From the NCBI GenBank assembly GCA_963665465.1, contig OY762226.1, positions 4,741,177-4,805,176 of the forward strand: DNA of 64,000 nucleotides. Reading direction: 5' to 3'. A program made the position numbers and the translations under genes. Of this stretch, positions 1 through 64,000 are shown piece by piece. Positions within the stretch are counted from its first letter, which is position 1, and each line of letters starts with the position of its first letter. Below the pieces are notes generated by a model. That model worked only from the letters and a program-made list of their open reading frames with translations. It searched no databases and was not told the origin of the DNA. The DNA is from Vicinamibacterales bacterium (GTDB lineage Bacteria > Acidobacteriota > Vicinamibacteria > Vicinamibacterales > UBA8438).

Positions 1-2095
1 CGACCGGGTCGATCGTGCGGTGGCAGTTCGCACAGACGGGATTGCCGCGATGCGCGGCCAGGCGCTCCCGCATCGGGAGGTTGGCGGCGACGGCGTTTTC
101 CTCCAGCGCCGGCACGTTCGGCAGCGGCGGCGGCGGCGGGGCGCCGAGGATGTTCGAGAGCACCCACACCCCACGAATCACGGGCGACGTCCGCGTCGCG
201 TAGGACGTGACCGACAGGATGCTGCCATGCCGCAGCAGGCCGCCGCGCCGGCTGGCCGGGTCGAGCTCCACGCGCCGGAAGCGGGTGCCGTAGACGTTCG
301 GGATGCCGTAGTGCTTCGCCAGCCGTTCGTTGAGAAACGTGTAGTCGGCGCTCAGCAGGTCGAGCACGCCGCCGCCCTCCCGCAACACGCTGTCGAAGAA
401 GCGCTCCGTCTCCTCGCGGAACGCCTGCCGCAGGTTGTCGTCGAAGTCCGGGAAGAGGCGCGTGTTCGGGCTGAGCGAGACCAGATTCCGCAACTGCAGC
501 CATTGCCCGGCGAAGTTGCGGGCGAGATTGTACGAGCGCGGGTCGGCCAGCATCCGCCGCGTCTGCCGCTCGAGCTCGTCGGGCCGGCTCAGCTCGCCGC
601 GCTCCGCGGCCGCGAGCAGCTCGTCGTCCGGAATGCTGCTCCAGAGGAAGAACGAGAGGCGCGAGGCCAGCTCCAGGTCGCTGATGCGGTACGCGGCGCC
701 GGCAGCCGCCCGCTCGGGGTCGAGCTCCACGCGGAACAGGAACTCCGGGTTGATCAGCACCGCGGCGAGCGCGCGTTCGATGCCGTCGTCGAAGCTGCCC
801 GCGGCCCGCGCCTCGCGATAGAACGCCAGCGGCCCCTCGGTGTCGGCGGCGGAGACCGGCCGGCGGTAGGCGCGGCGCATCAGCGTCGCGAGAATCTCCT
901 CCGCGCAGGCCTCCTCCCGGTGCGGCTCGTCCGGCCGGCAGACGAAGAGGCGTCGGCGGCTCGGCGTGTCGGCCGCGCCCTGGGGCGAATAGGGGCCGGT
1001 GATGGTCACCTGGTAGACCGCAGGCGTCTGCCGCGGGTGGCGCTGCTCGTTGAAATGCGACTGGAGCGGCTGGCGCTCGGTTTCGATCAGCGAGCCGCCG
1101 TCCCTGGCGAACGTGACGCCGAGCTCGTGCGGGCCGGCGGTGACCGGCACGCGCACCTGCAGGTTGCGGTCCAGCAGCGTGTCGTCGCCGCCGGGCGGCC
1201 GGGCCACCGTGAAGCTCGCCACCACCGCGCGGTCGAGCAGCAGCTCGAGCTCGTGCGGCCGCGGGTCGCGCAGGCCCCCGATATTCCCGCTGCGATTGCG
1301 CGCCAGGCGCACCTGGATGTCGTACTCGCCGTCCTGTGCGAACGTATGCGAGACCAGCACGCCGCCGCGGGTGCCGATCGGCAGGCCGGGGACGTGCGCC
1401 TCCTGCGTCGTGTCGGGCGGGACGCGAATGACGGCGCTGTCGGCCGCCACGCGCCGCGCGCCGACCGCGAGGCGGCTGATGTTGCGCGCCGCGGAGATGT
1501 AGCGGTCGAGCAGGGCCGGGGGCAGATCGCCCACGGTGACGTTGTCGAAGCCGTGGCCGCTCTCGTCCGGCGGCAGCAGCGCCGCGGCGTCGATGTCGAG
1601 CGCCAGCAGGTCGCGGACGGCGTTCTGGTACTCGGTCCGGTTGAGGCGCCGCAGCGTCTCCGTGCGGCCCGGATTCGGATGGGCGTCCGCGGCGGCGTCG
1701 AGCGACGTCTCCAGCCACGCGAGAACCGCCCGGCGGTCCGCATCGGGCGGCTGCGGCCTGTTCGACGGCGGCATCGTGCCCGTGCGCAGCTTCTGCACCA
1801 CCTTCTCCCACACCGGGGCGTCCGCGGCGACGTGGGCGAGGTCGAGGGCTTCCAGGCTCAGGCCGGCGGTCTCGAGCCGCTGGCTGTGGCAGGTCAGGCA
1901 GTAGCGGTCCAGCAACCGGCGGCCGGCCGCCGCCGACGGGGTTGGCGCGGCAGCGACCGTCGCGGGCGACGCCTCGGCATGCGCCGCCGGCTGCTGCGCG
2001 GACGATGCGGCGGGCAGGCCGACGAGTACGGTCAGGGCCAAGCCCGCGCACACGACTCCAATCCTGAGGACGGACTCGTGCATCATCTGTTTCAT
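1..2095 (-). CDS. DUF1592/DUF1588/DUF1585-family exported protein with N-terminal c-type haem motif; the 3' end runs off the left edge
   Basis: Absent from the ORF track because it has no stop inside the window. My reverse-complement translation from the ATG at 2095 reads MKQMMHESVLRIGVVCAGLALTVLVG...RYCLTCHSQR...FLWSSIPDDELL...GNPVCANCHRTIDPV. It is collinear with the paralogs at 24866-27289 and 29340-31838. The + strand ORF 20-2689 over this region is its antisense shadow. Confidence 0.85.
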   Translation of the reverse strand, partial: MKQMMHESVLRIGVVCAGLALTVLVGLPAASSAQQPAAHAEASPATVAAAPTPSAAAGRRLLDRYCLTCHSQRLETAGLSLEALDLAHVAADAPVWEKVVQKLRTGTMPPSNRPQPPDADRRAVLAWLETSLDAAADAHPNPGRTETLRRLNRTEYQNAVRDLLALDIDAAALLPPDESGHGFDNVTVGDLPPALLDRYISAARNISRLAVGARRVAADSAVIRVPPDTTQEAHVPGLPIGTRGGVLVSHTFAQDGEYDIQVRLARNRSGNIGGLRDPRPHELELLLDRAVVASFTVARPPGGDDTLLDRNLQVRVPVTAGPHELGVTFARDGGSLIETERQPLQSHFNEQRHPRQTPAVYQVTITGPYSPQGAADTPSRRRLFVCRPDEPHREEACAEEILATLMRRAYRRPVSAADTEGPLAFYREARAAGSFDDGIERALAAVLINPEFLFRVELDPERAAAGAAYRISDLELASRLSFFLWSSIPDDELLAAAERGELSRPDELERQTRRMLADPRSYNLARNFAGQWLQLRNLVSLSPNTRLFPDFDDNLRQAFREETERFFDSVLREGGGVLDLLSADYTFLNERLAKHYGIPNVYGTRFRRVELDPASRRGGLLRHGSILSVTSYATRTSPVIRGVWVLSNILGAPPPPPLPNVPALEENAVAANLPMRERLAAHRGNPVCANCHRTIDPV

Positions 2096-2182
2096 CGGGC
2101 CATTGTAGGTTCCGGCCAGCCGGAATCCAAGACCGAAGTTGCCTATCCCGCGATCCGCTGCAGCGCTATAGTGGAGGCGGAC

Positions 2183-2689
2183 ATGTCCAGCTCCTACCAC
2201 GACTTCGAGACGCCTATCGGCATCCTGCGCCTGGTGGGCGACGAGCGACATCTCCGACGCGTCGACCTGCCCAACGCGGCGGCTCGTGCACCCGCTGCGG
2301 CGTGGCGCGAGAAACGCCGCGCGCTGCCCGGGCCGCTGGACGCGGCGAAACGCCAGCTCGCGGAGTACTTCGACGGGCTCCGCCGCGACTTCGATCTGCC
2401 GCTCGCTCCGGACGGCACGACGTTCCAGCGTCGAGTATGGGACGAGCTCCGCCGCATCTCGTACGGCGAAACCGTCTCTTACGGCGAGCTGGCGCGCCGC
2501 ATCGGCAAGCCGACGGCGTCACGGGCGGTGGGCGCGGCCAACGGCCGCAACCCGCTCGCCATCGTCGTGCCGTGCCACCGGGTGATCGGCGCCGACGGCA
2601 CCCTCACCGGCTACGGCGGCGGTCTGCCGGTCAAGCAGGCGCTCCTCGCCCTCGAACGCCGGGCGGCCCCGGCGCCAGCGTCTGCCTAG
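2183..2689 (+). CDS. ogt: methylated-DNA--protein-cysteine S-methyltransferase
   Basis: Only the last 168 aa of ORF 20-2689 look real. They start at the in-frame ATG at 2183 ([20 protein letters not shown]...). The active-site motif is [10 protein letters not shown], preceded by [25 protein letters not shown]. Confidence 0.9.
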
Positions 2690-3440
2690 ACTCGCCAGCC
2701 TGTTCGGTTCGGGACGGCTCCGTCAGGCGGGCGGCGAACCGGCGGTGTGCGTCCGCGTCGATGCCCGCCTGCAGCTCCCGGAGGGCGGCGGCGAGGTCGC
2801 CGTTCAGCAGCGCGGGGACGGTCAGGCGCAGGCCGGGGAAGACGCGGCTGTGGACGACGCCGGCGTCGTCGGCGGGCAGGGGGCGGTAGTCGCCGTCCGT
2901 CAGCTCGAACCAGTCGATGCACTGTTCCTGGGTGCGCCAGACGACGTACTCTTGCACTCCGTTGCGGCGGTAGGCGCGCAGCTTGTCGTGCAGGTCGATC
3001 GACGCGCTGCTGGCGGCGACTTCGACGACCAGCTCCGGCGCGCCTTCGAGGTAGTCGGCGGCACTCACGCGGGATCGCCCGCCCGCCTCGGGCGCGAGGC
3101 AGAGCAGCGCGTCGGGCTGCGGTTCGTTGTCGAGATCGAGGCGGAGGGTGGCGTTGTCGTAGCCGTGGACGCCGGGCGTTGACGCGGCGTACACGAGCAG
3201 CACGGTCTGAATCATCGCGTGCGGTCCCGCATGGGCCACGCTCACCGGCGACGGCATGTACACGACCCCCTCGATCAGTTGCGCCTTCTTCAGGTCGGGC
3301 CGCAGGGCGTAGCGGCGCTCGAACTCGTAGCGCGTGAGCCGGTCGCCGTTCTCCAGCGTCGGCGCGCGGAGGGCAGGGGCCCGCGGAGGCAAGAGGGTGT
3401 CGGGCGCGCCGGACCGTGACGTGACGTCGATCTCAGCCAT
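2631..3440 (-). CDS. Uma2-family (DUF820) endonuclease, copy 1
   Basis: ORF 2631-3479, trimmed to MAEIDV at 3440. Motifs: [10 protein letters not shown]...[15 protein letters not shown]...PQPDALLC...[34 protein letters not shown]. It converges on ogt with a 59-nt overlap. Confidence 0.75.
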
Positions 3441-3524
3441 GCCGGGTGATGCCTCCAGCCCGCAACTCCTAGGGTTCATGATGCCACACCCGTCGTCGCC
3501 CGCGGCTGCCGCATCCTATGCCCC

Positions 3525-5564
3525 CTATAGCGGCAGGCGGAAGGCGATGTACTCGCCCGAGTAGGTGCGTCCGCTGATGGCGAGCACGATGTACTGCCGC
3601 CCGTCCGCCAGGTAGGTCATCGGCGAGCCCGACTGCGGGGCCGGCATGAAGACCGCGCCGACCTCCCGGCCCGTCGCCTTGTCATAGGCCCGGAGCATGG
3701 CGCCCCGCCCGGCCTCCGTCCGGTGGTAGCCGCACTCGCCCATCACGACCAGCGTCCGGGTGACGAGCGGGCCGATCAGGTGGATGCACCGCTCGCCGGT
3801 GCGCGGAATCTCCAGGTCCCGCAGCGCGGGGTGATTTCGAACGCGGTCGGGCGTGTCGCCGTGCGGCGTCTGCCACAGGATGTCGCCGCGGTCGAGGTCG
3901 ATCGCGGACAGGCGCCCGTAGGGCGGCTTGACCAGCGGCAGCCCGCGCACGTTCAGGTCGCGCAGCCCGCCGTGGCCGACGCCGTACTTCGTCGTTCCCT
4001 TCACGTAGCGCATGTCCGAGACGTCCGGCCCGGGCGTCGGGATCAGCTCCCAGGAGTAGAACCCGGTCCGTGACGGGACGTACAGGATGTGGGTCTCGGG
4101 GTCGTAGCCGCCGCCGGGCCAGTTCGTGCCGCCGCTGCCGGCGCCCAGCCCGAGCGTGGCGATCGGACCGCCCTCGCGGCTGACAACCGGCGGCGTGAAG
4201 AGGGGCCCGAGCCGGTAGCGCGACACCAGCTCGACGGCCTCGGCGCGCAGCTCGGGCGTGAAGTCGATCAGGTCGTCGATGGATGCGCCCTGCCGGTCGT
4301 ACGCCGGCGGCCGGGTGGGGAACGGCTGGGTCGGGGAGTACCACTCGCCCGGCACGTCGCCCTGCGGCACCGGCCGCTCCTCGATCGGCCAGACGGGCTC
4401 GCCGGTGACCCGGTCGAAGACGTACAGGAACGCCTGCTTGCCGGGCTGCGCAACCGCCTTGATCGCCCGCCCGTCGACGGTGATGTCGGCCAGGATCGGG
4501 GGGCTGGCCATGTCGAAGCCCCAGATCGGGTGGTGCACGAGCTGGAAGTGCCACAGCCGCTCGCCGGTGAGCAGGTCGACCGCCACCAGGCTCTCGCCGA
4601 AGAGGTTGTCGCCCGGCCGGTGGCCGCCGTAGTAGTCGCCCGACGGCGTCTCGACCGGCAGATAGACGATGCCGAGGTCCGCATCGGCCGAGATCTGTGT
4701 CCAGACGCCGTTGTTGCCGTTGGTCCCCCACGAGTCGTTCAGCCAGGTGTCGGCGCCGAACTCGCCGGGGCGCGGGACGGTGTTGAAGACCCACAGGCGC
4801 CGGCCGGTGCGGATGTCGAACGCCTGCACCAGGCCCTTGGTGTTGTTGTGCGTCCGCGGCGCCGGGGCGTCGGCGAACGTGCCGCCCACGACGACGACGT
4901 CGCGCGCCACGGTGGGCGTGGCGTGCAGGCCTATCTCCCCGCTGACGAGGTCGATGGGGCGGCCGTCGCCCACGACGGCCGCCGCCTTGAGGTCGACGAT
5001 CCCGCCGTCGCCGAAGCCGGGGTCCCGCAGGCCGGTGGCGGCGTCGAGCGCCACGAGGCGGAACCCGAGCGTGACGTAGAGGATGCGGGCCTCCGTGCCG
5101 TTGGTCCAGTACGCCAGCCCGCGCCCCGACAGCAGGCGGGGCGCCTGCGCCGCCCGCTCGCCCTCGTGCTCGCTGTGCATCCACAGCAGCTCGCCGCTGG
5201 CGGCGTCCAGCGCCACGACCGCGCGCCGGGTGCCCGCGGTCGCGTAGAGCACCCCGCCGGCCATGATCGGCGTTCCCTCGAGCTTGAACTCCGGGGCCGG
5301 GCCGAGATTGTCGGTCTTGAAGCGCCAGGCGATCTCGAGCTCGCCGAAGTTCGACGCGTCGATCTGGTCCAGCGGCGAGTAGCGCGTGTGCCCGGCGTCG
5401 CCGCCGTAGCTGGGCCATTCGCCGGCCGTGGTGGTGAGCGGCCGCCACGCCTGGCCGGCCGCGTTCGCCGCCAGCAGACCGAAGCCGAGGGCGAGCACGA
5501 TCGCGCGCGGGGTCACGGGGCGCTCCCCGCAGGTCGGTAGCCAGTCTTGCATGGCCCGTATCAT
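3525..5564 (-). CDS. PQQ-dependent (quinoprotein) dehydrogenase, exported
   Basis: ORF 3525-5822, trimmed to MIRAMQDW at 5564. Signal-like AIVLALGFGLLAANAAG is followed by EWPSYGGDAGHTRYSPLDQIDASNFGELEIAWRF and repeated beta-propeller W/G motifs. Confidence 0.8.
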   Translation of the reverse strand: MIRAMQDWLPTCGERPVTPRAIVLALGFGLLAANAAGQAWRPLTTTAGEWPSYGGDAGHTRYSPLDQIDASNFGELEIAWRFKTDNLGPAPEFKLEGTPIMAGGVLYATAGTRRAVVALDAASGELLWMHSEHEGERAAQAPRLLSGRGLAYWTNGTEARILYVTLGFRLVALDAATGLRDPGFGDGGIVDLKAAAVVGDGRPIDLVSGEIGLHATPTVARDVVVVGGTFADAPAPRTHNNTKGLVQAFDIRTGRRLWVFNTVPRPGEFGADTWLNDSWGTNGNNGVWTQISADADLGIVYLPVETPSGDYYGGHRPGDNLFGESLVAVDLLTGERLWHFQLVHHPIWGFDMASPPILADITVDGRAIKAVAQPGKQAFLYVFDRVTGEPVWPIEERPVPQGDVPGEWYSPTQPFPTRPPAYDRQGASIDDLIDFTPELRAEAVELVSRYRLGPLFTPPVVSREGGPIATLGLGAGSGGTNWPGGGYDPETHILYVPSRTGFYSWELIPTPGPDVSDMRYVKGTTKYGVGHGGLRDLNVRGLPLVKPPYGRLSAIDLDRGDILWQTPHGDTPDRVRNHPALRDLEIPRTGERCIHLIGPLVTRTLVVMGECGYHRTEAGRGAMLRAYDKATGREVGAVFMPAPQSGSPMTYLADGRQYIVLAISGRTYSGEYIAFRLPL

Positions 5565-5634
5565 AGCGCCGCGCCCGCCGCGTCCGCCGCCGGGCTCGAG
5601 GGCGACGCCGGGGCTGTATACTGCCGGCAGACCG

Positions 5635-7377
5635 GTGCGAACCCTCCCCGCGGGCGTGCTGCTCGTCGCCGGATGGCTGGTGTTCGGCGTTGCGTCCGCC
5701 GCTGCCGGCGGCGGTGCGCCGCAGCCCCCGGCAGGGCTGGTCACGCCCCCCGCACAGTTCGTCCCCGACGTCACCGAGTCCGAGGCCGCTCTGGAAGCGG
5801 TGCAACGGAGCCTCGACGACACCCTGGTCGCCGGCCTGCGGACGTTCGACTGGGCGACGGCGGCCGGCGGGCTGTCCGACGGGTTCCGCGGCCGCTTTCC
5901 GGCGCCGGACGCCGGGCGCGTCGTCGCGGACGGCCGCCTCGCCGTTCGCCGCTACGCGCCGGCTGCCTCGCAGCCGCTGGACCGCGAGGCGTTCCTGGCG
6001 GTGCTGCGCCGCCACACCGCCGGCTGGACCGCCGTCGAGCGCGCCTCGTGGCACGCCTTCGAGTTCCTGCTGGAGCCGGCGCGCGACCGGGCGTTCGTCA
6101 AGGCGCACCTGCAGCTCGGCGGACCGGATCCGGCCGGCGCGCGGTCGGTGCTCGACGCCACGGTGCACGCCGGCGTGAGCGAGGTGGCCCCCGGCCGCTG
6201 GCGTCTCGAGCGGCTCGACGTCGTCGAGGCGACGGTGGTCCGCAGCCCGCATCCGCCGTTCCGGGAGATCACCGATGCCACCGGGTTCCATTTCAACCGC
6301 TCGGAGGCCAACCGCGAGCTGCGGCAGGCGATCGTGGACACGCGCTCGAGCCTCGTCGATTCCGGGCTGGCCGTGGTCGACTGGAACGGCGACGGGTTCT
6401 GGGACCTGCTGGCGACCGAGTCGATGAACCAGGGGGTGCTGTTCCTCAACGACGGCCGGGGCGGCTTCGTGCGCGCGGCGCTGCCCTACGACGACCCGCG
6501 GCTGATTCCCTCGCAGGCCCTCTTCGTCGACCTCGACGGCGACGGTCTGGAGGAACTGGTCGGCAACCGGGTGCTCTACAGCGCGGGGCGCGGCTCGATC
6601 GGCCTGCACACGCGCCGCGACGGCCGCTGGCAGTTTCTCCCCGACGCGCTCGAGTTCGACAATCCGTCGGGCGCGCAGCGCGCGGATGCCCAGCCGCTGA
6701 CCGCCGGCGACGTGAACGGCGACGGGCTGATCGACATCGTGGTGGCCGGCTACGAGACCGACCGGTCGCGCGATCCGGAACGCTTCAACCGGGTGGACGC
6801 GCGGGACGGCGCGGACACCCTGCTGTTCATCAACCGCGGCAATCTGCGGTTCACGGAGGAATCGGACGCGCGCGGCATATCCGGCACGCGCTACACCTAC
6901 GCCGCGCACCTCTTCGACTTCGACGGCGACGGCGACCTCGACCTCTTCGAGGGCAACGACTACGGCGCCAACGAGCTGTGGGACAACCAGGGCGGCGCGT
7001 TCCGCGCGCTGACGGATCATCCGCTCGCCGGCGACGCCGCCAACACGATGGGCATTGCGGTCGCCGACTGGGACAACAGCGGCCGCTGGAGCCTGCACCT
7101 CTCGAACATGTACTCGCACGCCGGGCAGCGCGTAGTTCGTCTGGCGCAGGGTCTCGCCGGCGCCATGCGGGAGCGCCTGGGACGACTCGCCGCCGGCAAC
7201 CAGCTCTTCGTCCAGGGGCCGGACGGCTGGGACGACCGGGCCGCGGCGCTGGGCGTGAGCGACGCGGGCTGGGCCTGGGCGTCGCTGTTCTACGACCTCG
7301 ACAACGACGGCGACCAGGAGCTGTTCGTCACCAACGGGAACACGAGTCACCGCGACCCCGCGGCGCCCGACTACTGA
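5635..7377 (+). CDS. FG-GAP/VCBS-repeat protein; N-terminal part of a longer frame that is interrupted by TGA 7375-7377
   Basis: ORF 5428-7377. Repeats include DWNGDGFWDLL, DLDGDGLEELV, GDVNGDGLIDIVV, FDFDGDGDLDLF and YDLDNDGDQELFV. The start is uncertain: GTG 5635 precedes the hydrophobic segment VRTLPAGVLLVAGWLVFGVASAAA, while ATG 5551 would overlap the divergent PQQ gene. Confidence 0.75.
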   Translation: MRTLPAGVLLVAGWLVFGVASAAAGGGAPQPPAGLVTPPAQFVPDVTESEAALEAVQRSLDDTLVAGLRTFDWATAAGGLSDGFRGRFPAPDAGRVVADGRLAVRRYAPAASQPLDREAFLAVLRRHTAGWTAVERASWHAFEFLLEPARDRAFVKAHLQLGGPDPAGARSVLDATVHAGVSEVAPGRWRLERLDVVEATVVRSPHPPFREITDATGFHFNRSEANRELRQAIVDTRSSLVDSGLAVVDWNGDGFWDLLATESMNQGVLFLNDGRGGFVRAALPYDDPRLIPSQALFVDLDGDGLEELVGNRVLYSAGRGSIGLHTRRDGRWQFLPDALEFDNPSGAQRADAQPLTAGDVNGDGLIDIVVAGYETDRSRDPERFNRVDARDGADTLLFINRGNLRFTEESDARGISGTRYTYAAHLFDFDGDGDLDLFEGNDYGANELWDNQGGAFRALTDHPLAGDAANTMGIAVADWDNSGRWSLHLSNMYSHAGQRVVRLAQGLAGAMRERLGRLAAGNQLFVQGPDGWDDRAAALGVSDAGWAWASLFYDLDNDGDQELFVTNGNTSHRDPAAPDY

Positions 7378-9003
7378 CCGTTCTTCTGGCGACAGGTTGT
7401 CGCCGACGCCGAAGCGATCGAACGGGCATCGCCGTTCGCGCCGGTGGCGGTCGGGGAGCGGCGTGCGTTCCGCGGCTCGTTCAGCGGCTACGAGCGCGAC
7501 CGGCTCTTCTACAACGCGGGCGGGGCGCTGGTCGGGAGCGCGTACGTCTTCGGGCTCGACGGCGACCACGACGGCCGCGCCGCCGCGCCGGTGGACGTCG
7601 ACGGCGACGGCGACCTCGATCTCGCGCTGCTGACCCTGCGCGGCCTGCGGCTGTTCGAGAACACGTCGGACGAGCACGCGCGGCCGGAGACCCGCCGCTA
7701 CGCGCGCGTGCGGCTGGCGGCCACGCGCTCGGCAGCTCCCGCCCTGGGCGCCGTGGTGACGCTGGAGGCGGGCGGCGCCACCCGCCGCGACTACGTGCGG
7801 ATCACCGAAGGTTTCCAGACGCAGGTGCCGCTCGATCTGCACTTCGGCCTGGGCGCCGCCGGGCGTGTCGAGCGCCTCACGGTCGCGTGGCCGTCGGGCG
7901 CCCGCGAGACGTGGAGCGACCTGCCCGCGGACCGGCTGCTGCGCGTGGTGGAGGGCCGCCCGGAGGTGGGGGTCGACGTGCTGCCGCGTTGGCCGGAGGG
8001 CACGCGGCCCAGGCCGGTCGGCCCGCCGTCGACCGCGGTGGACCTGCCGCGGCTGGGGGGCGGCGCCGGGCCGCTGACGTCCGGCGGACGGCCCGCGGTG
8101 GTCAACTTCTGGGCCCCCTGGTGCGCGCCGTGCAACGTGGAGCTGCCGCAGCTCGTGGCGCTGGCGGGACGCTACGGGGGCCGCGTCGACTTCGCCGGCG
8201 TCAGCGTGGAAGTGGACGATCTGGACTCGGTCCGCGGCATGGTCCGCGACCTGGGCGTGCCGTATCCGCAGTTCCTCGCCGACGCACCGGTGATGGAGCG
8301 CTTTTTCGGCGGCGCCGACGCGGCGGCGCTCCCCTCGACGTACGTGTTCGACGCCCGGGGCCGCCTGCGGCGCCAATTCCGGGGTCCGATCACCGAGGCC
8401 GACCTCGACGCGCTGCTGCAGTCGCTGCGCGACGAGGGCCTGTTCGAGGCGGACCTCGAGCTGGCGGCCCGGTCGGCGGCCCGGGCGGGCGACCTCGAGC
8501 AGGCCATCGCGCACTACCGCCGGCTCGCCGCGCGCCGGCCGGGGAGCGCGCAGCCGCTCTACCGCATCGGCGTGGCGGCGCTGGCGCTGGGCGACGTGGA
8601 GCAGGCCCGCGACGCGCTGGAGCAGGCGGTCAGCCGCGCGCCGGCCCACCCGCTGGCGCAGTTCCACCTCGGTCTGGCGCGGCTGCGCTCGGGGCAGCCG
8701 GGGCAGGGGTTCGCCAGCCTGCAGGCGTCGCTGGCGCTGGCCGGACGGGACCCGGCCGCGTTGACGAGCCTGGGCAGCGCGGCGGCGGCGGCGGGGCAGC
8801 TGTGGCTCGCGGTCGACGCGCTGTCGCTGGCGGTGGAGGCGGATCCCGCCTCGTCGTCCGCCTGGCTGGGCAAGGCGCGCGCGCACCGTGCCCGGCGGGA
8901 GCTCGACCGCGCGGCGGCCGCCTACCAGCAGGCGCTGGCGCTCGAGCCGGAGAACGCGGCGGCCCGGCGCGAGCTGAGCGGCCTGACTTCCGACCAGCGG
9001 TAG
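7378..9003 (+). CDS. Same-frame continuation: ASPIC/UnbV-like region, TlpA/ResA-like thioredoxin domain and TPR repeats
   Basis: The ORF track starts at GTG 7444, but the frame is open from 7378 and is the same frame as 5428-7377. The region right after the TGA reads PFFWRQVVADAE. Further motifs: VDVDGDGDLDLAL, VTLEAGGATRRDYV...WPSG, the redox motif VVNFWAPWCAPCNVELPQL, then TPR-like helices. Confidence 0.75.
   Translation, partial: PFFWRQVVADAEAIERASPFAPVAVGERRAFRGSFSGYERDRLFYNAGGALVGSAYVFGLDGDHDGRAAAPVDVDGDGDLDLALLTLRGLRLFENTSDEHARPETRRYARVRLAATRSAAPALGAVVTLEAGGATRRDYVRITEGFQTQVPLDLHFGLGAAGRVERLTVAWPSGARETWSDLPADRLLRVVEGRPEVGVDVLPRWPEGTRPRPVGPPSTAVDLPRLGGGAGPLTSGGRPAVVNFWAPWCAPCNVELPQLVALAGRYGGRVDFAGVSVEVDDLDSVRGMVRDLGVPYPQFLADAPVMERFFGGADAAALPSTYVFDARGRLRRQFRGPITEADLDALLQSLRDEGLFEADLELAARSAARAGDLEQAIAHYRRLAARRPGSAQPLYRIGVAALALGDVEQARDALEQAVSRAPAHPLAQFHLGLARLRSGQPGQGFASLQASLALAGRDPAALTSLGSAAAAAGQLWLAVDALSLAVEADPASSSAWLGKARAHRARRELDRAAAAYQQALALEPENAAARRELSGLTSDQR
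7388..7404 (+). promoter_or_regulatory. 17-nt hairpin 10 nt 3' of the in-frame TGA (SECIS-like candidate)
   Basis: GGCGACA-GGT-TGTCGCC forms a perfect 7-bp stem with a 3-nt loop. The context is TGA CCGTTCTTCT followed by the hairpin. Confidence 0.45.
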
Positions 9004-9017
9004 TCCGTCGCCCACGC

Positions 9018-11795
9018 ATGGACGTGCCCGCCAGACGCAATCGCGGCAGTCGCAAGCGATCCACTCCGGCGCGCGCACCGCGCGCATCCGCCCGTCGTCT
9101 GCTGGAGCGGGCGTGGGAGCTTCTCCACGCCGGAAACGGGCGCGAGGCGCTCGACCTGATCCGGCAGGCGCGGGACCGGAACGACAGCCTGGCGGGGCTG
9201 CCGCTGGTGTCGTTCTGCGCTTCCATCCAGCGCGCCCGGCATCTCACGGCCAAAGGCATGGAGAAGGAAGCGGCCACCATGCGCGCCCGGGCCGACCACT
9301 ATCGAGCGTCGATTCGCCTGCCGGCCTTGTCGGAGGACGATTGGGTGCAGTACGTCCGCTACCTGGACGGCGAGGACGCCCTGGCGACCTATGCGGGCCA
9401 CCTGGCCGGTGGGGCGCCCATGCAGCGGGTGGAGCAGGTGCTGGCGGATCGACTGGTAGTCCAGCGGTGCTGGAAGGGGCTCGACGCCTTCGACGAGAGC
9501 CACCCGCTGCGCCGGGACGTCGCGGAGGTCGGCCCCGGTCTCGAGGCGATGGACGCCGGCGACTGGGCACGGGCCGCCAGCCTGCTGCGGGGCGTGCCCC
9601 GGCGCTCGCCGTTCGCGGCCTGGCGCCTGTTCTGCAAGGCCATGGTCTGTTTCGGCGCGGGCGATGACGACGGGCTGCGCCGTACCCTCGATCTGCTGCC
9701 GGCCGACTTCGCGCTGCCCCGTAAGGTGGCCGAATGCCGGCGCCTGATAGCGCGCGACGGCGGCGGCAACGGGCACGCGCGGTCGTCGCCGGAGCCGGGA
9801 AGCGAACGGGGGTCGCTGACGGCGCTGGCCGGCGAACTGAAACGGGCGCTCCGGAACGGAAACGTGCGTGCGGTTGGGACGGTGATCGAACGTCTGGCCG
9901 ACGCCCTGTATCCGGAGGAGCCGGGTCGGGCGCGGATCGACCTGCTGCAGATCGTGGGGCTGGCAGCGGCGCGGGACCTGTTCCCCGTCGCCGCGTTCGA
10001 AGCGTTGGCGCGGCGTCTGTTGCCCGCCGAGCGGATGAGCGGCGTCCTGGCCCGCATCTTCCTCCAGGGCCAGCAGGTGTCGCCCGAGCTGTGGAACCCG
10101 ATCCCGGCCACGGTTTTCTTCAATGCGCTGCCGGGGGAGTTTCCCCGGGCGGAAGATCAGGCGCTCGCTCGGGCGTGCGTCTTCGAGGCGCTCGCGCGCA
10201 CGGGCCGCGCGGCCGTCCCTCCCGAACTGCTGCCCCCTGACAGGATGCGCGCGCTGGCCGGGCTGCTGGGCCGCCCCATCGAAGTCCCTGAACTGGTCTT
10301 CGTCGAGCTGATGACGGAGAGTCTCGAGGCCGATCCCGACAACCGCGAGGGCTACCTCTTTCTGCTCGATCTGCTGCGCGGACAGACCGCGGGCAAACGC
10401 AGGCTCCAGCGTGTCCTGCAGGACATGGCGCACCGGTTTCCCGACGATCCGACCCCGTGGCTGGAACTGGTCAGCCTGCAGCATTCGAGGAACGCGTACC
10501 GCCAGGCCGAGAGCGCGCTGGCGGAGGCCCGGCGGCGCGCTCCGCACGACGATCGGCTCCTGGATCTGCAGGCTGTCGGTTTCCTCAAGTCCGCCGATCA
10601 GAGCCGCAACAAGGGGCGGTTCGCGCTTGCCACCCGGGACTTGCAGCGCGCGGAAGACCTCGGGCGCGACGCGGTTGGGCTCGTCCTGCCGTCGAAATGG
10701 CTCCTGTTGGAGATCGTGTCCACCGGCACGGATGCGGCCGCGACGGTCACCCGTCGCCTGCAGGGACTGCCGCCTGGCGAGCAGCTTCGGACGCTGGTCC
10801 TGCTGCTGCGGGATCTGCACCGCAACAGCCACGTCAGGAACGTCCGACCGGACATGCTCGACGCCGTGTGGCGCCTGCTGGCCGACAGGGTCTCTCTCGC
10901 CGGCGAGTGTGCTCCGGACGAGATCGTCCGGCTGCTCGAGCCGCTGCCGGTCGAGCTGGGCATCCTCTACGACGACCGGCTGGTTGCCACGAGCCTCGCC
11001 GCCTGGTGGCCCATGCTTCTCGAGCGAGTGGACGGAGAACGCCTGCCGGCCGTCCTGGATATCCTGCTGGAGTGCGGCGGGTGGGCCCAGGTTCGTGCCG
11101 AGATCGAACGTCGGCTGCGGGGCGTCGGGAAGCCCCGGCGCGATCCGCTGCTGCTCTTCTATCTGGCGGTCGTGCGCTACGAGGCGGGCAGCGACCACGA
11201 TTCCCGGCGTTTCCGGGGCGTCCTGAAGGGGGCGGACATCGCCACCCGCGAGCGGTTGCGGACGGCGGCCGCCAGGCTGGCCTGCCACACGCAGGGTCCA
11301 CTGCGCCGCGCTCTGCTGACGTTCGATTTCGAACCGCTGGACGCGCCCGCCCCGGGACTGCCGCCGCTCGATGAGCTGTTGGCGTCGATCGAGGAGTACC
11401 TCGAGGCCGACGGCCCCCCGCTCGAGCGTGACGCGTTTCCGCAGTCGGCGCCACCGGATCCTGACGATCCGTCGCTGATCGAGCGGTTCCGGCTGGTGCT
11501 GACCGAGGGGCCGGCGGACGGGGGGCGCGACGCGCGGCAGGGGATGTTGTTCGATCGACGGCTATACGACGATCTGGACCGCCTGGACGAACTGATCGAC
11601 GACAACCGGTTGCGCGATGAGCCGCGGTCCGTGCTGCAGGAGCTCGGCGGCAACCTGCGGGCCGAACCGGCGGCGCGGCGGGAGCTGGAACGGCTGGCGC
11701 GCGACTGCCGGACCGCCGGTCTCCGTGACAGACTGACGCGGGAGTTGCGGGCCCTGTTGTTTCCCCGCAAGGAGAAGAAACGGCGCCGCCGGTAA
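9018..11795 (+). CDS. 925-aa hypothetical protein, apparently all-alpha/TPR-like with basic termini; first gene of the Hsp70 module
   Basis: This is the real 3' part of shadow ORF 5547-11795. The in-frame ATG at 9018 lies 15 nt after the previous stop. It starts MDVPARRNRGSRKRS and ends FPRKEKKRRRR. I recognise no family. Confidence 0.65.
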   Translation: MDVPARRNRGSRKRSTPARAPRASARRLLERAWELLHAGNGREALDLIRQARDRNDSLAGLPLVSFCASIQRARHLTAKGMEKEAATMRARADHYRASIRLPALSEDDWVQYVRYLDGEDALATYAGHLAGGAPMQRVEQVLADRLVVQRCWKGLDAFDESHPLRRDVAEVGPGLEAMDAGDWARAASLLRGVPRRSPFAAWRLFCKAMVCFGAGDDDGLRRTLDLLPADFALPRKVAECRRLIARDGGGNGHARSSPEPGSERGSLTALAGELKRALRNGNVRAVGTVIERLADALYPEEPGRARIDLLQIVGLAAARDLFPVAAFEALARRLLPAERMSGVLARIFLQGQQVSPELWNPIPATVFFNALPGEFPRAEDQALARACVFEALARTGRAAVPPELLPPDRMRALAGLLGRPIEVPELVFVELMTESLEADPDNREGYLFLLDLLRGQTAGKRRLQRVLQDMAHRFPDDPTPWLELVSLQHSRNAYRQAESALAEARRRAPHDDRLLDLQAVGFLKSADQSRNKGRFALATRDLQRAEDLGRDAVGLVLPSKWLLLEIVSTGTDAAATVTRRLQGLPPGEQLRTLVLLLRDLHRNSHVRNVRPDMLDAVWRLLADRVSLAGECAPDEIVRLLEPLPVELGILYDDRLVATSLAAWWPMLLERVDGERLPAVLDILLECGGWAQVRAEIERRLRGVGKPRRDPLLLFYLAVVRYEAGSDHDSRRFRGVLKGADIATRERLRTAAARLACHTQGPLRRALLTFDFEPLDAPAPGLPPLDELLASIEEYLEADGPPLERDAFPQSAPPDPDDPSLIERFRLVLTEGPADGGRDARQGMLFDRRLYDDLDRLDELIDDNRLRDEPRSVLQELGGNLRAEPAARRELERLARDCRTAGLRDRLTRELRALLFPRKEKKRRRR

Positions 11796-11821
11796 TCTGC
11801 GCCGTGGACGGGAGCAGGATC

Positions 11822-12127
11822 ATGCTTGCCCACTATCTGGTGCTGGGACTGCCGCCGTCGGCGACGGGAGAGGAGATCCGCCGGCGCTACCTCGAGTTGG
11901 TGCGCACGCACCGGCCTGGCCGGGATCCCCAACGCCTGCAGCAGATTAGCGCGGCGTACGAAGCGCTGAAGGACGACCGTGCGCGCGTGAAGACGGCCCT
12001 CTTCGGCATGGCCGCCTACGGCGATTTCGAGCTGGCGCTCGATGCGCTGGTGCAGGCTCGTCCGGTGCGCCGCGAGACGCCCGGCTTGCAGACCCTCCTG
12101 GCGGCGGAGGAGAAGCTGTATGAGTGA
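11822..12127 (+). CDS. Minimal J-domain protein with a non-canonical HPD loop
   Basis: ORF 11804-12127; ATG at 11822. HYLVLGLPPSATGEEIRRRYLELVRTHRPGRDPQRLQQISAAYEALKDDRAR matches the J-domain helix II-loop-helix III pattern. HRPGRD replaces HPD. Confidence 0.7.
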   Translation: MLAHYLVLGLPPSATGEEIRRRYLELVRTHRPGRDPQRLQQISAAYEALKDDRARVKTALFGMAAYGDFELALDALVQARPVRRETPGLQTLLAAEEKLYE

Positions 12128-12788
12128 ACCGGGCGGAGATTGGCGGCAGCGGGCGCTCGACGACTTCCGGCAGTGGCTCGACGCGGTGGCCGAGCAGCCC
12201 CCGGCGCATGAGGAAGCCGAGGCGGCCGACCATGACCTGCGCGATCTGTTCGCCGAGTTTGCCGCGCTGCGGCAGGAGATCCGCCTGCAGAACCGGGAAC
12301 AGGCGCGGGCGGGCCGCGAGCTGGCGGCTGCGGCGGGGCGGCTGGACACGACCGCCCGCCAGGTGGAGCGCGCCGACGAGACGTTGGCGGCGTTCGAGCG
12401 GCGCATCGCCCGAACGGCGGAGGACCGTTGTCTGCTCGAGACCCTGGAGGTGCGTGATGCCCTGGTGCGAGGCCGGCGTGCCGCGGTCCGGTTGCGGGAT
12501 CGACCGCGCCTGTTCGGACGCCCGCCGCGGGGCGTCGCGGGCGTCGTCGAAGGTTACGAGTTGGCTATCGGCCGTGTCGATCGGATGCTGTCGCGGTTGG
12601 ACGTGCGACGCGTGGAGACCGTGGGGCGACGCTTCGACGGGCGCGTCATGCAGGCGGTGGAGGCGCGCCGCGTCGAACGGGTCGGCGACGGCCTGGTGGT
12701 CGAGGAGCTGCGGAGCGGGTTCGTGCGGCACGACGACGTGCTGCGTCCGGCCGACGTCGCGGTCAACCGACGTGACGAGAAAGGGTGA
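12120..12788 (+). CDS. GrpE-like nucleotide exchange factor
   Basis: ORF 12042-12788, trimmed to MSEPGG at 12120, which overlaps the J-protein stop by 8 nt (ATGAGTGA). A coiled-coil N-terminus is followed by [14 protein letters not shown]...[17 protein letters not shown]...[20 protein letters not shown]. Confidence 0.7.
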
Positions 12789-14620
12789 TGCCGGTGGCAA
12801 CCAGGGCGGCGGACGACGACACGGTCATCGGCATCGATCTGGGCACCACGAACTCGGAGGTGGCGATCCTCTCGGACCGGCAGCCCGAGATCGTGAAGGA
12901 GCGCGGCGAAGCCATCCTGCCGTCGTGCGTGGGGCTCGACGATGCCGGCGCCGTCATCGTCGGACGCCAGGTCCGCCAGCAGGCGGTGGCCGCTCCCGAA
13001 CGGACCGTCCTTTCGGTCAAGCGCCTGATGGGCTCCGGGACGCGCGTGCGGATGGGGCAGGAAGCCTACGCCCCGCAGGAGATTTCGGCCTTCATTCTCA
13101 AGGCGCTCAAGGAGCGGGCGGACCGCGCGCTCGGCCGGGACGTGCGCAGGGCGGTCATCACCGTCCCGGCCTACTTCACCGACGCCCAGCGGCAGGCCAC
13201 ACGCGAGGCCGGCGAGACCGCCGGCCTGACGGTCGTCCGGATCATCAATGAACCGACTGCCGCCGCGCTCAGCTACGAGATCGGCGGCACGGGGCGCCGC
13301 ACCCTGCTCGTCTACGATATGGGCGGCGGCACCTTCGACGTCTCGGTGGTGCGAGTGGAAGCGGGCGTGGTCGAGGTTCTGGCCACCGCCGGCGACAACC
13401 AGCTCGGCGGCGACGATTTCGACGCGCTCATCCTCGAGCGCCTCAACACGCACATCGAAACAGGGTTGGGGGTCGAGGATGCCCGCGAGGATCCCCTTCT
13501 GCAGGCGCGCCTGCGGCGGGCGGCTGAACAGGCCAAGATCGAACTGTCGGATCAGCCCTGCGTGCGCGTCGAGGAGGACCACGTCGCCCTGGTGGCCGGC
13601 GAGGCCAGACACCTCACCTGCGAGTTGAGCCGCGCCGATTTCGAACGCGACCTCGAGCCGTTTCTCGACCGCTCCCTGCAGGCGGTGACGACGGCGCTGC
13701 AGGATGCCGGCGTGCGTCCGAGCCAGCTCGACCGGGTGCTGCTCGTGGGCGGCTCGACCCGCATTCCGCGGATCGCCGCCGTCCTCACGGAGCGCCTGGG
13801 GCAGGAGCCGCACGGCGAGGTCGATCCGGATCTGTGCGTCGCGCTGGGGGCCGGCGTGCAGGCAGGGATCGAGATGGGACGGGACATGCAGTCCGTGCTG
13901 GTCGACATCACGCCCTACACCTTCGGCACCAGCGCCTCCGGCGAGCTGTACGGCAGGCCGTACGCCCATGAGTTCGTGCCCCTCATCCGGCGCAACAGCA
14001 AGCTGCCGGCCACCCGGACCGAAGTGTTCTTCACCATGTTCGAGGATCAGCCGCAGGTGGAAGTCAAGGTCTATCAGGGGGAGGATCCGGACGCCCTCAA
14101 GAACGTGGAAATCGGCACCTTCATGTTCACCGGCCTGAACCAGCAACCCGGCGCGCGCGACCAGGGCCTGCTCTGCACCTACAGCCTCGACCTCGACGGC
14201 CTGCTCCACGTCCACGCGCGGGAACGGGCCACCGGCCGGGAGATCCGCGGCGTCGTCGAGAACGCCATCGGGCGGTCCGGCGACGAGGCGCTCGGCGCCG
14301 CCAAGGAACGTGTCTCGGCACTCTGGGGCCTGGCGGGCGTGTCGGATGCAGAGCACGCTGCGGACGCGGCGGCCGGCGACGCTGGGGCCGGTGTCGCGGA
14401 ACCGTCTGCGGCGGCGCCCGCCCTGCCCCCGGACGTGGCCCGGGCAGCCGGGGAAACCCTGGCGCGGGCCGAGCGGGCGCTCGAGGCCGCACCGGCCGCA
14501 GATCGGGAAGAGATGATCAACCTGATGGAGGATCTCCGGGACGCCCTCGAGGAGGCCCGCGCCGCGCGGGCAGCCGAGCTCAAGCGCGAGCTCGACGAGA
14601 TCCTGTTCTACCTGGAATAG
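12785..14620 (+). CDS. Hsp70-family ATPase (DnaK paralog) with an atypical Ala-rich C-terminus
   Basis: Motifs: [78 protein letters not shown]. The start is GTG 12785 or ATG 12788, overlapping the GrpE-like stop. It ends EILFYLE with no EEVD. Confidence 0.9.
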
Positions 14621-14624
14621 CTGC

Positions 14625-14936
14625 GTGGAACGCTGTCCGACCTGCGGGGCCCGGCATGCCGGCGGGCCGTCCTGCCACCGCTGCCGGACGGACCTCCGCC
14701 AGGTGCTGGAGGTCGAACGGTGCGCGGCCCGCCACCGGCGGCTGGCCCGCGCCGCGCTCGATCGCGGCAACCGCGGGGAGGCCCGCGCCCATGCCCGCCG
14801 CGCCTGCGCCCTCCACCGGGCTCGCGAATCCCTGGTTGCACTCGCGCTGGCCGCCCTGGCAGACCGCGACTTCCCGGCCGCGCTGCGACTGTGGCGGGAA
14901 ATTCGGGCCGCTTCCGTTCGGCAGCGGCCCTCGTGA
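14625..14936 (+). CDS. Small zinc-ribbon protein (C-x2-C-x9-C-x2-C) with a helical tail
   Basis: GTG start 4 nt after the Hsp70 stop. Reads MERCPTCGARHAGGPSCHRCRTDL followed by an Ala/Arg-rich helical region. Confidence 0.5.
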   Translation: MERCPTCGARHAGGPSCHRCRTDLRQVLEVERCAARHRRLARAALDRGNRGEARAHARRACALHRARESLVALALAALADRDFPAALRLWREIRAASVRQRPS

Positions 14937-15125
14937 CCGCGAGCGCGTTTCCCCGGTTCACGAACCTGTCCCGTTCCGCTCCATGAGCTCGGGCGGTCGG
15001 CCGCCGTCTTCCGCGACGTCGGCCGGGGTCGCGGCCGAGGGCGTGCGGGTGGAAAATCGCGCGCCGCGGGATTAGACTGCACGAATCGGGTTGACGGCGG
15101 GTCGGCAACCAGAGGAGACGGCACA

Positions 15126-16544
15126 ATGACGACGATGAAACACCGGCGGGCATGGCGTCCGTTCCTGGCGGCGGCGTTCGCGGCGATCATCGCACTGCCG
15201 GCGACCGCCGCGGGGCAGCCCGCGGCCGACGAGGTCACCTTCAGCAGGGACATCGCCCCCATCCTCCAGCGGAGCTGCCAGAAGTGTCACCGGCCCGACT
15301 CGCTCGCGCCGATGTCGCTGATCGACTACGACGAGGTGCGCCCCTGGGCCCGGGCCATCCGGAACCGCACGGCGCTGCGCGACAAGCCGGGCGTGATGCC
15401 GCCGTGGTACATCGAGAAGGACGTCGGCATCCAGTCGTTCAAGGAGGATCCGTCGCTGAGCGACGCGGAGATCGCCCTGATTGCGAAGTGGGTCGACAAC
15501 GGCGCCCCGGAGGGCGACCCGGCCGACCTGCCGCCGCCGGTGGCGTTCATCGACGTGAACGAGTGGGAGATCGGCCAGCCGGATCTGGTCGTGTCGTCGC
15601 CGAGCGTGGAGCTGCCCGGGGAATCGCCCGACTGGTGGGGCCACATCGGGGAGACGCCGACGGGATTGACCGAGGATCGCTACGTCGCGGCCCTCGAGTT
15701 CAAGGAAATCACCGAGTCGAGCGTCGGCGAGCGCCGCGCCACGGTCGGGGGACTGTTCATCGTCCATCACCTGGTCATGGACATCGTCGTGCCGGACGGT
15801 GAGGACGACGATTCGCCGACGTCCCGCTGGCCGGTGCACGAGGTCGGGCGCAACGCCGACTTCTTCGACCCCGCCGCCGGCAAGCTGATCGAGGCCGGGT
15901 CGACCATCCTCTTCGAGAACATCCACCTGCATGCGAACGGCGCCGACACCCGCGCCCGCGTGGACGTCGGCTTCAAGTTCCATCCGCGCGGCTACGAGCC
16001 GACGCGGCAGGTGCGGGGGATCTCGTTCGGCAACACCGTCGATCTGGACATCGAGCCGATGGATCCCGATCAGCGGATGGAGGCGTTCTTCACGCTGCCC
16101 GAGCACACGAAGCTCAGCGTCTACGAGCCCCACCTGCATGCCCCCGGCGTGCGCATGTGCCTCGACGCCATCCTCGGCACCTCGATCGAGACGCTCAACT
16201 GCGCCGGTTACGACCACAGCTGGGTCCGCGTCTACACGTACGAGGACGACGCCGCGCCGCTGCTGCCCAAGGGCACGATCCTGCGCCTGACGGGCTACTT
16301 CAACAACTCGCCGTCGAATCCGAACGTCGCCGATCCCCGCAACTGGTCGGGCGGCGGCAACCGCTCGGTCGACCAGATGTTCATCAACATCATGCGCGGC
16401 GTCTATCTGAGCGACGAGGAGTTCGCGGAGGAGATGGCGCAACGGCGCGAGGTGTTGAACCTGATGCCCGGCGAGACCGCCGTCGGCTGCCCGCTCTGCG
16501 GCGACGCCGCGGTTTCGGATCTGGCCGAGGGGCAGCAGCAGTGA
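15126..16544 (+). CDS. Exported c-type haem domain protein with a copper-monooxygenase (PHM/DBH)-like His pattern
   Basis: A signal peptide is followed by FSRDIAPILQRSCQKCHRPDSLAPMSL (CxxCH). Later motifs are IVHHLVM, NIHLHANG and EPHLHAPGVRMC. Confidence 0.65.
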   Translation: MTTMKHRRAWRPFLAAAFAAIIALPATAAGQPAADEVTFSRDIAPILQRSCQKCHRPDSLAPMSLIDYDEVRPWARAIRNRTALRDKPGVMPPWYIEKDVGIQSFKEDPSLSDAEIALIAKWVDNGAPEGDPADLPPPVAFIDVNEWEIGQPDLVVSSPSVELPGESPDWWGHIGETPTGLTEDRYVAALEFKEITESSVGERRATVGGLFIVHHLVMDIVVPDGEDDDSPTSRWPVHEVGRNADFFDPAAGKLIEAGSTILFENIHLHANGADTRARVDVGFKFHPRGYEPTRQVRGISFGNTVDLDIEPMDPDQRMEAFFTLPEHTKLSVYEPHLHAPGVRMCLDAILGTSIETLNCAGYDHSWVRVYTYEDDAAPLLPKGTILRLTGYFNNSPSNPNVADPRNWSGGGNRSVDQMFINIMRGVYLSDEEFAEEMAQRREVLNLMPGETAVGCPLCGDAAVSDLAEGQQQ

Positions 16545-17431
16545 GACGCGCCGCGATCGGCGTCGCCGTCGCCGTGCTGGCCGTCGGCGCGCTGCACCAG
16601 GCCGGTGCGGCGCAGCAGCACTACCGCCCGAGCGGACAGGAAGTGGTGCCCGCCTACGAAGGCTGGGAGCGGAATCCCGACGGATCGTTCAACCTGGTCT
16701 TCGGGACGATGAACCGGAACTGGGAGGAGGCGCACTACATCCCGATCGGTCCGGACAACCACATCGAGCCGGGCGGCCCCGACCGGGGCCAGCCGACGTA
16801 CTTCCTGCCGCGGCGCAACCGGTTCATGTTCCGCATCGCCGTGCCGGCGGACTTCGGCGACCGGGAGATCGTCTGGACGCTCAAGAGCCCGAACGGCAAG
16901 ACGTACCGGGCCTACGCCACCCTCAAGCCCGACTACTTCATCGACGACTTCGTCGTCCAGCGCAACAGCGGGCTGCGCACCCGCGACGTGGTGATTCCCA
17001 ATACGCCGCCGGTGCTGGAGGTCGAGGGTGAACGTACCCGGACCGCGCGGGTGGGAGAGACCGTCGCTCTGACGGCCTTCGCCAGCGACGACGGCGTGCC
17101 CGAGCAGCGGCCGCTGCGGGCGCTGGACCCGTCGCGGGCGGGCAACAACACCGTGCCGGTCACCGCGACGGGCCTGCGGCTGTCCTGGTTCGTGTACCGG
17201 GGGCGGGGGGGCGCCGTGACCTTCGACCCGGTGCAGACCAAGGTGTGGGAGGACACCCGGCCCAACTCGAACTCGCCCTGGGGCTACGGTTGGGAGACGC
17301 CCCCCGCGCCCCCCGGCGGCAAGTGGGTGGCCATGGCCACGTTCGACGAGCCGGGGACGTTCGTGCTCCGCTGCCGAGCGCACGACGGGGGCCTAAAGGC
17401 CCACGAGGACATCACGTTCGTCGTGGAATGA
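16541..17431 (+). CDS. Exported hypothetical protein, co-oriented and overlapping with the previous gene
   Basis: Real part of ORF 16157-17431. The GTG at 16541 overlaps the upstream stop (GTGA). VRRAAIGVAVAVLAVGALHQAGAAQ is signal-like. I recognise no family. Confidence 0.6.
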   Translation: MRRAAIGVAVAVLAVGALHQAGAAQQHYRPSGQEVVPAYEGWERNPDGSFNLVFGTMNRNWEEAHYIPIGPDNHIEPGGPDRGQPTYFLPRRNRFMFRIAVPADFGDREIVWTLKSPNGKTYRAYATLKPDYFIDDFVVQRNSGLRTRDVVIPNTPPVLEVEGERTRTARVGETVALTAFASDDGVPEQRPLRALDPSRAGNNTVPVTATGLRLSWFVYRGRGGAVTFDPVQTKVWEDTRPNSNSPWGYGWETPPAPPGGKWVAMATFDEPGTFVLRCRAHDGGLKAHEDITFVVE

Positions 17432-17440
17432 CCATCGATT

Positions 17441-17523
17441 GCGGGGGGCCCCTGCGCCCCGCGCCGCTTCCGCCGAGGCGCGCCTTGCGGAGTCTGCACC
17501 GTTTCTACGGCGCAGACTCCGAG
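17441..17523 (-). repeat. Dispersed GC-rich repeat, partial copy in inverted orientation
   Basis: ggcccctgcgccccgcgccgcttccgccgaggcgcgccttgcg is the reverse complement of the left module of the 115-bp unit at 43.5-43.9 kb. It is followed by the hairpin gagtctgc...gcagactc. Confidence 0.7.
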
Positions 17524-19076
17524 TGCTGCGGCGGCGGCGCGCAGGTGAAGCTGGCGGCGTCGCGCGGATCGCCGCTGCCGTCGTAGACGGCGACCTGCGG
17601 GTACGGGCAGGCCGGGCGCGTCATCGTGACGCGGCCGGCCTCGCCGACTTTCGCCGCCAGCAGGCGCTCCGGCGCGCGTCCTTCTTCCACCCAGGCGCGG
17701 ATCGCCTCGACCCAGTCGACACGGTCGGGACCGGGGCCGCCCGCGCAGTGGAGCACCCCCGGCAGCATGTAGAGGCGCGCGTAGTCCCGGGCAGCCGGGT
17801 CGCCCGCCGCCAGCCGCTCGTAGTAGTCGATGGTGCCGAGCGGCGCGAGGGCGAGGTCGGACCAGCCCGTCCAGTAGATGATCTTCCCGCCCGCGTCCCT
17901 GAACCGGCTCAGGTCGGTGTCCGTCGCGTCGAGGATCGCGGCCGTCTGCGCGACGTCGTCCTGCCAGGTCGAGAAGTCGTACTGCGTGTAGTCCCAGTCG
18001 GGATCGCCGAAGACGAAGTACTTGAAGAGCTCGGTCCCGAAGCCGTACTGCGCGTTGGGGATGCCAGCCGCCCGGCGTCGTTCCGAGCCGACGACCCACG
18101 AGTCCCAGCCCCCGGCCTCGTGCTCGCCGCCGTAGTTGAACCCGTGGTAGATCGGCTCGCCGTTGGAGAGCGGGCCGCCGTAGACGGTTTCGATCGCCGC
18201 GAGCTGCGCGGCGGTGACGCAGTCGTCCGCCGGCTCGTCGCCGGCGCAGCGCGGGAGGTCGGCCGGGTCGAAGCCGCACTGCCGGGGATCGGCCAGCATG
18301 CCGTCCGCGACCCCGTCGTCCGCGTCGCACGCGGCGAGGATGCTCGATCCGAGCAGCTCCAGCGTCGACGCCGTCAGCAGCGGGGCGTCGATGTCGCCGT
18401 CGGGGTAGATCGCCTGCTGGTTCTGCACGAACCCGGCCGTGATCCCGGTCCAGTGGTAGGCCGGCGCGGCCGCCACGATGCCGTCGAAGTCGTCCGGATA
18501 GCGCTGCGACTCCATCATCGCCTGGCCGCCGCCGCGCGAGCAGCCGACGAAGTAGGCGTAGTCGGCCGGCCGCGCGTAGTGGTGCGCGATGATCGACTTC
18601 GCGGTCTCGGCCGTCAGGTGCACGGCGCGGTGGCCGAAGTTCGCCTGCCGCTCGGGATTGTCGAGCGCCCAGCCGGCCTCGATGCCGTTGCCGGTGTGGC
18701 CGGTGTCGGTCCCCGCGGTCGCGTAGCCGCGCTGGAGCGGGCTCCCGCCGTGCGCGTAGAGCGAGCGGGCCTGGTTCTGCACGCTCCCGACGAAGCCGCC
18801 CCCGCCGCCCATCAGGAAGCGGCCGTTCCAGTCGTCGGGCAGCAGCAGCTCGAAGTTGATCTCGGTTTCGATGACTCCCGTCACCCGGCAGTGGGCCGGC
18901 AGGCCCTCCGCCTCCGGCAGGTGCTCGGCCGAGCCGATCCGCAGGTCGACGAGCTCGAGAGCCGTCAGCTCGCCGCACGGGTTCGCGGGAACCGCGGCGG
19001 GGGTCGCGCACGCGGCGGCGACGGTCAGACCGGCGGCGACTGCACCGTTCACGAGGCAACGCTGGCTGCAGGGCAT
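17505..19076 (-). CDS. Tannase/feruloyl-esterase-family hydrolase, probable lipoprotein
   Basis: ORF 17505-19256, trimmed to MPCSQRC at 19076 with GAGAGGAG upstream. Motifs: WNGRFLMGGGGGFVG, GYATAGTDTGH, YFVGCSRGGGQAMMESQRYPDDFDGIVAAAPA. Confidence 0.8.
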   Translation of the reverse strand: MPCSQRCLVNGAVAAGLTVAAACATPAAVPANPCGELTALELVDLRIGSAEHLPEAEGLPAHCRVTGVIETEINFELLLPDDWNGRFLMGGGGGFVGSVQNQARSLYAHGGSPLQRGYATAGTDTGHTGNGIEAGWALDNPERQANFGHRAVHLTAETAKSIIAHHYARPADYAYFVGCSRGGGQAMMESQRYPDDFDGIVAAAPAYHWTGITAGFVQNQQAIYPDGDIDAPLLTASTLELLGSSILAACDADDGVADGMLADPRQCGFDPADLPRCAGDEPADDCVTAAQLAAIETVYGGPLSNGEPIYHGFNYGGEHEAGGWDSWVVGSERRRAAGIPNAQYGFGTELFKYFVFGDPDWDYTQYDFSTWQDDVAQTAAILDATDTDLSRFRDAGGKIIYWTGWSDLALAPLGTIDYYERLAAGDPAARDYARLYMLPGVLHCAGGPGPDRVDWVEAIRAWVEEGRAPERLLAAKVGEAGRVTMTRPACPYPQVAVYDGSGDPRDAASFTCAPPPQHSESAP

Positions 19077-19120
19077 GGCTGTTCTCCTCTCGCCGGATTC
19101 TACCGCGCCGCATTCCTCCA

Positions 19121-19567
19121 TCACGGCCTGCCGGGGTCGAGCAACGGATTGACTGCCCGCACCCTGCCGTACATGCGGTCGTGCTGGAAGTCCTCCGACC
19201 ACAACTCGGCCAACCCGAAGTGTTCGGCGCACGCCCACAGATGCGCATCGAACCACGACAGTCGGTACGCCGCCGCCCCGCGCAGCGCGAGACGCAGGAC
19301 GGCTTCGTTCGGATAGATCATGGGAAACTGCGTCACAATCTGCTCCGCTTCGTACAGGGCGTCGGAGACGGACAGCAAGGGACCGCCCGCGCTCCGGGGG
19401 CGGGTCACGGCCGCCACGAACTCGATCACCACCTGATGCGGGACTCGTACGACGTCGTCGGCCAGCCCTCTGTACAATGCCGCCGTAGCCCGGCGCTGCT
19501 TGTTCGGGAAGCGCGGATCGAACCGGTAGACCAGGATGTTCGTGTCAACGAGCGCGGCCCCGGTCAT
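19121..19567 (-). CDS. vapC: PIN-domain toxin (VapC family)
   Basis: Reads MTGAALVDTNILVYRFD...WFDAHLWACAEHFGLAELWSEDFQH. It overlaps the upstream antitoxin gene by 23 nt. Confidence 0.8.
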   Translation of the reverse strand: MTGAALVDTNILVYRFDPRFPNKQRRATAALYRGLADDVVRVPHQVVIEFVAAVTRPRSAGGPLLSVSDALYEAEQIVTQFPMIYPNEAVLRLALRGAAAYRLSWFDAHLWACAEHFGLAELWSEDFQHDRMYGRVRAVNPLLDPGRP

Positions 19568-19832
19568 ACAGCTCCTCGCGCGACCATCCGCGGTCCCCGT
19601 CCGCCTGCGTCACCTGAGCATCCCGCTGGCGGCGGCACTGGCGGTCTGTCGCCTGGTGGAAGAGCCGGAGTCGCGTTTCGAGGTCGAGGACCTGACGGCG
19701 ATTCCTCGAGGGCGTCACGTGCAGGCTGTCGCCGCCGATAGTCCAGTCGACATCGTCGCCGGGCCGAATGCCGAGCTGGCTGGCGAGCGCCTTCGGCACG
19801 GTGATCTGGAGCTTGCTTGTGACCTTGGCCAT
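19545..19832 (-). CDS. AbrB/SpoVT/MazE-type antitoxin
   Basis: ORF 19545-19868, trimmed to MAKVTSKLQITVPKALASQLGIRPGDDVDW at 19832. Confidence 0.75.
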   Translation of the reverse strand: MAKVTSKLQITVPKALASQLGIRPGDDVDWTIGGDSLHVTPSRNRRQVLDLETRLRLFHQATDRQCRRQRDAQVTQADGDRGWSREELYDRGRAR

Positions 19833-19909
19833 GTCCTTACCATAGCAAGGATCATGTCCTTGTTGCACTGACGGGCTTCGCTCGGTCGCATTCTCCGGCT
19901 ACCTCGGTC

Positions 19910-21382
19910 ATGGCTGAAGCGCCGGTTCATCTCCGCAGGTTCCTCGGCCGCGGCGACGTGCTGGCCGTCGCGTTCGGCGCGATGGTCGGCTGGAGCTGGG
20001 TGGTGCTGGCCGGGGAGATGATCGTGCGGGCCGGCGCCGTCGGCTCGATCCTGGCGTTCGGTGCGGGCGCCGTCATGGTCTGGCTGGTGGGGCTCACCTA
20101 CGCGGAGCTGGCCGCCGCCCTGTCCCGCGCCGGGGGCGAGCTGAGCTTCACGTTCCTCGCGCTGGGGCCCATCGGCGCCTTCGTCTGCGGCTGGACGCTG
20201 GTGCTCGCCTACGCGGCGGTCTGCGCCTTCGAGGCGGTGGCCCTGCCCACCGTCGTCGGCTTTCTCCTGCCGCGGTTCTCGACCGGCGACCCGCTCTATA
20301 CGGTGGCGGGCTGGGACGTGCGGCCGGGCTGGGTGGCCGCCGGCGTGGCCGGCGCGCTCGTCATCGGCGCCGTGAATTACCGCGGCATCCGGTTCGCGGC
20401 GTTCGCCCAGCGGCTCGCGGTCGGCGGTGTGCTCCTGATCGGCCTGGCGTTCTTCGTGCCCGGTACGGTGCGCGGCGACCTGGCGCACCTCGCGCCGGCC
20501 GTCACGGGCTGGGAGGGCGTGCTGCGGGTCCTCGTCATGACCCCGTTCCTCTACGTCGGCTTCGACGTCGTCCCGCAGCTCGCGGAGGAGATTGCCCTGC
20601 CGCTGCGTGCCGTCGGCCGGGTCATCCTGCTCTCGATCGCGATGGCCCTCGGCTGGTACTGCCTGGTGCAGTGGACGGTGGGCGTGTCGCTGCCGCCGGA
20701 CACCCTGGCCGGGCGGGCCCTGCCCACCGCCGACGCCATGAGCGCGATCTACGGCAGCCCGTGGGGTGGGCGCGTGCTCGTCGTCGGCGGCGCCGTGGGC
20801 ATCCTGACGAGCTGGAACGCGTTCTTCCTCGGTGCGTCGCGCCTGCTGTTCGCGATGGCCCGGGGCGGGATGCTGCCGGCCGTGTTCGCGCGCCTCCACC
20901 CGCGCTACGGCTCCCCGACCGCGGTCGTGGCGGTGCTGACCGCCATCACCGCCGTCGCCCCGTTCTTCGGGCGGCCGGCGCTGGTCTGGCTGGTCGACGC
21001 GGGGTCGCTGGCGACGGTCGCGGTCTATCTCCTGGTGGCGATCTCGTTCCTCGTCATCCGGCGCCGGCATCCGGGTCTGGCCCGTCCCTACCGCGTCCCG
21101 GCCCCGACAGTCGTCGGCTGGCTCGCGGTGGCCGCCACCGTGTTCTTCATCCTGTTGTACCTGCCGGGCAGCCCGTCGGCCCTGGCGTGGCCGGAGGAGT
21201 GGCTGATCGTGCTGCTCTGGACCGGGCTGGGCGCGGTGCTGGCCGTTAGCATGCGCCGGCGCGCGGCTGCCATCGGCTCCCGCCGGCAGGCACGGCTGAT
21301 TCTCGGCGACCACGCGAGCCTGGCCGCCTCCGGAGCCGGCAGGCAGCACGGCTCGATTCCTGCACGGCGATCCCGCGGTTGA
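19910..21382 (+). CDS. APC-superfamily amino-acid permease
   Basis: 490 aa with about 12 hydrophobic segments. N-terminal motif LAVAFGAMVGWSWVVLAGE...TYAELAAAL. Confidence 0.8.
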   Translation: MAEAPVHLRRFLGRGDVLAVAFGAMVGWSWVVLAGEMIVRAGAVGSILAFGAGAVMVWLVGLTYAELAAALSRAGGELSFTFLALGPIGAFVCGWTLVLAYAAVCAFEAVALPTVVGFLLPRFSTGDPLYTVAGWDVRPGWVAAGVAGALVIGAVNYRGIRFAAFAQRLAVGGVLLIGLAFFVPGTVRGDLAHLAPAVTGWEGVLRVLVMTPFLYVGFDVVPQLAEEIALPLRAVGRVILLSIAMALGWYCLVQWTVGVSLPPDTLAGRALPTADAMSAIYGSPWGGRVLVVGGAVGILTSWNAFFLGASRLLFAMARGGMLPAVFARLHPRYGSPTAVVAVLTAITAVAPFFGRPALVWLVDAGSLATVAVYLLVAISFLVIRRRHPGLARPYRVPAPTVVGWLAVAATVFFILLYLPGSPSALAWPEEWLIVLLWTGLGAVLAVSMRRRAAAIGSRRQARLILGDHASLAASGAGRQHGSIPARRSRG

Positions 21383-21415
21383 CATGCTGTTACCATGCGA
21401 GCCTGAGATCCTGGT

Positions 21416-21982
21416 ATGGAACCTGCTGCTTCCTCCCGTGAGCCGACCCCGCCGGTAACGGGCGACGAGTTGCCGCGCACACCGGGGCTCGACCCCTGCG
21501 AGCTCGTTGCCGGCCGCATCGTGCGCATGACGCCGACCAACCCCATCCACGGACGGATCGAGGTGAATGTGGCCGCCGCGCTCAAGCAGTTCGTGCGTAC
21601 GCGGAATCCGGGCGTCGTCATGGCGGGCGAGGTTGGTATTTTCACCGGCCGGAATCCGGATACCGTGCGGGCGCCCGATGTCCTCTACCTGTCCCACGAA
21701 CGGGACGCACGTCGGAGCCGGCCGCAGGGCTTCCTCGACGTCGCACCCGAGCTGGGCGTCGAGATCCTGTCCCCGACGGATCGGCCGGACCCGGTGCGGC
21801 GCAAGCTCGGCGAGTACTTCGCGGCCGGCGTCCGCCTGGCGTGGGTGATCGACCCCGCCGCACGCACGGTGCAGGTCCATCGCGACCGCGGCGCGGTACG
21901 GACGCTGGCGCCCGGTGCGGTGGTCACCGGCGAGGACGTGCTGCCGGGGTTCGAGCTGACGGTCGACGACGTCTTCGAGTAG
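21416..21982 (+). CDS. Uma2-family (DUF820) endonuclease, copy 2
   Basis: Motifs: ELVAGRIVRMTPTNPIHG, RAPDVLYLS, APELGVEILSPTDRPDPVRRKLGEYFAAGVRLAWVIDP. Confidence 0.8.
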   Translation: MEPAASSREPTPPVTGDELPRTPGLDPCELVAGRIVRMTPTNPIHGRIEVNVAAALKQFVRTRNPGVVMAGEVGIFTGRNPDTVRAPDVLYLSHERDARRSRPQGFLDVAPELGVEILSPTDRPDPVRRKLGEYFAAGVRLAWVIDPAARTVQVHRDRGAVRTLAPGAVVTGEDVLPGFELTVDDVFE

Positions 21983-21994
21983 CAGCGGCGACGC

Positions 21995-23506
21995 CTACCG
22001 GAGACCGTCGGCGGCGCTGGTGGCGCCGAGGCTGCGCAGCAGGCGGGCGGTGTCGGGGTGCAGCGGCCGGGACAGGGTGCCGACGTCGAGCGGCATCTGG
22101 CCGCGGGCGTCGGCGATGTCCAGGCGGGCGCCGCTGGCGGCCAGCAGCTCGATCACGGCGTTCTTGGCCAGGCGGGCTGCGCCGTGCATGGCCGTGCGGC
22201 CGCGCCGGTCGGACGCGTTGACGTCGACGTCCATCCCGAGCAGCAGGGTCACCAGCTCCAGCGACTGGCCGGCGGTGGCCTGCCGGGCCTCGTTCTGCAC
22301 CATGCCGACCGCGGCCATGAGCGGTGTGGTGCCGCCGTCGGCCGGCATGCCCGGGTCGCCGCCGGCCGCCGCGAGCGCGCGCAGGATCTCGGGGTCGGGC
22401 ACCCGTGCCGCGGCCGCCAGCCACAGCGGCGTCGCGCCGACGTAGGCGTCGTACGAGAGGAAGTCTCCCTTGTAGACGAGCGGCGGCCGGGTGAGGCGGG
22501 CGTTGGGGTCGGCCCCGTGCCTCAGCAGCGCCCGCACAAGGTCGGCCTTGCCGGACTCGACCGCGGCGTGCAGGGCCGTCCGCCCGACGCTGTCCGGCAC
22601 GTTGGGGTCGGCGCCGCGGTCCAGGAGAAACAGGGCCAGCGCCTCGTGGGTGCTCGACTCGACGTCGAGGCGGTACTCCCAGCCGCTGGTGGCCACGAGG
22701 CTGGCGCTCGCCACCAGCAGCGGCGTCCGGCCGGAGGTCTGCGACTCCTCGACGTCGACGCGCGCGTCGACGGGCAGGTACGGCTCGGCCGCGTCCACGT
22801 CCGCGCCGCCGTCCAGCAGCGCCCGCGCCGTTTCGATGTCGCCGTTGCGGGCCGCGAGCAGCAGGGCGGTGGTGCCGTGCACGGATCGCGCGTGCACGTC
22901 CGCGCCGGCCCGGACCAGCAGTTGCACCACCTCGGCGTGGCCTTCCGACGCTGCCCACATCAGCGGGGTCTGGGCCCGGAAGTGGGTGGTGCCGCGCACG
23001 CGGCCGCCGGCCGCCAGCAGCAGCCGCACCAGGTCCGGATTCCCGGTGCGGGCGGCGGTCATCAGGACGGTCTCGCCGCCGGGGCGCGCCGCGTTCGGGT
23101 CCGCGCCGGCGCGCAGCAGGGCGTCCGCCAGCTCGGCGCCGGCGTTGAGGGCCGCCAGCGCCAGCGGCGTCACGCCGAGATCGTTCGCGGCGTTCGCGTC
23201 GGCGCCGGCCGCGATCAGCAGCCGGGCGGTGGCGACGTCGTTCCAGTGCGCGGCCCAGTGCAGGGCGGTCGCCCCGTCGGGCTGGGGGGCGTCGACGGCG
23301 GCCGATGCGGTCAGCAGCGCCTGCACGGCCCGCTGATCGCGCCGCTCGGCAGCGTCGGCGAGCGGCGCGTCCTCGGCGGCTCCCGCGGCGACGGGCAGGG
23401 CCGCCAGCGCCACGGCCAGCGCGATGGCCGGCGGCCGCCAGCGGGATCGTCGCGTGCCGCCACGGTGCGCCGCCCCGGCTGCCGTCGGTTGCTGCATGCG
23501 CGTCAT
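21995..23506 (-). CDS. Exported ankyrin-repeat protein (triad 1)
   Basis: ORF 21995-23665, trimmed to MTRMQQP at 23506. Many copies of G-TALHWAA...LL..GAD.NA. Confidence 0.8.
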   Translation of the reverse strand: MTRMQQPTAAGAAHRGGTRRSRWRPPAIALAVALAALPVAAGAAEDAPLADAAERRDQRAVQALLTASAAVDAPQPDGATALHWAAHWNDVATARLLIAAGADANAANDLGVTPLALAALNAGAELADALLRAGADPNAARPGGETVLMTAARTGNPDLVRLLLAAGGRVRGTTHFRAQTPLMWAASEGHAEVVQLLVRAGADVHARSVHGTTALLLAARNGDIETARALLDGGADVDAAEPYLPVDARVDVEESQTSGRTPLLVASASLVATSGWEYRLDVESSTHEALALFLLDRGADPNVPDSVGRTALHAAVESGKADLVRALLRHGADPNARLTRPPLVYKGDFLSYDAYVGATPLWLAAAARVPDPEILRALAAAGGDPGMPADGGTTPLMAAVGMVQNEARQATAGQSLELVTLLLGMDVDVNASDRRGRTAMHGAARLAKNAVIELLAASGARLDIADARGQMPLDVGTLSRPLHPDTARLLRSLGATSAADGLR

Positions 23507-23519
23507 CCTCCGCCGGCCG

Positions 23520-24869
23520 TCACACCGAGAGCATGTCCACCCGGCCGGTGCTGTCGCCCATGGCGTCGATCGGCACGCCCAGCTTGTCCAGCATCGCCAG
23601 GAACAGGTTGGTGTTCGGCGTGTCCTTCGCGGCCTGCACGTGGCGCCCGCCCGTGAGCCGCCCACCGGCGCCGCCCACCAGCATCGTCGGCAGGTCGTGG
23701 TGGTTGTGGCGGTTGCCGTCGCTGAGGCCGCTGCCGTAGAGCACCAGCGCCGAATCGAGCAGGGTGCCCTCGCCGTCCGGCGTCGACGCCAGGCGGTCGA
23801 CGTAGTAGGCGAACATCTCGGTGAGATGGCGGTCGACCTTCTTCAGCTTCTCGATGAGCGCCGCGTCGCCGCCGTGGTGCGACAGTGCGTGGTGGGCGTC
23901 GGGCACCCCGATCTCCGGATAGGCGCGATTGCTCGTCTCGTGCCCGAGCATGAACGTGATGACGCGGGTCAGGTCGGCCTGCCAGGCGAGCACCTGCAGG
24001 TCGAACATGAGCTTCGCGTGCGCCTCGAAGCTGTCGGGCACGCCGGCGGGCTGGTCCATCAGCGGCAGCTCGCGCGCCGTCTGCCGCTCCGCCATCTGGA
24101 TGCGACGCTCCACGTCGCGCACCGCGTCCAGGTACTCGTTCAGCTTCACCCGGTCGCGGGGACCGAGCTCGGCCTTCAGCCGCGCCACCTTGGCGGTCAC
24201 CATGTCGAGCAGGGAGCGGTCGTGCCGGCGGGCGGCCAGCCACGCCGCGGGGTCGGTCGTCCCGCCGCTGCCGAACAGCCGCTCGAAGACGGCCCGCGGA
24301 TCGCTCGCCATCGGCAGCGGGGTCGTCGGGCTGCTCCAGCACAGGGTGTTGGCGTAGACGCAGCTGTAGCCGGGGTCGCACGACCCGGCACGCTCCGCCG
24401 ACTCGAGCGAGAGCTCGAGCGAGGCAAGCTGCGTCTCCTGCCCCAGCACGCGGGCCGCGATCTGGTCCATCGAGATGCCGGCGCGGATGTCGTGTCCTTC
24501 CGTCTTCTTCGGATGCACGCCGGTGAGGAAGGCCCCGGCCGCGCGCGCGTGGTCGCCGGCGCCTTCGCCGGGACGGGCGATGCCCTCCTCGGCGCACAGC
24601 CCGCTGACCATGAGCAGCCGGTCTCGGTGCGCGGCCAGCGGCCGCAGCGTCTCGGTGACGGCGAGGGCGCCGCTGCCGCCGGGCGGCGTCCAGTTCGGCA
24701 TGAACATGCCGTTGGGGACGTACACGACCCCGAGGCGCCGGACGGGCTCGGCGGCGCCGGCGCGCAGGCCGAACGCGGGCACCATGCTGTCGAGCATCGG
24801 TAACGCCAGGGTCACGCCGAGGCCGCGGAGGAACGTGCGACGCGGGAGGTGCTTCCTGGTGACCATCAT
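23520..24869 (-). CDS. DUF1552-family protein with Tat-type signal (triad 1)
   Basis: Real part of ORF 23520-27344. MMVTRKHLPRRTFLRGLGVTLALPMLDSM...GSCDPGYSCVYANTLCW...LTRVITFMLGHE. Its start overlaps the upstream stop (ATGA). Confidence 0.85.
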   Translation of the reverse strand: MMVTRKHLPRRTFLRGLGVTLALPMLDSMVPAFGLRAGAAEPVRRLGVVYVPNGMFMPNWTPPGGSGALAVTETLRPLAAHRDRLLMVSGLCAEEGIARPGEGAGDHARAAGAFLTGVHPKKTEGHDIRAGISMDQIAARVLGQETQLASLELSLESAERAGSCDPGYSCVYANTLCWSSPTTPLPMASDPRAVFERLFGSGGTTDPAAWLAARRHDRSLLDMVTAKVARLKAELGPRDRVKLNEYLDAVRDVERRIQMAERQTARELPLMDQPAGVPDSFEAHAKLMFDLQVLAWQADLTRVITFMLGHETSNRAYPEIGVPDAHHALSHHGGDAALIEKLKKVDRHLTEMFAYYVDRLASTPDGEGTLLDSALVLYGSGLSDGNRHNHHDLPTMLVGGAGGRLTGGRHVQAAKDTPNTNLFLAMLDKLGVPIDAMGDSTGRVDMLSV

Positions 24870-27289
24870 GGCTCTCGCGATCTCCTCATCTGAAACGGCG
24901 TGCTCTCGACGACGCCCAGGACCATCGACGTCCAGCGGTAGTCGTTGTCGGCCGCGCCGCGGGCGACGCCGCGGACGGCCGGCGCGTCGTAGTACTCGAT
25001 CCCGCGCCCCAGCGCGTAGGTCAGGAGCTTCTCGGCCACGGTCTCGACGAAGCGCTCTTCCGCACCGAGCAGAACGTCGCGCAGCCCGTGCGGGCCGGCG
25101 AACCGGGAGCCGTCGGGCAACCTGCTCGCCACGTCGATCGGCGCCCCGTCCTCGGTCGTGCGCCAGGCCCCGATGCCGTCGTAGTTCTCCAGGGCAAAGC
25201 CCAGCGGGTCCATCAGGACGTGGCAGCTGGCGCACACGGGGCTGATGCGGTGGATCTCCATCCGCTCGCGCATCGAGAGCCGGCGGTCCTGCCGGGGATG
25301 ATCGGCGTCGGGCAGTCCGGGCACCTCCGCGGGAGGCGGCGGGGGCGCCGAGCCGAGGAGACTCTCCAGCACCCAGAGGCCGCGCTTGGTCGGCGAGGTC
25401 CGGTTCGGGTACGAGGTGGCGGTCAGCACGCTCCCCTGGCCCAGCAGCCCGCCCCGGCGCCGTCCGGCGACGTTGACCCGCCGAAAATGGTTGCCGTAGA
25501 CGTTCGCGACGCCGTAATGCCGCGCGAGCCGCTCGTTGAGAAACGTGTAGTCGGCCCGCAGCAGGTCGAGGACGCTGCGGTCCTCGCGCACCTGGCTCGC
25601 GACGAAGAGCGCCGTCTCCTGCTGCAGCGCCTCGCGCAGGTTCTCGTCGAAGTCCGGAAACGCGTCGGGGTCCGGGGCCGCCGTCCGCAGGTTGCGCAGC
25701 AGCAGCCACTGGCCGAAGAAGTTGTCGATGAAGGCGTCCGACCGCCGGTCGGCCAGCAGGCGGCCGATCTGGGCCGGCAGCACACCGGGCTCCCGCAGGC
25801 GGCCGGCGGCCGCCACGTCGAGCAGCTCGTCGTCCGGCAGGCTGCTCCACAGGAAGAACGACAGGCGCGAGGCCAGCTCCAGATCGCTGACCGGATAGGC
25901 CGTGCCGGGCGGCATCCCGTCCGGATCGCGCTCGATGCGGAACAGGAACTCGGGGTCGATCAGAAGGCCCCTCACCACGAGCTGTACGCCGCGCTCGAAG
26001 CCCCCCTCGCGCCGGCCTTCCTCGTACAGCGCCAGCAGCGGCGCGGTGTCCGCCTCGCCTACCGGGCGGCGGAACGCGCGGCGGGCCAGGGTCGACACGA
26101 CCTCCGCTGCGCAGCCGGCCTCGTCGGCCGCCGTCGCGGGGTAGCAGGAAAAGACCCGCCGGCGGCTGGGGGTGTCCGCCGGGGTGGACCCGCCGTAGGG
26201 ACCGCGGATCTCGATGCTGTCGAGGGCCATCGCCGCGTTCCGGTCGCGGGAATAGGCCAGGCTCGACACCGCCGGCCGCGGCTCGAGGACACCCTCGGCG
26301 ACCGCCACCCGGTCGATGAACGCCGCGCTGACCAGACGCGTGCCCGCGCTCACGTCGAGACGCACCTCGAGCCCCTCGTCGGCCGTCTGCTCGTAGAGCG
26401 TCGGCCGGGACACCGCGTTCCACGGCGCCCGCACCCCCTCGCCGCCGACGGTGAAGCGGCCGATACGCGCGCGGTCGAGCCGCAGCTCGATGTCGTTCGG
26501 TGCCTGGAGTCCGCGGATGTGGTTGCCGTACGCGCGCTGCAGCCTGAGGCGGATGACGTACTCGCCGTCGAGCGGAAAGTGATGGCGGACCGCGAGGCCG
26601 CCGCGCGACCCGAAGGGCAGGTCCTCGCTCATGCGGCCTTCCTGCCAGAGCGTGTACGGCACCGTGTAGGTCTCGATCGCCGATCGGATCGCGGGGTCGC
26701 CGAGGGCCAGCCGGCTGATCTTCCCGGCCGCGGCCATGTAGCGATCGAGCAGCACCGGGGAGATCGCCAGCACGTCGGCGATGTTGTCGAACCCGTACCC
26801 GGACTCGTCCGGCGGCAGCAGCGCCCGCTCGTCGACGTCCAGCGCCAGCAGGTCGCGGATCGCGTTGCGGTACTCGGCGCGGTTCAGGCGATGGATCGGC
26901 GGCCGGCCGGGATTCGGATGGTCGGCGGCGGCGCGGTCGAGAGCCGCCTCCAGCGCGGCGGCCGCCGCGTCGTAGGCGCCGGCGTCGGGCCGCGGCCGTC
27001 CCGGCGGGGGCATCGCCCGCGCCCGCAGCTTGCGCACGACCTTCTCCCAGACCTCGACTTCTCCCGGAACCCGGCCCGCGTGCTCGGCGTCGATGGACTG
27101 CAGGGTCAGGCCGGCCTCGCGGCTGCGGTCGTTGTGGCACGCCACGCAGTACCGATCGAGCAGTGCCCGGGGAGCGGAAGCCGCGTGCTGCGCAGGCGGG
27201 ACCTGCGCACGCAACTGGCCGGCGGCGCCGGCCGCAAGGGCGAGACCGAGAGCGAACCCGAACCACCCCAGCGAGCCTCTGGCCGTCAT
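24866..27289 (-). CDS. DUF1592/DUF1587/DUF1595/DUF1588/DUF1585-family protein with c-type haem motif (triad 1)
   Basis: Real part of ORF 24866-29893, starting MTARGSLGWFGFALGLALAAG at 27289. Motifs: RYCVACHNDR, LLIDPEFLFRIE, FFLWSSLPDDELL, ISPVCASCHVLMDPLGFALENYD. Confidence 0.85.
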   Translation of the reverse strand: MTARGSLGWFGFALGLALAAGAAGQLRAQVPPAQHAASAPRALLDRYCVACHNDRSREAGLTLQSIDAEHAGRVPGEVEVWEKVVRKLRARAMPPPGRPRPDAGAYDAAAAALEAALDRAAADHPNPGRPPIHRLNRAEYRNAIRDLLALDVDERALLPPDESGYGFDNIADVLAISPVLLDRYMAAAGKISRLALGDPAIRSAIETYTVPYTLWQEGRMSEDLPFGSRGGLAVRHHFPLDGEYVIRLRLQRAYGNHIRGLQAPNDIELRLDRARIGRFTVGGEGVRAPWNAVSRPTLYEQTADEGLEVRLDVSAGTRLVSAAFIDRVAVAEGVLEPRPAVSSLAYSRDRNAAMALDSIEIRGPYGGSTPADTPSRRRVFSCYPATAADEAGCAAEVVSTLARRAFRRPVGEADTAPLLALYEEGRREGGFERGVQLVVRGLLIDPEFLFRIERDPDGMPPGTAYPVSDLELASRLSFFLWSSLPDDELLDVAAAGRLREPGVLPAQIGRLLADRRSDAFIDNFFGQWLLLRNLRTAAPDPDAFPDFDENLREALQQETALFVASQVREDRSVLDLLRADYTFLNERLARHYGVANVYGNHFRRVNVAGRRRGGLLGQGSVLTATSYPNRTSPTKRGLWVLESLLGSAPPPPPAEVPGLPDADHPRQDRRLSMRERMEIHRISPVCASCHVLMDPLGFALENYDGIGAWRTTEDGAPIDVASRLPDGSRFAGPHGLRDVLLGAEERFVETVAEKLLTYALGRGIEYYDAPAVRGVARGAADNDYRWTSMVLGVVESTPFQMRRSREP

Positions 27290-27443
27290 GAGCACCCAGC
27301 CTTCCTGCACGCGCCGGCGCGCGGCGCCGGCGCAATCGGGGCACGCTCGATGGACGCCGCCCGCCAATCGTCGCCTTGCGGCTCCGCTCGGCGCCCAGCC
27401 TGTCCTGCGGCAGTCCGCGCCGTTCATGGTAACCCAGATGCCA

Positions 27444-27484
27444 AAGCGGACGCCGGGGGTTCGGGGCGCAGCCCCGTCTGATGG
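27444..27484 (+). repeat. Dispersed GC-rich repeat, right-module copy
   Basis: aagcggacgccgggggttcggggcgcagccccgtctgatgg, located 58 nt upstream of the 27542 gene. Confidence 0.7.
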
Positions 27485-27541
27485 AAGCGCCGGGATGTAG
27501 AATAGGTCAGCCGCCGAGCAGGCACGCATGAGGGGGAAACG

Positions 27542-29293
27542 ATGAGGGCACGTCACATCTCGATAGGCTGCGGCGCGTGGATTCCGGTGCTGGTTGTCGC
27601 CCTGGCAGCGATTGCCGGGCTGCCGGCGGCCGTGTCCGCCCAGGGCACCGGGACGATCTCGGGCATCGTGACCGTCGACGACGGCGAGGTCCAGGCGTTC
27701 CGGGTCAAGGCGCGCGACACCGTGGGGCGGATCGCCTACACGGTCTACACGGTCGAGGGGCGCTACCGGATCTACAACCTGCCGTCGGGGACGTACGAGG
27801 TGCAGGTGATCGAGCCGGGGTTCGAGCCGCTGGTCAGGACGGTGCAGGTGGCGGCTTTCGAGACCGCGACGGCCAACCTGGCGTTGAGGTCGACCGGGCC
27901 GCTGGCCGCGCAGGGCGCCGGCGGCGCGGAGGCGCGGGCGAACTACGGCGGGCGGCAGGTCAACGCCGACGGCGCGGAGCTGGTGGACTTCGACGAGCTG
28001 TATCCCCCGCACCCGGCGCGGGACGTCATGCTGCGGTCGTGCTTCGGGTGCCACGGGCCCGCGGCCTTTCACAACCGGGGCGTGAAGAACGAGGCGGGGT
28101 GGCGGCGGGCCGTCAACCGCATGTTCGACGTGGACGGTCGGGTGGCCAACATGGCGCCGGGCGTGCCCCAGATCACCCATGAGACGGTGTCGGAAGAGGA
28201 GATGGAGCTGATCATCAGCTACCTGACCGACAACTTCGGGCCCGACTCGGTGCAGCGCGACCTGCTGCTCGACCCGCTGGTGCGCGACGAGACGCAGCTG
28301 GCCGAGGCCGTCTACGTGCAGTACGAGCTGAACCGCGGGCCCCGCAAGGAGGTGCGCGGCCGCCCGCCGACCTGGTCGATCCACAGCGTGTTCGCGAGCC
28401 AGGTCCAGCCGGGCGTGATCTGGGTGTCGGGCAACGGGTCGAACTCGATCATCCGGGTCGACACGCGGGTGCGCGACTTCGAGGCGCGGACGACGGAGTA
28501 CTGGATCGACAACCCGGCGAACATCAACGTGACGCCGCACGGCATCATCGAGCTCGACGGCACCGTCTACTGGGTGGAGCTGACGGGCGACCACCTGGGC
28601 GAGCTGGATCCGGCGACCGGCGAGATCACACGGCACCGGATGCCGGTGAGCGGCGGCGGCCCGCACAGCTGCTGGGCCGACTCGCGGGGCTACATCTGGT
28701 ACACCTACTTCGCCTCGGCGGGGAAGATCGGCCGGTTCGACACGCGGACCAAGGAGTTCGAGGAGTGGGAGCCGCTGTCGGGCTTCAGCGGCTACGGGAT
28801 CGTGGTCGACCGGCAGGACCGGGTGTGGGCCGTGGGGCTGCACACGCCCGCGACGCTGATGTTCAACCAGGAGACCCAGGAGTGGACGGAGTACCCGATG
28901 GCGAACCCGGCGCGGCGCCCCGCCATCGACAGCAACGGCAAGATCTGGGCAGCCCACTACTACGGGAACGCCATCACGAAGATCGACCCGGTGACCGACG
29001 AGGTGACGGAGTACACGCTGCCGCTCAAGGACGGCAACCCGTACGACGTCTGGCCGGACGCGGACGACAACCTGTGGGTCGAGAACATGATCTACAACTC
29101 GCTGGTCAAGTTCGATCAGGCGACCAGCGAGTTCACCTACTTCCCGTTTCCCGAGCTGCAGGCGCACACGCCGAAGCTCGACACCGATCGGTCGGGCGTG
29201 CTGTGGTTCACGCTCGGCAACCCGTCCGGTCCGGGCATCGCCGCGCTCAAGCCGCACGGCAACGTCCGGGGCGGATTTCCGGTGGCGCAGTAG
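27542..29293 (+). CDS. Exported carboxypeptidase-regulatory-like domain + CxxCH haem motif + beta-propeller (virginiamycin-B-lyase-like repeats)
   Basis: GTISGIVTVDDGEVQAFRVKARD...GRYRIYNLPSGTYEVQV, then SCFGCHGP, then repeated W/Y-rich blades (GYIWYTY, DRVWAVG, GKIWAAHY, DNLWVEN, GVLWFT). Confidence 0.7.
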   Translation: MRARHISIGCGAWIPVLVVALAAIAGLPAAVSAQGTGTISGIVTVDDGEVQAFRVKARDTVGRIAYTVYTVEGRYRIYNLPSGTYEVQVIEPGFEPLVRTVQVAAFETATANLALRSTGPLAAQGAGGAEARANYGGRQVNADGAELVDFDELYPPHPARDVMLRSCFGCHGPAAFHNRGVKNEAGWRRAVNRMFDVDGRVANMAPGVPQITHETVSEEEMELIISYLTDNFGPDSVQRDLLLDPLVRDETQLAEAVYVQYELNRGPRKEVRGRPPTWSIHSVFASQVQPGVIWVSGNGSNSIIRVDTRVRDFEARTTEYWIDNPANINVTPHGIIELDGTVYWVELTGDHLGELDPATGEITRHRMPVSGGGPHSCWADSRGYIWYTYFASAGKIGRFDTRTKEFEEWEPLSGFSGYGIVVDRQDRVWAVGLHTPATLMFNQETQEWTEYPMANPARRPAIDSNGKIWAAHYYGNAITKIDPVTDEVTEYTLPLKDGNPYDVWPDADDNLWVENMIYNSLVKFDQATSEFTYFPFPELQAHTPKLDTDRSGVLWFTLGNPSGPGIAALKPHGNVRGGFPVAQ

Positions 29294-29339
29294 CCCTGCC
29301 GCGGGCGCCCGACGCGGCGCCTGACGGGTGCGGAAGAGC

Positions 29340-31838
29340 ATGAGCAGGGTCGTCATCGGCGGCTGCGGGCTGGTGCTGGCCGGCGTCTGGGCGCTCGGTC
29401 TGCCGGCCCCCGTTTCGGCGGCGCCGCGCGCCCCCGTCGGGCAGGGGCGCGCGGCGGCCGAGTCGTCCGCGGCCGCCCCGCAGGCCCTGCTGAACCGGTA
29501 CTGCCTCACCTGCCACAACGAGCGGCTGAACACCGGCGGGCTGGCGCTCGACCGCCTCGACCCGGCCGACGTGGGCGCGGCGCCCGCACGCTGGGAAGCG
29601 GTCGTCGAGAAGCTGCGCGCGGGCATGATGCCGCCCCCGGGGCGGCCCCGGCCCGCGCCGGCCGAGGCCGAGCGCCTCCGCCGCTGGCTGGAGGCGGCGC
29701 TCGACCGCGCGGCCGCCGCCAGCCCCGAGCCGGGCCGCGTGCCGACCCACCGCCTGAATCGCGCCGAGTACGCCAACGCCGTCCGCGATCTGCTCGCCCT
29801 CGAGGTGGACGGCGGCGCGCTCCTGCCGGCGGACGTCGCCGGCCACGGGTTCGACAACCTGGCCGGAACGCTCACGCTGTCGCCGTCGCTCATGGAGCGC
29901 TACCTGTCGGCGGCCCGCCGCATCAGCCGCCTGGCCGTCGGCGATCCCGGCATCGGGCCCGGCTTCACGTCGCGTGCCTACGCGGTGCCGATCGACATGA
30001 CCCAGAACGAGCGCATGAGCGAGGATCTGCCGTTCGGGTCGCGGGCCGGCATCGCCGTCCGGCATCGTTTTCCGCTCGACGGCGACTACGACCTCAGGAT
30101 CCGGCTCAAGCGCAGCGTCTACGAGTACATCGTCAACCTCGAGGAGGCGCACGATCTCGAGGTGCGTCTCGACGGCACGCGGGTGGCCCTCTACACGATT
30201 GGCGGCGAGGCGCCCGGCAGGCCCGCCCCGCTGACCTTCTCGGGCACGTTCATGGCGGCGGGCGGCGCCGGCTATCCCACGCAGGACTGGGACGACTACT
30301 ACACCGGGGCCGACGCGGGTCTCGAGCTGCGCGTCCCGGTGAGGGCCGGCACGCGGCTGGTCGGCGTTGCCTTCATCGGCAAGTCGTGGGAGGAGGAGGG
30401 CGTCCTCCAGCCCTCGCTGCGCGAGTACGGCGCGACGGTGACCGAGCTCACCGACACGTCCCCGCGGCCCGAGGGACCGGGGATCGAGAGCGTGTCGATC
30501 GACGGGCCGTACAACGTGACCGGTGCCGGCGACACCGCCAGCCGCGAGCGCATCTTCACCTGCCGCCCGCCGGCCGGCGACGCGGCGGCGGAGGCCGGTT
30601 GCGCGCGGACGATCTTCTCGACGCTGACGCGGCGCGCCTACCGGCGGCCGGTGACGGCGGACGACCTCGCGCCGCTGATGCCGTTCTACGACGCCGCGCA
30701 CGCGGCGGGCGGCTTCGAGGCCGGCATCCGGGCCGGGCTCGAACGCATCCTGATCGACCCCGAGTTCCTGTTCCGCATCGAGCGCGATCCCGAGGACGCG
30801 GCGTCCGGCGGCATCTATCGGCTCGGCGGCCTCGAGCTGGCCTCCCGCCTGTCGTTCTTCCTGTGGAGCAGCATTCCGGACGACGAGCTGCTGGCGCTGG
30901 CCGCGCGCGGCGCGCTCGACGATCCCGGCGTCCTCGAGCGCCAGGTGCGCCGGATGCTGGCCGACCGCCGCGCGCGGGCGCTCGTCGACAACTTCGCCGG
31001 TCAGTGGCTCGCCATCCGCAACGTGCAGGGGCTGGTGCCCGACCCCAATCTCTTCCCGCACTTCGACGAGAACCTCCGCGAGGCCTTCCGGCAGGAGACC
31101 GAGCTGTTCGTCGAGAGCCAGCTGCGCGAGGACCGCAGCGTCGTCGAGCTGTTGACGGCCGACTACACGTTCCTGAACGAGCGGCTGGCGCGGCACTACG
31201 GCATCCCCGGCGTGCACGGCAACCGCTACCGCCGGGTGCGCCTGACCGACGAGCGGCGCGGCGGGCTGCTGGGGCACGGCAGCGTCCTGTCGGTCACTTC
31301 CTACGGCAACCGCACGTCGCCGGTCCTGCGCGCCAAGTGGGTGCTCGAGAACCTGCTGGGTACGCCGCCGCCGCCGCCGCCCGCCGACGTGCCGGGTCTG
31401 CCCGACAGCGGCGAGCACGGCGAGCCGCAGACGGTCAGGGAGCGTCTGGCCCAGCACCGGCGCAACCCGGTCTGCGCGAGCTGCCATGCGCCGATGGACC
31501 CCCTCGGATTCGCGCTCGAGAACTTCGACGCGGTGGGGGGGTGGCGCACCCACGACGCGGGGCTGCCGGTCGACGCGTCCGGGGTCCTGACCGACGGCAC
31601 GCGCTTCGACGGGCCAGCGGAGCTGCGCGCGGCGTTGGCCGCGCGCCGGGAGCAGTTCGTCGAGACGCTCACCGAAAAGCTGCTGACGTACGCGCTGGGC
31701 CGGGGGCTCGAGGCGTACGACCGTCCGGTGGTGCGGGCGATCGCCCGCGAGTCCGCCGCCGACGACTACCGCTGGTCGGCCATCGTTCTGGGCATCGTCC
31801 GCAGCACGCCGTTCCAGATGCGGAGGTCCGAGTCATGA
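29340..31838 (+). CDS. DUF1592-family protein with c-type haem motif (triad 2)
   Basis: ORF 29328-31838; ATG at 29340. Motifs: RYCLTCHNER, ILIDPEFLFRIE, FFLWSSIPDDELL, RNPVCASCHAPMDPLGFALENFD. Confidence 0.85.
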   Translation: MSRVVIGGCGLVLAGVWALGLPAPVSAAPRAPVGQGRAAAESSAAAPQALLNRYCLTCHNERLNTGGLALDRLDPADVGAAPARWEAVVEKLRAGMMPPPGRPRPAPAEAERLRRWLEAALDRAAAASPEPGRVPTHRLNRAEYANAVRDLLALEVDGGALLPADVAGHGFDNLAGTLTLSPSLMERYLSAARRISRLAVGDPGIGPGFTSRAYAVPIDMTQNERMSEDLPFGSRAGIAVRHRFPLDGDYDLRIRLKRSVYEYIVNLEEAHDLEVRLDGTRVALYTIGGEAPGRPAPLTFSGTFMAAGGAGYPTQDWDDYYTGADAGLELRVPVRAGTRLVGVAFIGKSWEEEGVLQPSLREYGATVTELTDTSPRPEGPGIESVSIDGPYNVTGAGDTASRERIFTCRPPAGDAAAEAGCARTIFSTLTRRAYRRPVTADDLAPLMPFYDAAHAAGGFEAGIRAGLERILIDPEFLFRIERDPEDAASGGIYRLGGLELASRLSFFLWSSIPDDELLALAARGALDDPGVLERQVRRMLADRRARALVDNFAGQWLAIRNVQGLVPDPNLFPHFDENLREAFRQETELFVESQLREDRSVVELLTADYTFLNERLARHYGIPGVHGNRYRRVRLTDERRGGLLGHGSVLSVTSYGNRTSPVLRAKWVLENLLGTPPPPPPADVPGLPDSGEHGEPQTVRERLAQHRRNPVCASCHAPMDPLGFALENFDAVGGWRTHDAGLPVDASGVLTDGTRFDGPAELRAALAARREQFVETLTEKLLTYALGRGLEAYDRPVVRAIARESAADDYRWSAIVLGIVRSTPFQMRRSES

Positions 31839-33184
31839 TTGTCACCCGCAAGGCTCTCCCGCGGCGCACGGTGCTGCGCGGCATCGGCGCGGCGGTGGCG
31901 CTGCCGCTCCTCGACGGCATGGTGCCGGCGCTCACGGCGCTGACGCGCACGGCCGCGCGGCCCATCCAGCGGTTCGGCGTGGTCTACATCCCGAACGGCG
32001 TGGTCATCGACAACTGGACGCCGGCGGCCGACGGGGCCGGCTTCGAGTTCACGCCGACGCTCAGGCCGCTGGAGCCGTTTCGCGAGCGGCTGCTCGTCGT
32101 GAGCGGCCTGACCCAGAACAAGAACGGGCTCGCCGCCAGGAGCGGCGCGGTGCACGGCCGCTGCGCGACCAAGTACCTGACGGGAGCCATTCCCCGGCCG
32201 TTCGGCCAGGAGGGCAACGATTTCCGCGCGGACGTCTCGGTCGACCAGCTCCTGGCGAACGAGCTCGGCCGCGAGACGCAGCTCGGCTCGCTCGAGCTGT
32301 CGCTGGAGTCGGGCGACAAGGGGGCCGGGACGTGCGACGGCGGCTACAGCTGCACCTACAGCCACACGTTGTCCTGGCGCGGCCCGACCACGCCGCTGCC
32401 GATGGAGCACAATCCGCGGGTCGTCTTCGAGCGCATGTTCGGCGACGGCGGCAGCACCGATCCCGCCGCCCGGGCGGCGCGCTTCGCGAGCGACCGCAGC
32501 CTGCTCGACTCGGTCACCCGCAAGGTCGCCGATCTGCGCCGCGGCCTCGGCCCCAGCGATGCCGGCAAGCTCACCGAGTACCTGGATGCCGTGCGCGACA
32601 TAGAGCGCCGCATCCAGCTCGCCGAGCGGCAGGCGGGCCGCGAGCTGCCCGCGTTCGACCAGCCCGCCGGCGTGCCGCCCACGTTCGCCGATCACGCGCG
32701 CCTGATGTTCGACCTGCAGGTGCTCGCGTACCAGAGCGATCTGACGCGCGTCATCACCTTCATGGTCGGCCGCGAGTTCAGCAGCCGCACGTACCCGGAG
32801 ATCGGGGCGCCGGGCGGGCACCATCCGCTGTCGCACGAGCACAGCCCCGAGAGCCAGCGGCAGCTCGCCGCCATCAACCTGCACCACGCCGAGCAGGTGG
32901 CCTACTACCTCGACCGGCTGCAAGCGACGCCCGACGGCGACGGCACGCTGCTGGATCACGTGCTGCTCTACTACGGCGCGGGCATGTGCGAGGGCGACCA
33001 CCAGCCCTGGAACCTGCCCCTGGTGCTGGCGGGCGGCGGGGCCGGCCGGTTCGGGGGCGGACGGCACCTGCGCTATCCGGACGAGCCGCCGCTGGCGAAC
33101 CTGCACCTGACCATCCTCGAGAAGTTCGGCATGCGCATGGACCGGATCCATGACAGCACGGGGCGCCTCGACCTGGCCGCGTAG
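31835..33184 (+). CDS. DUF1552-family protein with Tat-type signal (triad 2)
   Basis: Real part of ORF 30386-33184. MIVTRKALPRRTVLRGIGAAVALPLLDGM...GTCDGGYSCTYSHTLSW...LTRVITFMVGRE. Its start overlaps the upstream stop (ATGA). Confidence 0.85.
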   Translation: MIVTRKALPRRTVLRGIGAAVALPLLDGMVPALTALTRTAARPIQRFGVVYIPNGVVIDNWTPAADGAGFEFTPTLRPLEPFRERLLVVSGLTQNKNGLAARSGAVHGRCATKYLTGAIPRPFGQEGNDFRADVSVDQLLANELGRETQLGSLELSLESGDKGAGTCDGGYSCTYSHTLSWRGPTTPLPMEHNPRVVFERMFGDGGSTDPAARAARFASDRSLLDSVTRKVADLRRGLGPSDAGKLTEYLDAVRDIERRIQLAERQAGRELPAFDQPAGVPPTFADHARLMFDLQVLAYQSDLTRVITFMVGREFSSRTYPEIGAPGGHHPLSHEHSPESQRQLAAINLHHAEQVAYYLDRLQATPDGDGTLLDHVLLYYGAGMCEGDHQPWNLPLVLAGGGAGRFGGGRHLRYPDEPPLANLHLTILEKFGMRMDRIHDSTGRLDLAA

Positions 33185-35117
33185 CCACGGCTGGAAGCTG
33201 TCCGGCCGCTGCCGCGTCGGGCTGCTGGCGCTCGCGATGGCGGTCGCAGCGGCAGCCGCGGCGGGCGGCCAGGCCGGGTCCCCGCAGCGGCTGGTCGACG
33301 CCGTGAAGGCGCGCGACGCGGCGGCCGTGCGCGCGCTGCTGGCCGCCGGCGCCGACGTGAACGAGCCGCAGGCCGACGGCGCGACCGCGCTCCACTGGGC
33401 GGCCCACTGGGAGGACCTCGACACCGCCCGGCTGCTGCTCGCGGCGGGGGCCGAGGCCGGTGTCGCGAACGGGCTGGGGATGACCCCGCTGCTCATGGCC
33501 GGCGCCAACGGCCAGGCCGGGCTGGTGGAGGCGCTGCTGGCCGCCGGCGCCGATCCCGATGCTGCGCTCACGAGCGGCGAGACCCCGCTCATGGCGGCCT
33601 CGCGGGCCGGCAGCGCCGCGGCGGTCGAGAGCCTGCTGCGGCGCGGCGCCGACGCGAACGCCACGGAGCACACGCGCGGGCAGTCGGCGTTGATGTGGGC
33701 CGTCGCCAACGGCCACCCCGGCGTCGCGGCGGCGCTGATCGCGCACGGGGCCGACATCCGGGCCAGGTCCGAGGTCCGCTACCGCGTCTACAACATGGGC
33801 GGCAACCGGTCCGCCGGCTCGGCCTCGGCCGGGATTCCGTTGCGGCGGATCGCCATCGGCGGCAGCACGCCGCTGCTCTTCGCGGCCCGCTCGGGCGACG
33901 TCGAGTCGGCCCGGCTGCTGCTCGACGCCGGCGCCGATCTGCACGACCCCGCGGCCGACGGCAACGTCCCGCTGGTGATTGCCGCACACAGCGGGCACGG
34001 AACGCTCGCCGCGTTCCTGCTCGAGCGCGGCGCCGACCCCGACGCCGCGCCCCTGGGCTACACCGCGCTGCACGCCGCGGTGCTGCGCGGCAACCTGCGC
34101 GACCGCCGCGTGCGCAACCCCGATCCGGGGGCCGGCCTGACGCTGGTCGAGGAGCTGCTGGCGCACGGCGCCGATCCGAACGCGAGGCTCGCGCAGCCGA
34201 CGCCGGTCAGGCGCTGGAGCCACGACTTCGCCCTGATGAACCGCTGGCTCGGGGCCACCCCGTACTGGCTGGCCGCCAAGTTCCTCGAAACCGACATGAT
34301 GCGGGCGCTGGCGGCTGCCGGCGCCGACACCCGGCTGGCCAGCGACGACGGCACGACGCCGCTGATGGCGGCCGCCGGCCTGGGCTACAGCCGCGGCGGC
34401 GGCAGCGCGTTCATCAAGGACCGGCGCGACTTCTCGTCGTACAACCCGGTCGCGTCGGCCGAGCAGGGGTCGCGCATCCCGGCGGCCGAAGAGCGGCTTG
34501 CCCGCGACGCCGTCGCGCTGGCCATCGAGCTGGGCGGCGATCCGGCCGCGGCCAACGCGGGGGGCGACACGGCGCTGCATGCCGCCGCGTCCCACGGCAT
34601 GAACAGCGTGATCGAGCTGCTGGTCGAGCACGGCGCCGACCCGCACGCCGCGAACGAGCGGGGCCGGACGCCGGTCGAGATGGCCGTCTACCGCGAGGGC
34701 ATCGCCGGCGCCGCCCTGGTCCGGGAGAGCACGGTCGGCCTGCTCCGCGAGCTGGACCCGGACCGGCATCCGGCCGGGCCGCACGAGCATCCGGATGCGC
34801 AATCGATCGCGAACCCGGTGCAGGGCACGCCGGCATCGCTGGCCGCGGGCGCCGCCGCCTACGACCGCCTGTGCGCCACCTGCCACGGACCGACGGGGCG
34901 GGGCGACGGCCGGCTGGCCAGCGCCGCGGCCGCGTACGGCGCGCGGCCGTCGAACCTGGCCGACGGCGTCTGGCAGCACGGGTCGAGCGACGGCGAGATC
35001 TTCGCCGTGATCCGCGACGGCGTCGGCCCCGATTTCGCCATGGACGCCTTCGGCGGACCGCTCGCCGACGAGGAGATCTGGCACGTCGTCAACTACGTGA
35101 AGAGCCTGGGTCGGTAG
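33150..35117 (+). CDS. Exported ankyrin-repeat protein with a C-terminal cytochrome c domain (triad 2)
   Basis: Ankyrin repeats as in 21995-23506, plus the C-terminal GAAAYDRLCATCHGPTGRGDG...EIWHVVNYVKSL. The start is uncertain: ATG 33150 overlaps DUF1552 by 35 nt, and ATG 33237 is the alternative. Confidence 0.75.
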   Translation: MTARGASTWPRSHGWKLSGRCRVGLLALAMAVAAAAAAGGQAGSPQRLVDAVKARDAAAVRALLAAGADVNEPQADGATALHWAAHWEDLDTARLLLAAGAEAGVANGLGMTPLLMAGANGQAGLVEALLAAGADPDAALTSGETPLMAASRAGSAAAVESLLRRGADANATEHTRGQSALMWAVANGHPGVAAALIAHGADIRARSEVRYRVYNMGGNRSAGSASAGIPLRRIAIGGSTPLLFAARSGDVESARLLLDAGADLHDPAADGNVPLVIAAHSGHGTLAAFLLERGADPDAAPLGYTALHAAVLRGNLRDRRVRNPDPGAGLTLVEELLAHGADPNARLAQPTPVRRWSHDFALMNRWLGATPYWLAAKFLETDMMRALAAAGADTRLASDDGTTPLMAAAGLGYSRGGGSAFIKDRRDFSSYNPVASAEQGSRIPAAEERLARDAVALAIELGGDPAAANAGGDTALHAAASHGMNSVIELLVEHGADPHAANERGRTPVEMAVYREGIAGAALVRESTVGLLRELDPDRHPAGPHEHPDAQSIANPVQGTPASLAAGAAAYDRLCATCHGPTGRGDGRLASAAAAYGARPSNLADGVWQHGSSDGEIFAVIRDGVGPDFAMDAFGGPLADEEIWHVVNYVKSLGR

Positions 35118-35134
35118 TCATCGGGAGGAGGGCC

Positions 35135-36364
35135 GTGTCTGTGATCAGCTCGCGCCGCAGTATCGGCGTCGTCGGTTTCTTCGTGATCGGAGCCATGCTC
35201 GCCGGCGGCTCGCAGCAGGCCGCCGCGCAGGTCCGCCCGGACGCGCCGGGCAGCGCGCCGCTCGTGCGGCTAAACGAGCCGCGCATTGCGCCGCTGCCCG
35301 AGGCCGAGTGGACGGCGGAGCAGCGCGCGCTGGTGGAGCGCTACGCGGCGCAGGTGCGCATCGGCAACGCGTTCCGCACGATGCTGCGCGTCCCGGAGCT
35401 CGTCGAGGCGGTGATGCCGTTCGTCCTCTTCACCTCGATGGACTCGAGCCTGTCGGCGCGCCACCGGGGGCTGCTGATCCTGCGCACGGCGTGGCTCACG
35501 CAGTCGAGCTACTTGTGGGCGGACCACGTGCCGACGGCCCGCGCGGCCGGCCTCGTGCCCGACGAGGTGCGCCGCGTCGCGCTGGGCCCGGACGCGGCCG
35601 GGTGGGATCCGTTCGAGGCCGCGCTGGTCCGCCTGGCCGACGAGCAGTACGTCAACTCGTCGGTGCGCGACGCGACGTGGGACACGCTGGCCGGGCGCTA
35701 CGACTTGTACGAGCTCTTCGACGCGGTGATGGCGGTCAACGAGACCACGCTGATCGCCATGCTCTACAACTCGTGGGGCGTGCAGCCGGACGACAACGCG
35801 CGGGCGCGCTTCCCGGCCGACGTGCCCTACCGGCTCGACGTGCCGGCGCCCGAGCCGCCGCTCGCCGCGCCGCGCGTGGCGCCGCTGGAGGGTGAAGGGA
35901 TCCGCGTGCGCCGCACGTTCGCGCGCTACCCGGCGCTGCAGGCGGCCCGCAACGGGCAGTCGGGGTACGTCAACCGCATCTCGCCCCTGACGCCGTACTT
36001 CCGCGAGTTGCTGATCCTGCGCATCGGCTGGAACTGCCAGGCGGTCTACGAGTGGGCCAAGCACGTCGGCAGCGTCGGGCGCGCGCGCGACCACGGCCTC
36101 GAGCCGGAACGGATCGCGCTGGGGCCCGCCGCCGGCTGGGACGACTTCGAGGCGGCCCACATCCACGCCGCGGACGAGATCTACCGCGACGGGATCGTCG
36201 CGCAGGACACCTGGGACGCGCTGGCCGCGCGTTACGACACGCGCGAGATGATGAGCGTCGTCATGACCGTCGCCAACTACCGGCTCGTGTCGATGTCGCT
36301 CAATGCGCTCGGGGTCCAGCCGCAGGCGACCGACGAGCTGTTTCCCGACGTGGCCGTGCCCTGA
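35135..36364 (+). CDS. Carboxymuconolactone decarboxylase (AhpD-like) family protein, two tandem domains, exported
   Basis: Real part of ORF 33695-36364. GTG at 35135 or 35141 follows GGGAGGAGGG. Two repeats of the pattern [19 protein letters not shown] / [19 protein letters not shown]. Confidence 0.65.
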
Positions 36365-36383
36365 CGGTTCGCCCCGGGCTCCC

Positions 36384-37871
36384 ATGCGCAAGCTCGAGCT
36401 GTTCATCGACGGCCGATTCGTCGAGAGCCGCGCCGGCGGCATCGACGTGACCGATCCAGCCACGCAGGAAGTGCTCTGCGAGGTGCCCTTCGCCACCCCC
36501 GACGAGGTGGACCGCGCGGTCCGGGGCGCAAGCGCGGCGTTTCGGACCTGGCGCGGCGTGCCGACGCCGGAGCGCGCCCGGCTGCTGTTCGCCTACCAGG
36601 ACATCCTGAAGAAGAACCAGGACGACATCGCCCGCCTCCTGTGCCGGGATACCGGCAAGACCCGGGAGGATGCGCGCGGCGAGGTGTGGCGCGGCATCGA
36701 GGTGGTGGAGCACGCCTGCAGCATCGCCTCGCTGATGATGGGCGAGACCGTCGAGAACGTCGCCCGGGGCATCGACACCTACAGCCTGGTCCAGCCCCTG
36801 GGCGTCTGCGTCGGAATCACGCCGTTCAACTTCCCGGCCATGATTCCCCTGTGGATGTTCCCGCTGGCCGTCGCCTGCGGCAACACGTTCGTGCTGAAGC
36901 CCTCGGAGCAGGACCCGACCGTGCCCAACCGGCTGATGGAGCTGCTGGCCGAGGCGGGTGCGCCCGACGGGCTCGTGCAGGTGGTCCACGGCGGCCGGGA
37001 GCAGGTCGACGCCCTGCTGGCGCATCCGGACGTGCGCGCCGTCAGCTTCGTGGGCTCGGTGCCCGTCGCCCGCCAGATCTACGCGAAGGCCGCGGCGCAC
37101 GGCAAGCGCGTGCAGGCCCTGGGCGGCGCCAAGAACCACCTGGTGATCCTGCCCGACGCCGACAGGGAGCAGGCCATCGCGAGCCTGGTCGGGGCGGCCT
37201 GCGGCGCCGCGGGCCAGCGCTGCATGGCGATCAGCGCCGCGGTGCTGGTCGGCGAGGCCGCCGGCTGGCTGGACGAGCTGCGGGACGCGATGGCCGCGGT
37301 GCGTCCAGGTGCCTGGGACGACCCGGGTGCAGCCTACGGACCTCAGATCACCCGCGCGGCGCGGGAGCGGATACTGGGCTGCGTCGAGCGCGGCAAGGCG
37401 GAGGGCGCGCGCTGCCTGCTCGACGGGACCGGCTGCGAGGTGGCCGGCTATCCCGACGGCAACTGGGTCGGCCCGACGCTGTTCGCCGGCGTCACGCCGG
37501 ACATGTCCATCTACACCGACGAGATCTTCGGCCCCGTGCTGGTGGCCTCCGAGGTCGCGACCCTCGACGACGCCATCGAGCTGGTCAACGCCAATCCGTA
37601 CGGCAACGGCGTGTCGCTGTTCACGTCGTCGGGCGGGGCCGCCCGACGCTTCCAGCGCGAGATCGAGGTGGGGCAGGTGGGCATCAACGTCCCGATCCCC
37701 GTGCCGCTGCCGTTCTTCTCCTTCACCGGCTGGAAGGACTCGTTCTTCGGCGACCAGCACGCCTACGGCAAGCAGGCCGTGCGCTTCTACACGGAGACCA
37801 AGACCGTGACCGCCCGCTGGTTCGACGCGGCGCCGGCCGACCGGCCCAACATGACCATCCGGCTGAGGTAG
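36384..37871 (+). CDS. mmsA: CoA-acylating methylmalonate-semialdehyde dehydrogenase
   Basis: ORF 36303-37871, trimmed to [15 protein letters not shown]. Motifs: [66 protein letters not shown]. Confidence 0.85.
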
Positions 37872-37917
37872 GAGGCGACTACCGTCGGGTAACCGGATTC
37901 CCGTCTCCCGACCCCGG

Positions 37918-39201
37918 CTACCGCCGGTCCATCGCCACGTAGTCGCGCTCGCCGGCGCCGAGGTAGATCTGGCGCGGGCGTGCGATCTTCTGCTCCTTGT
38001 CGGCGAGCATCTCCTGCCATTGCGCGATCCAGCCCGGGGTGCGGCCAATCGCGAACAGCACGGTGAACACCGACGGCTTGAAGCCCATCGCCTCGTAGAT
38101 CAGCCCCGAGTAGAAGTCGACGTTCGGATACAGGCGGCGCGAGACGAAGTAGTCGTCCTGCAGCGCGATGCGCTCGAGCTCGATGGCGACGTCGAGCAGC
38201 GGGTTGCGCCCCGTTACCTCGAAGACACGGTGCGCCTGCTCCTTGATGACGGTCGCGCGCGGGTCGTACGACTTGTACACCCGGTGCCCGAAGCCCATCA
38301 GGCGGCCCTCGCCGGCCTTCACCTTGCGGATGAAGTCGGGCACGTTGTCGACCGAGCCGATGGCGGCGAGCATGCGCAGCACGGCTTCGTTGGCGCCGCC
38401 GTGCAGCGGGCCGTACAGCGCCGCCGCCGCGCCGGCCATGGCGGCGAAGGGGTCGGCCTGGGAGCTTCCGATGCCGCGCATCGCGCTCGTGCTGCAGTTC
38501 TGCTCGTGGTCCGCATGCAGGATGAACAGGATGTCGAGCGCGCGCTCGAGCACCGGGTCCGGGGCGTACCGGACGCCCGGCTGCCCGTGCAGCATGCCGA
38601 GGAAGCGCCCGGCGAAGCCGAGCGAGCCGTCCGGGTCGACGTACGGCTGGCCGTTGGCCCGCCGTACGGTGTACGCGGCGATGGCCGGCACCTTGGCGAT
38701 CAGCCGCGCCACCTGTATGCGGCGGGTGTCGTCGTCGAAGATCTGCTTGGCTTCCGGATAGCAGGTCGACAGCGCACCGACGGTGCTGAGGAAGACGCCC
38801 ATCGGATGCGCGTCGTTGTCGAACCCCTCCATCACCTTCCGGATGCTCTCGTGGAGCGCCGAGTGCTGGCCGAGCTCCGCCTCCCACGCCGCGAGCTCCC
38901 CGCTGCCGGGCAGCTCGCCGTTGAGCAGCAGGTACGCAGTTTCTGCGAAGGTGCTGTGCTCGGCGAGCTGCTCGATCGGGTAGCCGCGGTAGCGCAGGAT
39001 GCCCTTGTCACCGTCGATGAAGGTCACCCGGCTGCGGCAGGAGGCGGTGTTCTGAAACGCCGGGTCGTACGACATCATCCCGAACTCGTCTGCGTCCACC
39101 TTGATCTGCCGCAGGTCGAGGGCGCGAATCGTGCCGTCGGTGATCGGGATCTCGTACTGCTTGCCGGTGCGGTTGTCGGTGATTGTCAGCGTGTCGGGCA
39201 T
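37918..39201 (-). CDS. gltA: Citrate synthase (type II)
   Basis: Reads MPDTLTITDNRTGKQYEIPI...ILRYRGYPIEQLA...LFILHADHEQNCSTS...GPLHGGANE...GFGHRVYK. The ORF-track start at 39222 is TTG; ATG at 39201 is preferred. Confidence 0.9.
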   Translation of the reverse strand: MPDTLTITDNRTGKQYEIPITDGTIRALDLRQIKVDADEFGMMSYDPAFQNTASCRSRVTFIDGDKGILRYRGYPIEQLAEHSTFAETAYLLLNGELPGSGELAAWEAELGQHSALHESIRKVMEGFDNDAHPMGVFLSTVGALSTCYPEAKQIFDDDTRRIQVARLIAKVPAIAAYTVRRANGQPYVDPDGSLGFAGRFLGMLHGQPGVRYAPDPVLERALDILFILHADHEQNCSTSAMRGIGSSQADPFAAMAGAAAALYGPLHGGANEAVLRMLAAIGSVDNVPDFIRKVKAGEGRLMGFGHRVYKSYDPRATVIKEQAHRVFEVTGRNPLLDVAIELERIALQDDYFVSRRLYPNVDFYSGLIYEAMGFKPSVFTVLFAIGRTPGWIAQWQEMLADKEQKIARPRQIYLGAGERDYVAMDRR

Positions 39202-39218
39202 GCTCTCTGCTTCCTCGG

Positions 39219-39407
39219 TCAAGACTCTCCGTCAGCCAGCTCGTCGTCGTGCGGCAGGGACGATTCCGGGCGGCCCGGGACGCGGTAGCGCCCGTCCATC
39301 CAGTTGCCCAGGTCCAGCAGCTTGCAACGCTCGCAGCAAAAGGGATGCCAAGCCGGATCCACCGGCCGGAGACGGCATTGGACGCATCTTGCGCCGCGTT
39401 CTCCCAT
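39219..39407 (-). CDS. yacG: DNA gyrase inhibitor YacG (zinc-binding)
   Basis: ORF 39219-39515, trimmed to MGERGARCVQCRLRPVDPAWHPFCCERCKLLDLGNWMDGRYRVPG. Confidence 0.7.
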   Translation of the reverse strand: MGERGARCVQCRLRPVDPAWHPFCCERCKLLDLGNWMDGRYRVPGRPESSLPHDDELADGES

Positions 39408-39521
39408 GACAAGCCCCTGCTTCGCCCCCGGCGCGGCGCAGCTGTCGCTCCCCGGGCGGGCGGCTCCAGATACGCTCCCTCGGCGCCCCCTGCAGTGGCT
39501 GCGGGGTATCACCACGGGCTG

Positions 39522-41174
39522 CTAGATTGTATCAGTCGGCGGGGGGGCGGGCCTGGCCCCGGCGGCGTCCCCGGGCGCGCGGCGGGGGACCGCCTCCCGG
39601 CGCCGTCGACGCCGGCTCCCGGCCGCCGGCCGGGCGTGGCTGGTCACGACCTCGAAGCGGATGATGCGCCGCAGCGCGTCGGCGAGCGGAGCCGAGTTGC
39701 GCTGCGCCGCCCACACCTCGAGCTCGGTGTCGCCGTCGGGCTCGAGCCGCAGGAGGTAGTCCTGACTGCCGGGGACGACCTTGATCGACGCGACGCTGCG
39801 CTGGTGGCTGCGGTCGAGGCTCTCGGCCACCCGCAGGATGGCCGAGAGCATTCTGACCGTCCTGCGCCGGCCCGCCGGCAGGTGCCCGTACCCGTCGTGC
39901 GAGCGCTTCGGCTGCGCGCGCCGGTGATAGCGCGCGACCAGCGCCACGACCTCCACCTCCTCGGGCTCGAAGCCGCGCAGGTCGCCGTTCTTGATGAGGT
40001 AGTAGGAGTGCTTGTGATGCCGCCCGTGGCTGATGTGCACGCCGATGTCGTGCAGCAGCGCCGCGAACTCGAGCCACTCGCGCTCGCGGGCGCCCAGGCC
40101 GTGCGCCGCCTGCAGCTGGTCGAACAGCGCCAGGGCCAGGCGGGTCACCTGCTGCGAGTGCTCCTGCCAGTAGCTGCAGCGCTCGGCGAGCTCGACGACG
40201 CTGCGCCGCCTGACGTCCGGATACTCCTCGACCTTCGCGATCTGGGCCCGGTTCCGGCGGATGTAGTCGAGCGCCAGCCCCTCGCGCAACGCCAGGTCGC
40301 ACAGCGTCAGCTCGCGCGTGCCCAGTCGCCTCAGGATCGTATCGAGCACGATCGACCCGGCCACGGCGAGGTCGGCCCGGCGCGGGTCGAAGCCCGGGAT
40401 GCGCAGCCGCTCGGCCAGCGTGAGGCTGCCGAGCTCGCGCCGCAGCCGGCGGATCTGCTTCGCCGCGATGCGGCGATTGCGGAGATCGTCGGACCCGACG
40501 GCGCGCCCGCCGCCCACGGCCAGCGCGCCGAGGCTCAGGATGGTGCCGGAGGTGCCGATGACGCGGTCGAATCCGAGCGCGACGATGCGGTCGACCACCT
40601 CGGCAATCTCGGCGCCGATGTAGCGCGTCATCCGCCGCACGTCGACTTCGGCGATCGGGTCCGTGCGCACGAACTGCTCGGTCAGGCGAATCACCCCGAT
40701 CTTCGCGCTGTGGGCGATCTGAATCTTTTCGGCGGTGCCGCGCGTCAGCTCGACGCTCCCGCCGCCGATGTCGATGACGACCGCGGAGCCGGCCCCGACG
40801 TCGACGCCGTAGACCGCGGCGCGGTGAATCAACAGCGCCTCCTGGGAGCCGGAGATCACGCGCACGCGGATACCGGTGCGCTGGTGGATCGCCGCCAGGA
40901 ACTCGGGCCCGTTGTCCGCCTCGCGCACGGCGCTGGTCGCGGCGGCCACGATCTCGTCGACGTCGTGCGAGTCGGCCAGGCGCCTGAACTTCGACAGCGC
41001 CTGCAGGGCAGCGGTGGTCGTGGCCTCGGTGAGCGCGCGGCCGCCCAGTCCGCCCGAGCCGAGCCGGACCATCTCCTTCTCGCGGTCGACCACCTCGAAC
41101 GAGCGGTCCGGCCGCACCTGGACCACGATCATGTGCAGCGAGTTGGTCCCGATGTCGATGGCGGCGATCCGCAT
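39522..41174 (-). CDS. ppx: Ppx/GppA-family exopolyphosphatase with a C-terminal HD domain
   Basis: ORF 39522-41381, trimmed to MRIAAIDIGTNSLHMIVV at 41174. Motifs: IDIGGGSVEL, ALLHDIGVHISHGRHHKHSYYLI. Confidence 0.85.
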   Translation of the reverse strand: MRIAAIDIGTNSLHMIVVQVRPDRSFEVVDREKEMVRLGSGGLGGRALTEATTTAALQALSKFRRLADSHDVDEIVAAATSAVREADNGPEFLAAIHQRTGIRVRVISGSQEALLIHRAAVYGVDVGAGSAVVIDIGGGSVELTRGTAEKIQIAHSAKIGVIRLTEQFVRTDPIAEVDVRRMTRYIGAEIAEVVDRIVALGFDRVIGTSGTILSLGALAVGGGRAVGSDDLRNRRIAAKQIRRLRRELGSLTLAERLRIPGFDPRRADLAVAGSIVLDTILRRLGTRELTLCDLALREGLALDYIRRNRAQIAKVEEYPDVRRRSVVELAERCSYWQEHSQQVTRLALALFDQLQAAHGLGAREREWLEFAALLHDIGVHISHGRHHKHSYYLIKNGDLRGFEPEEVEVVALVARYHRRAQPKRSHDGYGHLPAGRRRTVRMLSAILRVAESLDRSHQRSVASIKVVPGSQDYLLRLEPDGDTELEVWAAQRNSAPLADALRRIIRFEVVTSHARPAAGSRRRRRREAVPRRAPGDAAGARPAPPPTDTI

Positions 41175-41244
41175 GGGCGGGCGCTCGGACGGCCGAAGGC
41201 GGCGCGGAAACCGGCGCGCGGCGCCGGGCCGCGGCGGCTGACGG

Positions 41245-41250
41245 TATAAT
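41245..41250 (+). promoter_or_regulatory. Candidate -10 box (TATAAT) for the CHAD gene
   Basis: A perfect TATAAT lies 30 nt upstream of ATG 41280 in otherwise very GC-rich divergent intergenic DNA. I saw no convincing -35 element. Confidence 0.35.
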
Positions 41251-41279
41251 AACCAGTTCCGATCGACACTCATCCTAGC

Positions 41280-42284
41280 ATGGCATTCCCGCATCCGCTG
41301 GCCGCCCCGCTCGAGCGTCAGTTGCGGGCGTTCGGCGGTCACTTGCCGGCCGCGGTCGACGGCGAGGTCGAGCCGGTGCACCAGTGCCGGGTGGCCACGC
41401 GCCGCTTGCGCGAGATCCTGCCGCTATGTGCGGCGGAGATGCCGCGCGCCACGGCGGCGCGTGCTCGGCGGCGCGTGCGCCGCGTCGGGCGGGCCCTCGG
41501 CCCGGTGCGCGAGATCGATGTCTCGCTGGCCGTCGCGGAGGAGCTGACGCAGCGGCACTTCGTCCAGGGAACAGTCGCGGAGCACCTGCGGCAGCACCTG
41601 CTCGACGAGCGCGAGGAGCGCCGGGAGCAGATGCTGGAGCGGCTCAGGTCCATCAACACCCGCAAGCTGGAGCGTGATCTGGCCGAGGTCGCGCGCGCGC
41701 TCGGCCTGCGCCAGCAGACCGATGCCTGGGCGCAAACCCTCGCGGCGCGCATGTCCCGCCGGGCCCGCAACCTGCGGGACGCCATCACGGCGGCCGGTTC
41801 GCTCTACATCGCCGACCGCGTGCACGCCGTGCGGATTGCCGCCAAGCAGCTGCGCTACGCGCTCGAGTTCGCCGGCGAGACCGGCGAGGCGCGCACCAAG
41901 GGCGCCGTGCGGCAGGTGAAGACGGTGCAGGAGACGCTGGGGCGCCTGAACGATCTGGACGTGCTGGCCGGCCTCATCCAGGATTTCGTCGTGCCGGGGG
42001 ATCCGCAGCCGTGGCACGGCGAGCTCGAGGCGTTGCGGGTGCGCGTGGAAGGGGAGTGCCGCAAGCTGCACGGCCGCTACGTGGCGAAGCAGGCGGCCCT
42101 GCTCGAGACCTGCGACACGGCGGCGGCGGTTGCGCGCCGCATTCTGGCGGAGCGGGGCGGCGAAGGGTTGAGCGGCCGGCGCGCACGGTCGGCCGGGCAA
42201 ACGCCGGGCGGGCGCGCGCTGAAGATGGCGCTGGCCGATCCCCCGTCGGCGGAGCGGGAGGCCTCGGGCAGCGGGCAGGCGTAG
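41280..42284 (+). CDS. CHAD-domain protein
   Basis: Motifs: VHQCRVATRRLREIL, VREIDVSLA, VHAVRIAAKQLRYALEF, LGRLNDLDV. It is divergent from ppx. Confidence 0.75.
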   Translation: MAFPHPLAAPLERQLRAFGGHLPAAVDGEVEPVHQCRVATRRLREILPLCAAEMPRATAARARRRVRRVGRALGPVREIDVSLAVAEELTQRHFVQGTVAEHLRQHLLDEREERREQMLERLRSINTRKLERDLAEVARALGLRQQTDAWAQTLAARMSRRARNLRDAITAAGSLYIADRVHAVRIAAKQLRYALEFAGETGEARTKGAVRQVKTVQETLGRLNDLDVLAGLIQDFVVPGDPQPWHGELEALRVRVEGECRKLHGRYVAKQAALLETCDTAAAVARRILAERGGEGLSGRRARSAGQTPGGRALKMALADPPSAEREASGSGQA

Positions 42285-42323
42285 CCCCCGGTCCCGGGCG
42301 CGGCGCCGGCGCGCTGCCGCCGG

Positions 42324-43484
42324 CTACGCGCCGCCCCGCAGGAGCCAGCCGGCGGCGGCGCCGGCCGCGATGAGCCACGTCGTGTTCGGGCTCCACCGCA
42401 CGAGCGCCACCGCCGCCGCCGCCGCGATGGCGGCGGTCGGCACGTCGACGACTACCGACGGCCCGAGCTGCCAGGTCACGGCCGCCATCAGGCCGAGCGA
42501 GGCCACCACCACGCCGTCGAGCAGCCCGCTCGCCACGCGCGACGCGCGCAGCCGCGCGATCAGCGGCTGGGTGGCCAGCACGAACACGAAGCCCGGTGCG
42601 AAGATGCCGATAGTGGCGAGCACGGCGCCGGGCCACCCCTGCAGCAGGTAGCCGATGAAGGTCGCCGTCGTGAAGACCGGTCCGGGGGTGACCTGCCCGA
42701 CGGTGATGGCGTCGATGAGCTGCTGCTCCGTCAGCCAGGCCCAGCGTTCCGTCAGGTCGGCCCGCAGGAAGGCGACCAGCACGTAGCCGCTGCCGAACAG
42801 GATCGAGCCCACCTTCAGGAAGAACAGGGTCAGGCGCGTGAGCGTGACCGGGACGGCCGCGCCGGCGACCGCGGCGGCGGCGCTGGCCAGGGTCGTCGCG
42901 GCACCCAGCGTCGCGAGCAGGCCGGCGACGGCCGCTCCGCGCGCGAGATGCGCCCCCATGGCGACCAGGGCGCCGCCGCCCAGCAGCAACAGCTCGTTGA
43001 CGCCGGCCAGCGAGAACAGCGCGACCGCGCCCCCCAGCAGGAGCTGCGGCGGGCCGGTGATGGCGGCGCGGCCCAGCTTCCAGACCGCCTGCACGATGAC
43101 CGCGATGATGACCGGACCGATGCCGTACATCAGCCACGCCGCCTGGGGCGTGCTGCCGAAGCGGACGTAGGCGTAGGCGATCGCCCCGACCATCAGCGAG
43201 GCGGGCAGGATGAAGCAGACGCCGGCGGTGAGCAGTCCCCCCAGCCGGCCGCGCCGGAATCCCAGGTGGATCGCCATCTCGGTCGAGTTCGGCCCCGGAA
43301 TCAGGTGCGTGGCGGCGAGCAGGTCGAGGAACTCGGCGTCGGTCAGCCACCGCCGCCGGTCGACGACCTCGCTGCGCATCATGGCGATGTGGGCCGCCGG
43401 TCCGCCGAACGCCGTGACGCCGAGCCGGAGGAAGAGAGTTGCGAGCTGAACGAGAGTCCGTGACGCGGTCACGCGCGCGATCAT
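42324..43484 (-). CDS. chrA: Chromate transporter (CHR family)
   Basis: ORF 42324-43961, trimmed to MIARVTASRTLVQLATLFLRLGVTAFGGPAAHIAMM at 43484. A second half-domain reads FLKVGSILFGSGYVLVAFL...GQVTPGPVFTTATFIGY. Upstream ORF residues are translated repeats. Confidence 0.85.
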   Translation of the reverse strand: MIARVTASRTLVQLATLFLRLGVTAFGGPAAHIAMMRSEVVDRRRWLTDAEFLDLLAATHLIPGPNSTEMAIHLGFRRGRLGGLLTAGVCFILPASLMVGAIAYAYVRFGSTPQAAWLMYGIGPVIIAVIVQAVWKLGRAAITGPPQLLLGGAVALFSLAGVNELLLLGGGALVAMGAHLARGAAVAGLLATLGAATTLASAAAAVAGAAVPVTLTRLTLFFLKVGSILFGSGYVLVAFLRADLTERWAWLTEQQLIDAITVGQVTPGPVFTTATFIGYLLQGWPGAVLATIGIFAPGFVFVLATQPLIARLRASRVASGLLDGVVVASLGLMAAVTWQLGPSVVVDVPTAAIAAAAAVALVRWSPNTTWLIAAGAAAGWLLRGGA

Positions 43485-43494
43485 ATCCGTTGCC

Positions 43495-43910
43495 GCAAGG
43501 CGCGCACGGCGCGGGGCGAAGGGGTCCCCGCAAGCGGACGCCGGGGGTTCGGGGCGTAGCCCCATCTGATTGAGCGCCGGCGCAGCCGGCGCAAGGCGCG
43601 CACAGCGCGCCTCGGCGGGAGCGGCGCGGGGCTGTGGGGTCCCCGCAAGCGGACGCCGGGGGTTCGGGGCGTAGCCCCATTCGATTGAGCGCCGGCGCAG
43701 CCGGCGCAAGGCGCGCACGGCGCGCCTCGGCGGGAGCGGCGCGGGGCTGTGGGGTCCCCGCAAGCGGACGCCGGGGGTTCGGGGCGTAGCCCCATTCGAT
43801 TGAGCGCCGGCGCAGCCGGCGCAAGGCGCGCACGGCGCGCCTCGGCGGAAGCGGCGCGGGGCGAAGGGGTCCCCGCAAGCGGCCGCCGGGGGTTCGGGGC
43901 GTAGCCCCGT
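43495..43910 (+). repeat. Tandem array of a 115-bp GC-rich hairpin-forming unit (about 3.6 units, 4 core copies)
   Basis: The core ggggtccccgcaagcgg(a/c)cgccgggggttcggggcgtagcccc starts at 43521, 43636, 43751 and 43866, a constant 115-nt spacing. Each unit also carries aggcgcgc-ac(g/a)-gcgcgcct, an 8-bp stem. Confidence 0.9.
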
Positions 43911-43951
43911 CTTGATGCTGCTAGCATCGTGGGGGCGGAACGGACAGCGTC

Positions 43952-44590
43952 GTGGACTCAACGCTGGGGTTCGTGGTTTCGGGTGCGGTATTCGGTCTCG
44001 CGGCCGGGTTCGCGCCGGGTCCGCTGCTGGCCCTGGTGCTGGCCCGGAGCGTCCGCTACGGCGCCCGCGAAGGCGTCAAGGTCGCACTCGCGCCGCTCCT
44101 CTCGGACCCGCCGATCGTCCTGCTGGCGGTGCTCGTGTTCGCACGGGTCCCCACGACGGATCCGATCCTCGGCGCCGTGGCGCTGGCGGGGGGTGCGTTT
44201 CTGGTCCACCTGGCGGTCGAGATGGTTCGCGCGCCGGCGGAGCCGGGTCTGGAGCGGCCGGGTCGCGCCGGCTCGCTGCTGCGGGGCGTGGCCGCCAACC
44301 TGCTGAATCCGCACCCGTACCTGTTCTGGCTGACGGTCGGCGCGCCCACCGTGGTCGGCGCCTGCGCCGCCGGCGGGGCGGCGGCGGCCGGATTCCTCGC
44401 GGCCATGTACGGTTGCCTGGTCGGGGCCAAGGTGCTCGTGGCGGTCGCCGGCGGGCAGGGCCGGGTGTGGCTGGCCGGCCGATCCTACGCGTTCACGCTG
44501 CGTCTGCTGGCCGCGGCCCTGGCCGCGATCGGCCTGCTGTCGGTGTGGGACGGCCTCCGCGTTCTGGGCGGCGCGGGGCCTGCGGCATAG
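43952..44590 (+). CDS. LysE/RhtB-family amino-acid exporter
   Basis: GTG start. Motifs: GFAPGPLLALVLARS, LLNPHPYLFWLTVG. About 6 hydrophobic segments. Confidence 0.75.
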   Translation: MDSTLGFVVSGAVFGLAAGFAPGPLLALVLARSVRYGAREGVKVALAPLLSDPPIVLLAVLVFARVPTTDPILGAVALAGGAFLVHLAVEMVRAPAEPGLERPGRAGSLLRGVAANLLNPHPYLFWLTVGAPTVVGACAAGGAAAAGFLAAMYGCLVGAKVLVAVAGGQGRVWLAGRSYAFTLRLLAAALAAIGLLSVWDGLRVLGGAGPAA

Positions 44591-44635
44591 AACGGCGCGC
44601 ACTCTCCTGGCCGGGTTCGCGGGACGCGTCGTAGA

Positions 44636-45703
44636 ATGGGCGGCATGACATCCAGGTTCCTGCCGCTCGGTATCGCGCTCGGCTGCAGCGTGCTGCTGGC
44701 CGCGCAGTCTCCGCCGCCCCTGCCGGAGGTCGATCGGTTCGGGCCCCAGGCGGGCGAGGTCGTCCCCGATTTCGCGCTGGTCGATCAGACCGGACGCACG
44801 CGGGACCTCGCGTCCGTCCTGGGTCCGAACGGGGCGCTGCTCGTCTTCGCCCGCTCGGCCGTCTGGTGACCGTACTGCAAGACGCAGCTCGTGGAGCTGC
44901 AAGAACGCTACGCCGATCTCACCGCGCAGGGCATTGGTGTGGCCGCCATCTTCTACGACCCGCCGGAGGCGATCCGCGAGTTCGCCGAGGCGCGCGGGAT
45001 CGAGTTCCCGGTGCTGTCGGATCCCGGCTCGGCGGTGATTCGGCGCTACGGCATCCTGAACCGGGAAGTCGAGCCGGACGCGAAGGTGGGCGACTTCCGC
45101 CTGTTCGGCATCCCCTATCCCGGGACGTTCGTGCTCGACGGCGCGGGGCGGGTCGTGGAGCGCTTCTTCGAGCAGCGCTACCAGGAGCGGATCACGGCGG
45201 CGAGCATCGCGCTCCGGCTCGGCGACCCCCTGGAGGGGACGTCCGCCGCCGGGAACGGGATGGACAGCCGGCTGATCGCCGCGCGCGCCTACGCCAGCGA
45301 CGCGGCGGTGGCGCCCGGCAACCGGTTTGCGCTCATGGTCGACATCGAGCCCAAGCCGGGCATGCACGTGTACGCGCCCGGCGATCACATCTACCGCGTC
45401 ATCCGGCTGCGCGTGGACGAGCCCGACTTCCTGCGGGTGCACCCGCTCTCCTACCCGCCGTCGGAGCTGTATCACTACGAGCCGCTGGACGAGACCGTGC
45501 CGGTCTACCAGGAGCCGTTCCGCCTCGTTCAGGAGGTCACCGTGCCGATGAGCGAGGAGACGGCGGCGCTGTCCGCTGCGGGTGGCAAGCTGGTGGTGGA
45601 GGGCGCGCTCGAGTACCAGGTCTGCGACGACGAAGTGTGCTACATCCCCGCCTCGGCGCCGCTCCGCTGGGAGCTGGCGTGGCGGCCGCTGATCCGCGAC
45701 TAG
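44636..45703 (+). CDS. Exported AhpC/TSA-type redoxin with in-frame TGA at the first active-site Cys position (candidate Sec, U-x-x-C), fused to a DsbD-N-like domain
   Basis: ORFs 44636-44869 and 44891-45703 are in the same frame. Read-through gives LLVFARSAVW-TGA-PYCKTQLVELQERYADLTAQGIGVAAI. The C-terminus reads PGMHVYAPGD...ALEYQVCDDEVCYIP. Confidence 0.7.
44884..44900 (+). promoter_or_regulatory. 17-nt hairpin 14 nt 3' of the in-frame TGA (SECIS-like candidate)
   Basis: GCAGCTC-GTG-GAGCTGC forms a perfect 7-bp stem with a 3-nt loop. The context is TGA CCGTACTGCAAGAC followed by the hairpin. Confidence 0.55.
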
Positions 45704-45704
45704 G

Positions 45705-45741
45705 GAGTCTGCGCCGCGGGGCGCAGCCCCGTCTGATTGAG
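45705..45741 (+). repeat. Dispersed GC-rich repeat, short copy
   Basis: gagtctgcgccgcggggcgcagccccgtctgattgag, ending 2 nt before ATG 45743. Confidence 0.65.
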
Positions 45742-45742
45742 A

Positions 45743-46069
45743 ATGCCTGAGACGATCTACGTGCTCGACCGGATCACGGTGCGTCCGGGCCGCCTGCGCG
45801 ACTACCAGGCCCGGCTGCGCGAGCAGTATCTCCCCGTGGCGCGGGCGCGCGGGATGACGCTGGTGGGGCAGTGGTTCACGCCACCGGTCGAGCTGGACGA
45901 CGCGCCCAACGAGCTCGTGCTGCTGTGGTCCCTGCCCGGCCCGGCCGGCTTCTGGGCGATGCGCCGGCGGGCCGGGGATCCGGAGGTCACGGCCTGGTGG
46001 GCGGAGAGCGACGCGCTGACGCTGGGGCGCGAGCGCAAGTACATGCTGCCCGGCGAGGTGGTGGAATGA
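45743..46069 (+). CDS. NIPSNAP-like small alpha/beta protein
   Basis: Reads MPETIYVLDRITVRPGRLRDYQARLREQYLPVARARGMTLVGQWFTP...ELVLLWSL. The ORF-track start at 45737 is TTG. Confidence 0.5.
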   Translation: MPETIYVLDRITVRPGRLRDYQARLREQYLPVARARGMTLVGQWFTPPVELDDAPNELVLLWSLPGPAGFWAMRRRAGDPEVTAWWAESDALTLGRERKYMLPGEVVE

Positions 46070-46719
46070 GGGTCGTCACGATGCTCCACGTGGAGGGCGA
46101 CCTCGACGACGCGCGGGACGCTGCGATCCGGCGCGCCGTCGCCCGGGCGGCCGACGAGGTGGCCGGCGTGCGCCGCAGCCATCTCGGCCGGCACTATCCC
46201 GGCACGGTCGGGGGCGGCCAGTACACGTGGGACGTGCTGTTCGACGGCCGCGATCCGGGCGCGCTGCACCAGGCGCCCGGCCTGGATGCGCTGGCGGCGG
46301 GAGGCGCGTTGCGCCTGGACACGGTCGCCTTCGAGCCGCAGCACCTGGCCGTCCCCGAGCCCGGCATCCGCGACTGCGTCAAGCGCACGCTCTTCCTGCG
46401 CGTGCTGCCCGACGCGCCGCACGACGCCCTGGAGCGCTTCGAGCACGACATGCTCGGCATGCCCCGCTACATCGACGCGATCCGCAACTGGGCGTTCAGC
46501 CGCGCGGACCCGGAGCTGCATCCGACGCCCTGGACGCACGTCTGGGAGCAGGAGTACCGGGAGCTGAGCGGTCTCCAGGTCGACTACATGCTCAGCCCGT
46601 ACCACTGGGGCCTGGTCGACGGCTGGTACGACCCGGAGAGCCCGCAGCGCATCGTCGACACCCACCTGGCCCACGTCTACTGCCCGGCCGCGGCGACGAT
46701 CCTCGGCTGGTCTGCGTAG
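46066..46719 (+). CDS. Dabb (stress-responsive alpha/beta barrel) domain protein, two domains
   Basis: Real part of ORF 45871-46719. ATG 46066 overlaps the upstream stop (ATGA). Motifs: VKRTLFLRVLPDAPHDALERFEHDMLGMPRYIDAIRNWAFSR...SPYHW. Confidence 0.5.
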   Translation: MRVVTMLHVEGDLDDARDAAIRRAVARAADEVAGVRRSHLGRHYPGTVGGGQYTWDVLFDGRDPGALHQAPGLDALAAGGALRLDTVAFEPQHLAVPEPGIRDCVKRTLFLRVLPDAPHDALERFEHDMLGMPRYIDAIRNWAFSRADPELHPTPWTHVWEQEYRELSGLQVDYMLSPYHWGLVDGWYDPESPQRIVDTHLAHVYCPAAATILGWSA

Positions 46720-46746
46720 CCGGGCAGACGAGAACCGCTTTCCCCG

Positions 46747-48351
46747 CTACTGATCGAGCTCTTCCAGCGCGGCCAGGAACGTGCTCCAGGGCACCGGCTC
46801 GCCGTGCACCGGCGCCAGGGTCTCCACGTCGAGACTCATGCGCTCCACCTGCGTGTGCAGGGCCCGCATCGACGGCAGCTGCGCCGGCCGCGGCGGCTCG
46901 TGCGTGTCGAACAGGGCCGCCTGGAACGCGATGCGCTCGGCCGGCAGGTACGCCATCAGCATGCCGGCGACGTGCCGCAGCGGCTGCACGTAGTAGACGC
47001 GCAGGATGCGCGAGTTGTCGGTGATGACGTAGTTCTCCTGAACCGCCTCGTAGTTGTAGCCCTCGGCCAGCTCGGTGGGCGGCCACTTCGAGACGATGTC
47101 CGGCTTGATCGTGCGCGGCTCGTAGGTCAGCACGTCGTGGTTCAGGAAGTCCAGGTTCAGGAAGTGCGTGACGATGGTCGACCCGATGTGCAGATACGTG
47201 CGCAGCCCCCCGATGTGGTCGAAGTGCGGGTGCGACACGATCACCCAGCGGATCGGCTTGCCGGGGGCCAGCTCCGTGATCCGCTCGATCACCGCGAGGC
47301 TGCGCTCCTCGTCGCCAGGCGCCTCGAAGACCGTCACGAAGTCGCTGAACTCCACCATGTAGCTGCTGGCGGGGCCGCCGCCCAGCCGGTACACCCCGTC
47401 GGCGAGCTCGTCGACCGTGACCTCGACCGACCAGTCCGCTTCGGCCACCGACGCCGGCACGGGAACCGGGTCGCCGCACTCGTTGGGCCGGATGTCCGCG
47501 AACGTGCCGCCGTAGGCGTTGTGCCCGGTGCTCTGGCGGTAGAACTGCCAGTTGTCGTCCCAGCCCTGGTGCGAGTGCCAGTCGGTCGGCCACTTGACGT
47601 TGCCGATCGGGACCTGGTTCGTGGACTCGTGCTCGATGTTGAAGTCGCCCAGCGCCGGGATGTTCACCGTCGTCTTGATGCGCTGAATCTGGTTGCGGGA
47701 GTTGATCGTCGCGTCCACGCGGTACTTGCCGAACATCGTGATCGCCACCACGTGCATCTTCTCGGGCGCCACCACGTTGCCGTCGCGGCCCTTCTCGATC
47801 TGCTCCCAGCGCCAGAACGCCACCGGGTTCGCGCCGGGCAGGCGGGCGGCCTTGAGGAACCCGTGGGGGTTCAGCCACAGATCGAGCCGGTACACCTCGG
47901 CGACTTCGGGGTCCACCGCCACCGGCTCGCCGTCGCCGTCCATGTGCCACGAGTGGGCGCCGTTGGTGACGTGCGTCTGGCGCGTCCGGGTCTGCGTGGG
48001 CGTGCCGCTGCGCCAGCCGAGGCCGTACTTCCACGACGCGGGCGTGAGGCCGGGCTGACGGTCGAACGTCTCGACGCTGGTCTCGTTCTCCCAGTCGATG
48101 ACGCGGGTGTAGTTGGCCAGCGCGTCGATGCGCGGCCAGTCGACGTTGTACGAGTTGTCGAAGGTCTGGCCCACGGCGCCGGCGAAGCCGTCACCCGAGA
48201 ACGCGATGCACCGCAGGTCGGCCTCGCCGATCTCCTCGGCGACCGCCGCGAGCAGCGGCCCCGGATCGACGTAGCCCGGCGGAAAGTCCTGGGCCGCCAG
48301 CGGCCCCCCGATCAGCATCAGCAGAACGACGCCCACAAGACGCTTCTTCAT
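46747..48351 (-). CDS. Exported MBL-fold metallo-hydrolase with a large N-terminal domain
   Basis: ORF 46747-48549, trimmed to MKKRLVGVVLLMLIGGPLAAQ at 48351 with GAGGTG upstream. Metal motif VIVSHPHFDHIGGL. Confidence 0.8.
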   Translation of the reverse strand: MKKRLVGVVLLMLIGGPLAAQDFPPGYVDPGPLLAAVAEEIGEADLRCIAFSGDGFAGAVGQTFDNSYNVDWPRIDALANYTRVIDWENETSVETFDRQPGLTPASWKYGLGWRSGTPTQTRTRQTHVTNGAHSWHMDGDGEPVAVDPEVAEVYRLDLWLNPHGFLKAARLPGANPVAFWRWEQIEKGRDGNVVAPEKMHVVAITMFGKYRVDATINSRNQIQRIKTTVNIPALGDFNIEHESTNQVPIGNVKWPTDWHSHQGWDDNWQFYRQSTGHNAYGGTFADIRPNECGDPVPVPASVAEADWSVEVTVDELADGVYRLGGGPASSYMVEFSDFVTVFEAPGDEERSLAVIERITELAPGKPIRWVIVSHPHFDHIGGLRTYLHIGSTIVTHFLNLDFLNHDVLTYEPRTIKPDIVSKWPPTELAEGYNYEAVQENYVITDNSRILRVYYVQPLRHVAGMLMAYLPAERIAFQAALFDTHEPPRPAQLPSMRALHTQVERMSLDVETLAPVHGEPVPWSTFLAALEELDQ

Positions 48352-48810
48352 TTGGCTCACCTCGAAACGCGGCCATCGTAGCACGCCGGATGCGGCTGAA
48401 TCGCGCTGCTTCGCCAGAGTTCCTCGGACCTGCGCCGGGGGCGGCCGGCGCGGGTCAACCGGTGTGTCCTGCCGGTCTCTCCCGAGCAGCTCCACGTAGC
48501 GACGCACAGCATCCTCGTCCTCCTTGTCACTGCGCCGTCTCGCGTTCAACGTGCGCCGCCCTCGCAGTGCGCGTCGCCCGAAGCTGCGGGTCAGGGCTGC
48601 GGTCTACGGTCGTCTAGCGTGTCCGCTTGCTCACGCGCGGTCGTTGGTCGTCCGCGCCTCGCTGTCTCGGGCGCGGGGTCGCTTCGGAGCCGGTCTTCCC
48701 ATTTTGGCCCGGTCCCTCATGGCCTGGCTAGGCGCCCGTGCATCCGCTATCATCCAGTCCACCCTCTGCAGATCGGATTGTCCGAACCTCGTGTGTCGGG
48801 TACATTGCCC

Positions 48811-49941
48811 ATGCCGACTCAGCAGCAACTTGATCGCGTCGAGATTCGCCGCTTCCGGGGGTTATCGGACCTCCGGATCGGCGGCCTCGGCAGCTTCAAT
48901 CTTCTCCTCGGCGCCAATGATGTCGGCAAGACGTCGGTCCTGGAGGCGCTCTTTCTGTTGACCGGCGTTGAAAACCTTGGCGTCCCGTTTCACATTCAGC
49001 GCTGGCGAGGCCTCCCTATCGCCGAGTTCGTACACCTCGAGGGGCTGTTTCATCGGCTCGATCCGGATCAGCCCATCGAGCTAGCGGCAGACTCTGGTAG
49101 CCCCGTCGTTCGGCGAACGCTCCAGATTTCTGCGCCGTACACGGAGCTGGAATTGGATCCCGACGCCTCGGCGTCGGGTGGCGGCGGGGATGGCCGCGCC
49201 CGCACTTCGGCCAGTGTCGGTCCGCCCGGCGGCCAGTCTTCTTCGCTGGCCTCCGCGCGTCGGCGACTTCTACGGTACGACGGCACGCTGCAGCCTCGCG
49301 ACGGAGATACCGTGTCGTTTTCCGGCACGCTGCGTCTCCAGGCCGACGGGGTCAAGGTGAAACAGACGAGAGAACCCTCGGACGACCTGACCATTCCCGC
49401 CCGGTACATGTCGCCCTCAATCGCCTACGACGCCTCTGCCATCGGTGAACTGATCGTTCGCAAGGAAGTCGACCGGCTCCGTCGCTTTCTGAAGTTCGTC
49501 AATCCGCGCATCCGGGACATCGCTGTCAGTGGCGATCTCGCGTACTTGGACATTGGTCTTCCCCGGATGATCCCGTTGAATCTGTTCGGCAGCGGCATGG
49601 TCCGTGCTGCCAGCGTCCTCGCTCATTGCATCCTGGGGAACGAGCGCCTTCTCTTCCTCGATGAGCTGGAGAACGGCCTCCACCATGCGGCCCTCCGACC
49701 CTTGCTTGAGGCCCTCTTGGTCTTGATCGGCGAGCACGACATGCAGGCCTTCGTGACGACCCATAGCGTTGCGCTCCTCCAGGCGCTGCTGGACGTGCTC
49801 GGCACTGACCGGTTTGCTTCCCATCGTACCGTTACGAACTGCTACACGCTGCAGCGTGACCGCGAAGGGCATGTCCGCACATACCGCTACGAGTACGAGC
49901 AGTTCGAACACTGCGTGCGACACGGGATCGAGATCCGATGA
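48811..49941 (+). CDS. AAA/ABC-type ATPase (AAA_21/AAA_15-like, OLD/AbiL/PARIS-type ATPase partner)
   Basis: ORF 48619-49941, trimmed to MPTQQQLDRVEIRRFRGLSDL at 48811. Walker A is LLLGANDVGKTSVLEAL, Walker B/D-loop is LLFLDELENGLH, H-loop is FVTTHS. G+C is lower than the flanks. Confidence 0.8.
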   Translation: MPTQQQLDRVEIRRFRGLSDLRIGGLGSFNLLLGANDVGKTSVLEALFLLTGVENLGVPFHIQRWRGLPIAEFVHLEGLFHRLDPDQPIELAADSGSPVVRRTLQISAPYTELELDPDASASGGGGDGRARTSASVGPPGGQSSSLASARRRLLRYDGTLQPRDGDTVSFSGTLRLQADGVKVKQTREPSDDLTIPARYMSPSIAYDASAIGELIVRKEVDRLRRFLKFVNPRIRDIAVSGDLAYLDIGLPRMIPLNLFGSGMVRAASVLAHCILGNERLLFLDELENGLHHAALRPLLEALLVLIGEHDMQAFVTTHSVALLQALLDVLGTDRFASHRTVTNCYTLQRDREGHVRTYRYEYEQFEHCVRHGIEIR

Positions 49942-50486
49942 GCTGGGCGTTGTTCGTAGAGGGCCACTACGACGAGGCGTTTGTCCGATGGCTGTTGGAC
50001 TCTCTGGAGGTCGAAGACGTCCGACTCCACCGTATCGACGGCGGCATCACGAAGCTGCGCTCCGTTGCGAATGAGATTTTCAAGAGCCACGACGTGGGTC
50101 GGCACGTAGCGCTGCTCCTGGATGCCGACACCGATCCGGACAGCACGCGCGAGCAGTTGACGCGAGAAGTCGCTCGACTCGATCTGCCTATCGAGCGTTG
50201 GTTCTTGCTGCCCGACGACGCTGCGCCAGGCAATCTTGAGACGCTGCTGGAGCAGATGGCTCCGGCAGCGCATCGCGCCATCTACACCTGTTTTGACGAA
50301 CACGAGGAGTGTCTCAGAACGGCGGGGTACAGCACTCCGGATCCCAAGGCGCGGGTCTACGCGTACTGTCATGCTATCGGCGCCGAGACCGGGCCGAACA
50401 AAGAATACGCCGATGCACAGCATTGGGACCCTGAGGTCCGCGACCTGGGGCCGCTACGCCGCTTCTTGCGCGGTCTTGCCGGCTGA
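49938..50486 (+). CDS. DUF3226/DUF4276-like, Toprim-like small protein
   Basis: The start overlaps the ATPase stop (ATGA). Motifs: ALFVEGHYDEAFVRWLL (Glu), VALLLDADTD (DxD), WFLLPDDAAPGNLETLLEQM. Confidence 0.6.
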   Translation: MSWALFVEGHYDEAFVRWLLDSLEVEDVRLHRIDGGITKLRSVANEIFKSHDVGRHVALLLDADTDPDSTREQLTREVARLDLPIERWFLLPDDAAPGNLETLLEQMAPAAHRAIYTCFDEHEECLRTAGYSTPDPKARVYAYCHAIGAETGPNKEYADAQHWDPEVRDLGPLRRFLRGLAG

Positions 50487-50590
50487 GCACAGTCCCGTTG
50501 GCCGACTTTCAACGGTCCGCGCCCTGGCGTCTTTCTTGACGTTGCCTCTTTTCGCGGGTCTTCGTGTGTGGCCCAGGAGGCACCTGCGGG

Positions 50591-51718
50591 CTATTCGGCC
50601 GGTATCGCTTTCCGGGTTGCCTCGTACCGCCGGACCGTGGCCTTGATTCGGTCTGCGTGGCTGAAGATGTCACTGATCGACTCGATCGCGACCCGGTCTT
50701 CGACCTTCTGCTCGTTCAACAGGCCAATCTTTTTCTGCGTCTTGTTGAAGTACAGTCGACATATGGGCTGTCGGTTCGTGTTGTCCAGCAGGATTGCGCA
50801 CAGGCTCTTGCCATCGCGGATGACCACCCTGTTGGGTGAGACCTCTTCGCTGAGAATCGCGGTCACGGCGTAGAAGGCCTGCCATTCCTCCTCGGTCGTG
50901 ACGATGCCCGTCTCGGTTCCGCTGGATCCCGCGGTCTCTTCCGCGACCGTCTCGGTCGGCACCACAGGCTCCTCGTGGTCAGTGCTCGCCAGGGCGGACT
51001 TCAGCTTGTCGCTGATACGCTTCGCCACGAACTGGTGGAGCGCCTTCTTTGTAGCTCGCGTGAACTGCTCGATCACCGCCTTGGTCTTCACGCCTTCGTA
51101 GACCTGCGCCGCGAAGTGCCGGACGAACGCCTCGGACGGATCGGTCCACTCGGCGGTGAGCAGCCGCAGGACCTCGCGCGTGTACTTGAGATCCTTGGCC
51201 GTGCTCAGAATCTGGTCGAGGTTGAACGAGCTCTTAGTGAATCGCTTCAACTCGTCGACGTCGATTCCGTCGACGTCGAGCATGTTGATCTCAAGGAACG
51301 GCCGCGCGTCCATCTTGTTCTGCTCGTCGATGTCCGAGTAGAATCGGTAGATGACGCCGTCGGTGAGCACGCCGAACCGTGCCTTGGCTACGCTGAAGTA
51401 CCGGTAGAGTTGCGAGGCGGGCTCCTTGCCCAAGTCGACCCCATAGTGCTTGCACTCGAACAGCATGATCGGGTCGGCGTTGCGGAAGATCGCGTAGTCG
51501 ACCTTCTCGCCTTTCTTCGTCCCGACGTCGGCGACGAACTCCGGGACCACTTCGGCCGGATCGAACACGTTGTACCCCAGCACGTGGTTGATGAACGGCA
51601 TCACGAGGGCGGTCTTGGTCGCCTCCTCGGTCTTGACGTTTTCGATCCGCTGCCGGATCCGGCTCGACATCTCGCGTAGCCGATCGGCCAAGTCCATGCC
51701 TTCGAGCGATTGAATCAT
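50591..51718 (-). CDS. HsdR_N-type (PD-(D/E)xK-like) nuclease-domain protein with an uncharacterised C-terminal domain
   Basis: ORF 50591-52063, trimmed to MIQSLEGMDLADRL at 51718 with GGAAGGAG upstream. Motifs: EEATKTALVMPFINHVLGYNVFDP...EKVDYAIF...IMLFECK. The lines I counted are 48-53% G+C. Confidence 0.7.
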   Translation of the reverse strand: MIQSLEGMDLADRLREMSSRIRQRIENVKTEEATKTALVMPFINHVLGYNVFDPAEVVPEFVADVGTKKGEKVDYAIFRNADPIMLFECKHYGVDLGKEPASQLYRYFSVAKARFGVLTDGVIYRFYSDIDEQNKMDARPFLEINMLDVDGIDVDELKRFTKSSFNLDQILSTAKDLKYTREVLRLLTAEWTDPSEAFVRHFAAQVYEGVKTKAVIEQFTRATKKALHQFVAKRISDKLKSALASTDHEEPVVPTETVAEETAGSSGTETGIVTTEEEWQAFYAVTAILSEEVSPNRVVIRDGKSLCAILLDNTNRQPICRLYFNKTQKKIGLLNEQKVEDRVAIESISDIFSHADRIKATVRRYEATRKAIPAE

Positions 51719-51784
51719 CGGACAAGAGCTCCTTCCCGTTACCGAACCTGCGAATCGTAGACCACCGGCGTCCAGTGACGCCAG

Positions 51785-51925
51785 ATCAGCCACTGCTGCG
51801 CGAACCGCTACATCCATGTGCCGGCGGTCGAGGCGAACGCTGCCGTCCATCAGGTTGCGCAACGCGGCGTAGGTGAATGCGGCCCCGAGGCGCAGGAGGC
51901 CCGCGGCCGCGGGCCCGGGCTTGCC
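51785..51925 (-). pseudogene. Decayed duplicate of the 5' coding end of the MFS transporter gene
   Basis: cagccactgctgcgcgaaccgct(a)catcca(t)gtgccggcgg... aligns with 54242-54385 at roughly 85-90% identity by eye, with a 1-nt indel. It translates as GPAAAGLLRLGAAFTYAALRNL, versus GPAAAVLLRLGAAFTYPAFRNL in the intact gene. Confidence 0.75.
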
Positions 51926-52029
51926 TGCTGGCCGGATAGTGTGCCGAGTCAACCGCGGTTCGCTCGAGAAGGACGTGATCATCGTGCCGTCGAACCGCAG
52001 CCAGGCCTGGCACGTACACGCCGCGGCCG

Positions 52030-52548
52030 GTGCTGCGATACGGGAAACATCCGTGCCCGACACGACGACCGTTCCCCACTACCATCTGGAGCCGCACCGA
52101 GTACGAGCGCGCGGTCGAGGCCGGCGTCTTCGGCCCCGGCGCGCGGCTGGAGCTCATCGAAGGAGCGATCCTCGCCGCGGGACCGCAGGGCAGTCAGCAC
52201 TTCACCGGCATCGAGCTCGTCGTCGACGCCCTGCTGCGCACGTTTGGTGTCGGCCACCCCGTGCGGGTGCAGGGTCCCCTCGCCGCCGGCGAAGACCCGG
52301 AACCCGAACCGGATGTCGCCGTCGTTGCGGGAGACGCACGGGACTTCCGCGACGGCCATCCGACTACCGCCCTGCTCGTCATCGAGGTGTCCGACGACTC
52401 ACTCCGGCACGACCGCACCGTCAAGCAGCGCCTCTACGCGCGTTGCGGCATTCCGCCGCTCACGATTCCGTTCGACTCTCATGCCTTGGCGGCACGCGAA
52501 CGGTGCACCTGGGGCCGGCCGCGCGGCTCAGCCGGCGATCCAGCGTGA
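52030..52548 (+). pseudogene. Uma2-family endonuclease, copy 3, C-terminally truncated
   Basis: Reads WSRTEYERAVEAGVFGPGARLELIEGAIL...PEPDVAVV...ALLVIEVSDDSLRHDRTVKQRLYARCGIP, then loses the family's (E)YW-V-D continuation at about 52455, where it meets the 3' end of vapC. Confidence 0.6.
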
Positions 52549-52879
52549 CCAGCGGACAAGCGAGCGATTCGGCGAGCGCCACGTACCAGGCATCGTAGCT
52601 GGTGAGGTTGCCGCGCAGTGCCCACACGCGTTCGGCGAAGGGCGCGAACGGATACAGCTCCACGTCGAGCTGCAGCAGGCTCCGCTGCGAGGCTGAAGCT
52701 TCAAGGCCGGAGACTTCGCCGGCGCGCTCCAGTCTGCGCAGGACGTTGGTGGCCTCCGCCAGGACCAGCTCCGGGCCGGCGAGGTGGCCCGCGGCGACCG
52801 CGGACTCGGCCCACTTGCCTTCGTGACCGGAATCGACCAGCGCCGCCACGAGCACGGAGGCGTCCGCGACGACCGTCAC
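52460..52879 (-). CDS. vapC: PIN-domain toxin (VapC family)
   Basis: The GTG start overlaps the antitoxin stop (GTGA). Reads VTVVADASVLVAALVDSG...SYDAWYVALAESLACPLVTLDRRL. Confidence 0.75.
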   Translation of the reverse strand: MTVVADASVLVAALVDSGHEGKWAESAVAAGHLAGPELVLAEATNVLRRLERAGEVSGLEASASQRSLLQLDVELYPFAPFAERVWALRGNLTSYDAWYVALAESLACPLVTLDRRLSRAAGPRCTVRVPPRHESRTES

Positions 52880-53112
52880 CGTCTGTCGGCGTCTCGCTCG
52901 CGGAGGATGCTGCTGGGCGGGACGCGGGTCTCGGCCGCCGCCTTGCGTTCGCGAACCGCTTCGAGCCACTCGTCTACCGAGGGGCGGGACGCAAGGCGCA
53001 CCAATTCCGCGCGCAGAAACCCCTGCATCGACTGGTGCTGCCGCGCGGCGCGCACGGCAAGCCGGTCGCGAACCGCTTCGGGGACGTCGCGGATAGTGAT
53101 CTGCACCGGCAT
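52876..53112 (-). CDS. Ribbon-helix-helix (FitA/Arc-like) antitoxin
   Basis: Only the last 78 aa of ORF 52876-54414 look real: MPVQITIRDVPEAVRDRLAVRAARQHQSMQGFLRAELVRLASRPSVDEWL. Confidence 0.75.
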   Translation of the reverse strand: MPVQITIRDVPEAVRDRLAVRAARQHQSMQGFLRAELVRLASRPSVDEWLEAVRERKAAAETRVPPSSILRERDADRR

Positions 53113-53165
53113 GACCGCACTATACCATCGATGACAGCATAATGCAGTCACCGGCGTTGCGCCGC

Positions 53166-54395
53166 CTACAACTCGCGCACGCCGTGGCTGCGCACCAGGA
53201 AGTAGGCGGCTACCAGTACCAGCAGGCCGGCGTTGGCGGCGACGACCGTTTCGGTCGGGGCGTAGCGCGTCAGGGCGCCGCTGACCAGGCTGCCGAGCGG
53301 CAGGCCGCCCCGGAACGCCGTCAGGTAGATGCTCATCACGCGGCCGCGCAGCTCGTCGGGGACGGTGAGCTGCACGAGCGAGGCGGTGAGCGAGAAGACG
53401 ATGAGCAGCGCGTTGCCGATCAGGAACAGCAGCACGTAGCTCCAGGGGCCGACGGGCAGCGAGGCGAACGTCGCGACGAGCAGGCCGAACGAGGCCAGCA
53501 CCTGCAGCAGCGTCAGTCCCATGCGCTCGAACTTCCCCAGCCAGGCGACGACCAGCGCACCGGTGACGGCGCCGGTGCCCAGGGTGGTCATCATGCGGCT
53601 GAGCGTTTCGGGATCGCCGGCGAAGACCGGCAGGAAGGCCCGCAGTGGAAGGCCGAGCGACGTCGTGGTGACGGCCAGGACGGTGAGCGCCAGCAGCGCG
53701 CCGCCGCGTCCCACGTAGGTCAGGCCGCCCTTCAGGTCCTGGGCAACCGTCTGGTTGCGCTCCCGGTTGGCCGGCTGGGCCTGCATCAGCGCGAGCACGA
53801 CGATCACCACGAGGAAGGACACGCTGTTGAGCCCGAAGCAGGCGGCCAGCCCCAGGCTGGTGAACACGAGCCCGCCGATGGCCGGGCCGATCGACTGCGC
53901 CAGGTTGAACTGGATGGAGTTGAGCGCCACGGCGTTCGGCAGCGTGTGGCGCGGGACGAGCGCGGGGATCAGCGACTGGAACGCGGGGCCGCCGAACGCC
54001 TGCGCCAGCCCGGTGACGAACGAGAGCGTCAGGATGTAGCCGAGGTGCGCCGCGTCGAACAGCACGAGCAGCGTCAGGACGAGGGCGCACGCCATCTGCA
54101 GCACCTGCGACGCCATCAGCAGGTGGCGGCGGTCGTAGCGGTCGGCGGTGACGCCCCCGATGAGCGTGAACAGGAGCAGCGGAACGGCCCCGACGAAGGC
54201 GTCGAGTCCGAGGTAGAAGGCCGAGCCGGTCAGGTCGAAGATGAGCCACTGCTGCGCGAACCGCTGCATCCAGGTGCCGGCGGCCGAGGTGAAGGCGGCC
54301 GTCCACAGGTTGCGGAACGCCGGGTAGGTGAAGGCGGCCCCGAGGCGCAGGAGGACGGCGGCCGCAGGCCCGGGCCGGCCTAGCGGTTCGGCCAC
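53166..54395 (-). CDS. MFS transporter
   Basis: 409 aa with about 12 hydrophobic segments and a GTG start. Motif: GGVTADRYDRRHLL. Confidence 0.8.
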   Translation of the reverse strand: MAEPLGRPGPAAAVLLRLGAAFTYPAFRNLWTAAFTSAAGTWMQRFAQQWLIFDLTGSAFYLGLDAFVGAVPLLLFTLIGGVTADRYDRRHLLMASQVLQMACALVLTLLVLFDAAHLGYILTLSFVTGLAQAFGGPAFQSLIPALVPRHTLPNAVALNSIQFNLAQSIGPAIGGLVFTSLGLAACFGLNSVSFLVVIVVLALMQAQPANRERNQTVAQDLKGGLTYVGRGGALLALTVLAVTTTSLGLPLRAFLPVFAGDPETLSRMMTTLGTGAVTGALVVAWLGKFERMGLTLLQVLASFGLLVATFASLPVGPWSYVLLFLIGNALLIVFSLTASLVQLTVPDELRGRVMSIYLTAFRGGLPLGSLVSGALTRYAPTETVVAANAGLLVLVAAYFLVRSHGVREL

Positions 54396-54751
54396 GGGAT
54401 GTACAGCCCTTCACCGATGAAGATGATGCTGGTCCAGAGTCCCTTCGACGCGCGGTAGAACACGAACGGGCCGAGCCCGGCCAGCGGGGTCCAGATCGCG
54501 ATCTGCCGGGCGGTCGAGAGCGTTGTGAAGGTCTGCGTGAGCACGATGCCGACGGCGACCAGTCCGAGCGTCAGGGCTAGATTCACGTAGACGGCCCCGA
54601 GCCACTGGCCGGGCTCGCGCTCGAATCTCTCGTCGCAGAACGAACACTGATCGTGCATCCGGAACGTCGTGTCGAACAGCGGCCCGTAGCCGCAGCACGG
54701 GCAGCGCAGCCTCAATCCGCGCAGGAGACTGACGATGATCTCCCGTAGCAT
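54380..54751 (-). CDS. DUF983-type zinc-ribbon membrane protein
   Basis: LRCPCCGYGPLF...CSFCDERFEREPG is followed by two hydrophobic segments. Confidence 0.65.
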   Translation of the reverse strand: MLREIIVSLLRGLRLRCPCCGYGPLFDTTFRMHDQCSFCDERFEREPGQWLGAVYVNLALTLGLVAVGIVLTQTFTTLSTARQIAIWTPLAGLGPFVFYRASKGLWTSIIFIGEGLYIPWPNR

Positions 54752-54837
54752 GGCCGCTGCTCCAGCCGTATCTTAGCAGCCCGCCGCGGAATGTCCTCCG
54801 GCCCAGGCTCGCACGCAACCGCCTGGAAGGTTGCCCC

Positions 54838-54926
54838 AAGGCGCGCCTCGGCGGGAGCGGCGCGGGGCTGAGGGGTCCCCGCAAGCGGACGCCGGGGGTT
54901 CGGGGCGCAGCCCCGTCTGATTGAGG
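54838..54926 (+). repeat. Dispersed GC-rich repeat, near-full copy
   Basis: aaggcgcgcctcggcgggagcggcgcggggctgaggggtccccgcaagcggacgccgggggttcggggcgcagccccgtctgattgagg. Confidence 0.8.
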
Positions 54927-55610
54927 TCAGGGCCGTGCGCCGGCCAGCGGCTCGTTGAGGAAGGCGATGAACGGCGCCAGGCGCTCGAACTGGCGCAGGA
55001 GCGAGCTGTAGAAGCGGGGGCCGGTCGCGAACTCCGCGGGATGCTGCCGGCCGACCAGGAACTGCTTCAGCTTCAGGTACTCCGCGGCCGGATGGTCCTT
55101 CGGGAAGGCCAGCGGGACGCGCTTGAGGCGCTCGCCGCTGATCTCGCCGAAGCCGCGGCGGAAGGCAGGCGACTCGACGATGCCCCGCAGACGCTCGAAG
55201 TTGGCCGCCACGTGCTCGCGCAGGCGGTAGAGCTGCCTCGGCTCGGGCGCGTAGATGCCGCCGCCGACCAGCGTGTGGTCCCGGGCCACGTGGAGGTACA
55301 TGCCGGCCCCGCCGTGCTTCGTCAGCGCCCGATGGGGAAAGACGGCGGCCACGTGCGTCTTGAGCGGGCTCTTGTCGGCGGAGAAGCGCGTATCGCGGTA
55401 GACGCGGTACATCGACACCTTCGGCGCGGCGACGAGGTCCGGGGCAAACCGCGGCAGGTCCGCCGCGAGCTGATCGATGACGTCGATCATCGGCTGCCGC
55501 ACGCAGCGTTCGTAGTCCGCCTTGCGGGCGCGGAACCATTCGCGATCGTTGTTCTCCGCGAGTGCGTGCAGGAACGCCAACGTGTCGTCGGTGAAGCGCG
55601 GCGCCGGCAT
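54927..55610 (-). CDS. DUF2461 (TIGR02453) family protein
   Basis: Reads FTDDTLAFLHALAENNDREWFRARKADYE...MYRVYRDTRFSADKSPLKTH...GGGIYAPEP. Confidence 0.7.
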   Translation of the reverse strand: MPAPRFTDDTLAFLHALAENNDREWFRARKADYERCVRQPMIDVIDQLAADLPRFAPDLVAAPKVSMYRVYRDTRFSADKSPLKTHVAAVFPHRALTKHGGAGMYLHVARDHTLVGGGIYAPEPRQLYRLREHVAANFERLRGIVESPAFRRGFGEISGERLKRVPLAFPKDHPAAEYLKLKQFLVGRQHPAEFATGPRFYSSLLRQFERLAPFIAFLNEPLAGARP

Positions 55611-55676
55611 GTGGCGATGTCCTCCGAGGCGCGTGCAGTATAGCAGCGGAGCAGGATTGGCAGGCCGTGCCGGGCG

Positions 55677-56084
55677 TCACTCCGCGGCAGCCGGCGGCGC
55701 GGCGACGAGGCGCACGCGCGGAGCCAGCGCCCAGTCGAAGCGGTCGAGCCCCGTGCGGCCCAGCGCCTCCACGGCCGTGAGAACACGGGCGGCCTGGACC
55801 AGCAGGTCGGCCACGTCGACCGACTGGCAGCAGGGCGCGAAGGGCCGCAGGTACATGGTTCCCCGGCAAAGCATGTAGACGGCGCCGTGGTGGTTGCGGT
55901 TGCGGACGTGGTGCATCGCCACGCCGATCTGGAGGATGCCCTGGTACAGGCGCCGGACCTCGCGCCGCTCCGCCCGCCACAATTCCTCGAGCGTCTCGTG
56001 CTGCTCGAACCAGGCGCCGCGGTTGAATTCGTCGATTCCCTGCCGCAGCAGCCGGGGCGGGCCCTCGCGGCACTCCGGACGCAT
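55677..56084 (-). CDS. DUF309-domain protein
   Basis: Reads GIDEFNRGAWFEQHETLEELWRAERREVRRLYQGILQIGVAMHHVRNRN. Confidence 0.65.
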   Translation of the reverse strand: MRPECREGPPRLLRQGIDEFNRGAWFEQHETLEELWRAERREVRRLYQGILQIGVAMHHVRNRNHHGAVYMLCRGTMYLRPFAPCCQSVDVADLLVQAARVLTAVEALGRTGLDRFDWALAPRVRLVAAPPAAAE

Positions 56085-56106
56085 CGCCTGGGATTATAGG
56101 CAGGCC

Positions 56107-56213
56107 AGCGGACGCCGCAAGGCGCGCACGGCGCGCCTCGGCGGGAGCGGCGCGGGGCGCAGGGGTCCCCGCAAGCGGACGCCGGGGGTTCGGGGCGTAG
56201 CCCCGTCTGAATG
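56107..56213 (+). repeat. Dispersed GC-rich repeat, full unit
   Basis: Contains both modules (the aaggcgcgcacggcgcgcct hairpin and ggggtccccgcaagcggacgccgggggttcggggcgtagccccgtctgaatgaag). It ends 36 nt before ATG 56249. Confidence 0.8.
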
Positions 56214-56248
56214 AAGCCAGGCCAGCTATAATCCGATCCGGCTGCCGG

Positions 56249-56917
56249 ATGCGCCACCTCTTCTACCTGCACGGCTTCGCGTCGTCGCCGCGGTCCGGCA
56301 AGGCCCGCTACCTCGCAGGCCGACTGGCCGCGCGCGGCCTCACCCTGCACTGTCCCGACCTCAACGAGCCCGATTTCGCGCGGTTGACGACGACCCGGAT
56401 GCTGCGGCAGGTCGCCGATCGGCTGCGGCGGCTGCCGGAGGCCCCGGTTGTCCTGATCGGCTCGAGCCTGGGCGCGTTCGTGGCCCTGCACCTCGCGGAG
56501 CGGGCCGCCGCGGAGGCGCCGGCGCATCCGGTCGAGAAGCTCGTGCTGCTGGCGCCCGCCTTCGACTTCGGCAGGGCGGGCATGCCGGCGCTCGGGGCGG
56601 CGGGGCTCGCGCGCTGGCGGCAGGACGGCTGGCTGGAGATGCTGCACCATGCGTACGGCGAGCCGCGCCGGGTGCACTACGCGCTGTACGACGATGCGGG
56701 CCGCTACGATTCGTTCGCGGTCCGCACGACCGTGCCCACGCTCGTCTGCCACGGGCGGCGCGACGAGGTGGTCGACCCGGCGATGGTCCAGCGGTTCGCG
56801 GCCGGCAGGCCGCACGTGCGGCTGGTGATGCTCGACGACGACCATCAGCTCGGCGGCAGCCTCGAGCGCCTGTGGACGGAGACCGCGGCCTTTCTCGGGC
56901 TGGACGGCCGCTCATGA
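56249..56917 (+). CDS. YqiA/YcfP-like alpha/beta-hydrolase (esterase)
   Basis: Reads MRHLFYLHGFASSPRSGKA...VVLIGSSLGAF...CHGRRDEVV. Confidence 0.65.
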   Translation: MRHLFYLHGFASSPRSGKARYLAGRLAARGLTLHCPDLNEPDFARLTTTRMLRQVADRLRRLPEAPVVLIGSSLGAFVALHLAERAAAEAPAHPVEKLVLLAPAFDFGRAGMPALGAAGLARWRQDGWLEMLHHAYGEPRRVHYALYDDAGRYDSFAVRTTVPTLVCHGRRDEVVDPAMVQRFAAGRPHVRLVMLDDDHQLGGSLERLWTETAAFLGLDGRS

Positions 56918-57690
56918 GCTCCCCGTTCGTCTCCATCATCGTGCCGGTGCTGCACGACGGGCCGGAGCTCGCGCGCCTGCTCGACGCCCTGGCCGCCCAG
57001 CGCCTGGGCGGGAACGGGCGCGGCGACGCCCGCTGCGAGGTGATCGTCGTCAACGGCGACGGCGAGGATCCCGGCGTCGCGGCGCTGCGCCGGCGATCCA
57101 CGGGCGTGCGCTGGGTCACCAGCGAGCCGGGCCGCGGGCGCCAGATGAACGCGGGGGCGCGGATCGCGCGGGGCGACTGGCTGCTCTTCCTCCATGCCGA
57201 CACCTGTCCCGAGCCGGGCTGGCCGGCCGCGCTGGGACGCATCGCGCGCGATGCGGACGCCGTCGGCGGGGCGCTGCGGTTCACGTTGCGCTCCGCGGCG
57301 CGGCGGGCCCGGCTGCTGGAGCACGGCGTGGCGTGGCGGGTGCGCTGGCTGGGGCTGCCGTACGGCGATCAGGGGATCTTCGTGCGGCGCGACGTCTTCG
57401 AGCAGGTGGGCGGCTACCGCCCGCTGCCGCTCATGGAGGACGTCGATCTGGTCCGCCGCGTGGGGCGCCGGGGACGAATGGTCTATCCGCGCGCGCCGAT
57501 CCGCGTGTCGCCCCGCCGCTGGGAGCGCGACGGCTGGGTGCGCCGGACCGCGGGCAACCTGCTGATCCTCGCGCTCTATGCCCTCGGCATTGCGCCGGAG
57601 CGGCTGGCACGCGTTTACTACGGAGGCTCCGGCCGGCGTCCGGGCCGGGACGCCAGCCGTCCGGGAGCCGGCGTATCGTGCCCTGGCTGA
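56914..57690 (+). CDS. Family-2 glycosyltransferase, TIGR04283-like
   Basis: Real part of ORF 56872-57690. ATG 56914 overlaps the upstream stop (ATGA). Motifs: VSIIVPVLHD, GRGRQMNAGA, GDWLLFLHADT, LPYGDQGIFVRRDVFEQVGGYRPLPLMEDVDLVRR, SPRRWERDG. Confidence 0.7.
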   Translation: MSSPFVSIIVPVLHDGPELARLLDALAAQRLGGNGRGDARCEVIVVNGDGEDPGVAALRRRSTGVRWVTSEPGRGRQMNAGARIARGDWLLFLHADTCPEPGWPAALGRIARDADAVGGALRFTLRSAARRARLLEHGVAWRVRWLGLPYGDQGIFVRRDVFEQVGGYRPLPLMEDVDLVRRVGRRGRMVYPRAPIRVSPRRWERDGWVRRTAGNLLILALYALGIAPERLARVYYGGSGRRPGRDASRPGAGVSCPG

Positions 57691-59012
57691 TCCCGGCCTG
57701 CGGCGCGCTGCAGCTCCTGCTCCTGGTCGGCCTGTCCCGTTGCGACGCGCGCGAGGCGGCGCTGCCGCTGCTGTGGCTCATGGGCGGCGCCGCGGTCACG
57801 TACAGCGCAACGCTCGTCCTCCTCGCCCGGCGCCCGCACGGCTCGGCCGGGCAGCTCGCAGGCTGCCTCGTGCTCGCGGTCGTGTGGCGCGTGGTGCTCG
57901 CTGCCGGTCCGCCGCTGGCCTCCGACGACGTGTACCGCTACATCTGGGACGGGCGGGTCCAGCAGCACGGCTACAGTCCGTACGCCGCGGTACCCGACGA
58001 TCCCGGGCTGGCGGACCTGCACACCGGGCTGACGCGCCGCATCGATCCCGCCAGCGCGGCCCTGCCCACGGTCTACCCGCCGGCCGCGCAATGGTTCTTC
58101 CGGGCGGTCACCACGGTGGACGAGTCGGTGATGGCGCTCGTGGCCGCCGTGGTGGTCTGCGACCTGCTGACCATGCTCGTCCTGTGGCGCTGGCTCGTCG
58201 CCATGCGCAGGAGTCCGTGGTGGGTGCTGGCCTACGCCTGGCACCCGCTGGTCGCGCTGGAAGGCGCGGGAGGCGGGCACGTCGACCTGGTCGGCACGCT
58301 GTTCGTGGTGACGGCGGCGTACGCGCTCCATGCGCGGCGCACGCTGATCGCCTCGACGGCGCTGGCCGTGGCGTTCTGCGTCAAGTTCCTGCCCCTGGTT
58401 CTCGCGCCGCTGCTGTGGCGCCGCGTGCGGCCGCGCGACGCGCTGGCCGCCGCCGGGACGATTCTGCTGCTGTATCTGCCGTTCACGGACGGCGCGTGGC
58501 TGCCGCCGCTCGGCTCGCTGACCGTCTACGCGGCGCAGTGGCGCTTCAACGGGCCGCTGTTCGCGTGGCTGGAGGCCGGGCTCGGCGTGGCCGGCGCCGT
58601 GGCCGTGACCATCGGGGCCGGCCTGGGCGTGGCCGTCCTGGCGCGGTTGCGCCTCGCACGGGACGCGCCGGAGGCCTGGGCGTGGCCGCTGGCCGCGACG
58701 CTCCTGTTCATGCCAACCGTCTACCCCTGGTATCTCGTCTGGCTGGTGCCGTTCTTCACGTCGCCGCGGACGTGGCCGCTCGTGCCGTGGAGCCTGGCCG
58801 TCGTCCTGACCTACATCGTGTGGGATGCGCGCGCGGCCGGCGCCGGCTGGGTGCTGCCCGCATGGGTGGAGCCGGTCGAGTTCGGGCTGCTGATCGGCGC
58901 GGGACTGCTGGTCTGGCTCGCCGTCCGCCGCCGGCCCCCCGGTGCCGGCGGCCGTTCAGGGGCGGTGGCGCCCGCTCAGGGCGCCCAGGCGCCCGCTCGG
59001 CAGAAACTGTGA
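57678..59012 (+). CDS. Polytopic membrane glycosyltransferase (DUF2029/GT87-like)
   Basis: Real part of ORF 57333-59012. GTG at 57678. SDDVYRYIWDGRVQQHGYSPY is followed by at least 9 hydrophobic segments. Confidence 0.6.
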   Translation: MPWLIPACGALQLLLLVGLSRCDAREAALPLLWLMGGAAVTYSATLVLLARRPHGSAGQLAGCLVLAVVWRVVLAAGPPLASDDVYRYIWDGRVQQHGYSPYAAVPDDPGLADLHTGLTRRIDPASAALPTVYPPAAQWFFRAVTTVDESVMALVAAVVVCDLLTMLVLWRWLVAMRRSPWWVLAYAWHPLVALEGAGGGHVDLVGTLFVVTAAYALHARRTLIASTALAVAFCVKFLPLVLAPLLWRRVRPRDALAAAGTILLLYLPFTDGAWLPPLGSLTVYAAQWRFNGPLFAWLEAGLGVAGAVAVTIGAGLGVAVLARLRLARDAPEAWAWPLAATLLFMPTVYPWYLVWLVPFFTSPRTWPLVPWSLAVVLTYIVWDARAAGAGWVLPAWVEPVEFGLLIGAGLLVWLAVRRRPPGAGGRSGAVAPAQGAQAPARQKL

Positions 59013-59096
59013 GCGTTTGCGGCCGATCCCGACTATCCTGGCGGCCGTGAATGTCTGGCTGCGGGACGGTTGTCCCGCATGCCGCAAGGAGTCGAG

Positions 59097-61187
<2,091 letters not shown>

Positions 61188-61193
61188 CGCGAT

Positions 61194-61219
61194 CGCCCCC
61201 CGGCTCTCGCCGGGGGGCG
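61194..61219 (+). terminator. Strong GC hairpin after the radical SAM gene (terminator candidate)
   Basis: cgccccccggc-tctc-gccggggggcg forms an 11-bp stem. A ctgtttt run follows only after a 12-nt gap, so this is not a textbook intrinsic terminator. Confidence 0.45.
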
Positions 61220-61266
61220 GCCACCCCCCTGTTTTGCCTGCCGCAGGTCCGAACCCATCTCCCGCC

Positions 61267-63951
61267 GTGCGTCGAGGCGCGGCGTGGCGCCTGCTCCTGG
61301 CGCTGGCCGTCCTCGCGCCCGCATGGACCGCGCTCGAGTCCGCCGCGCTCGGCGCGCCGCAGGACGCCCCCGCGCAGCAGCAGGCCGAGCCGCAGACGGA
61401 CGCCCTGATCGAGGAGCTCGGCCACGCGCTGGGGATGACGCCGGCGGAGGTCGAGGCGCTGGGCCTGTCGCCTGCCGAGATGGAGGGCCTGCTCGCCGGG
61501 TTCACGGAGGAGACGGTGGTCGTCGGCACCCGCGCGCGGCCCCGCAGCGCGACCTCGTCGGCGGTCCCGGTGGACGTGCTGTCGGCCACGGATCTCATCA
61601 GGCAGGGGGCGGGCGACCTGAAGGAGCAGCTCCGCACGGTCGTTCCCTCGTTCAATACCAATACCCAGCCGATCCAGGGGGCCTCGACGGTGGTGCGCCC
61701 CGCCATGCTCCGCAACCTGGCGCCGGACCACACGCTGGTCCTCATCAACGGCAAGCGCCGCCACCGTTCTTCGGTCCTCGAGTGGCACGGCGGGAACGGC
61801 GTGGCCTACGGCTCGCAGGGTCCGGACATTTCCGTCATTCCGTCGATCGCCCTCCGCCAGGTGGAGGTGCTGCGGGACGGCGCGGCGGCGCAGTACGGCT
61901 CCGACGCGATCGCCGGCGTGATGAACTTCCAGCTCAAGGACGCCGCGTCGGGCGGCTCCGTCGAGCTCAACACCGGCATGTACGGGGCGGGCGACGGGGA
62001 AGGCTTCCAGGTGGCCGGCAACGTGGGCCTGCCGATCGGCGCGGCCGGGTTCGCCAACCTCAGCCTGGAGTACGGCAGCGCCAATCCGACGGACCGGACC
62101 GCACCGCGCAACGACGCCGTCGCGCTCATCGCGGCCGGCAACACGCACGTCCGCTCCGAGCATCCGCAACGCTGGGGCGACCCGGACATCGACGACGACC
62201 TGAAGGTGTTCGGCAACTTCGGCTACACGCTGCCCACCGGCGTTGAGCTCTACGCCCACACGAACTACGCCAGCAAGGCGGTGACCCAGAGCTTCTTCTT
62301 CCGGAACCCGAACACGCGGCTTGGCGTCTTCAGCATCGACAGCGGGCGCACGCTGCTCGTCGGCGACGCGCTGGCGGCGGCCGGCCGCGGCTCGGCCAGC
62401 TGCCCGACGGTGGCCGTGACCGACCACGTGCCCGACCCGGTCGCGCTGCAGCAGGTGTTCGACGACCCCAACTGCTTCTCGTTCCAGGAGGTCTTCCCGG
62501 GCGGCTTCACGCCCCAGATGGGTGGCACGGCGGCGGACGCGTCGCTCGTCGGCGGCGTCCGCGGTCTGACATCCGGCGGCTTCAACTGGGACCTGAGCGG
62601 CTCGCTCGGCATGCACTGGAGCGAGCTGTTCATCCACGACACCGTCAATGCGTCGCTCGGGCCCGCCTCGCCCACCTCGTTCGACGTCGGCACGAACCGC
62701 CAGCGGGAGCTCAACCTGCACTTCGACGTGTCGTACGCCGTCACCGACAGGGTCAACCTGGCCGCCGGCGCGGAATGGCGCGAGGAGCAGTTCCAGACCA
62801 GGCAGGGCGACCGCGAGGGGTGGCTGGTCGGTCCCTACGCGCGGCAGCTCTTCATGCCCGGCGCCAACGGCTTCTTCGCCTACGGACCGCGGCACGCGGG
62901 CACGTGGAGCCGCCAGAACGTGGCGGCCTACGGCGACCTCGAGGTGACCGACCCCGACGACGCGTGGACCGTGGGCGCGGCGGTCCGCGTCGAGAACTTC
63001 GAGGACTTCGGGACGACGGCGAACGGCAAGCTGTCCGGCCGCTTCCGCTTCGTGCGGGGCGGCGTGAGCACCGGGTTCCGCGCGCCGACGCCCGGCCAGC
63101 AGAACGGCTTCAACATCTCGAGCTGGTTCGACCCGACGGTCGGCGATCTGATCAACAACGCCGTCATTCCGTCGATCTCGGCGGCGGCGCAGCTGCGCGG
63201 CGGCCAGCCGCTGGCGCCGGAGGAATCGGTCAACTACACCGCCGGCGTGGTGTTCGACACCGGCCCGTTCACGCTAACGGCCGACTACTTTCGCATCGAC
63301 GTGTCCGACCGCATCGGGATCACGAGCAACTTCTTCCTGAGCGATGCCGAGATCGCGGGCCTGGTAGCGGGGGGATTCGAGGCCGCGGAGGCCGTGCGGA
63401 ACTTCCGGTTCTTCACGAACGCGTTCGCAACGAGGTCGCAGGGCATCGACGTCGTCTCGACCTACACGCCGCTCGCACTGCGCGGGAACACCGTCATCAG
63501 CGGCGTCTTCAACCACACCGACACCCGGGTGACCGACAACGCCAAGGGCCTGCTCGACGGCCGGCGGCTCGCGGAGTATGCGTACGCGCTGCCGCGGACC
63601 CGCTGGAACGTCGGCGTCACGCAGCGCCTCGGACCGCGGACGAGCCTGCTCGGCCGCGTCAGCTACTACAGCGGCTGGTACGATTACGACAGCGGGCACG
63701 GCGAGGTCTTCGCGCTCTCCGGTGGCCTGCCCCAGGGCTTCTTCGCCGGCCGGCCGATCGTCGACGTGGAGCTGAGCTTCGACCTCGGGCAGGGCACGAC
63801 GCTGGCCGTCGGCGGGCAGAACGTCGCCAACACGTACTCGCAGGAGTCCGTGCTCGCGAACTGGGTCGGCGAGCGCTACAGCGAGTACACGCCGTGGGGC
63901 TACAGCGGCGCGTACTACTACGTGCGGATGGGCTACGGCTGGGGCGGGTGA
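61267..63951 (+). CDS. TonB-dependent outer-membrane receptor
   Basis: ORF 61234-63951 (TTG); GTG 61267 precedes a signal peptide. Plug motifs: VVVGTRARPRS...VPVDVLSA, LINGKRR, IEVLRDGAAAQYGSDAIAGVMNF. The C-terminus is beta-barrel-like. Confidence 0.85.
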   Translation: MRRGAAWRLLLALAVLAPAWTALESAALGAPQDAPAQQQAEPQTDALIEELGHALGMTPAEVEALGLSPAEMEGLLAGFTEETVVVGTRARPRSATSSAVPVDVLSATDLIRQGAGDLKEQLRTVVPSFNTNTQPIQGASTVVRPAMLRNLAPDHTLVLINGKRRHRSSVLEWHGGNGVAYGSQGPDISVIPSIALRQVEVLRDGAAAQYGSDAIAGVMNFQLKDAASGGSVELNTGMYGAGDGEGFQVAGNVGLPIGAAGFANLSLEYGSANPTDRTAPRNDAVALIAAGNTHVRSEHPQRWGDPDIDDDLKVFGNFGYTLPTGVELYAHTNYASKAVTQSFFFRNPNTRLGVFSIDSGRTLLVGDALAAAGRGSASCPTVAVTDHVPDPVALQQVFDDPNCFSFQEVFPGGFTPQMGGTAADASLVGGVRGLTSGGFNWDLSGSLGMHWSELFIHDTVNASLGPASPTSFDVGTNRQRELNLHFDVSYAVTDRVNLAAGAEWREEQFQTRQGDREGWLVGPYARQLFMPGANGFFAYGPRHAGTWSRQNVAAYGDLEVTDPDDAWTVGAAVRVENFEDFGTTANGKLSGRFRFVRGGVSTGFRAPTPGQQNGFNISSWFDPTVGDLINNAVIPSISAAAQLRGGQPLAPEESVNYTAGVVFDTGPFTLTADYFRIDVSDRIGITSNFFLSDAEIAGLVAGGFEAAEAVRNFRFFTNAFATRSQGIDVVSTYTPLALRGNTVISGVFNHTDTRVTDNAKGLLDGRRLAEYAYALPRTRWNVGVTQRLGPRTSLLGRVSYYSGWYDYDSGHGEVFALSGGLPQGFFAGRPIVDVELSFDLGQGTTLAVGGQNVANTYSQESVLANWVGERYSEYTPWGYSGAYYYVRMGYGWGG

Positions 63952-63979
63952 CGCGCAGCGATTCGGAAGGAGACGGAAT

Positions 63980-64000
63980 ATGAAGCGGCAAGTACTCATG
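63980..64000 (+). CDS. 5' end of a further gene (only 7 codons in the window)
   Basis: GGAAGGAGA lies 7 nt upstream of ATG 63980 (MKRQVLM...). No product call is possible. Confidence 0.3.

Follow-up and report, generated by a model that had tools for sequence, protein, structure and literature searches.

The in-frame TGA at positions 7375-7377 of the 64,000-nucleotide stretch analysed here (the window) is very probably a selenocysteine (Sec) codon within a single gene for a protein of 1122 residues, a judgement that covers the reading of the UGA and not the function that we propose for the product below. Decoded in this way during translation, the gene would yield a selenoprotein of some 120 kDa destined for export. 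A preliminary description of the locus had put forward this leading idea, of one FG-GAP/ASPIC-thioredoxin-TPR protein of about 1122 codons in which the TGA encodes Sec and is followed by a SECIS-like hairpin, and it is supported by the conservation of the TGA, by apparent translation past it, by covariation in the hairpin, by the existence of a Cys homologue and by the presence of another selenoprotein gene within the window.

Gene limits and domain layout

Re-reading of the frame 5635-9003 bears out the earlier claim that ORF 5428-7377 and ORF 7444-9003 lie in a common frame on the + strand, with the TGA as the sole stop between them (...NGNTSHRDPAAPDY-*-PFFWRQVVADAEAIERASP...). The frame opens into a hydrophobic N-terminus (MRTLPAGVLLVAGWLVFGVASAAA), and the product is predicted to be exported; the second half lacks a signal peptide of its own and yet bears an exported-type domain, just as had been claimed. 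Third-position GC is 0.92-0.95 on either side of the TGA (0.95 downstream). The features of the locus are collected in Table 1.

Reading through the UGA places FG-GAP repeats and then an UnbV_ASPIC domain in one chain, both with Pfam scores above the cut-offs, an arrangement that holds only if the UGA is indeed read through. The N-terminal alpha/beta domain has no match to a Pfam or NCBIfam family and is modelled confidently in the Cys homologue, and an FG-GAP_3 repeat downstream of the Sec codon is found in relatives as well as in the window protein. The thioredoxin-fold domain carries the motif WAPWCAPC (8110-8133), and the two residues of its CxxC (codons 8122-8133, with Cys codons at 8122-8124 and 8131-8133) are the only Cys residues of the mature window protein, the Sec besides. 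Its NCBIfam scores fall below the cut-offs for ResA (42.5 versus 170 bits), DsbE (41.6 versus 123) and TlpA (41.7 versus 230), and by these scores the domain is a relative of ResA, DsbE and TlpA and not a member of those NCBIfam families.

Table 1. Features of the recoded gene, in window coordinates
Feature	Position	Strand	Basis or remark
Complete recoded CDS (predicted)	5635..9003	+	1122 codons; start GTG 5635-5637 (ATG 5551-5553 possible); putative Sec codon at 7375; stop TAG 9001-9003
Putative N-terminal signal peptide or membrane anchor (MRTLPAGVLLVAGWLVFGVASAAAGGG)	5635..5715	+	Read from the sequence; homologues have an equivalent hydrophobic N-terminus
N-terminal alpha/beta domain, approximate boundaries	5716..6249	+	Conserved in the family (alignment A2)
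FG-GAP/VCBS beta-propeller blades, ending one residue before the Sec position	6250..7374	+	Pfam FG-GAP_3 1.9e-26, four stretches; FG-GAP
UGA, probably read as selenocysteine	7375..7377	+	TGA in 82/89 homologous alignments; one TGC (Cys) homologue
66 nt left untranslated by gene callers, encoding PFFWRQVVADAEAIERASPFAP	7378..7443	+	Helix starting at the Sec residue
Putative SECIS hairpin, GGCGACA-GGU-UGUCGCC	7388..7404	+	17 nt from UGA to loop; minimum-energy fold, criteria, covariation
Final FG-GAP_3 repeat, downstream of the Sec position	7489..7626	+	Pfam 6.6e-4, short of the cut-off in the window protein
UnbV_ASPIC domain	7741..7941	+	Pfam 5.1e-18, 65 bits versus a cut-off of 23.4
TlpA/ResA-like thioredoxin-fold domain	8086..8418	+	Above the Pfam cut-offs for AhpC-TSA (39.9 bits) and Redoxin (35.8 bits)
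C-terminal TPR repeats	8464..8976	+	Several Pfam TPR families; homologue fold matches to TPR proteins

Conservation of the TGA and of the sequence that follows it

The interruption is a property of the family. Among the 120 best protein matches (56-99% identity), 117 stop exactly at the TGA column, and in the DNA of related loci the column holds TGA in 82 of the 89 tblastn alignments that span it and TAA or TAG in none; both figures are far beyond chance. The loci with TGA belong to the Vicinamibacterales, Bryobacterales and Holophagales within the Acidobacteriota, and to the Planctomycetota and Verrucomicrobiota. The family is expanded in soil and marine bacteria.

No motif of the region is better conserved than (S/T/P)FFWRQVV, which directly follows the TGA and whose codons vary synonymously; since its W, R and V are invariant (alignment A5), the preliminary description was right to liken PFFWRQVV to a conserved family motif. 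Codon +1 specifies Ser in all 62 distant relatives, spelled AGT, AGC or TCG, and throughout the linker 7378-7443, which had been described as still protein-coding, residues are kept while synonymous codons vary, in 13 close as well as in the 62 distant relatives. The sequence downstream of the TGA is, by this pattern, evidently under purifying selection.

A one-base change such as TGG to TGA is the simplest a priori account of a single in-frame stop, and a nonsense mutation or fresh pseudogene had been named earlier as an alternative to Sec; it is refuted by the occurrence of the TGA in three phyla, in 82 alignments, and by the finding that no homologue has Trp at the column. For a pseudogene or nonsense allele, moreover, the constraint downstream would be expected to relax, and purifying selection continues there. 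Nor is the TGA a read error, since it recurs, with an identical split into 609 + 519 residues, in a 99%-identical contig of 6.09 Mb from another assembly (ERZ25069711 ctg17365). As for a genome-wide reassignment of UGA, the genes with the in-frame TGA end in TGA (26), TAG (24) or TAA (10), so that UGA still acts as a stop in 26 of these 60 genes. A recent nonsense mutation, a sequencing error and a reassigned codon are thus, taken together, extremely improbable.

It is also conceivable that the TGA separates two genes, one for a secreted FG-GAP protein that ends there and one for an ASPIC-thioredoxin-TPR protein that starts from GTG 7444, or in other phyla from a GTG within the hairpin, the two perhaps being translationally coupled. 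Every annotation pipeline calls the locus in this manner, and a Val/GTG is common eight residues ahead of FRGSFSG, with codon +8 being GTG in 50 of the 62 distant relatives; this codon is, however, GTC in 13 of 13 sequences from the window's own clade, and the called starts vary among relatives, with none conserved, whereas the codons between the TGA and any of these starts are the best conserved of the region, and conserved as amino acids. Full-length homologues with a sense codon or Cys at the column are single chains (P0108, P0117 and P0506), the propeller and ASPIC regions map together onto one CRTAC1 chain in a homologue model with a pTM of 0.90, no promoter-like or terminator-like site was found between the two halves, and the absence of a signal peptide from a second half with an exported-type domain also speaks against separate genes, which we regard as very unlikely. 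The UGA is an end point for gene callers, and databases therefore store the two halves, as 'VCBS repeat' and 'ASPIC/UnbV' proteins. On the strength of these comparisons, we judge that TGA 7375-7377 is neither a pseudogene mutation nor a sequencing error nor a gene boundary.

At this column, the roughly 80 relatives with a sense codon show Q, D, E, S, N, A, G or M, and a single one shows Cys, a rarity of Cys that is unusual for a catalytic Sec. This Cys homologue (P0506/L100) has TGC at the column, an intact hairpin and the same domains.

The hairpin and the decoding of the UGA

A hairpin had been claimed at 7388-7404; it is present there, it is contained in the minimum-energy fold, and its 8-bp form has an energy of -10.8 kcal/mol. 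In the family, the hairpin is 17-19 nt long, starts 10-11 nt past the UGA and has the loop GGU or GGUC(G), combining either 6 bp with a GGUCG loop or, in the window's clade, 7 bp with GGU; at 60 of 81 sites, 17 nt separate the UGA from the loop. Published criteria for bacterial SECIS elements give a loop of 3-9 nt with G in its two leading positions, a stem of 4-16 bp, a distance of 16-37 nt from the UGA and a minimum free energy of -7.5 kcal/mol or lower (PMC13188914). The window hairpin, with 8 bp, a GGU loop, a 17-nt spacing and -10.8 kcal/mol, falls within all of these ranges; the energy cut-off is passed by 46 of the 81 sites if perfect stems only are counted, and the commonest variant with a G-U pair (21 of the sites listed) comes to -7.3 kcal/mol. 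Chance hairpins elsewhere in the GC-rich sequences of sense-codon relatives pass the same criteria, and these alone therefore do not discriminate.

The comparative evidence is more specific. In the hairpin alignment of 62 distant relatives 96% of cells are paired, versus at most 68% in slid controls, pair 27-37 occurs as GU (28), AU (19), GC (6), CG (3), UA (1) and UG (1), and pair 29-35 as AU (56) and GC (4); the covariation score was matched by none of 500 shuffles. Within the stem, 48 of 50 Ser codons are TCG, whereas the Ser two codons further on uses five codons, and divergent subfamilies with other peptides (U-LPFVSGAV, U-AAFNSGAV and U-SCLWR) retain a stem with a GGUC loop. The hairpin is in part a consequence of the conserved WRQVV peptide; covariation, codon choice and independence of the peptide nevertheless argue that it is maintained by selection on the RNA. 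All six hairpin pairs are retained in one Glu paralogue, no conserved lower stem was found in the family, and RNAalifold did not return the hairpin from a 57-column alignment.

These RNA features and their conservation suggest that the mRNA hairpin 7388-7404 would act as a bacterial SECIS, binding the elongation factor SelB with its Sec-tRNA(Sec) and positioning it at the UGA 10-11 nt upstream. The arrangement resembles that of bacterial SelB/SECIS genes such as E. coli fdhF, in which an in-frame UGA is followed about 11 nt on by a short stem-loop with a loop starting GG-U. The minimal fdhF element is a 17-nt stem-loop with a GGUC loop, located 11 nt from the UGA. In its spacing, loop size and stem length the window hairpin fits the consensus model of the bacterial SECIS (PMC13188914); it differs from fdhF-type genes in having neither a bulged U nor a conserved lower helix and in belonging to another protein family, and its SelB site is putative.

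The UGA could instead be read through without Sec, or serve as a regulatory stop, the hairpin slowing the ribosome while a near-cognate tRNA (for Trp, Cys or Arg) or release factor chooses between the full-length protein and a propeller of 580 residues. Neither selA, selB, selD nor a tRNA-Sec gene was found within the 64-kb window or adjoining 60 related loci, which would suit such a mechanism, but in the two Planctomycetes with candidates of the same family the host genomes carry selA, selB, selC and selD (PMC4807772), and the window itself contains a canonical selenoprotein gene (44636-45703), peroxiredoxin-like with an AhpC-TSA domain, a UxxC motif (W-U-PYC) and a hairpin of its own. The many residues tolerated at the column in sense-codon relatives imply that the chemistry of the residue might be unimportant, and inefficient decoding of the UGA would give a truncated product in any case; on the other hand, in 82 alignments the codon is solely TGA, with TAA and TAG absent, one homologue has TGC, and CU and UxC variants exist among the relatives (L036, L079 and L040). 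The GGUC(G)/GGU loop and the fixed 17-nt spacing, which are kept when the peptide changes, also fit a SECIS of the SelB type. We consider read-through of this kind improbable, and insertion of Sec the preferred account.

Relation to known proteins and proposed function

The family has previously been no more than a candidate in a supplementary table and is missing from current catalogues. Table S9 of Kim et al. (2016) lists ASPIC/UnbV-FG-GAP selenoprotein candidates in two Planctomycetes, with bSECISearch positive for three of four and the nearest sense-codon match having Gly, not Cys (PMC4807772). These candidates belong to the same family and show the same split into two annotated genes as the window locus, but they form a line in that table only, without conservation analysis, covariation, a Cys homologue or a link to CxxC, and, unlike the present set, they include no Acidobacteriota or Verrucomicrobiota (PMC4807772). 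The family is likewise absent from a 2026 inventory of 119 selenoprotein families; selenoprotein searches normally depend on Cys/Sec pairs (PMC13188914), and the great rarity of Cys homologues explains how so widespread a family came to be left out.

Fold comparison was run on a model of the Cys homologue P0506, not of the window protein (pLDDT 87.7, pTM 0.90), and the best PDB match was single-chain CRTAC1 (9etn_A, E = 1.3e-22, TM(target) 0.74), which shares FG-GAP repeats and UnbV_ASPIC with the window protein as do other ASPIC-UnbV propellers. CRTAC1 differs in having no Sec, thioredoxin domain or TPR, and the (S)FFWRQVV segment gave no alignment with its sequence. The model places the Sec column at the start of a helix that follows immediately on a beta-strand, inside the propeller region, and the thioredoxin domain of the model matches ResA and TlpA structures. 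With the extracytoplasmic TlpA, ResA and DsbE proteins the window protein has in common a thioredoxin fold, a WCxxC motif and a predicted export signal, although here the domain forms part of a fusion with a propeller and TPR repeats. Selenoprotein versions of the thioredoxin fold are known, among them a UxxC thiol:disulfide interchange protein and a UGC-containing TlpA family; in contrast to TlpA-type selenoproteins, the window motif keeps both Cys residues and the predicted Sec lies 245-300 residues upstream, in another domain. A TlpA/ResA-type WCxxC is present 242-299 residues downstream of the Sec position in 63 of 65 genes of the TGA form, and none of the 20 Q/D/N/E relatives in the window's clade has a CxxC; the link is not absolute, as six S/E/A/I relatives keep CxxC and two TGA forms are without it.

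From its N-terminus the chain would have a signal peptide or anchor, then an alpha/beta domain, followed by a CRTAC1-like FG-GAP propeller with ASPIC, a TlpA/ResA-like thioredoxin domain (WCAPC) and TPR repeats. We propose that its selenolate would react with peroxide, a disulfide or another oxidant to give a selenenic acid or selenenyl-sulfide, that the CxxC domain of the same protein would resolve the oxidised Sec, and that this domain would be re-reduced through a membrane thiol-reductant pathway, as are TlpA and ResA. Whether the selenolate is such a redox-active site outside the cytoplasm, resolved by its own CxxC domain, we regard as evenly balanced; the genes flanking related loci are not conserved, and genomic context therefore gives the function no support. 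Slightly less probable again is the broader view that these proteins make up an extensive class of extracytoplasmic selenoenzymes, abundant in the environment and hitherto uncatalogued, in which Sec arose where most relatives are non-Cys, is carried by a CRTAC1-like propeller instead of a thioredoxin fold, and works in an intramolecular relay with a TlpA-like CxxC domain fused to the propeller. If true, this view would provide the first catalytic function for the enigmatic bacterial ASPIC/CRTAC1-like proteins.

In the Acidobacteriota, Planctomycetota and Verrucomicrobiota, genes of the family are currently stored as two truncated proteins, and reading the UGA as Sec would restore one multidomain protein. 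A Sec carried by a CRTAC1-like propeller, together with a thioredoxin domain in the same chain, offers a testable redox hypothesis for a family about whose function little is known, and the family would add a likely major selenium sink to these three phyla.

Reading frame, domains and surroundings

The two ORFs share one frame, and the sole stop between them is a TGA in the context ...NGNTSHRDPAAPDY-TGA-PFFWRQVVADAEAIERASP... (coordinates are collected in the table). By Pfam, FG-GAP/VCBS repeats lie upstream of the TGA, and one more FG-GAP_3 repeat, UnbV_ASPIC, AhpC-TSA/Redoxin and TPR repeats follow it in that order; NCBIfam holds no model for the N-terminal half. Third-position GC is 0.92 upstream of the TGA versus 0.95 downstream, and no promoter-like or terminator-like site was found between the halves. 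A 6.09-Mb contig of another assembly, 99% identical, carries the same split (609 and 519 aa), which rules out a read error as the source of the TGA. Frame, domains and second assembly therefore bear out the preliminary description of one frame with a single in-frame TGA. The order of parts in the read-through product is common across phyla: signal peptide, an unnamed alpha/beta domain, FG-GAP propeller, the putative Sec, the last FG-GAP blade, UnbV_ASPIC, AhpC-TSA/Redoxin with (A/S)xWCxPC, and TPR repeats.

Features of the window referred to in the text
Feature	Coordinates	Strand	Remarks
First ORF	5428-7377	+
Second ORF	7444-9003	+
Start before hydrophobic N-terminus	5635 (or 5551)	+	GTG (or ATG)
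In-frame TGA	7375-7377	+	the column
Hairpin	7388-7404	+	candidate SECIS element
Cys codons of the redox motif	8122-8133	+	WAPWCAPC, in AhpC-TSA/Redoxin
End of reading frame	9001-9003	+	TAG
Second in-frame-TGA gene, AhpC-TSA/Redoxin, signal peptide	44636-45703	+	TGA 44867-44869, AVW-U-PYC (UxxC)
Hairpin of that gene	44884-44900		GCAGCUC-GUG-GAGCUGC, 7 bp, GUG loop
PQQ-dependent dehydrogenase	3525-5516	-	divergent from the split gene
Vgb_lyase/CarboxypepD_reg genes	27506-29293
Two multidomain genes of PSCyt/PSD type ("planctomycete cytochrome") and one ankyrin-repeat/cytochrome c fusion gene	2-2518; 29325-31838; 33111-35117	-; +; +
Region of lower GC	~48000-52000		GC 0.62-0.65 vs ~0.72 elsewhere
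ORF with HSDR_N	50591-52078	-	type I restriction enzyme R-subunit N-terminal-like domain

The gene has no conserved neighbourhood among the related loci. PQQ dehydrogenase, PSCyt/PSD and Vgb_lyase-like genes recur loosely: PQQ genes also flank one homologue (L103, 9671-11766), and Vgb_lyase/CarboxypepD_reg genes recur near those of L101 and L103. The PSCyt/PSD genes sit here in an acidobacterial genome, and the region of lower GC may be a horizontally acquired island.

Conservation of the TGA and translation across it

The 120 best protein matches to the fused sequence have 56-99% identity, and 117 of them stop exactly at ...PD(Y/F/L); of the other three, two are full-length proteins carrying D or Q at the column and the third is frameshifted. 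DNA of 94 related loci was then available from genome and metagenome collections, and the column reads TGA in 82 of the 89 tblastn alignments that cross it, and TAA or TAG in none. The carriers include the window's own clade, the Vicinamibacterales (L001 at 87% identity, L005 at 80%), as well as Bryobacterales, Holophagales, many Planctomycetota and many Verrucomicrobiota. Since TGA also ends 26 of the same genes (TAG 24, TAA 10), the organisms have kept UGA as a stop signal. With the TGA column conserved and UGA still terminating these genes, the comparison excludes pseudogene status, sequencing error and genetic-code reassignment alike; together with the agreement of the second assembly, this leaves a nonsense mutation, artefact or reassigned code with a negligible probability. 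The TGG-to-TGA change proposed earlier as the simplest alternative also fails at the column itself, where about 80 sense-codon relatives have Q, D, E, S, N, A, G, M, I or R, and none has Trp.

Several loci hold more than one family member: tandem paralogues with differing column residues lie in L105, two TGA-form copies occur in L051, and L079 has three copies, two with TGA and a third that aligns downstream of the column only. In the long-read metagenome contigs L096-L099 (ERZ250394xx, ERZ25039546) many genes are fragmented, for example OMP_b-brl_4 in 3-4 pieces, which suggests frameshift errors in these assemblies; the short "proteins" P0121-P0160 derived from them are fragments. Another relative, P0358, seemed to span the junction and proved to be an internal-deletion variant without the site.

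The best-conserved stretch of the region, (S/T/P)F(F/Y)WRQVV, lies directly 3' of the TGA, and the earlier remark that PFFWRQVV resembles a conserved segment of FG-GAP/ASPIC-type proteins was right. Codon +1 is Ser in all 62 distant relatives, spelled AGT, AGC or TCG; their Phe and Tyr codons vary synonymously, as do codons +3, +5, +9, +10 and +11 in 13 close relatives. Two separate genes, an arrangement raised beforehand as a possible refutation, would need a start for the second half. No start codon is conserved there, and gene callers place it differently between relatives; codon +8 is GTG in the distant relatives and GTC in 13/13 sequences from the clade of the window. As had been remarked, the second half lacks a signal peptide, and each of the sense-codon homologues forms one chain, 980-1258 residues long. 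We thus regard two genes as very improbable.

The hairpin downstream of the TGA

The SECIS-like hairpin pointed out in the preliminary description, GGCGACA-GGU-UGUCGCC, lies within the minimum-energy fold of the window sequence (8 bp, loop GGU, spacing 17 nt, -10.8 kcal/mol), and it is backed by covariation and codon choice in distant relatives. There the element is GCGACA-GGUCG-UGUCGC, 17 nt long and beginning 11 nt 3' of the UGA. Over all sites compared, spacing is 17 nt at 60/81. In E. coli fdhF, too, the minimal element is a stem-loop of 17 nt whose loop is GGUC and which lies 11 nt from the UGA.

The named 6-bp helix was tested for covariation in 62 distant sequences with 500 shuffles and slid-arm controls. 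Pairing was found in 96% of cells and fell to 68% or less on sliding the 3' arm, and the covariation score was reached by none of the 500 shuffles; pair 27-37 occurs as GU 28, AU 19, GC 6, CG 3, UA 1 and UG 1, and pair 29-35 as AU 56 and GC 4. Compensatory changes in the stem alter the amino acid: CGA-UCG (Ser), CGG-CCG (Pro), CGC-GCG (Ala) and CGU-ACG (Thr). Serine within the stem is TCG in 48/50 cases, as against TCA 12, TCG 10, TCT 8, TCC 7 and AGT 5 for the control Ser two codons past it. Most tellingly, the GGUC-loop stem and the TGA column are kept together in divergent subfamilies with other peptides (DDL-U-LPFVSGAVAQ, DL-U-AAFNSGAV and U-SCLWR). We consider these comparisons to show a conserved UGA, translated through and followed by a hairpin of SECIS type that is evidently under selection.

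Generic bacterial SECIS criteria are non-discriminating here, chance hairpins in GC-rich sense-codon relatives passing them too. RNAalifold on a 57-column alignment returned a 3-bp alternative and not the helix, and an Rfam scan of the window gave no match; the case rests on the named structure with its controls and on single-sequence folds. A lower helix between post-UGA codons and downstream sequence was rejected, as its pairing (2.99 paired nt) is close to that of shuffled tails (2.91). Because WRQVV is a conserved protein motif, 2-5 of the 6 pairs persist in sense-codon relatives, and one Glu paralogue keeps all 6. This GAG paralogue (L105, 1001-4798), which also has the CxxC, directly follows a partial gene (1-964), the ASPIC-thioredoxin-TPR half of another member.

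The probable selenocysteine, its possible redox partner and the standing of the family

A single relative, P0506, has Cys at the column; its DNA, L100 (metagenome contig ERZ27274783 k133_1489322, gene 205-3759), reads TGC. As L100 retains a perfect hairpin of SECIS type (GCGCCA-GGUCG-UGGCGC) and P0506 the family architecture, including WASWCEPC, a classical Cys/Sec pair exists, albeit a rare one, and the retained hairpin points to Sec and Cys having been exchanged recently. With the TGA column, the hairpin and this pair, the Sec suggested earlier for UGA 7375-7377 is very probable; a read-through without Sec, or a regulatory stop, we judge improbable. In some loci a Cys lies close to the column: DC-U (L036:4874), U-S-C (L079:90, L079:5312) and U-P-C (L040:2215); U-S-C, U-P-C and C-U are typical redox selenoprotein motifs.

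No gene of the Sec machinery was found in the 64-kb window or beside related loci: a tRNA scan of the window and 60 related loci gave no tRNA-Sec, and none of 20 further window ORFs matched SelA, SelB or SelD in Pfam. In favour of Sec use by the organism, the second in-frame-TGA gene of the window encodes a member of the long-known Prx-like UxxC (thiol:disulfide oxidoreductase) selenoprotein family (PMC13188914, Table 1), and it too would be split by gene callers. ASPIC/FG-GAP candidates of this same family were listed by Kim et al. (2016) for two Planctomycetes whose Sec machinery is complete, and none for a third genome, in which they saw no genetic evidence of Sec use (PMC4807772).

A CxxC lies 242-299 residues past the TGA in 63 of the 65 TGA-form genes with enough downstream sequence, and is absent from 20/20 Q/D/N/E relatives of the window's clade and from L045 and L096-L099. 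Six S/E/A/I relatives retain it, so that a strict rule joining Sec to CxxC was rejected; the link appears strong but not absolute. The only Cys residues of the mature window protein, which also has the putative Sec, are those of the CxxC. TGA forms of a verrucomicrobial subgroup, GWxLKDDL-U-S(V/F)FWRQVVSPS (L034, L073; also L026, L062), are exceptions to the pattern: the C-terminal part of ~416 aa has UnbV_ASPIC and lacks both a CxxC and a thioredoxin domain by Pfam.

An AlphaFold model of P0506, built on an alignment of 34 full-length sequences (mean pLDDT 87.7, pTM 0.90), places the column residue, Cys644, at the opening of helix 644-654, directly after strand 639-642, and the CxxC (917-920) where helix 918-929 begins, following strand 908-913. 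The best Foldseek match is murine CRTAC1 (9etn; E = 1.3e-22, TM 0.74 of target); further matches are ResA and TlpA structures for the thioredoxin domain, in keeping with the earlier TlpA/ResA-type assignment and the Pfam result, and TPR proteins for the tail. In a PDB sequence search with a junction profile CRTAC1 was matched in the repeats only. From the model and the CRTAC1 match, the propeller and ASPIC unit, including the Sec site, is predicted to be one fold.

From established knowledge, SelB with Sec-tRNA(Sec) would bind the hairpin and decode the UGA, and failure to do so would leave a truncated product of 580 residues. Judged from its anatomy, the Sec at the helix N-terminus could serve as a redox centre outside the cytoplasm, its oxidized form being resolved by the fused TlpA-like CxxC, a role to which we give about even chances; the TPR part may recruit partners.

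A 2026 review, self-styled as the most comprehensive inventory, counts 119 prokaryotic selenoprotein families, none of them an FG-GAP, VCBS, ASPIC or CRTAC1 family (PMC13188914); two other recent resources do not mention the family either, and the sole prior trace that we found is the supplementary table of 2016 (PMC4807772). Prediction pipelines depend on Cys/Sec pairs (PMC13188914), which is why the family escaped notice. While nothing sets the recoding mechanism apart, the family is new and unusual among bacterial selenoproteins. The finding extends a well-known phenomenon and reveals no new one, and is solid, widespread and annotation-correcting, offering a testable function for an enigmatic family.

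Follow-up and report, generated by a model that had tools for sequence, protein, structure and literature searches.

The window, by which we mean the whole 64 kb stretch of DNA that was analysed, contains five co-oriented genes on the + strand between positions 9018 and 14936, here named G1 to G5. They form a five-gene operon that encodes a complete Hsp70 system, G4 and its own GrpE (G3), alongside three proteins specific to the cassette (G1, G2 and G5). The genes, and the regions within them that are considered below, are the following.

9018..11795, + strand: G1, 925 aa, an all-helical protein predicted to be an alpha-solenoid of the TPR type; it is the partner of the Hsp70 that defines the family (AF2, Foldseek, Pfam)
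9018..9089, + strand: polybasic, disordered N terminus of G1, residues 1-24 (pLDDT <50)
11352..11552, + strand: disordered acidic linker of G1, about residues 779-845 (pLDDT 30-50)
11733..11792, + strand: C-terminal tail motif of G1, LTRELRALLFPRKEKKRRRR, the conserved tail of the family
11822..12127, + strand: G2, a 101-aa J-like protein (Pfam DnaJ); residues 4-55 have the J-domain fold, and a 'PGLxxLL' segment near the C terminus is conserved
11912..11920, + strand: degenerate HPD position of G2, R31-P32-G33 (alignment with E. coli DnaJ)
12120..12788, + strand: G3, a 222-aa dedicated GrpE-type nucleotide exchange factor (Pfam GrpE)
12785..14620, + strand: G4, a 611-aa Hsp70 (Pfam HSP70) made up of NBD, linker, SBD-beta and a lid that is shortened and has an Ala-rich insert
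14597..14617, + strand: C-terminal tail motif of G4, EILFYLE, conserved in orthologues
14625..14936, + strand: G5, 103 aa, with C4, C7, C17 and C20 in a zinc ribbon and, after it, four helices modelled as two TPR motifs (AF2)

A preliminary description of this DNA had placed five same-strand ORFs at these positions, and all of them were found there on the + strand with the spacing that it gave: a 26-nt gap between G1 and G2, overlaps of 8 nt (G2/G3) and 4 nt (G3/G4), and a 4-nt gap between G4 and G5. The G+C content of the window is about 72% and long spurious ORFs appear in every frame, so that ORF length by itself is no proof of a gene. That these genes are real is supported by Pfam scores above the gathering cut-offs (DnaJ 36, GrpE 62, HSP70 452 and TPR_19 26.5 bits), by full-length homologues (more than 200 for G1, more than 160 for G5), by the conservation of gene order and spacing in about 65 loci and by purifying selection on the cassette genes (dN/dS 0.15-0.5). 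The start codons chosen for the five genes match those of their homologues, and the 8-nt overlap between G2 and G3 is kept in most loci, across phyla. No internal promoter-like site was found inside the cassette, and its single terminator-like match, a weak one within G1, is fewer than shuffled sequences give.

G4 is a member of the Hsp70 superfamily (PF00012, 452 bits against a cut-off of 20.6, E = 3e-135), and its best sequence matches in the PDB and NCBIfam are DnaKs, but it misses the NCBIfam DnaK equivalog cut-offs (479 against 648 bits for NF001413, 472 against 822 for TIGR02350). In a three-way alignment its identity is 38% with E. coli DnaK and 32% with HscC. Aligned with DnaK it retains K70, E171, D194, T199, D201, R167, N170, T173 and the VLVD linker; the ATPase site, the interdomain linker and the substrate-binding domain are intact. 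Two stretches are deleted with respect to DnaK, 76-101 and the 209-213 loop, which includes D211, and eight amino acids are inserted in SBD-beta. Both deletions, the insertion (in loop L1,2 of SBD-beta) and the shortened lid are features listed for HscC-type Hsp70s (PMC8215388). Other properties do not fit that type, namely the GrpE in the operon, the GrpE signature loop, which HscC-type proteins lack and G4 preserves (DnaK 290-295), and the sequence being nearer to DnaK. The protein does end as had been reported, with an Ala-rich low-complexity stretch and then EILFYLE. This tail is kept in 64 G4 orthologues across phyla, and distant members end in ...EEILFYIGDE or ...EDLLFYLE. No other Hsp70 was found in the 64 kb window or in the homologous loci retrieved.

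The co-chaperones are reduced or divergent. G2 matches the Pfam DnaJ family (PF00226) over residues 4-55 with 36 bits against a cut-off of 27.8, and its orthologues in the other loci share 57-96% identity with it. The short J-protein of about 100 aa first described here is indeed that size and has no G/F region, zinc-finger region or client-binding domains; the label of J-protein fared less well. The KYHPDRN of E. coli DnaJ aligns with THRPGRD in G2, where H33-P34-D35 is replaced by R31-P32-G33. At the same position the residues are PPS or PPG in other lineages and TPE or PPE in distant members, the proline alone being kept. On this alignment G2 is a J-like protein and not a J-domain protein with the invariant His-Pro-Asp. 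A J domain of this kind may not stimulate the ATPase at all, which would imply a non-canonical Hsp70 cycle and counts against the explanation that we favour below. G3 matches Pfam GrpE (PF01025) with 62 bits against 25.8, and lies under every NCBIfam GrpE equivalog cut-off.

G1 had been described as a large, apparently all-helical protein with basic ends and of no recognised family. Its helical nature and basic ends stand, while the family can now be refined to a TPR-type solenoid. The AF2 model (mean pLDDT 84) has about 50 helices and no strands, arranged in it as tandem helix-turn-helix repeats that form a superhelix, the hallmark of a TPR/alpha-solenoid. The best Foldseek matches in the PDB are large TPR scaffolds (Ski3, Ctr9, IFT-A, Naa15 and subunits of the APC), with E values of 1e-6 to 1e-4 for Ski3, Ctr9 and Naa15, and the sole Pfam match is TPR_19 at residues 465-519. 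The family comprises 212 representatives at E<=1e-30. K/R-rich N termini such as MAKKKKKK... are kept throughout it. The linker is the most variable segment of the protein, and is acid-rich in the consensus of distant members. The tail has the family consensus LSREA-x-x-[IL][LF][FY] followed by basic residues, and it is kept at the extreme C terminus even between members with 20-35% mutual identity; it is a putative docking or Hsp70-binding motif.

The separate protein with a C-x2-C-x9-C-x2-C pattern noted 3' of the Hsp70 is present, and to it we can add two probable TPR motifs. The AF2 model of G5 (pLDDT 91.6, pTM 0.77) places four helices after the zinc ribbon, and Foldseek ranks TPR domains first (consensus TPR, CHIP, FKBP51/52 and Hop), at TM scores of 0.55-0.62, although these matches are not significant (E>0.1). 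The four cysteines are invariant among 63 sequences, and the family has no match in Pfam or NCBIfam. Two TPR motifs are fewer than the three of the carboxylate clamps that bind EEVD, a point that counts against docking of the Hsp70 tail.

How the genes are distributed bears directly on what kind of system this is. The five genes occur in identical order in about 65 of the 75 related loci, as a check of gene neighbourhoods suggested in the preliminary description now shows, in at least seven phyla or classes (Vicinamibacterales, Latescibacterota, Binatia, Alpha- and Gammaproteobacteria, Spirochaetia and Dehalococcoidia), and the flanking genes are different and unrelated between these taxa. Next to distant G1 relatives the order DnaJ (about 100 aa), GrpE, HSP70 and in some cases a small protein follows wherever the contig is long enough; two short contigs (L077 and L079) extend no further than the J-like gene or part of the ORF that follows it. 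G1 and G5 are thus co-inherited with G2-G4 in essentially every locus, very distant ones included. DNA similarity between copies ends at the cassette edges, and no upstream leader conserved across phyla was found. Some genomes carry from four to at least seven copies, some of them decaying, frameshifted or interrupted by IS elements, and dN/dS between paralogous copies is 0.25-0.45. The Hsp70 is 65-81% identical between phyla, more than the 61-70% found within Rhodobacterales, which argues for horizontal transfer. The cassette, about 6 kb long, thus behaves as a single unit in inheritance, duplication and horizontal transfer.

Members of the close subfamily are nearly all from MAGs of typical sponge-symbiont lineages, with the habitat assigned from MAG names and not from metadata; the sources linked to sponges include isolates named COS, RHO and Langseth and one contig from MKWU01, a metagenome of the sponge Aplysina aerophoba. 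Among 241 million JGI metagenome records only four matches were found. Distant members with the same operon come from Desulfamplus and Dissulfuribacterales MAGs and from unrelated metagenomes, and the plasmid, phage and IMG/VR collections gave no match. The 148 non-redundant neighbour proteins include at least eight transposases, two integrases, four AAA_21/AAA_15 (AriA/PtuA-like) ATPases and one Cas1, although most neighbours are ordinary metabolic genes.

Taken together, the missed DnaK cut-offs, the five-gene synteny and the decay of multiple copies bear out the proposal that this is a self-contained, non-housekeeping Hsp70 module; a multi-copy and partly decayed cassette is a poor fit to an essential housekeeping set. 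The full-text literature searched, recent Hsp70 reviews included, gave no description of the arrangement, in line with the claim that it is uncharacterised. We consider it probable, with the mechanism itself being inferred, that the cassette is an orthogonal Hsp70 machine, spread horizontally and devoted to the G1 solenoid, which would be its client or adaptor. Orthogonality to the housekeeping DnaK-DnaJ-GrpE would be achieved through diverged co-chaperone interfaces, since the HPD of G2 is lost and the J-contact loop 209-213 of G4 is deleted, and this would explain why the Hsp70 has to bring along an exchange factor and targeting proteins of its own. Within the unit only G1 would be a candidate for the client or adaptor, and the Hsp70 cycle may assemble, disassemble or conformationally switch this solenoid or a complex scaffolded by it. 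Recognition may proceed by short linear motifs instead of a classical J domain. The G1 tail, with a hydrophobic LLF, basic flanks and a position on a disordered acidic linker, resembles an Hsp70 substrate site, and the EILFYLE tail of the Hsp70 may be bound in the TPR grooves of either G1 or G5, comparable to the eukaryotic EEVD-TPR docking. G2 and G3, putatively coupled in translation, would tune ATP hydrolysis and ADP release.

Multiple copies, decay and horizontal transfer, as the cassette shows them, are seen more typically in accessory or conflict modules than in a plain folding helper, which tells against this dedicated machine. Such a chaperone-gated conflict (anti-phage or anti-MGE) system, in which the TPR solenoid senses an invader signal and the Hsp70/GrpE/J-like cycle sets the activation threshold, as proposed for NTPase-chaperone 'ternary' systems, seems to us unlikely. 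It has a precedent in the GAP1-N2 GTPase systems of actinobacteria and firmicutes, in which HSP70 and GrpE are recruited alongside FNIII proteins fused to DnaJ or TPR (Kaur, Burroughs, Iyer and Aravind, 2020, PMC7159879), and it agrees with the mobility and decay of the copies, with the relaxed selection (omega about 0.3-0.45), with the transposases, integrases, AriA/PtuA-like ATPases and Cas1 nearby and with the known abundance of defence genes in sponge symbionts (PMC5099237, PMC5649159). Yet an effector domain (nuclease, protease, TIR or pore) is present in none of the five proteins, nor is a GTPase or FNIII domain, and no such partner recurs in the flanks. PADLOC-DB 2.0 gave no meaningful match: the only one, for G3, was of the GrpE coiled coil to LmuB (E = 4e-5), and there was none for G1, G2, G4 or G5. 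G1 has no hypervariable region, its peak variation being confined to the disordered linker; the neighbours are mainly metabolic and the proteins are well conserved across phyla, as the Hsp70 identities illustrate. The sponge association also raises the idea of a host-interaction module of the symbionts, G1 being an 'eukaryote-like' TPR protein with NLS-like basic termini that a private Hsp70 keeps export-competent and that acts on host cells. The origin of the close subfamily, the rarity in JGI records, the polybasic termini of G1 and the enrichment of sponge MAGs in TPR and other eukaryote-like repeat proteins (PMC8163846) are in its favour. We nevertheless regard it as improbable, given that neither a signal peptide nor a cassette-linked secretion-system gene was found, that the habitat derives from MAG names and that the same operon in Desulfamplus, Dissulfuribacterales and unrelated metagenomes makes it not sponge-specific.

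Two further readings carry far less weight. The cassette could be an extra, stress-inducible DnaK/DnaJ/GrpE paralogue of the housekeeping type for general folding, with G1 and G5 as unrelated passengers; in G4 no catalytic or allosteric residue is missing and SBD-beta is normal, a GrpE is encoded, and several DnaK paralogues occur in many bacteria (PMC13580251). The constant company of G1 and G5, a J protein devoid of HPD and of a substrate-binding domain, the missed equivalog cut-offs and the decaying copies make this very improbable. Even harder to credit is a self-mobilising element in which one protein, for example G1, supplies a novel recombination or transposition function. It would account for a sharp-edged unit of about 6 kb, itself with no recognisable transposase, that reaches four to at least seven copies per genome in varied contexts. 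However, the aligned ends show no terminal inverted repeats or target-site duplications, no transposase or integrase domain lies within the repeated unit, no nuclease or recombinase fold was found in the proteins, the plasmid and phage collections lack the cassette, and nearby IS elements can account for its duplication.

A bolder version of the dedicated machine, to which we attach little probability, would be a prokaryotic Hsp70 that works with no HPD mechanism, is targeted by TPR recognition of the EILFYLE and LSREAxxLLF+ tails and powers the assembly and disassembly of a large solenoid scaffold, exchanged as a plug-and-play unit among sponge symbionts and possibly serving as a chaperone-gated conflict or host-interaction switch. 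If true, targeting by tail motifs would be to bacteria what the EEVD/TPR or clathrin-uncoating logic is to eukaryotes.

The logic of Hsp70, J protein and GrpE is shared with the canonical DnaK-DnaJ-GrpE, and so are the catalytic residues, the linker, R167/N170/T173 and the SBD-beta fold of G4. The cassette departs from it in an Hsp70 that scores under the equivalog cut-offs, a J-like protein stripped of HPD, G/F, zinc finger and client-binding domains, the extra obligate partners G1 and G5, and its multiple, horizontally transferred copies.

In eukaryotes, CHIP and Hop are TPR co-chaperones of the Hsp70 tail, and clathrin, which has a flexible tail with a hydrophobic QLMLT motif, is uncoated by Hsc70/auxilin. 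The mitochondrial PAM motor contains the J-like Pam16, Mge1 and Zim17. By analogy, the conserved C-terminal tail of the cassette Hsp70, encoded beside TPR proteins, may recall the first case (the TPR domains of CHIP and Hop are among the best structural neighbours of the G5 model, at E>0.1), the G1 alpha-solenoid with a hydrophobic motif on its flexible tail may recall clathrin, and an HPD-less J-like protein with GrpE and a small zinc-ribbon protein may recall the PAM motor. No homology past the level of generic folds was found, G5 has only two TPRs, and no zf-DNL signature was found in the cassette.

Among bacterial systems, one parallel is the E. coli ybeQ-ybeR-djlB-ybeT-ybeU-djlC-hscC locus, where HscC, a specialised non-essential Hsp70 paralogue, likewise lies beside dedicated J proteins (DjlB and DjlC) and TPR-like (Sel1) repeat proteins. 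DjlC carries the annotation of an HscC co-chaperone. Besides the deletions, insertion and short lid of G4, the two systems share a patchy occurrence such as has been ascribed to horizontal transfer. They differ in that HscC is GrpE-independent while the cassette brings its own GrpE, in that G4 is more similar to DnaK than to HscC, and in that DjlB and DjlC are class C J-domain proteins of about 480 aa, against the 101 aa of the HPD-less G2; the 925-aa G1 is a solenoid and does not belong to the Sel1 proteins, and the cassette lacks a DUF1266 partner. The GAP1-N2 systems are similar in being accessory clusters with an Hsp70 and a GrpE of their own plus J-domain or TPR components, but the cassette lacks the GAP1-N2 GTPase, the FNIII protein and the effector-associated domain, and occurs in other taxa. 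For G2 itself a close parallel is the short J-domain protein AtcJ of Shewanella, from the cold-adaptation operon atcJABC (PMC6715715), and G2 weakly matches the NCBIfam ActJ/AtcJ model (E = 4e-4). Both proteins have about 95-100 aa, a J domain with a short C-terminal extension and an operon with function-specific partners; the J domain of AtcJ is reported to be functional, and AtcJ relies on the housekeeping DnaK, whereas G2 has lost the HPD and comes with an Hsp70 of its own.

The preliminary description had proposed five co-oriented and closely spaced genes, and all of them were recovered on the forward strand with these limits and spacings:

9018-11795, +, G1, 925-aa helical protein
11822-12127, +, G2, 101-aa J-like protein
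12120-12788, +, G3, GrpE
12785-14620, +, G4, 611-aa Hsp70
14625-14936, +, G5, 103-aa zinc-ribbon protein

At a G+C content of ~72% the window contains spurious long ORFs in every frame, so that the length of an ORF is no evidence of a gene. These five are validated by Pfam matches above the gathering cut-off among the cassette proteins (DnaJ, 36 bits; GrpE, 62; HSP70, 452; TPR_19, 26.5), by hundreds of full-length homologues, by their preserved order and spacing and by purifying selection. No internal promoter-like site was found within the cassette, and the one terminator-like match (11136-11153) lies inside G1 and is of a kind that shuffled sequences give more often. The start of G1 is only 14 nt 3' of the stop of the upstream gene, and the window copy thus lacks both a leader and a promoter of its own. 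The upstream region (5428-9003) codes for an FG-GAP/VCBS repeat protein followed by an ASPIC/UnbV, thioredoxin-like and TPR protein, the latter being the gene that ends just before G1; this arrangement is common only to the closest relatives among the compared loci (L001-L003).

The Hsp70 had been described as different from the housekeeping type, and G4 indeed scores below both NCBIfam DnaK equivalog cut-offs (479 bits vs. 648 and 472 vs. 822), with identities of 38% to the DnaK and 32% to the HscC of Escherichia coli. When aligned to DnaK it retains K70, E171, D194, T199, D201, R167, N170, T173 and the hydrophobic linker, and lacks both residues 76-101 and the 209-213 loop, which includes the J-contact residue D211. 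Both deletions are as in HscC, and an 8-aa insertion in loop L1,2 of SBD-beta and a shortened lid are also of the HscC type, as set out for these Hsp70s in PMC8215388. The C-terminus, ...[KR]xELxE[IL]LFY[LI], is preserved in all 64 aligned orthologues and in the distant members. A canonical dnaK was found neither in the 64-kb window nor in any of the compared loci. Judging from its residues, G4 is predicted to be catalytically competent, and a complete Hsp70 plus GrpE is co-inherited with three cassette-specific proteins.

The helper proteins depart from the canonical ones to different degrees. G2, described initially as a mini J-protein, does have a J-domain fold in its 101 aa, but R-P-G (R31-P32-G33) replaces the His-Pro-Asp (HPD) tripeptide and the protein can only be called J-like. 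Distant family members have TPE or PPE at this position, indicating that the loss of HPD is family-wide. Its C-terminal segment PGLxxLL is conserved. G3 is a GrpE by Pfam and falls below every NCBIfam equivalog cut-off. The separate zinc-ribbon protein behind the Hsp70 was confirmed, and a high-confidence model of G5 built with homologues from database matches (pLDDT 91.6) adds to the four-Cys ribbon (residues 1-23) four helices arranged as two TPR motifs. The closest structural matches of G5, all with non-significant E-values, are TPR domains such as those of CHIP, FKBP51/52 and Hop. A relationship of G5 to the DnaJ zinc finger or to Zim17 was considered and rejected, as it has no Pfam support.

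G1 had been presented as an all-helical protein of no recognised family. The first part holds in the confident AF2 model (mean pLDDT 84), with ~50 helices and zero strands, arranged as follows:

residues 1-24, disordered, polybasic N-terminus
residues ~25-775, solenoid
residues ~779-845, disordered acidic linker
C-terminal domain, small and helical, ending in a basic tail

The second part can be refined: the best Foldseek matches in the PDB are large TPR scaffolds, i.e., Ski3, Ctr9, IFT-A TPR subunits, Naa15 and APC subunits, at E-values of 1e-6 to 1e-4; their TM-scores are low, as is usual for flexible superhelices. The sequence profile of G1 had no match among PDB sequences at E<=1. The extreme C-terminus reads LSREA-x-x-[IL][LF][FY] plus basic residues (the window has LTRELRALLFPRKEKKRRRR), a motif kept even where the remaining C-terminal domain diverges, and the polybasic N-terminus is as universal in the family. 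Between paralogous copies, no hypervariable segment was detected outside the disordered linker. An exhaustive profile search, counted in clusters at 50% identity, gave 212 representatives of G1 at E<=1e-30 and 428 at E<=1e-10; a profile from distant members returned only 6 proteins from a word-indexed database. All database names of G1 and G5 are either "hypothetical" or "tetratricopeptide repeat protein".

A pattern scan with the G1 alignment, using one genome per GTDB species, retrieved 75 loci in ~60 assemblies of Vicinamibacterales, Latescibacterota, Binatia, Alpha- and Gammaproteobacteria, Spirochaetia and Dehalococcoidia. The synteny expected in relatives was borne out, with all five genes in the same order in ~65 of these loci; most of the others run into a contig end, and a few (L013, L069, L070 and L074) are truncated or IS-interrupted copies. 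Even the 8-nt overlap of G2 and G3 is kept across phyla. Flanking genes are common only within a taxon, and no sixth conserved gene was found in the flanks across taxa. At the DNA level, the window resembles other Vicinamibacterales genomes from ~9021 to 14919-14938, where the similarity ends. Four distant members were inspected (L076-L079), including a Desulfamplus MAG. Where the contig is long enough (L076, L078), G1 is followed by a J-like gene of ~100 aa, GrpE and HSP70, and in L076 by the zinc-ribbon protein; in the short contigs L077 and L079 a J-like gene stands behind G1, with a further cut ORF before the contig end in L079. The Desulfamplus cassette (L078, 7827-12257) has, in place of the zinc-ribbon gene, one for a protein of >2800 aa that has PD40/Tricorn/PA14 domains and gives faint matches to aspartic proteases.

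The cassette also multiplies as a unit, and several copies have decayed. There are 4 copies in genome CAXXVU02 and at least 7 in CBDHGC01, at 93-97% identity, and the DNA they share is exactly the cassette plus a leader of 135-330 bp (two of the CAXXVU02 copies, L009 and L010, may be a single one doubled by assembly overlap). The Hsp70 is frameshifted in L009/L010, L022 and L062, and G1 is interrupted by a repeated IS-like element in L069 and truncated in L070 and L074. In CBDHGC01 this scattered element of at least ~650 bp, probably an IS, was seen in L069 (9660-11596), L011 (1050-1702), L070 (5636-5839) and L013 (5954-6598), and the G1 gene of L013 has no G2-G5 behind it. Paralogous copies give dN/dS values of 0.25-0.45 in each of the five genes. 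Across phyla the Hsp70s are 65-81% identical (81%, for example, between Gammaproteobacteria and Binatia), more than the Rhodobacterales copies are among themselves (61-70%), which argues for horizontal transfer of the cassette.

A search for a cassette-wide leader, promoter or operator revealed only lineage-specific leaders, none common between phyla, and neither a sigma-70-like site nor an RNA family was found. The intragenomic copies of Vicinamibacterales have a conserved non-coding leader of ~135 bp 5' of G1 (L006-L021) or ~330 bp (L005, L007, L011, L014 and L019). These copies share the motif ...ATATCGTCA...CCTCGACGGTC... and a promoter-like TTGAAC-N18-TAACAT; neither the window copy nor other phyla have this leader. 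Directly 5' of the leader in L006, L015 and L021 (~7760-7860), visual inspection of the alignment suggests a translated sequence (...RIVYEILHEVLVVLVVRVAHRREVYR) that would be the C-terminus of a putative RelE/ParE-like toxin. In the window itself, an overlapping toxin-antitoxin gene pair on the reverse strand (19121-19868), ~4 kb downstream of the cassette, codes for a PIN-domain (VapC-like) toxin and a MazE/AbrB-type antitoxin. The low-G+C island at 48619-52063 (0.62-0.65 vs. ~0.72) codes for a DUF3226 protein, an ATPase of the AAA_15/AAA_21 type (AbiEii/OLD-like) and, in the other orientation, a protein with a type I restriction HSDR_N domain; it has the appearance of a defence-type island gained by horizontal transfer.

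From the MAG names (COS, RHO, Langseth) we infer that the close subfamily is confined to a sponge-type habitat; these names and this combination of phyla point to high-microbial-abundance sponges (PMC13087572; PMC8163846). Among 241 million JGI metagenome records scanned, only 4 loci appeared, one of them in MKWU01, a metagenome of the sponge Aplysina aerophoba. G1 had no match in PLSDB (plasmids), INPHARED (phages) or IMG/VR (viral contigs).

We have little doubt that the Hsp70 module is a dedicated one, distinct from the housekeeping set, and that G1 is its specific partner. The diverged co-chaperone interfaces (no HPD in G2, the D211 loop deleted in G4) would make the system orthogonal to the DnaK system of the host, so that it must bring its own partners; with these on board, it could be transferred as a plug-and-play unit. 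G1 would be the only plausible client or adaptor within the cassette. The general DnaK-binding motif has a hydrophobic core with basic residues on either side, and the tail of the clathrin heavy chain is used by Hsc70 and auxilin. The G1 tail, with its hydrophobic core, basic flanks and flexible acidic linker, matches the former and recalls the latter, and the conserved Hsp70 tail beside two TPR proteins recalls EEVD-TPR docking. Because of the diverged interfaces, these likenesses of the G1 tail and the position of the Hsp70 tail, we propose an ATP-driven remodelling of the G1 solenoid or of a G1-scaffolded complex (assembly/disassembly or switching). In this scheme, targeting or regulation would fall to G5 and G2, and the resetting of the cycle to G3. 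The specific tail-motif mechanism is put forward tentatively; taken as a whole, the proposal seems on balance the best explanation.

Horizontal transfer, multiple and decaying copies and relaxed selection speak for a chaperone-gated conflict system, which has a precedent in the GTPase-centred GAP1-N2 systems with HSP70 and GrpE (Kaur et al., 2020; PMC7159879). Suggestive neighbours also occur among 148 non-redundant flanking proteins, namely at least 8 transposases, 2 integrases, 4 AriA/PtuA-like ATPases and 1 Cas1. However, the cassette proteins contain no effector domain and no hypervariable region, PADLOC and PHROGs searches gave no informative match for any of the five, and there is no GTPase, so that the cassette is not a GAP1-N2 system; we regard this explanation as unlikely. 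Even less probable is a role in interaction with the sponge host, which agrees with the habitat and with the repeat-protein theme but loses weight because secretion signals are lacking and because distant members occur in unrelated metagenomes and in MAGs from other lineages (Desulfamplus, Dissulfuribacterales). An ordinary extra DnaK operon is poorly supported and very improbable, the missed equivalog cut-offs and the absence of HPD indicating that this is not a canonical DnaK system, and a self-mobilising element, also poorly supported, is the least credible of all.

As a dedicated Hsp70 module, the cassette marks out a family that is large (212 G1 clusters), coherent and readily identified, and that carries a complete private co-chaperone set and a built-in candidate client or adaptor. 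Its HPD-less J-like protein poses the problem of what triggers ATP hydrolysis, and the conserved tail motifs are open to direct peptide-binding tests. Cross-phylum transfer and amplification suggest a selectable accessory function in the sponge-symbiont habitat, and the cassette could serve as a model of how Hsp70 systems become orthogonal and re-targeted. The arrangement had been considered uncharacterised, and no description of it appeared in the literature searched, recent Hsp70 reviews included; a 2021 review sorts bacterial Hsp70s into DnaK, HscA and HscC (PMC8215388). The closest characterised analogue is the hscC locus of E. coli K-12 (L080, 676000-690000), where an Hsp70 paralogue lies beside the J proteins DjlB and DjlC and the Sel1/TPR-like YbeQ and YbeT; the annotation of this neighbourhood, with two Sel1-repeat (YbeQ, YbeT) and two DUF1266 proteins, parallels the layout of the cassette. 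G4 resembles HscC in its insertions and deletions, but its identity does not place it in HscC and, unlike the hscC system, the cassette includes a GrpE.

What the first reader, a model, noticed from the sequence alone, without database searches (positions are those of the whole stretch)
44636..45703. Candidate selenoprotein: exported redoxin with U-x-x-C in place of C-x-x-C, fused to a DsbD-N-like domain
ORFs 44636-44869 and 44891-45703 share one reading frame and are separated only by TGA 44867-44869. Read-through gives ...GALLVFARSAVW-[TGA]-PYCKTQLVELQERYADLTAQGIGVAAIFYDP.... The TGA therefore sits exactly where AhpC/TSA-type redoxins carry the first Cys of W-C-P-x-C. Neither half is a complete thioredoxin fold. 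The second half could only start at a GTG that lies inside the loop of a hairpin. TGA acts as a normal stop elsewhere in the window (12125, 31836, 46067, 49939, 56915), so a global TGA reassignment does not explain it. The N-terminus is a signal peptide. The C-terminal ~150 aa (PGMHVYAPGD...YQVCDDEVCYIP) resemble the DsbD N-terminal domain. Cys-to-Sec redoxins are known in bacteria, but I do not recall this fusion architecture with Sec.
Basis: partly seen in the sequence, partly recalled or inferred. Interest (0 to 1): 0.8.

Follow-up and report, generated by a model that had tools for sequence, protein, structure and literature searches.

The report
Exported selenocysteine redoxin fused to DsbD-like domain
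This is very probably one real gene for an exported two-domain redox protein whose active-site cysteine is replaced by selenocysteine (encoded by TGA); gene callers routinely cut it into two pieces, and it is a widespread but previously undescribed variant of a known class of bacterial selenoproteins.

Summary
Window 44636-45703 is one reading frame broken only by TGA 44867-44869. That TGA lies in the W-[TGA]-P-Y-C redox motif of an AhpC/TSA-type redoxin domain, which is followed by a DsbD_N-like domain.

The selenocysteine reading is strongly supported by comparison:
- 87 related loci carry TGA at this column and 70 carry TGC/TGT.
- Nearly all TGA forms have the same hairpin (UGA-N14-GCAGCUC-GUN-GAGCUGC). 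It meets every published bacterial SECIS criterion.
- The hairpin freezes synonymous sites only in TGA forms.
- Sec and Cys forms interleave on a tree, and every Sec clade keeps the hairpin.
- Three metagenome contigs place family members next to selD (itself TGA-interrupted), selB or selA.

The Sec machinery of the source genome itself could not be checked. The window has no sel genes and no tRNA-Sec. It does hold a second conserved in-frame TGA with a SECIS-like hairpin at 7375.

The redoxin domain lacks the peroxiredoxin catalytic triad, so it is a U-x-x-C thiol:disulfide oxidoreductase. The C-terminal domain keeps a Cys pair that aligns with the catalytic pair of E. coli DsbD-alpha.

It fits the known "Prx-like thiol:disulfide oxidoreductase" selenoprotein class. 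The fused second redox centre is an architecture I found described nowhere in the literature searched.

The parts
44636..45703 (+). Complete selenoprotein gene: 355 codons plus TAG stop, read through TGA 44867-44869
   Evidence: One frame with a single internal TGA. Full-length Cys homologs are collinear over the whole length. Public gene calls split it into 77-aa and 270-aa products.
44636..44707 (+). Probable signal peptide or N-terminal anchor (about residues 1-24: MGGMTSRFLPLGIALGCSVLLAAQ)
   Evidence: Inference from the sequence: Arg7, then a hydrophobic stretch, then LAA-Q. The AF2 model of Cys homolog P0089 has an isolated low-confidence N-terminal helix at residues 2-20 followed by a coil. 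Homologs have equivalent N-termini. No signal-peptide predictor was available.
44753..45160 (+). AhpC/TSA (Prx-like, thioredoxin-fold) redoxin domain, residues 40-175
   Evidence: Pfam PF00578, 96.4 bits (cut-off 26); PF08534, 62.1 bits. AF2 plus Foldseek: BcpB 5epf, AhpE and ResA, TM-score about 0.72-0.79 normalised to the target.
44867..44869 (+). UGA codon read as selenocysteine (residue 78), first position of the U-P-Y-C redox motif
   Evidence: TGA in 87 loci and TGC/TGT in 70 loci at the same column. It aligns with Cys of W-C-P-Y-C in full-length proteins.
44876..44878 (+). Cys81 (TGC), second residue of U-x-x-C; aligns with the peroxidatic Cys position of peroxiredoxins
   Evidence: Profile alignment to M. 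tuberculosis AhpE. Present in every locus that matched the motif search pattern.
44884..44900 (+). bSECIS-like hairpin: stem 44884-44890 / 44894-44900 (GCAGCUC/GAGCUGC), apical loop GUG 44891-44893; it lies inside the codons for T-Q-L-V-E-L-Q
   Evidence: 7 bp, 3-nt loop starting with GU, 21 nt between UGA and loop, -10.1 kcal/mol. This meets the criteria quoted in PMC13188914 Fig. 2A. 61 of 71 unique Sec-form sequences have 7/7 pairs, against 5 of 69 Cys forms. Synonymous stem positions are frozen only in Sec forms. Every Sec clade keeps it.
45305..45652 (+). DsbD_N-like beta-sandwich domain, residues 224-339
   Evidence: Pfam PF11412, 33.6 bits (cut-off 25). AF2 model of window residues 201-355: pLDDT 93.2, all-beta. 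The only PDB match with E <= 0.001 is the ScsB N-terminal periplasmic domain 6C29_A (E 1.7e-4, TMq 0.56).
45623..45640 (+). Second redox centre: Cys330 (45623-45625) and Cys335 (45638-45640) in YQVCDDEVCYIP
   Evidence: Both Cys are invariant in alignments A1, A3 and A4. They align with the Cys pair of E. coli DsbD-alpha, YQGCADAGFCYPP, with one residue fewer between them.

Best explanation
Window 44636-45703 is one gene for an exported, soluble (or N-terminally anchored) two-domain selenoprotein of a Vicinamibacterales (Acidobacteriota) bacterium.

Decoding. During translation, SelB with Sec-tRNA(Sec) would recognise the hairpin at 44884-44900, whose GU loop sits 21 nt after the UGA. It would insert selenocysteine at UGA 44867-44869. 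The product is a 355-residue protein rather than a 77-residue fragment.

Domains. Residues 40-175 form a Prx-scaffold thioredoxin fold with active site W-U78-P-Y-C81. It lacks the peroxiredoxin Pro/Thr/Arg triad. It should therefore act as a thiol:disulfide (selenol:selenenylsulfide) oxidoreductase, like ResA, CcmG or PrxL, and not as a canonical peroxidase. Residues about 224-339 form a DsbD-alpha/ScsB-alpha-type beta-sandwich. Its invariant Cys330-x4-Cys335 aligns with the E. coli DsbD-alpha Cys pair (YQGCADAGFCYPP), which I take to be the catalytic Cys103/Cys109.

Proposed mechanism (inferred, not shown). The two centres form an intramolecular relay in the cell envelope. The alpha-like domain would be reduced by a thioredoxin-fold donor of a DsbD/ScsB/CcdA-type membrane pathway. 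It would pass the electrons to the tethered U-x-x-C centre. The exposed selenolate would then attack substrate disulfides, sulfenic acids or possibly peroxides. The reverse order (CcdA to U-x-x-C to alpha-like domain to several clients) is the main alternative.

What is shown: gene continuity, the Sec/Cys column, SECIS conservation, both domain folds and both redox motifs. What is inferred: Sec insertion itself, export, direction of electron flow and the substrate.

The confidence of 0.88 refers to the claim that this is a single Sec-encoding gene with two redox domains. The favoured direction of electron flow on its own is about 0.55.
For: (1) One frame, one TGA.

(2) Homolog lengths. Most of the 120 listed database hits are 224-288 aa and cover 63-76% of the query; the 76%-coverage ones checked in alignment start at MELQ just after the TGA. 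Seven full-length hits of 352-383 aa have W-C-P-Y-C.

(3) Codon at the column. GTDB genomes: TGA in the window plus 12 loci, TGC/TGT in 67. Metagenomes: TGA in 74 of 77 loci, at 44-78% identity to the window protein, from varied metagenome datasets.

(4) Hairpin. 61 of 71 unique Sec forms have 7/7 pairs, against 5 of 69 Cys forms (Fisher p = 7e-23). Entropy at the synonymous stem positions 18/21/24/30/33 is 0.29/0.11/0.37/0.00/0.19 bits in Sec forms and 1.45/0.87/1.40/1.74/1.20 bits in Cys forms. Loop G25 and U26 are invariant while N27 varies freely. Wobble positions outside the stem also vary. L065 keeps the stem through two double compensatory changes. Among 11 Cys forms encoding the identical QLVELQ peptide, only 1 has the full stem.

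(5) Phylogeny. Sec and Cys forms interleave on a tree with at least 8 switches. All 8 Sec runs keep 6.5-7.0 of 7 pairs and the GU loop.

(6) All four bSECIS criteria are met. The loop lies 2 nt further from the UGA than in E. coli fdhF.

(7) sel genes beside family members. L131 has selD with its own TGA at the column where E. coli SelD has GCGCK, plus a selB remnant. L129 has selD(TGA) plus selB. L127 has selA at 51% identity to E. coli SelA.

(8) A second conserved in-frame TGA with a SECIS-like hairpin lies in the same window.

(9) Domains and motifs.

(10) Periplasmic Prx-like CxxC proteins are known substrates of DsbD-family transporters, and some DsbD/ScsB proteins lack the alpha domain (PMC3322552).
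Against: - No selA, selB, selD or tRNA-Sec lies in the 64-kb window or in the 20-kb loci of the closest relatives. A SelD search did not reach the Vicinamibacterales chromosomes. Sec decoding in this very genome is therefore unproven.
- The hairpin is short. Its folding energy is unremarkable against shuffled sequence. No Rfam family matches.
- The stem is almost invariant, so true covariation comes from very few sequences.
- Adjacency to sel genes was seen on only three contigs, two of them related. About 0.7 such cases are expected by chance among roughly 160 loci (my estimate).
- No membrane partner (CcdA or DsbD-beta) is consistently linked.
Confidence: 0.88

Rival explanations
1. Pseudogene or sequencing error: a TGC/TGT-to-TGA change (real or an assembly artefact) inactivated an ordinary Cys redoxin gene.
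For: A single-base change from TGC/TGT gives TGA. Cys forms are common. The source is a metagenome-assembled genome.
Against: TGA is present at the identical column in 87 loci from independent assemblies, spanning 41-92% protein identity. The frames are intact and conserved on both sides. A specific hairpin co-occurs with TGA in every Sec clade.
Confidence: 0.02
2. Two genuine separate genes: a 77-aa exported peptide ending at TGA, and a 270-aa protein starting at GTG 44891. This is how public gene calls annotate it.
For: Gene callers consistently output these two products.
Against: - The split cuts the thioredoxin fold inside its active-site motif. Pfam AhpC-TSA spans residues 40-175.
- The 270-aa piece would lack a signal peptide although it carries a periplasmic DsbD_N-type domain.
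- The seven codons between the TGA and the GTG (PYCKTQL) are conserved as protein.
- The GTG is the loop of the hairpin, and the segment upstream of it shows no evident purine-rich ribosome-binding motif (my reading).
- Cys forms are single ORFs.
Confidence: 0.03
3. Read-through of UGA by something other than Sec: near-cognate Trp or Cys insertion, or a lineage-specific reassignment. The hairpin would merely stimulate read-through.
For: Sec machinery was not seen in the source genome. Stop-codon read-through stimulated by downstream structure exists in other systems (general knowledge).
Against: - TGA ends other ORFs in the window, and only two junctions look like read-through.
- The column is the nucleophilic Cys of a CxxC motif, the classical Sec/Cys site.
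- The invariant G-U in a small apical loop, at the same distance as in fdhF, is what SelB recognises.
- Contigs of the family carry selA, selB and a TGA-containing selD.
Confidence: 0.05
4. Same selenoprotein but the opposite electron path (a split DsbD). The U-x-x-C redoxin would play the role of DsbD-gamma and take electrons from a membrane CcdA. It would reduce the fused alpha-like domain, which would then serve several thioredoxin-fold clients.
For: The redoxin domain resembles ResA (best NCBIfam hit; PDB hits), and ResA/CcmG-type proteins are CcdA or DsbD substrates (PMC3322552). Alpha domains normally act as the distributing module of DsbD (PMC3322552). TlpA-like thioredoxin genes lie beside about 11 Cys-form loci.
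Against: DsbD-gamma domains belong to a different thioredoxin subfamily from AhpC/TSA (general knowledge, not tested here). Prx-like CxxC proteins are known as acceptors from the ScsB transporter (PrxL; PMC3322552). No ccdA is linked.
Confidence: 0.25

Closest known systems
Prx-like thiol:disulfide oxidoreductase selenoprotein family (PF00578, UxxC/UxxU; predicted with high confidence; representative WP_010940744.1; PMC13188914 Table, PMC1794560 Table 1)
   Same: AhpC/TSA (PF00578) domain. Sec sits at the first position of a U-x-x-C motif and Cys homologs exist. The UGA is followed by a bSECIS hairpin inside the coding sequence.
   Different: - This protein has an N-terminal export signal.
- It carries a fused about 150-residue DsbD_N-like domain with a second redox-active Cys pair.
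- It is found in Acidobacteriota (Vicinamibacterales, Solibacteraceae), whereas the selenoprotein-rich genomes listing this family in PMC1794560 Table 3 are mainly Deltaproteobacteria.
- Sequence relatedness to the family representative was not tested.
PrxL, the periplasmic peroxiredoxin-like-1 protein (cd02969) of Caulobacter crescentus, a substrate of ScsB (PMC3322552)
   Same: Exported Prx-like protein outside the true Prx family. It is kept reduced by a DsbD-family transporter, and no peroxidase activity was detected for it.
   Different: PrxL is a stand-alone Cys protein. Here the alpha-type carrier domain is fused to the redoxin, and the nucleophile is Sec. Direct homology to PrxL was not tested.
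DsbD-alpha (nDsbD, PF11412) and the ScsB-alpha N-terminal domain (PDB 6C29)
   Same: Beta-sandwich fold. The motif YQxC...CYxP aligns with the E. coli DsbD-alpha Cys pair. Periplasmic location is implied.
   Different: It is not attached to a DsbD-beta membrane domain or to a gamma domain. The spacing is C-x4-C rather than C-x5-C. E. coli nDsbD structures were not among the top 50 Foldseek hits; only ScsB-alpha was significant.
ResA / CcmG / TlpA extracytoplasmic thiol:disulfide oxidoreductases
   Same: Thioredoxin fold with a W-C-x-x-C-type motif; an exported reductase. Best NCBIfam hit (ResA, 45.8 bits) and strong PDB fold hits.
   Different: The score is far below the ResA family cut-off (170 bits). 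The scaffold is closer to BCP/AhpE-type Prx. Sec replaces Cys, and there is an extra domain.
E. coli fdhF SECIS (archetypal bacterial SECIS)
   Same: A small apical loop holding G-U at a fixed distance 3' of the UGA, inside the coding region. The fdhF loop GGUC lies at +22..+25; this one, GUG, lies at +25..+27.
   Different: This hairpin is a simple perfect 7-bp stem with a 3-nt loop. It has no bulged U and no extended lower helix.
TsoB, rhodanese/DsbD fusion-like selenoprotein (NF045694; PMC13188914)
   Same: It is the only DsbD-related selenoprotein entry in the review's table.
   Different: Different domains (rhodanese) and a different motif (UxxxxU). Known to me here by name only; not compared by sequence.

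Membership tests
Bacterial selenoprotein gene (SelB/bSECIS-dependent UGA recoding) | In-frame UGA with conserved coding sequence on both sides | tested here: met
   both flanks are conserved as protein across 157 loci. The N-terminal part is 83-87% identical in close relatives (L001-L005, L010).
Bacterial selenoprotein gene (SelB/bSECIS-dependent UGA recoding) | Cys-containing homologs with Cys aligned to the UGA | tested here: met
   70 loci carry TGC/TGT at the column. Full-length proteins P0078, P0089, P0092 and others have W-C-P-Y-C.
Bacterial selenoprotein gene (SelB/bSECIS-dependent UGA recoding) | bSECIS: 3-9 nt apical loop, 4-16 bp stem, G in the first two loop positions, 16-37 nt from the UGA, MFE <= -7.5 kcal/mol (PMC13188914 Fig. 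2A) | tested here: met
   3-nt loop GUG, 7-bp stem, 21-nt spacing, -10.1 kcal/mol. Conserved specifically in Sec forms.
Bacterial selenoprotein gene (SelB/bSECIS-dependent UGA recoding) | selA, selB, selC and selD present in the same genome | not testable with these tools
   None in the window or in the syntenic loci. The rest of the 5.85-Mb source contig could not be read. Indirect evidence: selD(TGA), selB and selA on contigs L129, L131 and L127 beside family members, and a second TGA+hairpin gene in the window.
Bacterial selenoprotein gene (SelB/bSECIS-dependent UGA recoding) | Selenium actually incorporated (75Se labelling or MS) | not testable with these tools
   Requires experiment.
Prx-like thiol:disulfide oxidoreductase selenoprotein family (PF00578, UxxC) | PF00578 domain above Pfam's gathering score | tested here: met
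   96.4 bits against a cut-off of 26.
Prx-like thiol:disulfide oxidoreductase selenoprotein family (PF00578, UxxC) | U-x-x-C redox motif | tested here: met
   W-U78-P-Y-C81.
Prx-like thiol:disulfide oxidoreductase selenoprotein family (PF00578, UxxC) | Orthology or close sequence relatedness to the described representatives (e.g. WP_010940744.1) | not tested
Peroxiredoxin (Prx) proper | P-x3-T-x2-C active-site motif (Pro and Thr upstream of the peroxidatic Cys) | tested here: not met
   Profile alignment to AhpE: Cys81 aligns with the peroxidatic Cys, but the Thr position is Sec/Cys and the Pro position is Arg.
Peroxiredoxin (Prx) proper | Conserved catalytic Arg | tested here: not met
   By my reading of the regions flanking the alignment gap, AhpE GIANRGTF corresponds to GIPYPGTF here, which puts Pro at the Arg position. 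P160 and P162 are invariant or nearly so.
DsbD N-terminal domain (PF11412, DsbD-alpha) | Pfam model above the gathering score | tested here: met
   33.6 bits against a cut-off of 25, residues 224-339.
DsbD N-terminal domain (PF11412, DsbD-alpha) | Immunoglobulin-like beta-sandwich fold | tested here: met
   AF2 pLDDT 93.2, all-beta. The best and only significant PDB hit is ScsB-alpha 6C29 (E 1.7e-4, TMq 0.56). E. coli nDsbD entries are not in the top 50.
DsbD N-terminal domain (PF11412, DsbD-alpha) | Catalytic Cys pair (E. coli YQGC...CYPP) | tested here: met
   YQVCDDE-VCYIP aligns with YQGCADAGFCYPP. Both Cys are invariant. The spacing is one residue shorter.
DsbD / ScsB membrane electron transporter | Membrane-embedded beta domain with two Cys, plus a gamma thioredoxin domain, in the same polypeptide | tested here: not met
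   No such domain in the 355-residue protein. DsbD-beta probes hit only about 8 kb away, in three Cys-form loci.
NCBIfam ResA (NF002854) / SelL-related redox protein (NF040769) | Score above the curated family cut-off | tested here: not met
   45.8 bits against 170, and 45.1 bits against 120.

The most novel reading that the evidence does not exclude
The family is a self-contained selenium-dependent reductase module of the cell envelope. A free-standing DsbD-alpha-like carrier is permanently tethered to its Prx-like client, and the client's attacking Cys has been upgraded to Sec. This may serve bacteria whose DsbD/ScsB/CcdA transporter lacks an alpha domain. If so, it would be a previously unrecognised and abundant exported selenoenzyme of soil and marine Acidobacteriota. 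It would also show that these aerobic soil bacteria place selenium in their envelope redox network, together with the second, CRTAC1-like TGA gene in the same window.
Probability: 0.3. Interest if true: 0.6.

Novelty: new variant of a known kind. Interest (0 to 1): 0.5.

Why it matters
1. Annotation. Most of the closest database homologs are stored as truncated proteins of about 224-288 aa. A common two-centre redox enzyme of Acidobacteriota is therefore invisible as such, and selenoprotein counts for this phylum are underestimated.

2. Biology. A Sec-for-Cys swap at the nucleophile of an exported redoxin that is tethered to a DsbD-alpha-like carrier suggests a fast envelope reduction pathway. 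That pathway would depend on selenium supply in soils and oceans.

3. Evolution. The family offers a clean natural experiment. There are at least 8 Sec/Cys switches, and the SECIS is written into a conserved QLVELQ peptide. This shows how a pre-existing coding sequence can host or lose a recoding signal.

4. Genome context. The same window contains a second conserved TGA+hairpin gene with no Cys counterpart. This hints that Vicinamibacterales carry selenoproteins that Cys/Sec-pair searches would miss.

Tried and rejected
- Rfam scan of the whole window at gathering thresholds: no hit.
- ARAGORN on the window and on 12 Sec-form loci: no tRNA, so no tRNA-Sec.
- tblastn with E. coli SelA, SelB and SelD against the window and L001-L079: nothing real. 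The "SelB" hits in L058, L119 and L140 are CysN-type GTPases. A weaker "SelB" hit in L014 (24.6% over 195 aa) was not examined.
- SelD from L131 was used to look for SelD on the complete Vicinamibacterales chromosomes by matching contig lengths. The top 120 hits were all closer relatives of L131, so the attempt was uninformative.
- The look-up of encoding contigs with the window's 270-aa product: not on record. The source contig is known only by its length, 5,851,533 bp.
- Folding energy of the single sequence against shuffles: not significant (z = 0.21). The energy argument was dropped in favour of comparative evidence.
- Gene neighbourhood. The largest "neighbour" cluster was antisense ORFs of the target itself. 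The real neighbours are not conserved across the family, and no ccdA or dsbD is linked. They are an MFS-type transporter in 21 Sec loci, an ECF sigma factor in 17 loci (15 of them Cys forms), and a TlpA-like protein in about 11 Cys loci.
- Canonical peroxiredoxin function: rejected because the catalytic triad is absent.
- Lipoprotein: the sequence IALGC resembles a lipobox, but that Cys is not conserved in homologs, so I did not adopt this reading.
- Model coordinates were not exposed, so the distance between the two redox centres could not be measured.
- Literature search for the redoxin-DsbD_N architecture: nothing relevant.
Full report
**1. Observation**

Window 44636-45703 (+) is a single reading frame of 355 sense codons. 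It is interrupted once, by TGA at 44867-44869, in the context ...LLVFARSAVW-TGA-PYCKTQLVELQERY....

With the TGA read as Cys, Pfam finds these domains:
- AhpC-TSA over residues 40-175 (96.4 bits);
- Redoxin over residues 38-184;
- DsbD_N over residues 224-339 (33.6 bits, cut-off 25).

The redoxin fold therefore straddles the TGA. The GTG that an ORF finder uses as the start of the second piece is the 3-nt apical loop of a perfect 7-bp hairpin at 44884-44900.

Taken alone, the hairpin is not exceptional for a 72% G+C sequence. The energy z-score against dinucleotide shuffles is 0.21. The case therefore rests on comparison.

**2. The TGA column is a Sec/Cys column in a large family**

A search of 5.8 billion proteins returned 476 relatives. 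Most of the best 120 are 224-288 aa long and cover 63-76% of the query. Those aligned begin at M-E-L-Q just after the TGA. That is what gene callers produce when they stop at an in-frame TGA.

Seven full-length relatives (352-383 aa, 48-50% identity) are collinear from the signal peptide to the C-terminus and have W-C-P-Y-C at the motif.

At the DNA level:
- 79 loci from GTDB species genomes are almost all Acidobacteriota, mainly Vicinamibacterales. Twelve of them plus the window carry TGA, and 67 carry TGC or TGT. That scan used a pattern containing Cys, so it favoured Cys forms.
- A metagenome scan used patterns from the C-terminal part only, but its query was Sec-type. It gave 77 loci with the motif, 74 of them with TGA. 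They are 44-78% identical to the window protein and come from varied metagenome datasets.

Ten loci (L001-L010) share much of the window's gene order (citrate synthase, Ppx, CHAD, ChrA, LysE, target, a 110-aa ORF, Dabb, MBL). These are orthologs, and all of them keep the TGA.

A nonsense mutation, an assembly error, or a pair of independent genes cannot explain this pattern.

**3. A SECIS-type hairpin specific to the TGA forms**

All Sec forms share UGA-N14-GCAGCUC-GUN-GAGCUGC-AA. The stem lies in the codons for (T)Q-L-V-E-L-Q, a peptide that many Cys forms also encode. The synonymous positions are therefore the test.

| Stem position (third codon base) | Sec forms, entropy (bits) | Cys forms, entropy (bits) |
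|---|---|---|
| 18 | 0.29 | 1.45 |
| 21 | 0.11 | 0.87 |
| 24 | 0.37 | 1.40 |
| 30 | 0.00 | 1.74 |
| 33 | 0.19 | 1.20 |

Further points from the same analysis (unless stated):
- The third loop base varies freely (1.23 bits).
- Wobble positions outside the stem vary in both classes.
- Loop bases G25 and U26 are invariant in Sec forms.
- 61 of 71 unique Sec sequences have 7/7 pairs, against 5 of 69 Cys sequences (Fisher p = 7e-23).
- Among 11 Cys forms encoding the identical QLVELQ peptide, only one has the full stem.
- The most distant Sec form (L065, Solibacteraceae, 41% identity) keeps a 7-bp stem through two double compensatory changes.

Shared ancestry does not explain the association. On a neighbour-joining tree the Sec and Cys forms interleave, with at least 8 switches. 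Each of the 8 Sec runs has 6.5-7.0 of 7 pairs and a GU loop in every member. Cys runs average 4.0-5.3 pairs. The exceptions are three Cys forms that sit directly beside Sec clades (L145, L011, L012).

The hairpin meets all four criteria of the published bacterial SECIS model (PMC13188914). It has a 3-nt loop, a 7-bp stem, G then U at the start of the loop, 21 nt between UGA and loop, and an MFE of -10.1 kcal/mol. In E. coli fdhF the GGUC loop lies at +22..+25 from the U of UGA. Here GUG lies at +25..+27.

**4. Sec machinery**

This is the weak point. The window has no tRNA gene, no Rfam hit and no SelA, SelB or SelD homolog. The 20-kb loci of the closest relatives have none either.

Both pieces of the gene are on record from a 5,851,533-bp NCBI/ENA contig, which I could not read further. 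An attempt to reach SelD of the complete Vicinamibacterales chromosomes through contig lengths failed, because closer relatives of the query filled the hit list.

There are two indirect supports.

First, three metagenome contigs place family members next to Sec genes:
- L131 (TGA form) has selD, itself interrupted by TGA at the column where E. coli SelD has GCGCK (AAAG-TGA-AAKLGP), plus a selB C-terminal remnant.
- L129 has the same selD followed by a bona fide selB C-terminus.
- L127 (TGA form) has selA, 51% identical to E. coli SelA.

With about 160 loci, roughly 0.7 chance adjacencies would be expected. This is therefore suggestive as linkage. It is nonetheless direct proof that at least some carriers encode the machinery.

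Second, the window contains another conserved in-frame TGA with a SECIS-like hairpin (section 7).

**5. What the protein is**

The AF2 model of the Cys homolog P0089 is confident (pLDDT 92.3, pTM 0.86). It shows an isolated N-terminal helix (residues 2-20), a thioredoxin/Prx fold and a C-terminal beta-sandwich.

The N-domain's best PDB neighbours are BCP/AhpE-type peroxiredoxins and ResA. A profile alignment to M. tuberculosis AhpE gives the following:
- Cys81 sits on the peroxidatic Cys.
- Sec78 sits on the Prx Thr.
- The Prx Pro position is Arg here.
- The catalytic Arg position (AhpE GIANRGTF) is Pro here (GIPYPGTF), by my reading of the flanking regions.

The Prx triad is therefore not kept. 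The domain is a U-x-x-C thiol:disulfide oxidoreductase on a Prx scaffold. No NCBIfam model reaches its cut-off (ResA 45.8 bits against 170; SelL-related 45.1 bits against 120).

The C-terminal domain of the window protein itself models as an all-beta sandwich (pLDDT 93.2). [quoted passage not shown] Its invariant YQVCDDE-VCYIP aligns with YQGCADAGFCYPP of E. coli DsbD-alpha, the segment holding its Cys pair. Both Cys are invariant across the family.

The protein thus carries two redox centres, U78-x-x-C81 and C330-x4-C335, behind an export signal.

**6. How it most likely works**

Shown: one gene, a Sec/Cys site, a SECIS-type element, two redox domains.

Inferred: SelB-dependent Sec insertion; export; and an intramolecular relay between the alpha-like Cys pair and the U-x-x-C centre.

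DsbD-family alpha domains accept electrons from a thioredoxin-fold gamma domain and reduce thioredoxin-fold clients. In Caulobacter, ScsB keeps the periplasmic Prx-like protein PrxL reduced, and PrxL has no detectable peroxidase activity. Some DsbD/ScsB proteins lack the alpha domain (PMC3322552).

By analogy I favour this order: donor, then alpha-like domain, then U-x-x-C, then substrate (about 0.55). The reverse order is CcdA, then U-x-x-C, then alpha-like domain, then clients (about 0.25).

Gene neighbourhoods do not decide between them:
- An MFS-type transporter gene lies within a few kb downstream in 21 Sec-form loci.
- An ECF sigma factor gene is near 17 loci, 15 of them Cys forms.
- A TlpA-like thioredoxin protein is near about 11 Cys-form loci.
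- DsbD-beta homologs occur only about 8 kb away, in three Cys-form loci.

**7. Seen in passing: a second recoding candidate**

TGA at 7375-7377 interrupts what is clearly one CRTAC1-like protein. FG-GAP repeats lie on both sides, followed by UnbV_ASPIC, a redoxin domain and TPRs.

The supporting points are:
- It is followed by a 7-8-bp hairpin with a GGU loop, 17 nt downstream, at -11.4 kcal/mol.
- 119 of the best 120 database relatives are an N-terminal or a C-terminal half, at 58-99% identity.
- Four further loci keep the TGA and the hairpin. They include a marine one and the chromosome that also carries L010. They also keep a CGA Arg codon, unusual in a GC-rich genome, whose A pairs within the stem.

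Unsplit homologs of about 1,050-1,165 aa exist. At this column 15 of the 17 fetched carry Q, D, N or E and one carries S, and none carries Cys. None of the 17 has a CxxC downstream. All four TGA forms carry NFWAPWCAPCN in the fused redoxin domain.

This looks like a selenoprotein family with no Cys counterpart at the Sec site, or else some other recoding or split. It is absent from the 2026 review's table.

**8. Comparison with what is known, and verdict**

"Prx-like thiol:disulfide oxidoreductase" (PF00578, UxxC) has been a predicted bacterial selenoprotein family since the first comparative surveys. Acidobacteria were already credited with a few selenoproteins in 2006 (PMC1794560; PMC13188914).

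The target meets the two defining features I could test: the domain and the motif. It differs in three ways: the export signal, the fused DsbD-alpha-like domain with a second redox pair, and its lineage. Neither the review nor full-text searches mention this architecture.

I rate it a new variant of a known kind. I put the probability that it is a genuine Sec-encoding single gene at about 0.88. Interest is moderate (0.5). A specialist would not be surprised by the principle. The same specialist would, however, value four things: the abundance of the family, its systematic mis-annotation, the clean Sec/Cys-SECIS co-variation, and the second candidate nearby.

Noticed in passing
window 5950-9003 (+); TGA at 7375-7377; hairpin 7387-7405; also L162, L163, L164, L165, L166: A second conserved in-frame TGA lies inside a CRTAC1-like protein (FG-GAP repeats, TGA, FG-GAP, UnbV_ASPIC, redoxin with WCAPC, TPRs). 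A bSECIS-like hairpin follows it (GGU loop, 17 nt after the UGA). 119 of the best 120 database relatives are split at the same point. Unsplit relatives carry Q/D/N/E (one S) at the column, never Cys, and lack the downstream CxxC, whereas all TGA forms keep the CxxC. It may be a selenoprotein family with no Cys counterpart. It is not in the 2026 review's table.
   Followed up: partly
L131 3901-4990 (-) and L129 793-1860 (-): On metagenome contigs that carry the family, selD is itself interrupted by TGA at the column where E. coli SelD has GCGCK (AAAG-TGA-AAKLGP). About 85% of the 120 best SelD database hits are roughly 319-326 aa, which suggests they are truncated the same way. L129 has selB immediately upstream of selD. 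L131 has only a selB C-terminal remnant.
   Followed up: partly
window 43507-43908; also about 27454, 54893, 56183: A 115-bp tandem repeat (3.5 copies, 96% match) lies between the chromate-transporter and LysE genes. Its 21-nt core (GGGCTACGCCCCGAACCCCCG) recurs at three other sites in the window (7 matches, 0.04 expected). It looks like a dispersed intergenic repeat element.
   Followed up: partly
L012, L014, L016, L018, L025, L026, L034, L037, L039 and others (upstream); L015, L033, L042, L018, L040, L073: Cys forms of the family often lie near an ECF-type sigma factor gene (about 17 loci). In about 11 loci they lie next to a protein with a TlpA-like WCPDC thioredoxin domain. Sec forms of the window's clade lack both. 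This may point to regulation by, or partnership with, an envelope-stress system.
   Followed up: no
L011, L012, L145, L071, L031: A few Cys forms retain the full SECIS-type hairpin. On the tree L011, L012 and L145 sit directly beside Sec clades, and L031 and L071 lie in a Cys run flanked by Sec runs. These are candidates for recent Sec-to-Cys reversions, or for the pre-adapted state from which Sec forms arise.
   Followed up: partly
whole window (crude ORF call): Among about 50 high-GC3 ORFs, TAG stops (about 29) outnumber TGA stops (about 20), and TAA is absent. That is unusual for a 72% G+C genome, where TGA normally dominates. The ORF set includes spurious frames, so this is only a hint.
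   Followed up: no
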